Part shown: piece after piece, positions 1-35,081 of the stretch
Numbering within the stretch: position 1 is the stretch's first letter
How the letters are laid out: each line of letters starts with the position of its first letter
Virus record (IMG/VR): IMGVR_UViG_3300020045_005634
Location: 1-35,081 of that record
Reading direction: 5' to 3' (one strand)
From: a virus
Lineage: Duplodnaviria; Caudoviricetes
DNA: 35,081 nt
The notes under the pieces: generated by a model
The model's database searches: none
What the model was told of the DNA's origin: nothing
Seen by the model: only the letters and a program-made list of their open reading frames with translations
Made by a program: the position numbers and the translations under genes

Positions 1-2
1 AC

Positions 3-755
3 ACGAGTCTGGGGCGAGAGCACGACCATAGGGGTAACTTCAAACAAGTCATAGGGGGGCGGGTACTACACGTTACGCACGTAAAGGAGTACTTACTTGA
101 CCAGATGATCCGCGACCTTAGGGGTGGAGGGAATTATTATGATGTGGCTACGAGGGCAGCTGGTTACCCCCACCTAGTAGGGAAATATCGGGGTGAGTTG
201 TTCTTCTCCAAGGATGAGGAGGCATTGGTAGCCAAGACCATATATAAGTTCAAGGACAAGTTCAAGGTGCTTATCAACCTGTCGGGCTCCTCCCCACACA
301 AAGCATTTGTGCAGGCCAAGGAAGTCATTGACCGCATCATGGATAGATACCCAGATGCCCAAGTATTCACCACGGGGGATAAGCTATCAGAAGGCTTGGA
401 TAGCAAGAGATTTGGGGTCATCAGGCTCTCCAACAAGATGCCCTTCCGCCAAGTCCTCCTCATGGCAAAGTACATGAACTGCGTGATTGGAACTGAGTCT
501 GGCATGATGTGTGGGGCAAGTTGTCATGGGGTGCCTACCATCCAGCTTATGACCGCCGCCAGCCTCAAGAACCACACCCAGTATGCAGACAACAACTATA
601 GTTTGCAGTCACCCGCCCGATGCTCCCCTTGCCACAAGAATCCCTATGATTACTGGGGCTGTCCCACCAAGGATAACTACCCATTGTGCGTATTCTTCGA
701 TGTAGACCGCATCATGGAACAAGTTGAGAAGATTCATGGCCTACATTCAGTGTAG
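3..755 (+). CDS. Glycosyltransferase family 9-like protein (GT-B fold), 5' partial
   Basis: Frame is open from the window edge (first ATG 105); motifs INLSGSSPHK, VIGTESGMMCGASCHGVPTIQL and C-terminal CSPCH..C..C; paralog of 7888-8883. Confidence 0.8.
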   Translation, partial: TSLGREHDHRGNFKQVIGGRVLHVTHVKEYLLDQMIRDLRGGGNYYDVATRAAGYPHLVGKYRGELFFSKDEEALVAKTIYKFKDKFKVLINLSGSSPHKAFVQAKEVIDRIMDRYPDAQVFTTGDKLSEGLDSKRFGVIRLSNKMPFRQVLLMAKYMNCVIGTESGMMCGASCHGVPTIQLMTAASLKNHTQYADNNYSLQSPARCSPCHKNPYDYWGCPTKDNYPLCVFFDVDRIMEQVEKIHGLHSV

Positions 756-1551
756 AGAGCTACAGAAGCTCAGTATGCGGCAGAAGCAAGCCTGCCCCCT
801 CTGTGGCCAACTCCAAACCATCATGATGAGGGGCAAGGTGAGGGACTTAGAGGACAAGACCATCAACGTGGTGGGCGACCGTGGCTACTCATTCTGCAAC
901 TGTCGCAACATATTCTTCACCGATTGGAAGAACATAGACCTCAATATCTATGATGAGGTTTATAGCGAGGCGGAGGGTGGGGATGAAGGCGACAAGAACA
1001 TGCGCCTCATGGAGGTTGAGAAGCAATGGCAGGTGGTGCAACGCTATGCGCCCAAAGCCAAGAGCCTCCTAAACATCGGGGACTATGAGGACACCTTCCT
1101 CGACTACCTAAAGCTCAACAACTTCACCAAAATGGCACTGACCACCATCGACATTATCCCACGTCAGTCGCGCCACAGACTAATAACTGGCAACTTTGAA
1201 CACCACGAATTTGCTGGGGAGAAGTTCGACATCATCTGGATGTCGCATTTCATGGAGCATACCAAGAGCCCGAAGGATGCGCTAATCAAGGCCAAGAGCC
1301 TGATGAATCCTGGCGGCATCATCTTCAACGCCATGCCCGATACCCACCATATCAACTGGTCTGACCCTCTCTCTTGGTACTGGATGGTGCAAGAACACCA
1401 CACCCTCTGGAACATGTATGACTGGGTGAGCTTTGCAAAAGAGGAGTGCGGTCTAGATTGTATCTATGGCAACATCAGTACCGATGTGCTAGAGATTGGA
1501 AGCGGCCACCGTTGGATTAACGAAGCGAGGACAATATTCAAACAGGCATAG
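736..1551 (+). CDS. Class I SAM methyltransferase-fold protein with N-terminal Cys cluster
   Basis: CPLC...CNC; FDIIWMSHFMEH; LMNPGGIIF; EHHTLW. Motif I is atypical (LLNIGDYED). ATG 736 preferred over TTG 724. Confidence 0.75.
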   Translation: MAYIQCRELQKLSMRQKQACPLCGQLQTIMMRGKVRDLEDKTINVVGDRGYSFCNCRNIFFTDWKNIDLNIYDEVYSEAEGGDEGDKNMRLMEVEKQWQVVQRYAPKAKSLLNIGDYEDTFLDYLKLNNFTKMALTTIDIIPRQSRHRLITGNFEHHEFAGEKFDIIWMSHFMEHTKSPKDALIKAKSLMNPGGIIFNAMPDTHHINWSDPLSWYWMVQEHHTLWNMYDWVSFAKEECGLDCIYGNISTDVLEIGSGHRWINEARTIFKQA

Positions 1552-2315
1552 TGATACTACATTACATCAAGGATGATTTGACCAAGGCTTGTGTGCAGTC
1601 CATCAGGGATAATACTCAAGCTGGAAGCTACCACATCTATGTGGTGGATAATAACTCACCCACCCCGACTACAATTCAATCCGACTCAGACCTCACCGTC
1701 ATAAGGAATACATCTAGGTACTCCACAAGTGGGATGAACTTTGGTTTCCACCATGCACTGTATATCTCTGGGCGAGACCATGACTACATAGTCAACCTCG
1801 ACAACGACACCCTAGTCCACAAAGACTGGTTGGAACCCTTGGTCAGGGAGATGGAAGAACACCCACTCACTGGTATCTGTGGGGGCAAGCAGTGGAACAA
1901 GGAAGGCACAGAATACCACTCCGTGGGTGCCGATATGTCAGGCTACATCTATACCAATAGCCCAACGGAGCGCACCGAGGTCAACTGGCTACAAGGTAGC
2001 TTCCACATGTACCGAGCCAAGATGATGAGGATGATTGGGCTACAGGACACCCGTTATCAAGACTACTGCTCAGACTCCGACTACTGCATCCATGCGATTG
2101 ACCGTGGGTGGGATGTGGTATTCGTACCTGATAGCTCAATCACCCACTTCGGTGGAACCTCCTACCGCGAGTACCCCGTTGACCGCGCCGATGACTTCGG
2201 TGCATTCAAAGCAAAGTGGTTTGGCACAAAGTTCAATAGCCTAGCCAATGTACTCCCCATCAACAGCCAAGAACGTCTATACGGCCAAGTAACCTACAAG
2301 GAGTCGCGCCGATGA
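1551..2315 (+). CDS. Glycosyltransferase family 2 (GT-A fold)
   Basis: VVDNNS, LDND (DxD-like), GLQDTRY, SDSDYC, SITHFGG; the start may lie a few codons upstream. Confidence 0.85.
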   Translation: MILHYIKDDLTKACVQSIRDNTQAGSYHIYVVDNNSPTPTTIQSDSDLTVIRNTSRYSTSGMNFGFHHALYISGRDHDYIVNLDNDTLVHKDWLEPLVREMEEHPLTGICGGKQWNKEGTEYHSVGADMSGYIYTNSPTERTEVNWLQGSFHMYRAKMMRMIGLQDTRYQDYCSDSDYCIHAIDRGWDVVFVPDSSITHFGGTSYREYPVDRADDFGAFKAKWFGTKFNSLANVLPINSQERLYGQVTYKESRR

Positions 2316-3511
2316 AAGAGTGTTTAGTGTGCCATAACCCCATATCCCCATTCATGTCATTCGGCAAACAGCCAATTGCCAATGGGTTCCTTACCCCCGA
2401 ACAATTCAACGATGAATACTTCTACGAAATGGAGGTGGCCTTCTGCCAAATCTGCTTCATGGTGCAGCTAGTCAACCAACCCAGCCCATCACAGATGTTC
2501 CATGAGAACTATGCGTTCTACTCCTCAACCTCCAAAGGCATGGCTAGGCACTTTGAACACTTCGCCAATGATGTTATCAGGATGTACTCCCCTTCCTTCG
2601 TTGTGGAGATAGGGAGCAATGACGGCATCATGCTCAAGCACATTGCCAATCAGGACATTCGCCACCTTGGAGTGGAGCCCTCAGAGAACGTAGCGGCCAT
2701 GGCAACGGAGCAGGGAGTCAACAGTATCTCCCAGTTCTTCTCAGAGTCATTAGCAGACAAGATAGTAGATGAGAATGGGCAGGCCGATGTGATTCTCTCT
2801 GCCAACGTGATGGCCCACATATCCGACATCCATGAGGTGATGAGGGGGGTGAAGAAGTTGCTAAAGCCTGATGGCGTCCTCATCTTTGAAGACCCCTACC
2901 TTGGCGACATACTATCGAAGGTTGCCTACGACCAAATCTACGATGAACACGCCTTCTACTTCTCCCTGTCCTCCATAATCTTCCTCATGGGTCTCTACGA
3001 CATGGAGGTTATTGATGTATGGCATCAGGATGTGCATGGTGGTTCTATGCGTTACACGGTGGCGCATAAGGGTCGATTCACACCCAATGAATGTGTAACA
3101 AGGTTGTTACAACAGGAATCCTCCAATGGGCTTAAGGAATCGTCCACCTACGACACCTTCAGGTCTAATGTAGAGCAATCCCGCGACATCCTTGTGGACA
3201 CCCTTCACTCCATCCGCGCTAAGGGTGGGAGGATTGTGGGCTATGCGGCTACCGCAAAGTCTGCCACAGTTCTCAACTACTGCGACATTGGTGCTGACCT
3301 AATCGACTACATCTGCGATACCACACCCATTAAGCAGGGAAAGTGTAGCCCTGGGGCACATATCCCCGTTCGCCCCTATCAAGACTTCAAAGACAACCCT
3401 CCAGACTACGCCATCCTCTTCGCATGGAACCATGCCAAGGAAATCATGGAGAAGGAGAGTGGATTCATGGGGCAGTGGATATTCTATGTGCCCGAGGTGA
3501 GGGTAGAATGA
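2312..3511 (+). CDS. NDP-hexose C3-methyltransferase, TcaB9/KijD1-like
   Basis: Zn ligands CLVC and CQIC; VEIGSNDG; FEDPYLGD..DQIYDEH; VHGGSMRY; GYAATAKS; DTTPIKQG; LFAWNHAKEI. Confidence 0.9.
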   Translation: MKECLVCHNPISPFMSFGKQPIANGFLTPEQFNDEYFYEMEVAFCQICFMVQLVNQPSPSQMFHENYAFYSSTSKGMARHFEHFANDVIRMYSPSFVVEIGSNDGIMLKHIANQDIRHLGVEPSENVAAMATEQGVNSISQFFSESLADKIVDENGQADVILSANVMAHISDIHEVMRGVKKLLKPDGVLIFEDPYLGDILSKVAYDQIYDEHAFYFSLSSIIFLMGLYDMEVIDVWHQDVHGGSMRYTVAHKGRFTPNECVTRLLQQESSNGLKESSTYDTFRSNVEQSRDILVDTLHSIRAKGGRIVGYAATAKSATVLNYCDIGADLIDYICDTTPIKQGKCSPGAHIPVRPYQDFKDNPPDYAILFAWNHAKEIMEKESGFMGQWIFYVPEVRVE

Positions 3512-4521
3512 CGCCAGTTGCTAACCCCCTAGCGTCATATCTTGAGCATAAGGCAGAGATAGATAAGGCTGTCTTAGGCGTGCTAGCCAGCGGGTCTTAT
3601 ATCCTAGGCGAACAGGTTAAAGCCTTTGAGAAGGGCTTTGCCAAGTATCTTGGGGTGAAACATGTCATTGGTGTAGCTAGTGGAACCGATGCCCTTCACC
3701 TTGGTATGAGGGCACTAGGCATAGGCCATGGGGATGAGGTCATAACGGTGAGTCATACCGCCGTAGCCACAGTCGCCGCAATCGCCATGACTGGCGCAAC
3801 CCCAGTGTTGATTGACATAGAACCCGACACCTTCACCATAGACCCAACAAAGATAGAACAAGCCATCACCAAGCGCACGAAGGCCATACTCCCAGTCCAT
3901 CTCTACGGTAATCCAGCCAACATGGAAGCTATCAACTGGATTTCCAAGAACCGCAACCTCATGGTCATTGAGGATTGCGCTCAAGCCACAGGTGGCAAGT
4001 ATAAAGGCAAACGCCTTGGCTCCATAGGGAACATTGGTTGCTTCTCCTTCTACCCCACCAAGAACCTTGGGTGCTTTGGGGATGGTGGAGCCATCTCTAC
4101 CAACAACCACAAGGTTGCCAAGAAGCTCAGGCTCTTGCGCCAGTACGGTTGGGAGAAGCGTTACATAAGCTCCATCCATGGATTCAACTCTCGCCTTGAT
4201 GAGATACAGGCGGCAGTGCTTAACGTGAAGCTCAAGTACCTCGATAGAGACAACAAGCGTAGGGCAGACGTAGCCCAATACTACGGTAAGCTCAACAAGG
4301 ATTCCGTCTACCACCTATATGTCACAAGGAAGGCCGACAGGTCAAGATACATGAAATACATGGAGACCCTTGGCATCCAAACCTCCATCCACTACCCCGT
4401 ACCTATACATCTCCAACCCGCCTACAAGTCTCTCGCAAGGGTCTCTGGCTCCATGAGCAATACAGAGTTGGCCGCTAAACAGGTAGTCTCACTACCTATG
4501 TACCCAGGTGCCTATGAATAA
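3508..4521 (+). CDS. DegT/DnrJ/EryC1/StrS PLP-dependent sugar aminotransferase (FdtB/QdtB-like)
   Basis: SGTDAL, PVHLYG, EDCAQA, SFYPTKNLG (PLP lysine), GDGG, NSRLDEIQAA; ATG 3508 overlaps the upstream stop (ATGA). Confidence 0.93.
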   Translation: MTPVANPLASYLEHKAEIDKAVLGVLASGSYILGEQVKAFEKGFAKYLGVKHVIGVASGTDALHLGMRALGIGHGDEVITVSHTAVATVAAIAMTGATPVLIDIEPDTFTIDPTKIEQAITKRTKAILPVHLYGNPANMEAINWISKNRNLMVIEDCAQATGGKYKGKRLGSIGNIGCFSFYPTKNLGCFGDGGAISTNNHKVAKKLRLLRQYGWEKRYISSIHGFNSRLDEIQAAVLNVKLKYLDRDNKRRADVAQYYGKLNKDSVYHLYVTRKADRSRYMKYMETLGIQTSIHYPVPIHLQPAYKSLARVSGSMSNTELAAKQVVSLPMYPGAYE

Positions 4522-4900
4522 TGTGAAGCTGTATGACATTAAGAGTCTGGATGAGGAGAATGGGAGTCTAGCGTTCATCGAGACACCATTCGCTGTGAAC
4601 AGGATGTTTTATGTCTATGGGGTGCGTACAGGTGACATCCGTGGGAAGCACGCACATAAGTCGTGTAAGCAACTGTTGGTGTGTATCAAAGGTGCGGTCA
4701 ATGTAGTCTGTGATGATGGACAGGCGCGAACCATGTACACATTGAACTCTCCCCTTCAAGGTCTCTACATCCCTCCGCTCATCTGGGCGGAGCAATACTA
4801 CCACTCACCCGACAGCATGTTGGTGGCCCTAGCCAGCCACAAGTATGACGAGAGCGACTACATCAGAGACTATGAACTCTACAGGGAGACTGTGCTTTGA
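4514..4900 (+). CDS. FdtA/QdtA-type sugar 3,4-ketoisomerase (cupin, WxcM-like)
   Basis: NGSLAFIE, PFAVNRMFY, RGKHAHK (catalytic His pair), GLYIPPLIW, YDESDYIRDY. Confidence 0.92.
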   Translation: MNNVKLYDIKSLDEENGSLAFIETPFAVNRMFYVYGVRTGDIRGKHAHKSCKQLLVCIKGAVNVVCDDGQARTMYTLNSPLQGLYIPPLIWAEQYYHSPDSMLVALASHKYDESDYIRDYELYRETVL

Positions 4901-5580
4901 AAATCCTGATGACAGGCGGCACTGGGCTCCTCGGTCAAGAGATACTCAAGCTCGACCCATCCATTGAGGCTCCGCCCCGCTGGAAGATGGACATAACCTA
5001 CTATGAGGCCATAGAGCGTGAGCTTTACACCTCCAAGCCCGATACCGTCCTCCACCTTGCCGCAGAGACCGACTGCCTGATGCACAACAGCAAGCCAGAC
5101 CTTGGTATCAAGGCCAACATAATTGGCACTGCCAACATGGTGCTGGTCTGTATGCAGTTTGGTATTAGACTGGTCTACATCTCCACCGACTATGTATATC
5201 AGGGTTCTGGACCCCACAAGGAGGATGAGCCCTTGCGCCCTCCCTACAACTTCGGCTGGTCTAAGCTTGGTGGCGAGTGCAGTGTGATTACCTACACGAA
5301 CTCCCTGATACTTCGGTTGTCCTTTGGCCCACGCCCATTCCCTTGGCCCAAGGTCTATGAGGGTCAGACAAACTCCAAGTTATATGTAGACGAGATGGCA
5401 AAGCTCGTATTAGCCGCTACCAAGTCCACCTCCATAGGCATCATGAATCTTGGTGGAAAATCAAATACACTTGAAGAATATGCAAAGAGGACTAAGCCAG
5501 AGATTACCACCATTCCTTGCCCTGATTGGGTACCTAAGGACACCTCGCTCGACCTAACCCGTATGGAGACAGAGATATGA
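4897..5580 (+). CDS. RmlD-like NDP-4-keto-6-deoxyhexose reductase (short SDR)
   Basis: TGGTGLLG, HLAAETD, YISTDYVY; the usual YxxxK reads FGWSK (YNFGWSK). Confidence 0.82.
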   Translation: MKILMTGGTGLLGQEILKLDPSIEAPPRWKMDITYYEAIERELYTSKPDTVLHLAAETDCLMHNSKPDLGIKANIIGTANMVLVCMQFGIRLVYISTDYVYQGSGPHKEDEPLRPPYNFGWSKLGGECSVITYTNSLILRLSFGPRPFPWPKVYEGQTNSKLYVDEMAKLVLAATKSTSIGIMNLGGKSNTLEEYAKRTKPEITTIPCPDWVPKDTSLDLTRMETEI

Positions 5581-6470
5581 AGATTGTGATAACAGGTGCG
5601 CTCGGTCATGTGGGTTCCAAGCTAATCCGAGGGTTAGACCACGAACTAGTCCTCATCGACAACTTCAATACACAAGCCTACCCGTCCCTCTTCAACCTGA
5701 AGGCCAACCATAAGTTCATCCAAGCCGACATCCTTGATATGGACTTGGTAAACACATTCAAGGGTGCTGATGTAGTTATCCACCTAGCTGCCATTGCCGA
5801 CCCAGAGAACAGTCTGAAGCAGAAGGAGGAAGTCTGGAGGGTCAACTACACTGGCACTGAGAATGTAGCCCGTGCCTGCATGAATCTCTCCATCCCCATG
5901 ATATTCGTATCCACCACCAGCGTCTATGGGGTTCAGGAGGAAGAGGTAGATGAGACCTGCACAGTCCTCAAGCCCCAAACCCCCTACGCCGAATACAAGA
6001 TAAAGGCGGAGGAGTTGCTCAAAGAGCTGGGTACAAGTGGCTTAAGGTTCATCACCTGTCGCCTCGGAACCATATTTGGCCCAACCCCAGGTATGCGCTT
6101 CCACACTGCAGTAAACCGCTTCTGCTTCCAATCGGCCATGGGTCAGCCCATCACAGTCTGGAAGACCGCCCTCAATCAAAACCGCCCATACCTTGCGATA
6201 GAGGATTTGGTAAAGGCTATGAAATTCATCATAGACAATAAGGTGTATACCAACGAGATATACAATGTGGTCACTTTAAATACCACCGTTGGGCACATCA
6301 TAGACATCATCAAGGAAGTAATCCCCGACCTCTCCATCAACTATGTGGACTCTCCCATTATGAGCCAGTTGTCATACACCATCAGTAATAAGAAGTTCAG
6401 AGACCTTGGCTTTGAGTTTGAGGGCAATATGCCCAAGGGCGTTAAGGCCACATTGAGGATGCTGAAATGA
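5577..6470 (+). CDS. NAD-dependent nucleotide-sugar epimerase/dehydratase (extended SDR)
   Basis: TGALGHVG, HLAAI, STTSVYG, YAEYK, RLGTIFG..MRFHTAVN. Confidence 0.88.
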   Translation: MKIVITGALGHVGSKLIRGLDHELVLIDNFNTQAYPSLFNLKANHKFIQADILDMDLVNTFKGADVVIHLAAIADPENSLKQKEEVWRVNYTGTENVARACMNLSIPMIFVSTTSVYGVQEEEVDETCTVLKPQTPYAEYKIKAEELLKELGTSGLRFITCRLGTIFGPTPGMRFHTAVNRFCFQSAMGQPITVWKTALNQNRPYLAIEDLVKAMKFIIDNKVYTNEIYNVVTLNTTVGHIIDIIKEVIPDLSINYVDSPIMSQLSYTISNKKFRDLGFEFEGNMPKGVKATLRMLK

Positions 6471-7249
6471 ATGTCTGTGTAGTCATCCCCATGTACGGCA
6501 AGTCTGAGTACACCGACAAGTGTGTTGAGTACACCATGAAGAATGCGGGTGTGCCTGCTGACATCCTCGTAGTCGATGATGGTTCGCCAAAGCCATATAC
6601 AACCAAAGAGAATGTAACAGTCCTGCGGATTGAGAAGAACTCAGGCTTCACCAATGCAGTCAATCAAGGCATCCTCTGGGCTCTCAAGCGCGACTACGAC
6701 CATGTATTACTGCTCAACAACGACACCGAGCCTGAGAATGACTTCCTCAAGCACCTCGTAGATTCCATGGATGACCCCACCGTGGGTATCTCTTGCTCTG
6801 TGCGCCGTCACCCCAAGAAGAAGGGAGAGTCCATAGAACTATGCGGCTCTGACCTCATCCGAGGCTTCCAATACTTCACCGAGGAATCCAAGCTACCCAA
6901 AGACCCCATCCCTTGCAACTGGGTACCCCTATGCTCAGGCTTACTCAGGGTCTCCATGATTAGGGAGATAGGCTTGTTGGACAAGCGTATGCGCAACCAC
7001 TGTAGCGATACCGAGTATTGCTTCAGAGCCAAGTTCGCCGAGTGGAAGGTGATGCTAGTACCCAAGTCAATTGTGGTCCACCACCTATCCGTTACCACCA
7101 CAGCCAACGGTGTCCTTGTTGATGACGACCAACGCCTTATGCTTGAGAAGATAGCGGGGCTAGACTACGCCAAGCTAATGACAGCCATGCCACTGGATGG
7201 GGAGAAGAAAACATGGGGAAGGTTAAACTTCGAGGTATACACAAAGTGA
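6467..7249 (+). CDS. Glycosyltransferase family 2 (GT-A fold)
   Basis: VVIPMY, VVDDGS, NSGFTNAVNQG, LLNNDT, GLLDKR, SDTEYC; paralog of 1551-2315. Confidence 0.9.
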   Translation: MNVCVVIPMYGKSEYTDKCVEYTMKNAGVPADILVVDDGSPKPYTTKENVTVLRIEKNSGFTNAVNQGILWALKRDYDHVLLLNNDTEPENDFLKHLVDSMDDPTVGISCSVRRHPKKKGESIELCGSDLIRGFQYFTEESKLPKDPIPCNWVPLCSGLLRVSMIREIGLLDKRMRNHCSDTEYCFRAKFAEWKVMLVPKSIVVHHLSVTTTANGVLVDDDQRLMLEKIAGLDYAKLMTAMPLDGEKKTWGRLNFEVYTK

Positions 7250-7377
7250 ACAAAGACCAAGAGACTATCAAGATGGTTCAGTGCCCGAAGTGTAAGCGGT
7301 ATGGCCTAGAGATAGCCAAAGGCTACCCAAAATGCGTACTTTGCGGGGAGTGGTTTAAGCAACCAACCCATGACTAA
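7246..7377 (+). CDS. 43-aa Zn-ribbon protein (absent from the ORF track)
   Basis: GTG overlaps the GT2 stop (GTGA); [43 protein letters not shown] has two CxxC pairs. Confidence 0.6.
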
Positions 7378-7813
7378 TCTTGCTTGCTCTCCTACAAGAA
7401 CATGGACGACATCTTTTGCTAAGTCTTTTCCAGTCTTTCCTAGACCAAAAAAGCTTAATACAGTCTGTACATTTTATAACTATAAACCCTCTTCTACTTT
7501 TATGATGATTCCAGGTCAAGCCTTCTTTTATAGCATTTGGTCTAGGCTTCTGAACCTTTATCAGTGCTTTAGAACCAAGTGGTCTAATCCACTTCCAATC
7601 GTCCTGTCTGCTTTTATCTTCCTTGTAGTGGCACTTTACATGGTCAGCTCTGGTCATAACAACAAGATTACTTATCCTATTGTCATCCTTAATCCCATTC
7701 TTATGATGAACAATCTCATATGGTTTAAGTTTCCTTTTGAGATGATTCTGCATCACCAACCGATGTTCAAATTCTTGCTTACCATTGACATAGAACTTCT
7801 TGTATTGTCGCAC
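7355..7813 (-). CDS. HNH homing endonuclease (HNH_3 type), antisense to the operon
   Basis: [28 protein letters not shown]; C-terminal CxxC pairs; AAGGAG RBS before GTG; visibly AT-richer than neighbours. Confidence 0.88.
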
Positions 7814-7837
7814 TGGTTCTCCTTAGTTAATATGTAT

Positions 7838-7869
7838 ATTATAATGCACCAGTTCTCAACGCCTGTCAA
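7838..7869 (-). promoter_or_regulatory. Sigma70-like promoter for the HNH gene
   Basis: TTGACA at 7869-7864; CATTAT at 17-nt spacing and an overlapping TATAAT (7843-7838) at 20-nt spacing. Confidence 0.55.
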
Positions 7870-7887
7870 GGCAGAAAGGATTCCCCA

Positions 7888-8883
7888 GTGAAGGTATTGA
7901 TATGGCGCACTGGGGCGTATTAGGGCGACTGCCTTATTACGACCCCTCTAATCAGACATTTATCTAACCAAGGTCATCAGATATTCTATGTGGGCGGTGA
8001 GCGCGGTGAGGAAGTCCTCAAGAACAACCCACATGTGTTCAAGATGATACCCCATGATAAGAATGTAAAGAATGAGCTATTGGGACAGCACATTGATTGG
8101 CTCAAGCGCAAGTATCACTGTGATAGGGTCATAGACTTGAATGAGTCGGTGGAATGTGCGCTGTCGCAGCATCCTCGCTCGGCTGACTACAAATTGCCCA
8201 AGAATGAGCGGATTGCCAAGTTCAACCGTAACTTCTACGAGTATTGCTTTGAACATTCCAAGGAGCTGTGGGATAGCACCACGGACTTCACCCCTGAGTT
8301 GTTCTTTGACCAGAAAGAGATGGATGAGGCCCGCAAGTACCTCAAGCCCGACTGTTACAACGTCCTAGTCGGTCTCTCTGGCTCTGGCAACAACAAGGCT
8401 TACCCCTGGATGATGGACCTCTGCAACAACATAGGGAAGACCCATCCCAACGTCCACATCATCACCGTGGGAGACATGAAGTGTAAGATATTGGAGGACA
8501 TTGAGACTCCCGACCTCACCAATGTGACCAAGCTCTCTGGTGAGATACCCATGAGGATATCCATGGCTCTTACCTCCATGGTCAACCTTGTAATCAGTCC
8601 CGACACTGGCCTCCTCCATGCCGCTGGATGCTACCCCACACCCAAGATAGCCCTCTACGGCCACAACACCCATGAGGTTATCAGCAAACACTTTACCAAC
8701 GTTCACCCCATTCAAGCCGATGAGAAGCTGGCACCCTGTTCCCCATGCCTACTCATGATATATGAGCCCAAGCAACAATGCCCCCTGTCCTACTCCACCA
8801 ACTCCTCCATCTGCATGGCAGACGGCATCCCGCTTCAAACGGTCTATAACAAGTTCGTTGAGGTCTACAATGCTGGACTTTAA
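7888..8883 (+). CDS. Glycosyltransferase family 9-like protein with an in-frame TAG at codon 12 (recoded gene or pseudogene)
   Basis: AGAAAGGA RBS then GTG 7888: MKVLIWRTGAY*GDCLITTPLIRHL, in frame with ORF 7990-8883 (VISPDTGLLHAAG, PKIALYG, CSPC..C..C). Confidence 0.8.
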
Positions 8884-9646
8884 GAAGAAGGTGGACATCA
8901 AACAGGTCGATGAGATTAAGGTTGAGAACTGCCCTGTATGCCATGCCTATGTATGCCATGCCTACCTCATGGTGGATGCCAGCACCCAGAAGAAGTCCAA
9001 GTGGTTCTCCTGTAGCTGTGGGGTGGTGTTCAACAGTACCAAGCCCAGTAAGGTCTACGACATGAAGTATTGGGAGGCTGGAACCAAGCCAGATAAGGGT
9101 AGAGAGGCCGCATTCAAGTACCCCGTGAGGCTCTATGCTCCCCTCATGGAAGAGCTTATATACGGGCGGAGGGTACTCATCGTGGGGCGCCCAAACACCC
9201 ACCAAGAGGATGCCTTGGCCGAGCGGGGCTGGGTACCCACCATCATAGACAAGAACACCGCCTTTGAGACTGGTGGCAACCTCATAGCCTCCGACTTCGA
9301 GCACCACCAGTTCCCCAAGGACATCAAATTCAATTCCATATGGATGTACCATACCCTCGACTGCCTATCCGACCCCATAGGCTCCCTAGCCCTATGCAAA
9401 GACCTGCTTGCGGAAGATGGTATTATAGTATTGATGGGTGCTGATACCGACTTTATCAATACCCGCTCATCTTCCTGCTTCATGCACTGGAAGCAAGATG
9501 AGAACTACATCATGTGGAATAGAAAGTCTCTGACTCGCCACCTAGAAACACTAGGGTTCAATGTAATACTCGCTCGACAAAACTACGAGCATCGTTTCCC
9601 GATGTGGGACGATTATCACATTATCGCCCAAAAAAAGTTTTTCTAG
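8870..9646 (+). CDS. Class I SAM methyltransferase-fold protein with N-terminal Cys cluster
   Basis: CPVC...CSC; FNSIWMYHTLDC; LLAEDGII; paralog of 736-1551; motif I atypical (VLIVGRPNT); ATG 8870 follows GAGG. Confidence 0.72.
   Translation: MLDFKKKVDIKQVDEIKVENCPVCHAYVCHAYLMVDASTQKKSKWFSCSCGVVFNSTKPSKVYDMKYWEAGTKPDKGREAAFKYPVRLYAPLMEELIYGRRVLIVGRPNTHQEDALAERGWVPTIIDKNTAFETGGNLIASDFEHHQFPKDIKFNSIWMYHTLDCLSDPIGSLALCKDLLAEDGIIVLMGADTDFINTRSSSCFMHWKQDENYIMWNRKSLTRHLETLGFNVILARQNYEHRFPMWDDYHIIAQKKFF
8936..8965 (+). repeat. 15-bp tandem duplication (VCHAY-VCHAY)
   Basis: GTATGCCATGCCTAT followed by GTATGCCATGCCTAC. Confidence 0.85.
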
Positions 9647-9655
9647 GAGGTTCCC

Positions 9656-10111
9656 TTGGCAACTAAGACAGTAACCATAGATACTGGTGAGTGGAATTAC
9701 CCCGACATCAGCGGGGCTAAACACTTAGTCACAAACGGTGAGACATTCACCTTCACCCTCACAGACGGCGGCGCATCTGCTGTCACCTACCAGAACGACC
9801 TTGATGGCTCAGTCCTCTGTGATGATGGGAGCCGAGTCACCATTCGCCGCTGGGCAGCAAATGCAACCAATGGCCTTGTGAATGGAAACCTAGCTCGTAC
9901 TTGGGGTCCGACCGCAGATGCCCAGGACGCAACAGCAGTCTATGGCCTTGCGGGAGAGTTCGTAACCTCACACTCCTCCAACAATGTCTACCAGTTCTGG
10001 AAGGCCATAAGCATTACCGTAGACAATGTGGATGCTCCCACCGCCATCTCTGGTACATTTGAAGACCAGTTTGGCAATCGGTTCACCTGGACCACGGTTA
10101 CGGTGAGCTAA
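9656..10111 (+). CDS. Hypothetical protein, probably virion-associated
   Basis: AGGAGG RBS and TTG start; T/G/A/N-rich, beta-strand-like composition; precedes the adaptor gene. Confidence 0.65.
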   Translation: MATKTVTIDTGEWNYPDISGAKHLVTNGETFTFTLTDGGASAVTYQNDLDGSVLCDDGSRVTIRRWAANATNGLVNGNLARTWGPTADAQDATAVYGLAGEFVTSHSSNNVYQFWKAISITVDNVDAPTAISGTFEDQFGNRFTWTTVTVS

Positions 10112-10112
10112 C

Positions 10113-10289
10113 ATGGCAGCATACTCTACGACAGTCAAGTTCATTGAAAACGGTGATGGTAATGCTTTCGCTACGGCAGTAGATGCATATATGGAAACAT
10201 TAGACTCTACTAATGACCCGATTGGAGCTATTACATTCGGATTTAACACTGGCAGCGGTAAGTATTTTGCAATAATTCTCACAACTTAA
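10113..10289 (+). CDS. 58-aa hypothetical protein (absent from the ORF track)
   Basis: MAAYSTTVKFIENGDG...KYFAIILTT fills the gap; its TAA overlaps the next ATG (TAATG). Confidence 0.65.
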   Translation: MAAYSTTVKFIENGDGNAFATAVDAYMETLDSTNDPIGAITFGFNTGSGKYFAIILTT

Positions 10290-11305
10290 TGACAAACGAT
10301 ACCTACAAACGCATACAAGTCAGGGCAATGGCCTTGGTGCAGAACACCAGCACCAGCACGTCCAATGCCAACGACCTCCTCCCCAAGGTCAAGGACTGGT
10401 GTCGTACTCGCTATGACCGCATCCTCCGTGCCTTCCCTTGGGATGAACTGAATCGTAGTTACAACCTGAGTGTCACCGCTGGCACTAGGGACTATGCCCT
10501 GCGCTATGACCTAGAATCCATCATCAAGATGTGGGACACGACCCACGGCTTTGAAATAACGGCCTATGACCTGCGCGACCACATACGATTCAATGCCATC
10601 AACCTTGAGGTATCAGGGAACGTGCAGACAGGTAACCCCGACCAATACATCGACATTGGGTCTAAGTCTTGCTCGGCCCTCATGAGCATCGCAGATAAGG
10701 TACAAGTCTTATCAACCTCTGCCTCTGATGTTAGCCCCGCAGTCATACGCATCACGGGTGAAGTCAGCGGGATGCCAGTGGGTGAGAACATCACCCTGAC
10801 TGGGGTTACTGCGGTAGACTCCTCCAACACGTTTGATGCAGGGAGCGAACTTCAGATTACCGCAGGGTCATCCAGTGCGGTGCTTACCGACCTTGTGGGC
10901 GTTGTCACAGTGCGTGAGAAGACCACCCCTGGCAACATCATTGCCAAACTCGCTCCCAATGAACGCGCTCCCTACTACAAGTGGATACGCATGAGTGTTA
11001 CACCTGCCAGTGCCTTGACCGCACAGGTCTGGTACAAACGCCGCTGGTACCCCCTCACCAACGACAATGATGCCCCCATCATCCCTTGCGCCAATGAAAT
11101 CATTGAGGGTGTGGTGGCAGATGCGCTCTGGGAAGATGGACAAGAGGCAGCAGCTCAAGCCCAAGATGCCAAGTTCACCAAAGCCGTGACAGAACTCTGG
11201 ATTAGCCGCCGTCCTCGCAACCTCATTAGCCAAATCGTACCTGATGGCGGCGACCCTCAGGCTCGTAACGAACGCAACCTCTACTACCTAGGTGATAGCT
11301 ACTAA
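10289..11305 (+). CDS. Putative head-tail adaptor / tail tubular protein A
   Basis: Adaptor-like layout: N-terminal helices, FPWDEL, LSVTAGTRDYAL, PLTNDNDAPIIP, C-terminal helices; directly upstream of the nozzle-like gene. Confidence 0.65.
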   Translation: MTNDTYKRIQVRAMALVQNTSTSTSNANDLLPKVKDWCRTRYDRILRAFPWDELNRSYNLSVTAGTRDYALRYDLESIIKMWDTTHGFEITAYDLRDHIRFNAINLEVSGNVQTGNPDQYIDIGSKSCSALMSIADKVQVLSTSASDVSPAVIRITGEVSGMPVGENITLTGVTAVDSSNTFDAGSELQITAGSSSAVLTDLVGVVTVREKTTPGNIIAKLAPNERAPYYKWIRMSVTPASALTAQVWYKRRWYPLTNDNDAPIIPCANEIIEGVVADALWEDGQEAAAQAQDAKFTKAVTELWISRRPRNLISQIVPDGGDPQARNERNLYYLGDSY

Positions 11306-13476
11306 TGATACTGACTAGCAAACGGGCTAAGGTCAGTCAGATAGACTTCACAGGCGGTCAGAACTCAGGGGATGACCCGTCCACAGTCAAGGCCAACCAA
11401 GCCTCCCTCATTGAAAATAGCTACATCACCCAGGTTGGTAAGTTGGAACAGCGTGAGGGTCAAACGCTTCTGGGTGATAATCCTGCAACCCTCATATCCA
11501 AGTGGACATTCGATGCCTCAACAGCCGTAGATGACAAGGAAGACAATGATGGGACAGCAACCTCAGTCACATACGTTGATGGGAAATTCGGCAAGTGCGC
11601 CAGCTTCAATGGGACTACATCTTCCATCTCCGTCCCTGCCGATACCACTATTGATGCGGTGTCTATGGGAGCCTTTCGTGTCTCAGCCTGGGTCTATGTA
11701 GATAGCGATGGGGAGAATGATGAGGGGCGCATTGTTGACAAGATGGCGGGAACCGATGCTGGGTATCGCTTCTTTGTGAAGTCCCAATCTGGCAGCACCG
11801 TCATCCTAGACTTCGAGGTGGGTGACACAGGAACCAACACAAGGGTTGTGACATCCACTACCATGTCCACGGGAGCATGGCACAAGGTTGATGCCATCTA
11901 CAATACCGACCGCTCAGGGGACATCTACCTTGATGGAGCCATCTGCTCCTACTCTACCGATACCACGGGAGCTACAGCTACCGCTGATGACTCAGCCAAC
12001 GTCCTCTACTTTGGCAACAGGGCCGCTGGCGACCGCTGCTTTGATGGCGAGATAGATGACATCCGCATCTATGATGGCTCATTCACTGCAGATGAGCTTG
12101 AAATTAAGGCTATCCTTGGGCTTACCACGTACTCAGTGGGAACGACATACAATAAACCAATCCGCGCCATAGACACCAAGATACAGGAGCTTAACTCCAA
12201 CTTCCTCACTTGGGATAACATCACGGGGCTTACCACCCTGACAGCGGGGCTCACCACCAACTTTGTTCAAGGTCTAGACAAGCTATTCATCCTGAACGGT
12301 ACAGACAATGTGTTCAGCATAGACTCATCTCTCACCGTCACAGACGAGGGCAACACCAACACCGACTTCCCCAAGACCACATTTGGAGAGTGGACGGCCA
12401 ACAACCGCATGTTTGCCAGTGGGAGCCTGACACAATCCCTGCGTGATATTGTCTACTTCTCAGATGCCCTAGACCCTCAGACATGGAACCGCACCACAAA
12501 CTTGTTCAAGGTACGCTCAGGTGGAGGTGGTAAGGTCACCTGGCTAAAGATGTTCAAGGAGTTTGAGCTTATCATCTACAAGAATGACAGTATATTTGTT
12601 CTCAACATGGACGGCGCAACACCCCTTACTGACTGGGACCCGAAGCCCCTATCCATCGTGGTGGGATGCCCAGCAGGGCGCACAGTCTGTGACATTGGGA
12701 ATGACCAGATATACCTGGCGAATGATGGGGTACGCCTCCTATCCCGCACTACATTTGACAAGTTGAGGGTTGGGGTTATCTCCGACCCAATCCGCGACAT
12801 CATAGAGGCTATCAATCAGGATGCCATACAGAACTCCGTGGGGTTCTTTGAGAATGGCCTATACCTCTTGGGCGTACCAGTTGGCACCTCCACCATCCCT
12901 AACCGCTGGATGATTTGGGACAGCTTTTCTGCCACTCGAAATGGGGAGCCAAATGGCTCATGGACCACAATCCCCGTAGATGTCTGGAATATGAGCTGCA
13001 TGACAAGCTTTGGATTTGGAGACAACCTCAAGACTATCATTGGGGGAGACGCTAGAGCCTTATCCCTATGCTACAAAGTCCTATCTGGCAACACCGACAA
13101 TGGAGCCACAGTCACTCAATCTATCATCACCAAGGAACAGGACTTCGGTGAACCATTTGCACGCAAGATATTTGACCCCGTGCGATTCACAGCAGAATCT
13201 GGTTCAGATGGTAACTACAACTACTCCATAGACATCGACCACACTGGATTCAACTCCATCGCATCCACTGGCACCCTCTCTGGTTCTCTCCAAACCCCTT
13301 TCGTCACACCCGCAACCACTGGTGGTTCTCAGGCCAATAACAGCTCATACCGCAGCAAGTTCGCTGGCAAGGGCAGTGCCGCAAGACTACAGATAACCAA
13401 TTCGATATACAACAAGCGACCCACTTTCATTGAGTATGAACTCTTTGCAAGGGGTTACCAAGGGAGAATCAGCTAA
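11305..13476 (+). CDS. Putative tail nozzle / tail tubular protein B with an inserted LamG domain
   Basis: DFTGGQN start, VYFSDALDP..W, LIIYKNDSIF, VGCPAGRTV, ISDPI; LamG motifs (GKFGKCASFNG, WHKV, FDGEIDDIRIYD) at about 11491-12100. Confidence 0.72.
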   Translation: MILTSKRAKVSQIDFTGGQNSGDDPSTVKANQASLIENSYITQVGKLEQREGQTLLGDNPATLISKWTFDASTAVDDKEDNDGTATSVTYVDGKFGKCASFNGTTSSISVPADTTIDAVSMGAFRVSAWVYVDSDGENDEGRIVDKMAGTDAGYRFFVKSQSGSTVILDFEVGDTGTNTRVVTSTTMSTGAWHKVDAIYNTDRSGDIYLDGAICSYSTDTTGATATADDSANVLYFGNRAAGDRCFDGEIDDIRIYDGSFTADELEIKAILGLTTYSVGTTYNKPIRAIDTKIQELNSNFLTWDNITGLTTLTAGLTTNFVQGLDKLFILNGTDNVFSIDSSLTVTDEGNTNTDFPKTTFGEWTANNRMFASGSLTQSLRDIVYFSDALDPQTWNRTTNLFKVRSGGGGKVTWLKMFKEFELIIYKNDSIFVLNMDGATPLTDWDPKPLSIVVGCPAGRTVCDIGNDQIYLANDGVRLLSRTTFDKLRVGVISDPIRDIIEAINQDAIQNSVGFFENGLYLLGVPVGTSTIPNRWMIWDSFSATRNGEPNGSWTTIPVDVWNMSCMTSFGFGDNLKTIIGGDARALSLCYKVLSGNTDNGATVTQSIITKEQDFGEPFARKIFDPVRFTAESGSDGNYNYSIDIDHTGFNSIASTGTLSGSLQTPFVTPATTGGSQANNSSYRSKFAGKGSAARLQITNSIYNKRPTFIEYELFARGYQGRIS

Positions 13477-14339
13477 TGGCCATTGTGAACTTACCAGTTA
13501 TCGGTGGGGGTTCAGACCCCGCGACAATCACGGTGTCGGTACTGAACGGCAAGGTTGACCCGCTGGCCACTGACTACAACGGCAACATTCAGAATGTAAA
13601 CATCGCCGCAGGTGCTGGAATCGTCTACTCCAAACTCACACTTACTGATGGCATTGTGAATGCTGACATCAATTCATCTGCGGCGATTGCTGATAGCAAG
13701 CTTGCTACAATTACTACAGCAAACAAGGTTGGGGCATCCGCTATAAATATAAACGGAGCGACTACGGTAACTATCGTATCAACTGACCATATTTTGATTG
13801 CAGATGCTTCTGACAGCAATAATCCTAAAAAGGGTTTAGCTTCAGATATTATCTTTACGCCAAGCACATCGAACGCCTTATCAAAAAGCACGATACAGAC
13901 AGTATTTACAAAATCTTCTGCGGCGGCTAGTTCAACAGGAACGGCAGTAGACGATGATAGCATTCCTACCCTTACTGAATGCCCCGTGATTTCAGCCCTA
14001 AATACTGCTATTACAGCTTCTAGCACCTCCAATACGCTTATTATTACGGTTACGCTTAATCTTGATGCCGCCGACTCAAATAAGGGAATTGGAGCCTTAT
14101 TTCTTGATGACGCAACAGACGCTATTGCCGCTGTAAGATTTAATACTTCAGAAGCAAATAGACCAAATTCATGCATATTATCTTTCTCTGTTTCTCCAGC
14201 AGATACAAGCGCACATACTTATAAGATTGGTCTAGGTGGAGTTTCTGGAAGCGTATTTACTGTTAATGGAGCTGGTGGCTCTCGTAAGCTTGGTGGTGTT
14301 CTTTACTCCACAATGAAAATTGAGGAAATAAAGGCTTGA
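13476..14339 (+). CDS. Putative tail fibre / virion protein
   Basis: IVNADINSSAAIADSKLA-type repeats and C-terminal STMKIEEIKA, typical of fibre proteins; 3' part is AT-richer. Confidence 0.6.
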   Translation: MAIVNLPVIGGGSDPATITVSVLNGKVDPLATDYNGNIQNVNIAAGAGIVYSKLTLTDGIVNADINSSAAIADSKLATITTANKVGASAININGATTVTIVSTDHILIADASDSNNPKKGLASDIIFTPSTSNALSKSTIQTVFTKSSAAASSTGTAVDDDSIPTLTECPVISALNTAITASSTSNTLIITVTLNLDAADSNKGIGALFLDDATDAIAAVRFNTSEANRPNSCILSFSVSPADTSAHTYKIGLGGVSGSVFTVNGAGGSRKLGGVLYSTMKIEEIKA

Positions 14340-14653
14340 TAAGCACATCCAAAGATACCAATGGGCGGGTTGTAGCCTACATGGAGTCTAGGGTCGTGGG
14401 GCAGTCTGGATTCGACAAGCTAGATGGCGAATACATCTACATAGCCGACCTTTGGATTCACGATAGCCACAAGGATGATTGGTCGATATTCCGTGAGCTT
14501 ATGCGTGATGTCTTTCGCAAAGCATGGTCGGCCAAGTGGGTATACTTTCAGCGGCGCAAGTATGGTGGGAAGCAGTCTAAGAATTACTCGAAGGAGAGAA
14601 TGATGAAGTTGATTGATAAGGTGCCTGCGTATGTAGTGAAGGAGATTGCATAA
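14336..14653 (+). CDS. Putative GNAT-fold protein at the internal-virion-protein-A position
   Basis: YIYIADLWIH strand followed by a helix; lies between tail and ejection genes as in many podoviruses. Confidence 0.45.
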   Translation: MISTSKDTNGRVVAYMESRVVGQSGFDKLDGEYIYIADLWIHDSHKDDWSIFRELMRDVFRKAWSAKWVYFQRRKYGGKQSKNYSKERMMKLIDKVPAYVVKEIA

Positions 14654-15408
14654 TGGGTGGAGATACACCAGCGGCTCCTACGCCCCCGCCCGCACCCTCA
14701 GCCGCTGAGACAAGCGCAGAGGCAATCCAAGCTCAGATAGACGCACTACCCAAGATACTGGCCGCACAACAGCAGTATGGTGGTGCGTTCAGCGAACAGC
14801 AGCTTCAATCACTTCAGCAATATGGGCCGCAGTTTGCCCAAGCTGCCCTTGACCTTCAGAAGCAGTTTGGACCGCAGTTTGCTCAAGTTGAGCGTGACCT
14901 GTCCCCAGAACTTGCTGGGGCGCAGTCTACCCTCGCCACCTACCTCAATGGGAATGATGACCAGGAGTATGCGGCATTAGCCCCTGGACTCCTTGATAGC
15001 GTTAGGGCAGGGCAGTCCCAGAGGGGTATCGGAGCCATCAGTCCCCTTGGCTCAATAGATGAGTCGGTCCAACTCCAACAGCTTAAGCAGAGCCTGAAAG
15101 ACAGGCGGCTCAATGTGGCATTGTCCACCGCTGGCCGAGTACCAATCGGCGGTATGCAGAATGTGCAAGGTACCACGGGCACAGGCCAGCTTGTTAACAA
15201 TGTGAACCCCGATAGTATCTTTGGCTACCAGCAGGGGCTCAACAACTTCAACAGCTCCATCTTCAATACTCAAGGGTCGATGTACAACAGCAATCAGGCT
15301 AATAGCTCTAGCCCTTGGGGTTCTATCCTTGGTGGGCTGGCTGGGTCTGCTACTGGCGGGTTTGGTACATCAATCGGCACAAGTCTCGGTAGTCAGATTA
15401 AGTTCTAG
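14653..15408 (+). CDS. Putative DNA ejection / internal virion protein
   Basis: MGGDTPAAPTPPPAP start, Q-rich helices, Gly-rich hydrophobic C-terminus (WGSILGGLAGSATGG). Confidence 0.62.
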   Translation: MGGDTPAAPTPPPAPSAAETSAEAIQAQIDALPKILAAQQQYGGAFSEQQLQSLQQYGPQFAQAALDLQKQFGPQFAQVERDLSPELAGAQSTLATYLNGNDDQEYAALAPGLLDSVRAGQSQRGIGAISPLGSIDESVQLQQLKQSLKDRRLNVALSTAGRVPIGGMQNVQGTTGTGQLVNNVNPDSIFGYQQGLNNFNSSIFNTQGSMYNSNQANSSSPWGSILGGLAGSATGGFGTSIGTSLGSQIKF

Positions 15409-15416
15409 GAGAACAT

Positions 15417-16535
15417 ATGGCAAACGGATTCGGTAATAGCTTCGAGAAGGCTTTCTCCATTGGGCAGCAGAAGGGGAGTGATGCGGCCCTGGCAACTATT
15501 AAGGAGCGTATCAAGAAGCAAGAGACCAAGGCAACCGAAGAACTCAAAAGCCTCCAAGCTCAGAAGGACTTTGAGAAGGTGAGGTCGTTTGTGAGCAAGA
15601 AGAATCCTGAGCTTGCCGCCGACCTAGCTACCCTTGATGTTGAGGACATGGGTACAGAAACCCTAATCAATATCAATAAGATGTTGTCAAAACAGCTTGT
15701 GCCGCCTACTGAGAATGAACAGCTTATTGATGCTGGTAAGGTTGCAAATGCTTTAACTCAACTTAGGGAAGCTGGGATGATTGGGGCTGGAGGTGGAGTA
15801 TCAATGCCATCATCCGCTCCTCAGGCTAGTGTTGATAGCACCGCACAGGTAGCCAATGCGGTTGCGCAACAAGGTGGAACAGCAACGGCAGGTCAACCTG
15901 CACCATCTGGAGACTTGGTACCCACCGACTTCAACGTAGCAGGTGTAGCGACCAAGTATAAGTCTAAGTCTGGTATGGCGGCAGAGGAACAGAGCAAGGT
16001 TGATGCTAAGAACCGAGATAGAACCCAAAAGGCTGAGAATACATCAGTAGGTACATTCAGGTTTATGCAACAGTTCCAGAAGTCGTATGACGAGCTTAAG
16101 GCATTTGACCCCACAGTTGATGAAGAAGGTGTTGGTGGGTGGATGTCGAGACAGGGGGCTAAGATAGCCGAACACCTTGATGAGCTTCCTGAGACTAAAG
16201 CCCTCAAGATTCAATCCTTGCCAATGGCTAACGGCATGGCCCGTGAGATTGAAGGTGGTAGGGTTACTGACTCAGATAGAAAGATTTATGCTGACTCACT
16301 AGCTAGTGCCCTCAACTTCCCCACCAAGACCAATGTTAGGAATATGTCTACTCAAATCATAGGATTGATTGACAAGGGTGGAAATGAGAATGGGAAGATT
16401 ACCAACCAGCTCAAAGAGTTTGCAAAGTCAGAATCCGACATATTCAAGAGTGTTATCGCACAGGTTCTGATGGAGTACCCCGAAATGGCAAAAGACATCT
16501 ATGGTGAAGATTATGAGGTAGTCGATGAAGATTAA
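15417..16535 (+). CDS. Putative DNA ejection / internal virion protein
   Basis: AGGAG RBS; helical K/E/Q-rich sequence with EGGRVTDSD; second gene of the ejection trio. Confidence 0.55.
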   Translation: MANGFGNSFEKAFSIGQQKGSDAALATIKERIKKQETKATEELKSLQAQKDFEKVRSFVSKKNPELAADLATLDVEDMGTETLININKMLSKQLVPPTENEQLIDAGKVANALTQLREAGMIGAGGGVSMPSSAPQASVDSTAQVANAVAQQGGTATAGQPAPSGDLVPTDFNVAGVATKYKSKSGMAAEEQSKVDAKNRDRTQKAENTSVGTFRFMQQFQKSYDELKAFDPTVDEEGVGGWMSRQGAKIAEHLDELPETKALKIQSLPMANGMAREIEGGRVTDSDRKIYADSLASALNFPTKTNVRNMSTQIIGLIDKGGNENGKITNQLKEFAKSESDIFKSVIAQVLMEYPEMAKDIYGEDYEVVDED

Positions 16536-17793
16536 GAATAAGAAGACTGGGGAAGTGATTGACCTATCTAAGCCTAGTAAGGTTGAGGATAAGCCAGCAG
16601 AGTCCACCCCATCCAAGAAGCCCAACCAGATGGAACGATTTGCCCCTGAGAGAGCCAAGGCTACTGAAGAGCGTATCAAGGAGCGCGGCACCATCCAGGA
16701 CACCGCGAAGAAGATTGGCTCTGAGAAGAGCATTGTTAAGAAGATTGGTGCTGGGCTTGAGGTGGCATCAGCACCACTTGCCGCTGTTGAATCTGGTGTA
16801 GCCAATGTTGGACTTGAGATGCAGAAGGGTAATGTCAACCCAGTAGACTTGTTAAAAGAGAGCATCCTTGGTATCTCCCTTCAGAAGCAAGGGCAGTATG
16901 GCGACATCATGAAGAATGCAGGTTACAACCCTGTACTCTCTGACACCGCAGGGCTAGTTGCCAGCCTGTCCCCTGTTAAGGTCTACCAGAACGTAGCCAA
17001 GACATTCGGCAACATCTCCAAGATGTCCGATAAGGCTCTTATGAAGACTGGGAATAACCTCATCTATGCCATTGATGATGCGAAGAAGGCCGTGGGCATG
17101 AAGGTTACACAGGAGTATGCCAAGGGTGCAGATAACCTACCTGTTGACGGCCTCCAATTCATCAATGATGTGGCTGACCTCCCTCGCCCCATCATGAAGA
17201 AGATGGAGTTGGCTTTCGGCAAGATGGAGGACTTTGCTAAGAACCTGAACATTGGCAAGGTCAGGGAGTTTAAGAGATACCTCGGTAAGCTCAAGCCCAA
17301 TGCCTATGGAGGTGATGCGAGAGGTCTCAAAGACAGCTTGGATGTGCTGGACATCAACAAGGTCTATGGAAAAGTATCTGGTACCGCTGAGAAGGTGATG
17401 AGGGATAAGTCATCGGGCTTGGACAAGTCCACCGTTGACCATCTCCTTGACCTAGATGAATCCTACCATGATGTGATTAATGCTGGCCGCTACATCAAGC
17501 ACACCATCACGGATGCTACATTGGGCAAGCCCACAAAGGTTGGCAACTTGGCTGAGGAAATCAAGCTGGAAGGTAATAGTACCGCTAGGGTCGCCCTAAG
17601 CAAAATCAAGTCCAGTAGCCGCACTGCCATGAACAATGTGAATAAGGCCATGGATAGAATGGAATCATTCAATCGTTGGCAGAGAGACAAGATGATTGTA
17701 TCCAGAGCAATTAAGGCTGTTACCTATGGTGGTATCGCAGGTGCCGTAGGTGGAAAGCTAGTAAACAAGTTCCAAGACAGGAGTGATTCATGA
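16525..17793 (+). CDS. Putative DNA ejection / internal virion protein
   Basis: Helical K-rich protein with Gly-rich hydrophobic C-terminus (YGGIAGAVGG); synteny. Confidence 0.55.
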   Translation: MKIKNKKTGEVIDLSKPSKVEDKPAESTPSKKPNQMERFAPERAKATEERIKERGTIQDTAKKIGSEKSIVKKIGAGLEVASAPLAAVESGVANVGLEMQKGNVNPVDLLKESILGISLQKQGQYGDIMKNAGYNPVLSDTAGLVASLSPVKVYQNVAKTFGNISKMSDKALMKTGNNLIYAIDDAKKAVGMKVTQEYAKGADNLPVDGLQFINDVADLPRPIMKKMELAFGKMEDFAKNLNIGKVREFKRYLGKLKPNAYGGDARGLKDSLDVLDINKVYGKVSGTAEKVMRDKSSGLDKSTVDHLLDLDESYHDVINAGRYIKHTITDATLGKPTKVGNLAEEIKLEGNSTARVALSKIKSSSRTAMNNVNKAMDRMESFNRWQRDKMIVSRAIKAVTYGGIAGAVGGKLVNKFQDRSDS

Positions 17794-18110
17794 GCGGCCA
17801 CATAGTCCAAACCCGTCCCACAATCGGCTATGCTTTTGAGCAACTCACAGTGACCAATGCCGTACAAGTCCTTACACCAGGCAAGTATAAGGACAGTACG
17901 ACCAATGGCGGTGCATCCGCAGCCTTTATCACAAACGATGGTAACACAATTCGCTACACCTATGACGGCACAACCCCATCAGCCACTGTAGGCCACAAGC
18001 TCGCCGATGGAGGCATACTGGTCTTGGCTGGACAGAACCAGATGAGCCAGTTCAAGTGCTTTAGGGTGTCTGCTGATAGTGAAATAACCATCACATACGA
18101 AAGGGAATGA
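17790..18110 (+). CDS. Hypothetical small beta-rich virion-type protein
   Basis: ATGA coupling; IRYTYDGTTPSATVG segment. Confidence 0.6.
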   Translation: MSGHIVQTRPTIGYAFEQLTVTNAVQVLTPGKYKDSTTNGGASAAFITNDGNTIRYTYDGTTPSATVGHKLADGGILVLAGQNQMSQFKCFRVSADSEITITYERE

Positions 18111-18114
18111 CCCT

Positions 18115-18705
18115 ATGAACCAGACCAACCCCCCGCCTAGCGAAGTAAAAGAAGTGACAATCAACTCTAGCCTTAAGCTCGTGGAAATACCCTACAAGGT
18201 CAAGGTTCCAGTCTTTGAGGATGTTGAGGTTAAGAAGGCCGTGTTTGTGGATGAGCAGGTTATCCGCCCGTTGGGGATTGAGAAGCTCATCGTGGAGCTT
18301 GTGGATGAGGCCGTATCCAAGCTGTTCAACAAGATTGACCTGACACTCATTGCGAGGTTGGATGCCGCGATTGACACCCGCATCAAGGAAATCAAGTACC
18401 CGAAGCTGGTTGAGGAGGTCACGGTCACTCATAAGTCTGTGGAAGTGGAACGCCCCGTATTCAAGGATGTAGAGGTGTCCCGCCCGACCTTCAAGGATGT
18501 CGAGGTCATTAACCCAATAATTAAGAATGTTGAAGTCGTAAACGCCGTGGTGGTTGACCAGACTGTAATCAACGCTGACATCAAAGATATTAAGGTTACC
18601 AATGCCATCATTACTGACGTGCCTGTAGACAGAGCAGTGATTAGGGAGCAAATAGTCAATGTTACCCACAAGATGTGTCATGACCAGAATGGGAACCCGC
18701 TTTGA
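18115..18705 (+). CDS. V/E/K/P-rich repeat protein (alveolin/IMCp-like)
   Basis: VEVERPVFKDVEVSRPTFKDVEVINPIIKNVEV, roughly 10-aa periodicity. Confidence 0.65.
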   Translation: MNQTNPPPSEVKEVTINSSLKLVEIPYKVKVPVFEDVEVKKAVFVDEQVIRPLGIEKLIVELVDEAVSKLFNKIDLTLIARLDAAIDTRIKEIKYPKLVEEVTVTHKSVEVERPVFKDVEVSRPTFKDVEVINPIIKNVEVVNAVVVDQTVINADIKDIKVTNAIITDVPVDRAVIREQIVNVTHKMCHDQNGNPL

Positions 18706-19598
18706 GCGTTAGACAACCACACCCAGTTTCATCTGGAGGTTCTGGCACAGTAACAGAGGTCTCTGTAGTCACTGCTAATGGACTATCAGGAACAGTCGCT
18801 ACTGCTACAACCACCCCAGAAATCACATTAAATATTACAGCTCTTGATTCCACAAAGATTGCAGATGGAACAGTCACGAACACTGAGTTCCAATACATAG
18901 GTGGGCTGACTAGCGATGCCCAGACTCAAATCAATGCTAAGGCTCCCACAGCAAGCCCCACATTTACAGGTACTGTAACCATCCCGACCCCATTCACCAT
19001 TGGCGCAGTATCAATGACCGCGACTGGTACTGAGCTTAACTATGTGGATGGGGTAACCTCAGCCATTCAGACTCAGTTGGATGCAAAGGCTCCACTAGCT
19101 AGTCCTACTTTTACTGGAACAGTAGTCCTCCCGACCACAACAGTTGGTGGCGTAGCCACTCTATCAGAGAACTCCTCCATCGCTCTTGACCCTGCTGGTT
19201 CAGCAGACGGAAAATACACTGGGATTACTGTAACAGGAACTGCTGGGGCTACACTAGCATTTGGAGACTTGGTATACCTAGCTGTTGCAGAATCTCGTTG
19301 GGAGCTTACCGATGCTGACGCAGCATCAACATCTGGTGGTGTTCTCATTGGAATGTGTGTACTAGCCGCTGCCTCTGACGGAAACGCAACTAACATCCTA
19401 CTCCAAGGCATCATTCGTGCTGATACCGCCTTCCCAGATGTCACCATTGGTGCCCCGGTCTATGTGTCTACGGACCCAGGTGACATTCAAGTAGCCCAGC
19501 CAAGTGGGGTAGATGACGTTATTAGAGTAGTAGGTTTCGGACTGACCATAAACGAAATCTATTTTAACCCATCCGCAGACTACATCACTCACACATGA
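18702..19598 (+). CDS. Putative tail fibre / decoration protein
   Basis: Two TExxYxxGxTSxxQTQxxAKAPxASPTFTGTV repeats; C-terminal AGATLAFGDLVY...GAPVYVS...VGFG domain. Confidence 0.65.
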   Translation: MSVRQPHPVSSGGSGTVTEVSVVTANGLSGTVATATTTPEITLNITALDSTKIADGTVTNTEFQYIGGLTSDAQTQINAKAPTASPTFTGTVTIPTPFTIGAVSMTATGTELNYVDGVTSAIQTQLDAKAPLASPTFTGTVVLPTTTVGGVATLSENSSIALDPAGSADGKYTGITVTGTAGATLAFGDLVYLAVAESRWELTDADAASTSGGVLIGMCVLAAASDGNATNILLQGIIRADTAFPDVTIGAPVYVSTDPGDIQVAQPSGVDDVIRVVGFGLTINEIYFNPSADYITHT

Positions 19599-19858
19599 TA
19601 AATTTTCCAATTGATTGCGTAACCCCAAATGACAGAATTGAATACTGCTATATTGCTCAGGAAGCCCTGCGTATCGAGCACAACTCAATCGGTAAGGACT
19701 ACCGAGATGGAAAGATTAACAAGAGTGTTTTTGAAGCATACGTAGTAGCAAGGTTCAAATCAAAGCAACGTCAAATCATAGACGCAATGCTTGCCCAGAA
19801 AGAATTGTTACAGAAGTCTGCCCGTTGGTCCGTGGATTTAAACGAATTAGATGGCTAA
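19595..19858 (+). CDS. Hypothetical protein
   Basis: ATGA coupling upstream; overlaps the next gene. Confidence 0.6.
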   Translation: MINFPIDCVTPNDRIEYCYIAQEALRIEHNSIGKDYRDGKINKSVFEAYVVARFKSKQRQIIDAMLAQKELLQKSARWSVDLNELDG

Positions 19859-20534
19859 CGAAGACTTCACAACATATACAGAGACTGATGATAGCAGTAC
19901 ACTAACCGTTACTTCTTCCAGAGTTACTTTCACTTCTACCCCATTTGCACACACAACACAAGCACACCACGTAACAAAAGACCACGGAGCTTCACACTTC
20001 GGCGACTTTGAACACCTATTGACCGTTCTCCACAGCGCAACAACTACATCACAGTGGGGTACACAATGGTCCATGGATAACGCTGGAACAGGGCATGACG
20101 GATTTGCGGGTGGCGGTGATGTGTTGATGGTAATACCAGAGGCAGATTTCAGCGCAGCAATTTACGATAGCTCAACAACAAATTATGACGGCCCAGCGGC
20201 AACATACGAAAACACAGTCTTATATGTAAAGATAGCCCGTACTGGCACCACATTCACAATGGAAATATATGATGACTCTGGCAGAACAAACCTTCTTGCT
20301 ACTCTTTCTATTACTTGCTCAAGCACCGCATTTAGGTACTTAAGCGTTGCCGCTGGTTTTGTTGGAATAGATGACTCATACAACACAACTGGGTATGTAG
20401 AGAACCTTGACCTGCAAGAAGGTGGTGGCGGTGGTTCATCTATAAAAACATGGAATGGACTTGCCGATGCCAGCACAAAGACAGTCAATGGACTTGCTAG
20501 AGCATCAGTTAAAACTTGGGATGGGCTTGCATGA
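19851..20534 (+). CDS. Putative lectin-like beta-sandwich virion protein
   Basis: EDFTTYTETD start, YVKIARTGTTFTMEIY, Gly linker, three 11-aa C-terminal repeats (KTxxGLA). Confidence 0.55.
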   Translation: MANEDFTTYTETDDSSTLTVTSSRVTFTSTPFAHTTQAHHVTKDHGASHFGDFEHLLTVLHSATTTSQWGTQWSMDNAGTGHDGFAGGGDVLMVIPEADFSAAIYDSSTTNYDGPAATYENTVLYVKIARTGTTFTMEIYDDSGRTNLLATLSITCSSTAFRYLSVAAGFVGIDDSYNTTGYVENLDLQEGGGGGSSIKTWNGLADASTKTVNGLARASVKTWDGLA

Positions 20535-20800
20535 TGGAAGAACGCCGAGGTGACGGTGAGATGAGACAGGCCATAGCCCTTCTCCAGCGTGACTTAGAGT
20601 ACATCAAGGAGAAGATTGACAACAACTTTGATGACTTTAAGGACCATATTGAGCCGGCGCAGGAGTTCAGGGACAAGGTATCTGGGATTAAGAACATCAA
20701 GGAGGCTCTTGAGTCCCATACGACCGCCGATCGCTGGTTATTCGCCCTGATGTACTCCATGCAGATTGCGATATTCACTAAGGTTGTGGGGGTATGGTGA
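20531..20800 (+). CDS. Coiled-coil protein with C-terminal TM helix (XhlA/holin-accessory-like)
   Basis: ATGA coupling; AIALLQRDLEYIK coiled coil and a hydrophobic tail. Confidence 0.55.
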   Translation: MMEERRGDGEMRQAIALLQRDLEYIKEKIDNNFDDFKDHIEPAQEFRDKVSGIKNIKEALESHTTADRWLFALMYSMQIAIFTKVVGVW

Positions 20801-20997
20801 TGGGGGCTGGACAATACATGGATAGCGACAACGAGTTATTCACCAAGCTCCGCATCGACATGGCGGTGCTCTCGACAAAGCTTGAGAAGGCCGAAGAAGC
20901 CTTGGAGTTGGCCCACCGTAATAACCTGGCAAGCGTGGCATTGGCTATAACGATTACTGGCGTTGTAGTTGGCGCGATACTGAAGTTTTTCGCATGA
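20794..20997 (+). CDS. Second coiled-coil protein with C-terminal TM helix
   Basis: LRIDMAVLSTKLEKAE followed by VALAITITGVVVGAILKFF. Confidence 0.55.
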   Translation: MVMGAGQYMDSDNELFTKLRIDMAVLSTKLEKAEEALELAHRNNLASVALAITITGVVVGAILKFFA

Positions 20998-21124
20998 GAG
21001 ACCGCGCCCTGTCAATACAAGCATCCATATCCTCATTCCAAAGGTCAACCTTGGTGTTCAGCAAGCGGGCTTGTAGGCACTCGCCAGCACAGAAATCACA
21101 CCAGAGCCTATCCTCTCTATTCAT
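20954..21124 (-). CDS. Small CxxC protein antisense to the lysis region
   Basis: GGAGG RBS before ATG 21124; MNREDRLWCDFCAGEC; TATAAT on the minus strand just upstream. Confidence 0.45.
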   Translation of the reverse strand: MNREDRLWCDFCAGECLQARLLNTKVDLWNEDMDACIDRARSLMRKTSVSRQLQRQ

Positions 21125-21241
21125 GGTAATCCCCTCCATGTGGGCGATTATACAAGGAGAATTAATGGGTGCTATCGGGTGTTAGTCGTAATATCCCATA
21201 GGGGATTAGGTAAGTTGGTCGTAGGATAACAAGGAGGAATT

Positions 21242-21439
21242 ATGGACATCAGCGGAATCGTAGCTTGGATTACTAGCAACTGGGATGACATCCTGAAGGT
21301 GTACCTGTCGATTGTCGGCTTGGCTTCCATCATTGTGAAGCTGACCCCGACGCTCAAGGATGATGATGTGCTGAAAGGCATCGTGCGCTTCCTTGGGAAG
21401 TATGTTGCCCTCAACAGAGGGTCTGGCCCAAACGCCTAA
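21242..21439 (+). CDS. Putative holin-like membrane protein
   Basis: AAGGAGG RBS; TM helix followed by IIVKLTPTLKDD, a motif common in small phage lysis-region proteins. Confidence 0.6.
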   Translation: MDISGIVAWITSNWDDILKVYLSIVGLASIIVKLTPTLKDDDVLKGIVRFLGKYVALNRGSGPNA

Positions 21440-21708
21440 TCCAAGACCTGCGTAGGCTAGATGCGCTTCTTGGGATAATCAAGACCCTAGCCGATGTGAG
21501 GGTTTCCAAAGGGTTCCTGCATGGTATGCCAATAATTCAGGTAAGGATTGGCTCCATCTGGAACCCCGAGGATACCAAGATTGTGGATAATACCTTGAGC
21601 AAGTTGAAGGAAAGAGTTATTGCTGAGGAGCGAGATGCTAATGGACACTTCAGACGCCTCACACTCTCATTCGAGTAAGTGGAGGTGCTGTAGGTTGTGG
21701 AGACCTAA

Positions 21709-21777
21709 CTAGGTCCTAGGTTTGTTGATAAAGAATAGCACAATGAGTGCTAGGACTATAAAGTAGAATATCAGCAT
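21709..21777 (-). CDS. 22-aa single-TM peptide
   Basis: MLIFYFIVLALIVLFFINKPRT; start overlaps the upstream stop. Confidence 0.4.
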   Translation of the reverse strand: MLIFYFIVLALIVLFFINKPRT

Positions 21778-21884
21778 CACTCACCATCCATCAGCATAAT
21801 TACCACCACCGCAATTACCACAAGCATAATGTCCACCAGTAGGTAGAATAATCCCCGGTTGTTCTCATGTCTCTCTCCTCTCAC
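21777..21884 (-). CDS. 35-aa single-TM peptide
   Basis: GTGA coupling; MRGERHENNRGLFYLLVDIMLVVIAVVVIMLMDGE. Confidence 0.45.
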   Translation of the reverse strand: MRGERHENNRGLFYLLVDIMLVVIAVVVIMLMDGE

Positions 21885-21976
21885 AGAGTCCACATCCCGT
21901 GACCTGTGCTGTACATGTGGTTCTCAAGCTCGTAGTCATGTAAGAACACCTCTCCACAAGCATAGCAAGTCATCAT
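21881..21976 (-). CDS. 31-aa stand-alone C2H2 zinc finger
   Basis: MMTCYACGEVFLHDYELENHMYSTGHGMWTL fits C-x2-C-x3-F-x5-L-x2-H-x5-H; coupled by ATGA and GTGA overlaps. Confidence 0.62.
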   Translation of the reverse strand: MMTCYACGEVFLHDYELENHMYSTGHGMWTL

Positions 21977-22165
21977 ATCAGTGAGCTATGTCCTTTCCAC
22001 TTGGGTACATTGTTGTTGGGCTTATCATCCTCTATGGGCTTTGGCTTCTTCTTAGCCAACCCGTGGGTCCAGATGGGCTTGCGCTTATCCAACTTGAGGA
22101 GATAGTCTGGTATCTTAACGCTGGTTGATAGCTTCTCATCCTTTCCTAAGTCAAGCTCGTATACT
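21973..22165 (-). CDS. Basic hypothetical protein; its 5' end is probably lost at the junction
   Basis: K-rich ORF coupled to the zinc-finger gene; its apparent start (22185) lies in the GC-rich segment. Confidence 0.4.
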
Positions 22166-22657
22166 GACCGCCTCCGCTTCTTCATTGGCCTCGATATTGT
22201 TAGCGGCGGCGTTTCGCTGTGCCTCTGCGGCTAGGTCAGCAATGCGTTGTGCTTCCTCTCGCGCGGCTCTGGCGATAGCCTCTTGTTCGTCGGCCAATTT
22301 CTTGAGCCAAGGCGCTAGGGTAGCCTTCAGCGCCTTGATGGCGAGAGCCGTCTTTCCGGGGTTTTTGTTTGTGATTGGCGCAATGAGCGGATTGTATCGC
22401 GCCTGAACCTCGGCCTTTCCGTCGTCAAACGGCTTGGCTTCGTTCTTGCGTTCGTTTTCCGCGCCGGTCTCAGCTTCCTGAATCTGGCGCATGAGGGTTT
22501 GGACGGCCTCCGCTTGCTCTGGCGTCTGGATAGGCTCGCCGTTAGCGTATCTTGCAATAGTACCACGGTGCATCCCGAGCGTGTCGGCCAGTTGAGTTTT
22601 CCAGCCATGACGCCCGTAAAGGCGCTGACCGGCGAGAATGAAGTCATCTGCTTTCAT
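22151..22657 (-). CDS. HTH (Cro/XRE-like) domain fused to a truncated coiled-coil phage protein
   Basis: GWKTQLADTLGMHRGTIARYANG is HTH-like; it continues into EAKPFDDGKAEVQARY and an A/E-rich coiled coil that stops at the junction. Confidence 0.55.
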   Translation of the reverse strand: MKADDFILAGQRLYGRHGWKTQLADTLGMHRGTIARYANGEPIQTPEQAEAVQTLMRQIQEAETGAENERKNEAKPFDDGKAEVQARYNPLIAPITNKNPGKTALAIKALKATLAPWLKKLADEQEAIARAAREEAQRIADLAAEAQRNAAANNIEANEEAEAVSIRA

Positions 22658-22770
22658 GCCATTACCGTACACCATGAGATTAGTGACGCAACAATAAAAA
22701 CGCATCACGCATCATTTTGTCGTTGACGGGCGTGCTGTGACGTGGCGTTATGGCTCCAACGAAAACGGAG
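22658..22770. promoter_or_regulatory. Divergent promoter region
   Basis: Leftward TTGCGT-N16-TACGGT-N6-ATG (leaderless-like); rightward TTGACG at 22723-22728; CGCATCA x2 at 22701-22714; three TGACG copies. Confidence 0.45.
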
Positions 22771-22777
22771 CGAACAG

Positions 22778-23077
22778 ATGCAAGTGGAAGCCACAACCAC
22801 CATTGAGATTGAAATCAGCCTGTCTGGCTCGATCCAGCCGCGTCAGTCTCAGACGCACAATGATCCAGGCCATGACGCTTTCTCGGAAGACGTGACGGTT
22901 GAGGATTTTGGGGGCGTGGTTACCTTGCCAAGGGCGGGGCTTATGCGTCGGTGGAAAACCGTCAGCTTCCTCAAAGGCGTGGACTGCACACAGCCTGATG
23001 TGATCCGGCTGCTCAACAATATCCGCGAGTTTCTTGGCGATGATGCCGATGACGCGCTTTTGGAGGCTGGGCTGTGA
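22778..23077 (+). CDS. Hypothetical early protein
   Basis: GGAG RBS and ATG 22778; first gene of the coupled + strand run. Confidence 0.65.
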   Translation: MQVEATTTIEIEISLSGSIQPRQSQTHNDPGHDAFSEDVTVEDFGGVVTLPRAGLMRRWKTVSFLKGVDCTQPDVIRLLNNIREFLGDDADDALLEAGL

Positions 23078-23292
23078 AGCGCATTCCTGCATACACGGCG
23101 ACGGCTGGCGTTATCGACGGCGCGTTCTCGGTGATGACCGTAGAGCAAGCCAAAACCCGCGCACATTCACACATTGACGCGATGATCGATGGAACCGCCA
23201 TCACAAGCGACGAATCCACGCTGGCAATGATTCACGATCTAGTCTTGGCAATCCGCCAAGCGGTTAAGACTTTAGAGGGAGAGACGGAATGA
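23074..23292 (+). CDS. Hypothetical early protein
   Basis: GGAGG RBS; GTGA coupling. Confidence 0.6.
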   Translation: MKRIPAYTATAGVIDGAFSVMTVEQAKTRAHSHIDAMIDGTAITSDESTLAMIHDLVLAIRQAVKTLEGETE

Positions 23293-23621
23293 CCGACAAG
23301 CTAAAGGACTACAAAGACGGCGACCGTGCGCGGATAACTATTGAAGGGCGCTTCAAGAAAAGCGCTTACACCCCCTCTCTTCTTTTTGTTCCTGACGGGA
23401 CGGACACCGGGGGCACTATCGACCAATATGCCGAAAGCCAATCCTTCACCATCGAAAAGCTATCTACCCCTCCCGTTGTAGGGGATAGGGTGACTTGGGG
23501 AGCGGGCTACACAAACGACTGGCGGCTTGTCGCTATCGTGGACGGCCGAGCCATCATGTGGAATGGCTTGAAGTCTCTGGATCGTCCGATTGAAGAAGTC
23601 AGGAAAGAGGTCGAGCAATGA
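23289..23621 (+). CDS. Hypothetical early protein
   Basis: ATGA coupling; GGAG RBS. Confidence 0.65.
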   Translation: MTDKLKDYKDGDRARITIEGRFKKSAYTPSLLFVPDGTDTGGTIDQYAESQSFTIEKLSTPPVVGDRVTWGAGYTNDWRLVAIVDGRAIMWNGLKSLDRPIEEVRKEVEQ

Positions 23622-23866
23622 TCCGCAAAATCCTAGCCGCTTTCGTCTATCCGTGGTTCCTTGAAGGCCCGCGCTTTACGTTGGATGACGTGAACCGGAT
23701 GAAGCAAGACCAGATTAAGCGTCGTCTGGCGTCTATCCGAGACCTTAAGGCGTCTTTGCGCGAAGACATTGGCAAGGCCCGCAGGCAGAAGAAGGCCAGA
23801 AAGACGCTTTACGCTGAAATGGAGGCTCTGACCTCGGAGCAACTACGGCTGGAGGCGATTCTGTGA
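23618..23866 (+). CDS. Hypothetical basic coiled-coil protein
   Basis: ATGA coupling; GAGG RBS. Confidence 0.6.
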   Translation: MIRKILAAFVYPWFLEGPRFTLDDVNRMKQDQIKRRLASIRDLKASLREDIGKARRQKKARKTLYAEMEALTSEQLRLEAIL

Positions 23867-24048
23867 CGCCAGAGTTCGCGAAAGCTGAGCGGGGTAGAAT
23901 TTGGCTCAATGGCCCGATGGGCTGGGAACCTCATTACGGCCTGTATTGCCGAGCCTTGGCCGAAGAGTTGAAGGCCCTTAACCCCGTCGCCCATGCCGAA
24001 CAAATCAAGCAGATTGAGGCCGCATTGGAAGGACACCCGCATAAATGA
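23863..24048 (+). CDS. Hypothetical protein
   Basis: GGAGG RBS; GTGA and ATGA coupling. Confidence 0.55.
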   Translation: MTPEFAKAERGRIWLNGPMGWEPHYGLYCRALAEELKALNPVAHAEQIKQIEAALEGHPHK

Positions 24049-24842
24049 CGTTCAGACCAGACCAGATCGCGGCGCTACAAGCTCCGCTAGACCGAAAGGT
24101 CGTGAAGGAGCGAGAGCAAGCCGGGCGCAAGCTATCCTATATCGAGGCGTGGCAAGCCATCGCAGAGGCCAACCGGATTTTTGGCTTTGACGCATGGAAT
24201 CGGGAAACCGTCGAAATGCGTCAGCTTGGCGAGACGCGATGCGTACAGGATAAGTACGGCAAAGATCAGTTTCGCGTCGGCTATATGGCGAAGGTTCGCA
24301 TTGTCGTTTGGCCTCCGATTGATGAAGGCGGGTTTTCGCCGTCACACGTCATTCGCGAGGGCACGGGGTTCGGGTCCGGCTTCGACAAAGACCCCGATCA
24401 GGCCCACGAAAGCGCCATCAAAGAGGCTGAGAGCGACGCGATGAAGCGGGCTCTTATGACGTTCGGAAACCCGTTTGGTCTGGCGCTGTATGACAAGACG
24501 CAAGCCAACGTCCAGAATGTCCCTGTAGAGCCCCGCAAAGCTCCCGGCGCTATCGAGACAGGAGAACAGCCGCCAAGGGATAGGGGTCCGTCAGAGCCGG
24601 GCGCAAAAGACTGGTGGGGCGCAGAAGGTCCAGGCATGACCGCTAATCAAGCCAAGAAAGACGGCTTTGATGATCGCCACGAACAGATGCGCTCTCAAAT
24701 CGACACACTGAAAACGGCGCAAGAATGGAAAGATTGGTGCGCTGAAAATACCGCTGACATCAAGCTAATGCCTCGCGCGTGGCGTGAGATTTTGAGAACC
24801 GAAGCCGAGGAAGTCGGCAAATTTCTAGGAGCAATACAATGA
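24045..24842 (+). CDS. Rad52/Rad22-family single-strand annealing protein (Sak type)
   Basis: LSYIEAWQAIAEANRIFGFDAW; REGTGFG; HESAIKEAESDAMKRALMTFGNPFGLALYDK. Confidence 0.93.
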   Translation: MTFRPDQIAALQAPLDRKVVKEREQAGRKLSYIEAWQAIAEANRIFGFDAWNRETVEMRQLGETRCVQDKYGKDQFRVGYMAKVRIVVWPPIDEGGFSPSHVIREGTGFGSGFDKDPDQAHESAIKEAESDAMKRALMTFGNPFGLALYDKTQANVQNVPVEPRKAPGAIETGEQPPRDRGPSEPGAKDWWGAEGPGMTANQAKKDGFDDRHEQMRSQIDTLKTAQEWKDWCAENTADIKLMPRAWREILRTEAEEVGKFLGAIQ

Positions 24843-25198
24843 CCAAATGGACGCTTGAACAAGCCGTCGCGCTATGCCGAAAGATTGAGGATGTAGTGCC
24901 GCCGTTTGGCTGTCACGTCGCTTTGACAGGCGGGACTCTGTATAAAGACGGCGCTCGCAAAGACCTCGACATCCTGTTTTATCGCATTCGTCAGCGCGAC
25001 GAAATCGACATGGATGGCTTGTGGAAGGCCCTTGCTGGGATCGGCATCGAAAAGCTGTCTGGCTTTGGGTGGTGCTACAAGGCCGACACTGAGGATGGGA
25101 AGCATATCGACTGCTTCTTTCCCGAGGAACAGGGCGGGGTTTACGAGAACGAATCTGACGTGATTGACCTTGATAAATACGCTGAAGCCATTCGCTAG
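24839..25198 (+). CDS. Minimal nucleotidyltransferase-fold protein (Pol beta superfamily)
   Basis: VALTGGTL..RKDLDIL (hGG-x-DhD) with a third acidic residue in HIDCFF. Confidence 0.6.
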   Translation: MTKWTLEQAVALCRKIEDVVPPFGCHVALTGGTLYKDGARKDLDILFYRIRQRDEIDMDGLWKALAGIGIEKLSGFGWCYKADTEDGKHIDCFFPEEQGGVYENESDVIDLDKYAEAIR

Positions 25199-25210
25199 TT
25201 AGGAAAAAAC

Positions 25211-25468
25211 ATGACCGAAGTTACCGAAGCAATGACCATCGCCGCGCAAGGCCGTCTGCGTACCTTTATCGAGCGCGTGTCGCGTCTGGATGATGACAAG
25301 GTGGCAATCGCCGCCGACATCAAAGAGGTTCTGGCGGAAGCCAAGGGCGAAGGATACGACACAAAGGTGATCCGCAAGGTGGTCCGGTTGCTGCGAATCG
25401 ACAAGGCCAAGCGTCAGGAAGAAGACGCCATCACCGATATGTATATGGCAGCGATTGGCGAGGCGTAG
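25211..25468 (+). CDS. gapR: GapR / DUF2312 (UPF0335) DNA-binding protein
   Basis: LRTFIERVSRL..K..IAADIKEVLAEAKGEGYDTKVIRKVVRL...QEEDAITDMYMAAIG. Confidence 0.92.
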   Translation: MTEVTEAMTIAAQGRLRTFIERVSRLDDDKVAIAADIKEVLAEAKGEGYDTKVIRKVVRLLRIDKAKRQEEDAITDMYMAAIGEA

Positions 25469-25903
25469 GTGAATGAGTCGGCCCCGATCCTGCTACGTCG
25501 TCAGGGCCGCTTTCTTGTGCCGCTGGACGCTGTGACCGAGGCTTTCATTGAGAGCCTTCCGCACGGCAAAACACTGAGGGCGAGGGACATAACGCAACCT
25601 CGCTCTCGCCAGCGGAACCGGCTATATTGGGCGCTGCTACAGCTTACGTCCGAGAACCTGACTGACGTTCCCGTAAAGGGGCTTCACGAATGGATGAAGG
25701 TTCGGCTGGGGATCACGGTCGCTATCCCGCTCAAGAACGGCCGCACAGAATACGTCCCTGGCTCAATCGCCTTTGATGCAATGAGTGAAGAAAGTTTCGC
25801 CCCCTATCTCGACAGAACCATAAGCCTGATTTGCGACGAACTGCTGCCGGGCTTGAACAAAGAGGATGCACTAGCGATGGCTAAGAGCATGATTGGACAA
25901 TGA
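25469..25903 (+). CDS. DUF1367 / NinB-like recombination-associated protein
   Basis: PRSRQRNRLYWALL; LHEWMK; VPGSIAFDAMSEESF. Confidence 0.75.
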   Translation: MNESAPILLRRQGRFLVPLDAVTEAFIESLPHGKTLRARDITQPRSRQRNRLYWALLQLTSENLTDVPVKGLHEWMKVRLGITVAIPLKNGRTEYVPGSIAFDAMSEESFAPYLDRTISLICDELLPGLNKEDALAMAKSMIGQ

Positions 25904-26151
25904 ACAGACTTGAACGATTCCGCATATGGCTGGCTTTTCGGCTTGTCAGTGGGCTTGGATGGCGTGAGCGTAAAGTTGCCGCCAAACGTATCTACCCCGC
26001 GTTCAACCGTTCGGTTTGCGTCGGGGAAGAAGCGGTAACGCTTACACTATCGGGAAACCGGATGATTGGATGGGATATAGAAGGCGCAGCAATCGCCGTA
26101 AATGTTTCAGCAGACGGCGTGATGTCGATAGTCTTTGACGGTGGAAAATGA
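25900..26151 (+). CDS. Hypothetical protein
   Basis: ATGA coupling at both ends. Confidence 0.55.
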   Translation: MNRLERFRIWLAFRLVSGLGWRERKVAAKRIYPAFNRSVCVGEEAVTLTLSGNRMIGWDIEGAAIAVNVSADGVMSIVFDGGK

Positions 26152-26327
26152 CGCTGACAGAAGGTGAATTGCTATACCTCGCCACCACGCTAGGCACAAA
26201 CACCGGCCTTAGCCTGATACGTCCATCAAACGTATTTACGGGAGAGGATGCTATCGTGCTTAGGAACAAGATTGAACTTGAGATAGACCGTAGGAAAGCG
26301 GAGGCTATGCATGTGGCGAACAATTGA
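26148..26327 (+). CDS. 59-aa hypothetical protein (absent from the ORF track)
   Basis: MTLTEGELLYLATTLG...EAMHVANN; ATGA coupling; fills the gap. Confidence 0.55.
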   Translation: MTLTEGELLYLATTLGTNTGLSLIRPSNVFTGEDAIVLRNKIELEIDRRKAEAMHVANN

Positions 26328-26580
26328 TACTGCGCCGAAGGATGGGACGATTGTTGACGTCTGGGGACCGGACGGGCGCAAAGCCAATGCGTTTTGGGAT
26401 GAAAACGCATACAATCTAACGACCAAAGACGATGATGGCGCGTGGCGGCAAGCGTATTCGGAAATGTTAGGTCCGGATCAAGTGACTTGCACCTATGGGT
26501 TTCCTATTGAGGCCGAACCGACCCACTGGATGCCGCTACCCGAAAAGCCCGAGGAACTTCCTCCGAGTAAGCCTGTCTGA
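26311..26580 (+). CDS. DUF551-like protein
   Basis: WRTIDTAPKDGT...PTHWMPLPE; GGAGG RBS. Confidence 0.8.
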   Translation: MWRTIDTAPKDGTIVDVWGPDGRKANAFWDENAYNLTTKDDDGAWRQAYSEMLGPDQVTCTYGFPIEAEPTHWMPLPEKPEELPPSKPV

Positions 26581-26856
26581 TTCCTCCTGACATAGATCAA
26601 CCGATTCGATGACGTAGGCCGTATTCCGGTTTGCGTCATCAATCTTTCCAGAGCGGGCATCCGCTACAGACACCCATCCCCCGACCGAGTTGTCAGAAGG
26701 CGGGGGAACGTCCTCGACAGGCCTACGGACGGAAGGCGGGATAAGCGATGCGCAGCGAAGCGCACCATTCAGGTTCAGGTTTGCCCCGCACCCGCTCACG
26801 ATGACAGTAGAGCAAACTGCCACGCAAACCAGCGTCACCCGCGTCAGTCTTTGCAT
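26536..26856 (-). CDS. Putative o-spanin (Rz1-like lipoprotein)
   Basis: Signal peptide with lipobox VSG-C and a Pro-rich stretch; overlaps the 3' part of the i-spanin gene in another frame. Confidence 0.75.
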   Translation of the reverse strand: MQRLTRVTLVCVAVCSTVIVSGCGANLNLNGALRCASLIPPSVRRPVEDVPPPSDNSVGGWVSVADARSGKIDDANRNTAYVIESVDLCQEESDRLTRRKFLGLFG

Positions 26857-27103
26857 TGTCGGCCTCATTCACAAAATCCGTGTTAACCTGGGTTTGGGCT
26901 TCATTGGCTCTAGCGGCCTCATTCAGCGCGTCAGATCGGTCTAGGGCATCCTCGCCTAGCTTTGCCTGACTTTGCGCTACAGTGGCCTTAGAACGGGCTT
27001 CCTTGGCATCCTTACGGGCATCGCAATAGGCCAGCAGGAGAAGACACAGCCCGACGATAGCGAGAAGGGCTAGAACGGGCTTCCAAGGAATGTTCGGGAT
27101 CAT
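26723..27103 (-). CDS. Putative i-spanin (Rz-like)
   Basis: N-terminal TM helix (PVLALLAIVGLCLLLLAY) and Ala-rich coiled coil; downstream of the endolysin. Confidence 0.75.
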   Translation of the reverse strand: MIPNIPWKPVLALLAIVGLCLLLLAYCDARKDAKEARSKATVAQSQAKLGEDALDRSDALNEAARANEAQTQVNTDFVNEADNAKTDAGDAGLRGSLLYCHRERVRGKPEPEWCASLRIAYPAFRP

Positions 27104-27258
27104 TCGACGCCGCCCCAACCTTCAGCTATGAATTTTGAATGTTCGATGGCTTCAAACTTACGCTTGAGGTTGATCGCGACGCAGCACCTACAGCCGAGAA
27201 CCTTTTCGCGTTTGCCGCGCAGATTGAGCGAGCCGACGTTTCGGGACGTGGATTTCAT
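27100..27258 (-). CDS. 52-aa basic protein with a CRCC motif (absent from the ORF track)
   Basis: GGAGG RBS; MKSTSRNVGSLNLRGKREKVLGCRCCVAIN...; ATGA coupling to the i-spanin. Confidence 0.6.
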   Translation of the reverse strand: MKSTSRNVGSLNLRGKREKVLGCRCCVAINLKRKFEAIEHSKFIAEGWGGVE

Positions 27259-27310
27259 CACAGCCTCCAGATCATGTTGACATCATACCGCGATTAGGTT
27301 TGATTGTAAC

Positions 27311-27433
27311 TCCCTCGCACCCAAAAGAGGGACCGTCTGCGGAGTCGGTGACCACCTTAGAAATAGACCTCGATCCTTCCAGGGATCGGTCGGCACCTGA
27401 AGCCCGGTATGGTTCGCCCAGCCGGGTTTTGCT
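27311..27433. ncRNA. Candidate structured RNA inside the lysis cassette
   Basis: Three hairpins (27311-27332, 27366-27391, 27400-27429); TTGACA at 27277 on +; T-tract after the last hairpin. Confidence 0.35.
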
Positions 27434-27435
27434 TT
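27400..27435 (+). terminator. Terminator-like hairpin
   Basis: AAGCCCGG...CCGGGTTT stem with inner TGG/CCA pairs, running into TTTTGCTTT. Confidence 0.45.
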
Positions 27436-28015
27436 ACAGGATCAGGCCCTTCGCCTTAGCCGTCCGCAGCTTCCGATCATCCAGCCCGTTTGTTCCGCCG
27501 TTAATTCGTTTCGTAATGGTCAGCAGGTCGTCAGCATCGGCCCATGCGTTCAGGCCCTTGTCATCCCAATAGGCGCATCCGAGTAGCAGGCCTACAGACG
27601 GGTATGAGCCCATTTCAGGGTGCTGTTCTAGGGCGATGCCAATGCGGCGGCCAAACTTGCGATAGTTGGCCCGGCCCGTAAGTTGGATGGGACCACGGCC
27701 CTTGTATCGCTTGCCGTCGCCCGGCTGTGTGTTTCCAAGGTCCGCACGGCCCTCATAAGCCGCTCCAGACGCAATCTCTTCCATATAGATGAAGCCGCCC
27801 GACTCATGCGCGCATTGGCCCATAAAGTGCGCTAGGCGCAGAGGCGTGTCGAGAATGCCGTAGGTTTTGAAATGGACCGCAGCCGAAAGGCCCAACTCGC
27901 CAGCAATCGACGGCGATGCTCCCATGCGAGCGAACAAAGCCCGCATCGTGTTAGGGCCAGGATCACCGTCAATGGCGACGGCTAGATTGGCTTGCAGCTT
28001 CCGCACGTCGATCAT
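27434..28015 (-). CDS. Endolysin, glycoside hydrolase family 19
   Basis: RLAHFMGQCAHESGGF..EE; LGNTQPGDG.RYKGRGPIQLTGRANY; ITKRINGGTNGLDDR. Confidence 0.95.
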   Translation of the reverse strand: MIDVRKLQANLAVAIDGDPGPNTMRALFARMGASPSIAGELGLSAAVHFKTYGILDTPLRLAHFMGQCAHESGGFIYMEEIASGAAYEGRADLGNTQPGDGKRYKGRGPIQLTGRANYRKFGRRIGIALEQHPEMGSYPSVGLLLGCAYWDDKGLNAWADADDLLTITKRINGGTNGLDDRKLRTAKAKGLIL

Positions 28016-28296
28016 TTGTCGTCATCCGTAGCGAGAGGAACGGCAGGCGGGGGAGGTCCAGCACCGGCAATCTGTGCAATGGCTTCATTTGCCTGTTTAG
28101 AGGCCACTGAGGCCCCCCAACGGAATCCGGCATAGCCACCGACAATAGTGCCTAGTAGCGTACCCAGAAGGCTCGCCACGATGGGCAGGTTGTTCTGAGG
28201 GACTTCCAGAAACATGAGGCCGCCAACAGCGCCTCCGATGATCAGGATCGACGCACAAACCACGATGGCGTCTAGCGTCTGGTAATCACGCTTCAT
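28012..28296 (-). CDS. Putative holin (2 TM)
   Basis: Two hydrophobic helices; directly upstream of the endolysin and ATGA-coupled to it. Confidence 0.75.
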   Translation of the reverse strand: MKRDYQTLDAIVVCASILIIGGAVGGLMFLEVPQNNLPIVASLLGTLLGTIVGGYAGFRWGASVASKQANEAIAQIAGAGPPPPAVPLATDDDK

Positions 28297-28481
28297 GATA
28301 GCCCCAACACCTTCCCGACCTTCGGCAGAATCAGAGCCATCATCACGCCCATCCCAGCCGCTGCACCCATGCCCCAGCGCATGAGTTTTTGCAGTTCATC
28401 AACCTTGGCCTCAACCTCTTTAAGATCGCTTCGGAGGCCGCTTACAAGGCTTTCCAGAACGGCGACTTTGCTCTCGACCAT
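28293..28481 (-). CDS. Coiled-coil protein with C-terminal TM helix (XhlA-like)
   Basis: KVAVLES...VDELQK followed by WGMGAAAGMGVMMALIL; TGATG overlap. Confidence 0.65.
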   Translation of the reverse strand: MVESKVAVLESLVSGLRSDLKEVEAKVDELQKLMRWGMGAAAGMGVMMALILPKVGKVLGLS

Positions 28482-28960
28482 CAACCATGCGCCCTAGCAA
28501 GAGTCCGCCTGCGATCAAGCAGATAACTGACAAAGCGAGCCATACCATGACGAACACCGGCGCTCCCGACAGCAAGCAGTTGAAGGGCGAAAGTGCCGTT
28601 GATGAATACGATGTATAGGTACAGACCTCTTTGCGTCGCGGTGTGCGTATACCACGAATAAATGAATCCGACATGAGCCGTTAGCTGTGCTACAAAAAGC
28701 ATCGCGAGGATGACCTTCCAAGCGCACTTTTCACGCTTCCAGGCTCTCCAGACCATCGCCATGAAAATCACGTCGATGACTGGAAAGCCCAAGGCTGCGT
28801 TTGGCATCCCGTAGGCTGCGACCAGCATATTGGTCACGCCGTAGGAGACGCACAGCAGCGTCACGGCCCCGAGAGCATCACTGAAACCGCCTTTGGAATC
28901 AGCATTAGCCCACGCGGTAAACATGAACGTCAGGACGCAGGCAAGGCCATAGAAAATCAT
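28481..28960 (-). CDS. Multi-pass membrane protein (about 5 TM)
   Basis: Five hydrophobic segments; coupled to neighbours on both sides. Confidence 0.7.
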   Translation of the reverse strand: MIFYGLACVLTFMFTAWANADSKGGFSDALGAVTLLCVSYGVTNMLVAAYGMPNAALGFPVIDVIFMAMVWRAWKREKCAWKVILAMLFVAQLTAHVGFIYSWYTHTATQRGLYLYIVFINGTFALQLLAVGSAGVRHGMARFVSYLLDRRRTLARAHG

Positions 28961-29223
28961 GGGATTGGGTCCAAGGGCTCGTCAGGGTTCTGAGGCGGTT
29001 CCTTCGATGTTCCGCCGCTGAAAAGGACAACGTTCGGCTCTGGATATTGTTCTTTGAACGCCTTCTGCGCTTTGTCCATAAGCGCGTGAAGAACTCTAGC
29101 CTGTCGCTCAGCATCCTGAGAGGCCTTCGCCGTTTCCACAGCTAGGCGGTGGGCGACATCAATCAATCGCTCCAGCTTGGCCTGTGCTCTTCCGATTGTG
29201 TCGATATGGGATTGTGCGGTCAT
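28957..29223 (-). CDS. Hypothetical helical protein
   Basis: ATGA coupling; C-terminal VVLFSGGTSKEPP. Confidence 0.6.
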   Translation of the reverse strand: MTAQSHIDTIGRAQAKLERLIDVAHRLAVETAKASQDAERQARVLHALMDKAQKAFKEQYPEPNVVLFSGGTSKEPPQNPDEPLDPIP

Positions 29224-29333
29224 CCAAATTTCCTGACGTAAGCGGCGAAGACTTCATCTTTCAGGTGTTCAGCCCACTGACGTTCCGAAACCTGACCGGA
29301 GCGGTAACACTCGATAAGCAGGGAATAATTCAT
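29220..29333 (-). CDS. 37-aa hypothetical protein
   Basis: MNYSLLIECYRSGQVSERQWAEHLKDEVFAAYVRKFG; starts 4 nt after the tailspike stop. Confidence 0.55.
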   Translation of the reverse strand: MNYSLLIECYRSGQVSERQWAEHLKDEVFAAYVRKFG

Positions 29334-29337
29334 GTCA

Positions 29338-30948
29338 CTACCTGATAAAATAGGTCTGCGTTGACCCGGTGCGGTTTTTGAGGCGAACTGTGCTTCCGCT
29401 ATAATACACAGCGTTTCCCGTGCCTGTGTCGGTTGTGGCATAGTATCCCGCAGGGTCAAACAGCTTTGAGGGTGAGCTGGAGACAAAGCTAGTGAAGCCC
29501 GCAACCGTTCCGTTTGTGTCGATGATGCGGAAATCTATCCCGTAGCGATCTGCCGTGTAAAGAACTGTCTCCGTCATATCGGCTAGGCTGATAGCAAACT
29601 GATAACCAGGGAGCCCTAAAGCGCGAGTCTCAAAAATAGCACTCGGATTGATGGCCCCGCCAGCAGAGTAACCCGTGATCAGATTGCTTTCGTCGATAGA
29701 AATATCTGAAAACGTGCCTCCCGCTGCCAAATCCCCGATCGCAAACAACTGTGTCGCGCCAGCCCCTTGGTCATCGTAGATTTGATTCCCAGAGAGCGTG
29801 ACGTGTGTGGTCGCAAGAGCGGTCGAGGAATAAAACACGACACCCCCATGTCCAGGGAGGGAGGAGTTTTGCCCGTTGTTTTTTATGATGTTGCCCTCGA
29901 CGGTGTATCTCTTCCCGTCAGCAATAAGAAGACCACTGGTTCCACACCCACTCAAAACGTTGCCAATTACAGAAACGTCAACACAGTTGATAGAGTCTAC
30001 ACCAGAGCCACCATCCGCCCCATTTTGTATGTCGTTTCCTTGGATAATTAGTCCCGAAACATCGTTGCAATAAATTGTTGCTTGGTAGGAAGTAAGACCG
30101 ACGTTGAATGACGCCCTACAGTTAGTCATTCCCCCTGCAAAGGAGATACAGTCAAGGCCGACCTCTTCAAACGTATTAAAATCCGCAAAGGCGTGATCAT
30201 GGTTCAGCCACGCCGCCGCCTGAATCTGGTCGGCGAACAGTCCTGACGTTTGGAAATACATTCCACAGTTAGTAAAGTATGAGTTTGAAACGCCGACAAA
30301 CGAGCCGCCAGAAACTAGAAGCCCGATCCCCCGGCAGTTCTGCCACCAGCACTTATCGAATAGAATTCGGTCACAGTTAAACGTCTGGACAACATTGTTG
30401 TTGATCCCAACCGCCGACAAGTTGCCGTCAAAAACGATTCCCGTAACCAGAACGTCGGCGCAGGTGACAAAGCTGAACAAAAGCGGGTCTGTGCCCGTCG
30501 CGGCGGTCTTGGCTTTGATTACAGGGCGACCGAGGCCAATCCATTGCTTAACTGAGTTGGATGGCGTGAAGTGGTTAATAATGTAGGTGCGGCCATAGCC
30601 GGGAATGACAACACCCACGCCTGCCGCCGCAGCCGCAGCCGCAGCCGCGACAAACGCCGCCGTATCGTCAGCGACTCCATTGCCGAGCGCGCCATAATCC
30701 GTGACGTTTACGGCAAGGCTTACAAGCGGCTTCCACACCCCTGCGCCAAGTTGATACTCGATCAAGTCAGCTGTCGCATTGGCGCGAAGGTTTACGCCCT
30801 CGCCGTACAGGACGGGCGACCCATCGTTCTGTACGCCGAGGCGGGATTTAACGACCCCATCAATCTTTAGCTCAAGCGCGCCCAAATCCTCCGATTGTGC
30901 GCTTGCGCGATTAAGATCAATCCCCTGCCTTGTAACTTTAGTCGTCAT
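29338..30948 (-). CDS. Tailspike / depolymerase with a right-handed beta-helix (pectate lyase-like)
   Basis: VNVTDYGALGNGVADDTAAF; repeated IQGN/VIGN/VEGN/LSGN rungs. Confidence 0.85.
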   Translation of the reverse strand: MTTKVTRQGIDLNRASAQSEDLGALELKIDGVVKSRLGVQNDGSPVLYGEGVNLRANATADLIEYQLGAGVWKPLVSLAVNVTDYGALGNGVADDTAAFVAAAAAAAAAGVGVVIPGYGRTYIINHFTPSNSVKQWIGLGRPVIKAKTAATGTDPLLFSFVTCADVLVTGIVFDGNLSAVGINNNVVQTFNCDRILFDKCWWQNCRGIGLLVSGGSFVGVSNSYFTNCGMYFQTSGLFADQIQAAAWLNHDHAFADFNTFEEVGLDCISFAGGMTNCRASFNVGLTSYQATIYCNDVSGLIIQGNDIQNGADGGSGVDSINCVDVSVIGNVLSGCGTSGLLIADGKRYTVEGNIIKNNGQNSSLPGHGGVVFYSSTALATTHVTLSGNQIYDDQGAGATQLFAIGDLAAGGTFSDISIDESNLITGYSAGGAINPSAIFETRALGLPGYQFAISLADMTETVLYTADRYGIDFRIIDTNGTVAGFTSFVSSSPSKLFDPAGYYATTDTGTGNAVYYSGSTVRLKNRTGSTQTYFIR

Positions 30949-33344
30949 CAGACTTGCACCGTCAGAGAGGGTTGATCCGCGCTATCGCCGGAGTTTGGAT
31001 AGACCGCCGCGTAACTGCCAAACGCCGCCGTACCCATCGCATTGTTGCGAGAGCGAACATTTGTAGTGTCGCCGCCTGTGACAAGAAAACCGTTAGCAAG
31101 TCCCGGCCATGAAGCGTCTTTCTGAGAAACCTTATTGTTCTCGACACAAGAAATCTCGCAGTTAAGCATATAGATATGCTCTGTCGCAGTTCCGCTTGAC
31201 CCGCCGCAATAAGGGAAGTTGTTATTCAGGATCATCGCCCCCTGAACGCCGTCCATATAGATCGAGCGGTTTACATGGTAGCGGAAATGGTTTGCCTGAA
31301 TCTGCACGTCATGGATTACGCCGAACACCGCGCCGGTCGTCAGTTTCCGCATATCAATCGCATTCCCGAGACAGCTTTCAAACTGGCAGCCGAGGAACTT
31401 GAGCGATGAAATCTTTGCACCGTCGATGGCCTCGACATACACCGCATTCGTGGTCGTGAACGTGCCGTTGCCTTGGAACTTGGTCCCCGGTGCAAACGTC
31501 ATGTCGCCAAGCGTCCGATCCAGACCGGGAGCGGATTTTGACGTCATCACCACGCAACGGCCGACGTGACCCGCATAGAACTGCGTATCGTTCACTACGT
31601 TGACCGCCTTGACCAGTGCCGACGTAGGCCCGGTGGTTTGGCTGCATTCGATGTAGAGACAGACGCCACCACCAGCGCCGCCAGCAATGGGTTGACCAAA
31701 GATGCACGACGACAAGACAATCTCAGAACATGTCGATCCACCGGCGGTAAGGCCAATATACATTGACCGGCCATAGACAGTCGCGGAGTTGGAATAGACG
31801 TTTTGGAAGATTAGCTTAGTCACAGACCGAACATCAATGTTCGTCGCAAAGTCGCTAACCGTGACATTGGTCACCGAGTTGTTCGTCAGGCCGGTGATGA
31901 TCTTGTCACTGGCCCCGCCATCGCCCGCAATAATAAGCCCTGCGCTATATGGGTTATTTGACGGGAACACAGAGAACCCGTCCATGCGGACTTCGGTATT
32001 CGAGTTGAGATCAGCGAGGCCGTAAATGCCTTGAACGCGGATACGCCCGCCCCCGCCAGCGGAATAAAACCGCGTTCCCGTGCCAGCCAGAGACCATCCT
32101 GCCCCGCAGAACTCAATGACTTCCAAAAGGCTTGGCTGGATATTGATCTCGCCGTCAATTCCATAGGCCCTGTCATGAGCCTTCAGGCGAGGAAGGCGGC
32201 GATTGCCTCCCGTAGTCCCTGACGCCAGAACGCAGGCCACAGCCTTGTTGAAGGCGTCTGTGTTATCGGTATAGGCCCCGCCGCCCGGCAGGGATTCATC
32301 CCAATCGCCTACAGCGCCGAAGAACTCAGGCGAGACATCATCCAACCCGACGACATCGCCATCGCCCGTGAAGACGTGGTAGTCAAAGCGGCAATCGAAA
32401 ACGCCACGGATCGTCAGGGTTACGCCAGCCGCAACATTGATCGTGCCGTTGATGACCTTGAGCATGGTCCCGACCGGAATCGTCGTGTCGGTGGTAATCG
32501 ACAACTCGCCATCGGCAAGCGTCCACACAGGACCGTAAGCGAAGGCTTCTTCAACGCCAGGGCCATCATCCGACCCGTCCTGATAGACCGTAGGCCAGTC
32601 ATAAAGATCGGGGGTTCTGGCAGCCCGTGAGGTAGTCGAGAGCTTCCGCCCATCGGGGACGATGGCAGCGGGAGGCGGCGTGATCGAAACGCCGGTAGAG
32701 CGCGCAACATGAACGCCGACACCGATTGCCCCAAGTTCGGGAGCTGTCGTGAAGGTGATTTGGTTCGTACCGTCTGTGCTGTAGTCATAGACAGGCGAGC
32801 CGTCAGGGTCTTCCGGGGTTTGGGGAACGCCCGCGACCTTAACCTCAACCGTCCAAGCGTTACCGGCTTCGACCTCTTCGGCCATCGTAAAGGTCGTGGT
32901 GGTTCCGTCACCTACAAAGGTGAAGGTTTCGCCCGAGCCCGTGAGAGAACCGGCCGCAGCAACAGCGATGGCAGCAGCAGCCTCGGCAATCTCGGCATAT
33001 TCTTCAGCCAGAGCTAGGGCCGCCGTGTCGTAATCGACGGACGGACGGTAGTTGTCGAAGACCGACGTATTGCCCGGCGACGAACCGTTCTGCGTCGTGA
33101 CAGCCAGCGTATAAAGATACGGATCAGCTTCCGTGCCGGATTCAGCAAAGATCGGCGGAAACTGACCAGACGAGTTGGCAACAACTGGATTGCTGGAAAG
33201 CGTCGTCAGCGCAAAGTCTGTGTAGATGTTCGCGAGTGTGGTAGTCTCGTTCTCATAGACATAGAGAAGCGCGCCCGGCAAGAGGCGGTCCTCCCTGTTA
33301 CGGGCCGGCATAAATTGCGGGAGGACTATCCGACCGACCGACAT
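30948..33344 (-). CDS. Primary tailspike with an N-terminal particle-binding domain
   Basis: GALLYVYENETTTLANIYTD..NPVVANSSG; FVGDGTTTTF..ITFTTAP; VSPEFFGAVGD..DNTDAFNKA; beta-helix rungs. Confidence 0.85.
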   Translation of the reverse strand: MSVGRIVLPQFMPARNREDRLLPGALLYVYENETTTLANIYTDFALTTLSSNPVVANSSGQFPPIFAESGTEADPYLYTLAVTTQNGSSPGNTSVFDNYRPSVDYDTAALALAEEYAEIAEAAAAIAVAAAGSLTGSGETFTFVGDGTTTTFTMAEEVEAGNAWTVEVKVAGVPQTPEDPDGSPVYDYSTDGTNQITFTTAPELGAIGVGVHVARSTGVSITPPPAAIVPDGRKLSTTSRAARTPDLYDWPTVYQDGSDDGPGVEEAFAYGPVWTLADGELSITTDTTIPVGTMLKVINGTINVAAGVTLTIRGVFDCRFDYHVFTGDGDVVGLDDVSPEFFGAVGDWDESLPGGGAYTDNTDAFNKAVACVLASGTTGGNRRLPRLKAHDRAYGIDGEINIQPSLLEVIEFCGAGWSLAGTGTRFYSAGGGGRIRVQGIYGLADLNSNTEVRMDGFSVFPSNNPYSAGLIIAGDGGASDKIITGLTNNSVTNVTVSDFATNIDVRSVTKLIFQNVYSNSATVYGRSMYIGLTAGGSTCSEIVLSSCIFGQPIAGGAGGGVCLYIECSQTTGPTSALVKAVNVVNDTQFYAGHVGRCVVMTSKSAPGLDRTLGDMTFAPGTKFQGNGTFTTTNAVYVEAIDGAKISSLKFLGCQFESCLGNAIDMRKLTTGAVFGVIHDVQIQANHFRYHVNRSIYMDGVQGAMILNNNFPYCGGSSGTATEHIYMLNCEISCVENNKVSQKDASWPGLANGFLVTGGDTTNVRSRNNAMGTAAFGSYAAVYPNSGDSADQPSLTVQV

Positions 33345-33346
33345 GA

Positions 33347-33853
33347 CTAGATTGCCCCCATTTCTACGGCACGGCGCGGCTCAACGCCCCAATAAAGAAG
33401 CTCATGCAAAACCCTGCATTCTTTTGCTTCTTCTAGGTCGTCGTAACAACCGAGGTGAACATTTAGATTTTTCTCTTTGGCGATAGAGACGCGCCATTGT
33501 GATACGTCTGACTTCCACGAAACGCCACGGAAACCAGAAATAGATATTTTGTCTCTTGGGCCAGGAGCATTTCGAGAATTTACAGAAAGGTTCGTCTTTC
33601 TAAGATTCTCTCTTTGGCAATTAATGCCGTTACCGTCTTTGTGGTCAACGATTCCGTCACCTTTAGAGAGCCCAAGAACCTCTCTGTGAAGATGAACAAC
33701 CCCAACCTTAGACTGACCCTTTAACCAAACTGTTCTTTGGGCGTAAACTCTGCCATTGCTACGCTCACGCGCGCTCCACTTCCACCTAGTTAGGTGTGCG
33801 TCTTCATCGCTTAGGAGCGCCACATAGCCCTTGCTGATCGGCATCTCTATCAT
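33347..33853 (-). CDS. HNH endonuclease with C-terminal AP2 DNA-binding domain
   Basis: LHREVL..VDHKDGNGINCQRENLR; SGFRGVSW...HLGCYDDLEEA. Confidence 0.9.
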   Translation of the reverse strand: MIEMPISKGYVALLSDEDAHLTRWKWSARERSNGRVYAQRTVWLKGQSKVGVVHLHREVLGLSKGDGIVDHKDGNGINCQRENLRKTNLSVNSRNAPGPRDKISISGFRGVSWKSDVSQWRVSIAKEKNLNVHLGCYDDLEEAKECRVLHELLYWGVEPRRAVEMGAI

Positions 33854-33932
33854 GGCAAAAAGAGTTTTCGTTTCCAGGAAAATCGCGGGATTTTGGTTTT
33901 ACTATTCGCCGCCATCTAGGCTTTCAATCCTC

Positions 33933-34010
33933 ATGCAGAGGATAGGGTTATTCGGTTGGCTTGCCCTCATGGGTCTTGGTATTGGATCGGCTTTATTGAG
34001 CGGTAGCTGA
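33933..34010 (+). CDS. Possible 25-aa hydrophobic peptide antisense to the late operon
   Basis: MQRIGLFGWLALMGLGIGSALLSGS; no clear RBS. Confidence 0.25.
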   Translation: MQRIGLFGWLALMGLGIGSALLSGS

Positions 34011-35081
34011 CCCTTGTGCTGACGCAATACCGTATCGCACAGAACGCGCAAGACGGCGAGCCTCCCCGCGTGACATCTTCTCAGACAGCATCCTGATCAG
34101 ATCATCCGTGCGGGCCGGATCAAGTGCGGCCTCGACTATCGCTTGTGCTTGATTGTCCGAAAAGCCACGCGATTGGAACCGACGCGTCAGACGAACGGCT
34201 AGACCGGGAATATTGCCCGTCATGACCTCACGCGCAGCCCCCGCGCCATCGGCAAGGTTCTGTGCGTCTTGCAATCGCTGTGCAGTCTGAGAGCCAGAGA
34301 GCGGGTTGATCGTGCGAGCGTTCTCAAGCGCGCGGCGCTCAAGAGCCATCCCGGTTTGCATGGCTGCTGCATCGTCACCCAAGAGCGCGAGATTACGCAT
34401 CCCTTGCTCCCGGCCTACGGAAAGCCGCGCAGCCGTTCCGGGTGCATTGCCTTGGGTTCCGGCTTGGCGCTCGATGGCCCGACGAGCCGCCGCACGGGCG
34501 ACCTGAACCTCTTCCGGCGTCAGCTTGGCAACAGCCGCACCGAACTGATCGGCTTCCATAGACATGAAGGCTTCGCCTAGATCGACAGCATCAATCTTGC
34601 CGCTTTCATCCGCAAACTCTCTTAGAGCCGCGTCGTAACCCGGCACCTGTTGGCGCGCCGTGCCCCTCAGACGCTCCGCAAGGGCGAAGTAGGAGGATGC
34701 GGCGTCATTGTTGCCCGCGCGTTGGAATGTCTGCGCCTTGCCATTGAGGGACCGTGCAAGCCTGTCCGCCATCCCGACCGTCAGTTGAACGCCATTGGGG
34801 TTGTCCAACGCACCATCGGAAAGCTGTTGCAGGAGGTTCGCGGTTTCACTGTCGCCACGGTTCAAAGCCGCCGTGGTCGCTTCCTCAATCGCGGGCTTCA
34901 TGGCAGGAGCGCGCAAAGCATCAATCACCGCGCGTTCCGGCTGAACGGGTTCATTCCTCACAGCTCCAAACGCTTCGTCGGCTTGGCGTGAACGGCGAGC
35001 GGTCATCTCTCCCGTCATCTCAAGCGGCGAGCGAGGGTCGCTGGAAATTGTGCGGCGCGCTTTGGTCGATACACGGTCCTG
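33993..35081 (-). CDS. Putative DNA ejection/transfer protein, 5' partial
   Basis: Frame open to the window edge; A/R-rich helices with SGSQTAQR; upstream of the tailspikes. Confidence 0.65.
   Translation of the reverse strand, partial: QDRVSTKARRTISSDPRSPLEMTGEMTARRSRQADEAFGAVRNEPVQPERAVIDALRAPAMKPAIEEATTAALNRGDSETANLLQQLSDGALDNPNGVQLTVGMADRLARSLNGKAQTFQRAGNNDAASSYFALAERLRGTARQQVPGYDAALREFADESGKIDAVDLGEAFMSMEADQFGAAVAKLTPEEVQVARAAARRAIERQAGTQGNAPGTAARLSVGREQGMRNLALLGDDAAAMQTGMALERRALENARTINPLSGSQTAQRLQDAQNLADGAGAAREVMTGNIPGLAVRLTRRFQSRGFSDNQAQAIVEAALDPARTDDLIRMLSEKMSRGEARRLARSVRYGIASAQGSATAQ

What the first reader, a model, noticed from the sequence alone, without database searches (positions are those of the whole stretch)
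3..11305. Large glycan synthesis and transfer cluster inside a phage virion operon: candidate virion glycosylation system
Seen: 11 sugar-related genes (4 GT, 2 MTase-fold, C-MTase, aminotransferase, ketoisomerase, 2 SDR) are mostly translationally coupled. They run into the adaptor, nozzle and ejection genes with a 9-nt gap and no terminator, and share their codon style. No flippase, polymerase, membrane protein or replication gene is present. Known: some actinobacteriophages glycosylate their virions with GTs encoded near structural genes, and giant eukaryotic viruses make their own rare sugars. Inference: this podovirus makes its own rare NDP-sugar and builds a methylated glycan on virion proteins, more elaborate than the few-GT phage systems I know. 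The Ser/Thr-rich proteins downstream are plausible acceptors.
Basis: partly seen in the sequence, partly recalled or inferred. Interest (0 to 1): 0.88.

Follow-up and report, generated by a model that had tools for sequence, protein, structure and literature searches.

The report
Phage capsid-slot sugar-coating gene cassette
An uncultured short-tailed phage carries eleven sugar-making, sugar-transferring and methyltransferase-like genes just before its neck genes, and its relatives keep a swappable version of this cassette between their capsid and neck genes, so these phages likely coat their own particles with a rare methylated sugar, although the target is unproven and one key gene in this copy is interrupted by a stop codon.

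Summary
The 11 genes are real, mostly overlapping and phage-like in codon use. The window lacks the head genes, but relatives show the cassette between an HK97-fold major capsid gene and the SU10-type adaptor. A GT9 glycosyltransferase fills that slot in 31 of 32 and 54 of 62 scorable capsid-anchored viral contigs; close GT9 relatives turned up in no LPS locus and in no cultured phage. The 3' core (GT2-GT9-MTase fold) co-diverges with the capsid, while the 5' part is swapped (8 layouts in 18 close genomes). This window has the largest layout seen, with five sugar-pathway enzymes predicted to make a 3-amino-3-C-methyl deoxysugar from a host precursor. Best reading: cytoplasmic virion glycosylation (0.65); host-envelope modification remains open (0.2). 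Corrections: an antisense HNH gene interrupts the cluster, the core GT9 has an extra in-frame TAG, the 9-nt gap precedes a 151-aa gene rather than the adaptor, capsid Ser/Thr richness is not diagnostic, and the contig looks like a chimera of two phages at about 22,170. It works like Corndog/Che8 virion glycosylation but uses other enzymes. The scan noted this slot before on other DNA, including a six-gene relative; ten literature searches found no description.

The parts
3..755 (+). GT9a glycosyltransferase, 5'-truncated by the contig end; variable member of the cassette
   Evidence: Pfam GT9 E 0.007 on the fragment; 76% to full-length L018 GT9a, which passes the Pfam cut-off; separate clade from GT9b
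736..1551 (+). MTa: Zn-binding + class I methyltransferase fold, partner of GT9a; SAM motif atypical here and deleted in many relatives
   Evidence: Methyltransf_23 E 2e-13; no PDB hit; motif alignment
1551..2315 (+). GT2a glycosyltransferase, first gene of the six-gene expansion
   Evidence: Glycos_transf_2 E 9e-15; found in L002/L018 and L006/L017
2312..3511 (+). Sugar 3-C-methyltransferase, TcaB9/EvaC type
   Evidence: PDB 5t6b E 8.5e-124, TcaB9 E 1.5e-118, mycarose enzyme E 8e-78; homologues named EvaC
3508..4521 (+). PLP sugar aminotransferase (DegT family), closest to C3 aminotransferases
   Evidence: Pfam E 4e-112; 7b0d E 5e-110, QdtB E 1e-87
4508..4900 (+). FdtA-type 3,4-ketoisomerase
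   Evidence: Pfam E 1.6e-43; 4zu4 E 2.6e-32, FdtA 2pa7 E 6e-28, QdtA E 1e-22
4897..5580 (+). RmlD-like 4-ketoreductase
   Evidence: RmlD_sub_bind E 1e-25; RmlD structures E 6e-14; below NCBIfam cut-off
5577..6470 (+). NAD-dependent SDR epimerase/dehydrogenase
   Evidence: Epimerase E 3.5e-40; best PDB 6vo6 E 2.7e-24; below all NCBIfam cut-offs including RmlB
6467..7249 (+). GT2b glycosyltransferase, conserved core
   Evidence: Glycos_transf_2 E 1.6e-15; rhamnosyltransferase model E 2e-15, below cut-off; distances track the capsid, rho 0.85
7246..7377 (+). 43-aa Zn-finger ORF; similar sequence sits between GT2b and GT9b in L027
   Evidence: DNA alignment; no family hit
7355..7813 (-). HNH homing endonuclease inserted antisense just upstream of GT9b; AT-rich; absent from the two relatives aligned
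   Evidence: HNH_3 E 3.8e-10; GC3 0.36; about 500-nt insertion against L027 and L047
7888..8883 (+). GT9b glycosyltransferase, core gene with four invariant Cys; interrupted here by an extra in-frame TAG at 7921-7923, two codons before the invariant Asp
   Evidence: Pfam GT9 36.1 bits over cut-off 22; fold WaaF Z 17.8, TibC Z 14.2; alignments; 117 of 120 homologues lack the extra codon
8870..9646 (+). MTb: Zn-binding + methyltransferase fold, constant partner of GT9b; SAM motif degenerate in the close family, intact in distant members
   Evidence: Methyltransf_23 E 3e-6; motif alignment; rho 0.89 with GT9b
9656..10111 (+). 151-aa Thr-rich protein (S+T 0.22), conserved before the adaptor; candidate virion protein
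   Evidence: conserved in relatives; no family or Atlas hit
10113..10289 (+). 58-aa Thr-rich protein, present in some relatives
10289..11305 (+). SU10-type head-tail adaptor (right boundary of the slot)
   Evidence: SU10_adaptor E 5e-10; 16 related loci at 51-93%
11305..13476 (+). Nozzle/head-closure protein with a LamG insertion
   Evidence: LamG E 2e-19; phrog_5107 'amidase' E 1e-7; the gene in this position in Vibrio podophages is labelled amidase or head-closure

Best explanation
This is a conserved but swappable cassette that sits between the major capsid and adaptor genes of a large clade of uncultured short-tailed phages, and it likely builds a methylated glycan on virion proteins in the host cytoplasm late in infection. 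Shown: gene content, overlap coupling, position and conservation. Inferred steps: (1) the cassette is co-transcribed with head and neck genes; (2) the five pathway enzymes act on host dTDP-4-keto-6-deoxyglucose: FdtA gives the 3-keto sugar, DegT the 3-amino sugar, the SDR re-oxidises C4, the TcaB9-type enzyme adds a C3 methyl, and the RmlD-like enzyme reduces C4, giving a 3-amino-3-C-methyl-6-deoxyhexose and using all five genes; (3) the vertically inherited GT9b primes Ser/Thr of a head protein (the capsid protein or the roughly 140-aa S/T-rich protein encoded after it), without a lipid carrier; (4) GT2b, GT2a and GT9a extend or cap the glycan, GT9a probably with the phage-made sugar; (5) O-methyltransferases cap it, while the often degenerate MTase folds fixed behind each GT9 may be non-catalytic partners; (6) exchange of the 5' genes changes the particle's glycan type. 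In this genome GT9b is interrupted, so this copy may be inactive or mis-assembled.
For: Order scaffold-MCP-small gene-cassette-adaptor in all 8 loci that reach the head genes (HK97 fold). Capsid-anchored searches, blind to sugar genes: GT9 in the slot in 31, absent in 1, contig too short in 10 of 42; 54, 8 and 18 of 80. GT9-anchored: capsid gene upstream in 69 of 78, the other 9 end within 2.1 kb. Unfiltered metagenome contigs: longest 47,158 nt, structural marker in 37 of 40 loci of 5 kb or more. The one GTDB hit has GT9 right behind the same capsid type with a different portal and scaffold. Capsid tree: 87 of 99 with GT9, 3 changes, the GT9-less slots forming two nested clades plus outgroups. 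GT9b, MTb and GT2b track the capsid (rho 0.84-0.86), GT9a does not (0.52); 8 layouts in 18 close genomes. L018's GT9a groups with L045's, another DegT-bearing cassette. No membrane segments. GT9 fold includes the protein O-heptosyltransferase TibC (Z 14.2), and four C-terminal Cys are invariant as in TibC's iron finger. Precedent: Corndog's O-methyltransferase and GTs lie among head genes and its virion proteins are reported glycosylated.
Against: No glycan, acceptor or expression is shown. The best folds are LPS-type GT9s (Z 17.8-17.9, against 14.2 for TibC). The capsid's Thr-rich hairpin is no richer in GT9 phages than in GT9-less ones (p 0.31). The S/T-rich small gene is missing from 24 of 26 other GT9 loci and has weak look-alikes in GT9-less phages. 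One complete relative has an integrase and repressors, so lysogenic host conversion is possible. One distant slot holds an O-antigen-ligase-like TPR protein (L139). No nucleotidyltransferase or clear 4,6-dehydratase is present. GT9b is interrupted in this genome. Loci are related and partly overlap between searches, so counts are not independent.
Confidence: 0.65

Rival explanations
1. The enzymes modify the host envelope (LPS core, O-glycan or S-layer glycan), either in lysogens or late in infection, to block superinfection or stop progeny binding to debris of the lysed cell.
For: GT9's best structural matches act on LPS core; G001 is temperate; large sugar clusters of cyanophages are read this way; the C-methyltransferase's next relatives (58-61%) are cellular enzymes of Nitrospirota, Desulfobacterales and others; L139 has a Wzy_C/TPR protein in the slot.
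Against: Fixed position between capsid and adaptor across a clade whose capsids differ down to about 31% identity; overlap coupling into neck genes and phage-like codon use; no flippase, polymerase or membrane segment in the window; GT9b scores far below the WaaC/WaaF cut-offs (30 vs 134.6); no close GT9b relative in a cellular LPS locus.
Confidence: 0.2
2. The enzymes put a methylated sugar on phage DNA as protection against restriction or CRISPR.
For: Phage glycosyltransferases that modify DNA are known (cited in PMC12619734); the window's left part is CpG-poor (o/e about 0.55).
Against: No thymidylate-synthase-family base hydroxymethylase in 4 of 4 complete relatives, control rang in 10 of 14 genomes; none among annotated ORFs of G001 and G002; position in the virion operon; several complete relatives have no CpG deficit (0.93-1.09).
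Confidence: 0.05
3. The cassette glycosylates a cytoplasmic host protein (pilin, flagellin or another receptor subunit) or makes a small glycoside, rather than decorating the particle.
For: The C-methyltransferase and aminotransferase are closest to antibiotic-sugar enzymes; one slot carries a PF01973 domain, recalled as the Maf flagellin-glycosyltransferase family.
Against: It does not explain why the core GT9 follows the capsid gene even when portal, scaffold and adaptor types change.
Confidence: 0.1
4. Not exclusive of the others: whatever the family does, this genome's copy is inactive (HNH insertion beside GT9b and an extra TAG before the invariant Asp), or the TAG is an assembly error in a low-quality, chimeric contig.
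For: Extra TAG codon and window-specific HNH; the only downstream start (GTG 7990) would drop the invariant Asp; the first 40 codons of GT9a depart strongly from L018; chimeric join.
Against: The other ten genes are full length relative to L018 and L017 and keep their overlaps; a clean three-base insertion is not a typical consensus error (general knowledge).
Confidence: 0.4

Closest known systems
Mycobacteriophage virion glycosylation: Corndog gp35-gp38, Che8, Myrna (PMC4351075 and PMC12363180, passages read; Freeman et al. 2023 seen only as cited)
   Same: Phage-encoded soluble glycosyltransferases plus a methyltransferase; in Corndog placed among head genes (between portal and protease) and absent from particles.
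   Different: Here a podovirus clade; GT9-centred; slot is capsid-to-adaptor; includes a five-enzyme rare-sugar pathway; cassette varies between near-identical capsids; GT9b has no match among 50,697 phage records; glycan not shown.
GT9 LPS heptosyltransferases WaaC and WaaF
   Same: GT-B fold (Z 17.8 to WaaF, 14.4 to WaaC); N-terminal Gly-Asp motif invariant in relatives.
   Different: 13-17% identity; far below NCBIfam cut-offs; no waa context; four invariant Cys; fixed MTase-fold partner.
BAHT protein O-heptosyltransferases TibC/AAH (PMC4358343, passages read)
   Same: GT9-like fold (Z 14.2, rmsd 3.8 A over 240 residues); four conserved Cys in the C-lobe; shows that this fold can glycosylate proteins in the cytoplasm.
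   Different: No N-terminal beta-barrel; Cys spacing differs (x2-x10-x10 in GT9b against x2-x15-x11); 9% identity; no autotransporter.
'LPS' or cell-wall gene clusters of T4-like cyanophages P-SSM2, S-SCSM1, S-SCSM2R (PMC7824862, PMC12801897, passages read)
   Same: Many glycosyltransferases with epimerases and cupin isomerases in a phage, polymorphic between relatives.
   Different: Those lie in genomes over 200 kb, include sugar kinases and nucleotidyltransferases and are read as host-surface modifiers; here about 9.6 kb of a 44-45 kb genome type, inside the virion operon.
Chlorovirus PBCV-1 and mimivirus capsid/fibril glycosylation (PMC9787589, passages read)
   Same: Virus-encoded nucleotide-sugar enzymes and glycosyltransferases that decorate the particle.
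   Different: Eukaryotic giant viruses, other folds and sugars; no homology tested.
TcaB9/EvaC amino-sugar C3-methylation and FdtA/FdtB 3-amino-sugar pathways
   Same: Close homologues of the C-methyltransferase, ketoisomerase and aminotransferase.
   Different: No 2,3-dehydratase, acyltransferase or nucleotidyltransferase here; the combination would give a different sugar (inference; substrates recalled).

Membership tests
GT9 (Pfam PF01075) | Score over the curated cut-off | tested here: met
   GT9b 36.1 bits against 22; full GT9a of L018 23.2; window GT9a fragment 16.2
GT9 (Pfam PF01075) | GT-B fold closest to WaaC/WaaF | tested here: met
   Top Foldseek and VIA hits 3tov, 1psw, 2h1f; Z 17.9 rmsd 3.5 aligned 248; model lacks the first 34 residues
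GT9 (Pfam PF01075) | Intact N-terminal catalytic Gly-Asp motif in this genome | tested here: not met
   Asp invariant in 28 relatives but preceded by an in-frame TAG in the window
WaaC/WaaF LPS heptosyltransferases | NCBIfam equivalog score | tested here: not met
   30.2 against 134.6 (WaaF) and 20.4 against 185.3 (WaaC)
WaaC/WaaF LPS heptosyltransferases | ADP-heptose donor and Kdo-lipid A acceptor | not testable with these tools
   needs enzyme assay
BAHT (TibC/AAH) | Four-Cys metal finger in the C-lobe | tested here: inconclusive
   Four Cys invariant (119 of 120), spacing differs from TibC, metal unknown
BAHT (TibC/AAH) | N-terminal beta-barrel (TibC residues 1-97) | tested here: not met
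   Full-length relatives are 322-361 aa and begin with the GT-B strand; match covers TibC 132-391
BAHT (TibC/AAH) | Dodecamer, autotransporter substrate | not tested
   no oligomer model run; no autotransporter seen in any locus annotated
Mycobacteriophage-type virion glycosylation | Phage-encoded soluble GTs and methyltransferase within the virion operon | tested here: met
Mycobacteriophage-type virion glycosylation | Glycan covalently on capsid or tail proteins | not testable with these tools
   no isolate, no proteomics
Mycobacteriophage-type virion glycosylation | Homology to Che8 gp110 / Corndog gp38 | tested here: inconclusive
   GT9b has no tblastn match in the phage collection; the two GT2 genes were not searched there
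Gtr-type serotype conversion | Flippase and membrane glucosyltransferase | tested here: not met
   no such Pfam hit and no membrane segment; only a weak GtrB-like PHROG hit on GT2b, E 2e-4
Phage DNA hypermodification | Thymidylate-synthase-family hydroxymethylase | tested here: not met
   0 of 4 complete relatives; control 10 of 14
Phage DNA hypermodification | TET/JBP dioxygenase | tested here: inconclusive
   0 of 4, but the control rang nowhere
Cyanophage 'LPS' clusters | Sugar kinases and nucleotidyltransferases in a jumbo T4-like genome | tested here: not met
   none in the window or L018; relatives are 43-45 kb

The most novel reading that the evidence does not exclude
A large, uncultured podovirus clade carries an ancestral GT9-primed, lipid-carrier-free virion glycosylation pathway whose 5' genes are swapped like O-antigen loci to give 'virion serotypes'; the lineage in this window synthesises its own 3-amino-3-C-methyl deoxysugar, a type known from antibiotics, and displays it on a 45-kb phage's head, with degenerate methyltransferase folds serving as non-catalytic partners of the GT9 enzymes.
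Probability: 0.35. Interest if true: 0.85.

Novelty: new variant of a known kind. Interest (0 to 1): 0.62.

Why it matters
Virion glycosylation is shown for only a few mycobacteriophages and explained there by antibody shielding (as cited). If this cassette does the same, glycosylated particles are the ancestral state of a broad environmental podovirus clade (87 of 99 capsid types sampled), the modification is under diversifying exchange, and small phages spend about a fifth of a 44-45 kb genome on it, which calls for another selective force (grazers, host surface defences, proteases, adsorption). It would also mean that genes now labelled 'ADP-heptose:LPS heptosyltransferase' in viromes are mis-read as host-modifying genes, and it offers soluble protein glycosyltransferases and a five-enzyme rare-sugar route that can be tested in E. 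coli.

Tried and rejected
Sequencing runs for window 1-10,000: none was listed, so the TAG, the contig end and the join could not be checked on reads. Complex prediction of GT9b with MTb: no answer (scores 0.42, 0.01, 0.01; mark 0.32). Ser/Thr enrichment of the capsid hairpin 133-163 as a marker of glycosylation: rejected (87 vs 12 capsids, p 0.31; one search had L209 mislabelled and gave p 0.16); whole-capsid S/T differs (0.157 vs 0.143, p 0.006) but rows are related. N-x-S/T sequons are not conserved in the close family's hairpin. ESM Atlas: no usable hit for the 151-aa protein, only unnamed viral clusters for the 140-aa one. Host search: no capsid relative in GTDB; one distant GT9 hit, 25% identity, on a 5.5-kb phage-like MAG contig, too distant to name the host. 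TET/JBP search uninformative. The small-gene row used a wrong-frame query and was dropped. CpG deficit as a sign of DNA modification: rejected, not shared by complete relatives. PDB sequence search for MTa: none. Freeman et al. 2023 is not held; its text and supplements, which may survey such genes, were not seen. Literature searches that found no description of this cassette.


Full report
OBSERVATION. All eight junctions from GT9a to GT2b overlap by 1-20 nt, GT9b and MTb overlap by 14 nt, and 9 nt separate MTb from a 151-aa gene; a 58-aa gene and then the SU10-type adaptor follow with 1-nt gap and overlap. Codon use is nearer the structural genes (RSCU r 0.645) than the right part of the window (0.217); no protein has a convincing membrane segment. 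The consensus scan lists no + strand terminator in 1-11,305 but finds no more sites than shuffles. Three things were missed. An antisense HNH endonuclease (7355-7813) is inserted at the end of a small Zn-finger ORF just before GT9b and is absent from the two relatives aligned. GT9b begins at GTG 7888 and carries an in-frame TAG at 7921-7923, one codon more than relatives, two codons before an Asp that is invariant in 28 aligned relatives; 117 of 120 database homologues have the motif without it. And the contig looks chimeric: CpG o/e is 0.38-0.78 up to 22,000 and 0.97-1.32 after it, the switch falls near 22,170, the right part has its own tail-spike, endolysin and ejection-like genes on the other strand, its first gene matches Azospirillum and Rhizobium phages, and it hits none of the fetched loci while the control stretch 17,800-21,700 hits 18. 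No sequencing run was listed to check these points.

CONTEXT FROM RELATIVES. The window starts inside GT9a, so the head genes are missing. In all 8 loci that reach far enough, the order is scaffold, major capsid protein, a 132-157-aa S/T-rich gene, cassette, then (where the locus reaches it) the 151-aa gene and adaptor. The capsid assignment rests on PHROG and NCBIfam N4-gp56-type hits (E about 1e-13) and an HK97-type fold. Searches anchored on the capsid alone gave GT9 between capsid and adaptor or contig end in 31, none in 1 and too little sequence in 10 of 42 loci, and 54, 8 and 18 of the best 80 of 484 in a wider, truncated scan; four of those 18 show GT4 genes and two a methyltransferase before the contig ends. 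The two sets share some contigs. Anchored on GT9 (best 80 of 107; 78 new loci tallied), a capsid gene lies upstream in 69, the other 9 ending within 2.1 kb, and an adaptor downstream in 56. Because IMG/VR selects for virion genes, I repeated this in unfiltered metagenome contigs: best 80 of 85, longest contig 47,158 nt, a structural marker in 51 of 80 and in 37 of 40 loci of at least 5 kb; of the three exceptions one is all cassette and two show no LPS genes. The 120 best protein homologues all lie on contigs under 46 kb where a length is given. GTDB gave no capsid relative and one distant GT9, directly behind the same capsid type but with another portal and scaffold. No cultured phage has a GT9b match; the nearest cultured capsids (PTXU04, Bas95, Vibrio podophages, 37-40%) have only small hypothetical genes in the slot. 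On a tree of 99 non-redundant capsids (20 with too little flank and all split genes left out), 87 carry GT9; three changes suffice, and the GT9-less slots form two supported clades nested among GT9 lineages plus two outgroups, which fits one gain and two losses. Pfam finds no sugar genes in those slots. A GT9b profile matches 361 clusters at 50% identity with E under 1e-30; 44 of the best 150 match the fused methyltransferase domain.

ANATOMY OF THE CASSETTE. The minimal form in distant lineages is one methyltransferase-GT9 fusion. In the close family the 3' core GT2b-GT9b-MTb is constant and its distances track the capsid (rho 0.85, 0.86, 0.84; adaptor 0.88), whereas GT9a does not (0.52) (21 loci). 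Eighteen close genomes that I picked show 8 layouts, and capsids 91-94% identical to L018's carry different ones. The slot also takes CmcI, TylF, FkbM and other O-methyltransferases, B12 radical-SAM enzymes, GT4, GT8, acetyltransferases, oxidoreductases and one Wzy_C/TPR protein. The window's layout, with six extra genes, is the largest seen and recurs in L002/L018 and L006/L017; five of the closest C-methyltransferase homologues lie on contigs of the same lengths as close GT9b homologues (10,565, 45,884, 11,849, 27,760, 45,152 nt), which suggests more carriers; next come cellular EvaC-like enzymes at 58-61%. The window's C-methyltransferase is of the TcaB9 type (E 1e-118 to 1e-124), whereas the family's usual one is nearer the mycarose enzyme. 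FdtA and the aminotransferase match C3 pathways, RmlD-like and SDR genes stay below curated cut-offs, and no nucleotidyltransferase is present in L018's complete cassette. L018's GT9a groups (SH-aLRT 99) with that of L045, another cassette with an aminotransferase. MTb's SAM motif is degenerate in the close family and intact further out, and MTa has lost that half in many relatives, yet both are kept.

MECHANISM. Inferred: late, cytoplasmic, stepwise glycosylation of head proteins. Host dTDP-4-keto-6-deoxyglucose would pass through FdtA (3-keto), DegT (3-amino), the SDR (C4 oxidation), the C-methyltransferase and the RmlD-like reductase to a 3-amino-3-C-methyl-6-deoxyhexose; substrates of TcaB9 and the identity of PDB 6vo6 as a C4 dehydrogenase are recalled, not checked. 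GT9b would prime the acceptor, since it is the gene inherited with the capsid; the GT2s and GT9a would extend. The GT9 model matches WaaF-type enzymes best (Z 17.8-17.9) and the protein heptosyltransferase TibC next (Z 14.2, rmsd 3.8, 240 aligned); both GT9s keep four Cys like TibC's iron finger, with other spacing and without its beta-barrel. The fold therefore allows protein or lipid acceptors and does not decide. A terminator-like hairpin follows the small gene in 8 of 26 relatives against 3 of 78 control windows, so the cassette probably shares the lower read-through of neck and tail genes.

RESULTS AGAINST. The capsid's Thr-rich hairpin (residues 133-163) is as rich in GT9-less phages (0.334 vs 0.307, p 0.31). 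The small gene after the capsid forms a 61-member family seen only in GT9 loci, with median S+T 0.24 against 0.18 in 10 GT9-less counterparts, but 24 of 26 other GT9 loci lack it, three GT9-less genes match it weakly, and rows are related. G001 has an integrase and repressors, leaving host conversion possible. DNA modification is unlikely: no thymidylate-synthase family gene in 4 of 4 complete relatives, the TET test being uninformative. This genome's GT9b is interrupted, and its first 40 codons depart from L018.

COMPARISON. It works like mycobacteriophage virion glycosylation: Corndog has an O-methyltransferase and three GTs between portal and protease (PMC4351075, passages), and Che8, Corndog and Myrna are reported to have glycosylated virion proteins (PMC12363180, PMC11256854, PMC12619734, PMC12582341, passages citing Freeman et al. 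2023; the paper itself is not held). It is not shown to be a member, as the glycan is untested and the core enzyme is a GT9 with no match in cultured phages. It is not WaaC/WaaF, not BAHT and not Gtr by the features tested. Larger sugar clusters exist in T4-like cyanophages and are read as host-surface modifiers (PMC7824862, PMC12801897, passages); chloroviruses make their own capsid sugars (PMC9787589, passages). Ten full-text searches of open-access papers found no description of this cassette; subscription papers and supplements were not seen. Earlier notes of this scan report glycosyltransferase cassettes in the same slot on other genomes, one with a six-gene layout; they are unchecked AI notes and are not counted as evidence.

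VERDICT. Real, conserved and undescribed in the papers searched; best read as a new, GT9-based variant of virion glycosylation with an unusually complete rare-sugar pathway (0.65), acceptor unproven, this copy possibly broken. Interest 0.62.

Noticed in passing
window about 22,165-22,185: Probable chimeric join of two phages: CpG o/e jumps from about 0.55 to 1.15; ORF 22151-22708 (-) ends abruptly where ORF 21973-22185 (-) begins; the right part resembles alphaproteobacterial phages (GapR-like, Rad52, GH19 endolysin, tail spike).
   Followed up: partly
window 7355-7813 (-) and 7921-7923: A window-specific HNH gene sits about 75 nt upstream of GT9b, whose conserved N-terminal motif carries an extra TAG; a repair scar from the endonuclease is a possible but untested link.
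   Followed up: partly
L033 4433-4508; L039 6398-6470: A tRNA-Thr(TGT) gene lies directly behind the Thr-rich small gene that follows the capsid gene in 2 of 10 loci scanned.
   Followed up: no
window 736-1551 and 8870-9646; L027 7890-8387: Methyltransferase folds behind each GT9 are kept although the SAM motif is degenerate or half the domain is deleted; fused to GT9 in distant phages.
   Followed up: partly
L144 3185-5367: In a Thermodesulfobacteriota MAG contig the same capsid type is followed directly by a GT9 but preceded by a different portal and scaffold.
   Followed up: partly
L022 6727-7134 (-), in G002: An RmlC-like 3,5-epimerase lies outside the cassette, among early-strand genes of a complete relative.
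   Followed up: no
L018 12984-14460; L005 554-1147: Sulfotransferase genes (with a weak GT2-like neighbour in L018) lie between the 151-aa gene and the adaptor, a possible second tailoring site.
   Followed up: no
L139 2598-4196; L050 7374-8801: An O-antigen-ligase-like Wzy_C/TPR protein and a PF01973-methyltransferase fusion occur in the same slot in single distant phages.
   Followed up: no
L031, L054, L056, L045, L078, L103: Capsid genes split by HNH or LAGLIDADG endonucleases, probably group I introns.
   Followed up: no
window 1-130: The first 40 codons of GT9a differ from L018 far more than the rest (76% overall), as expected of a low-quality contig end.
   Followed up: partly
window 33347-33853 (-): A second HNH endonuclease lies between virion genes of the right-hand phage.
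   Followed up: no
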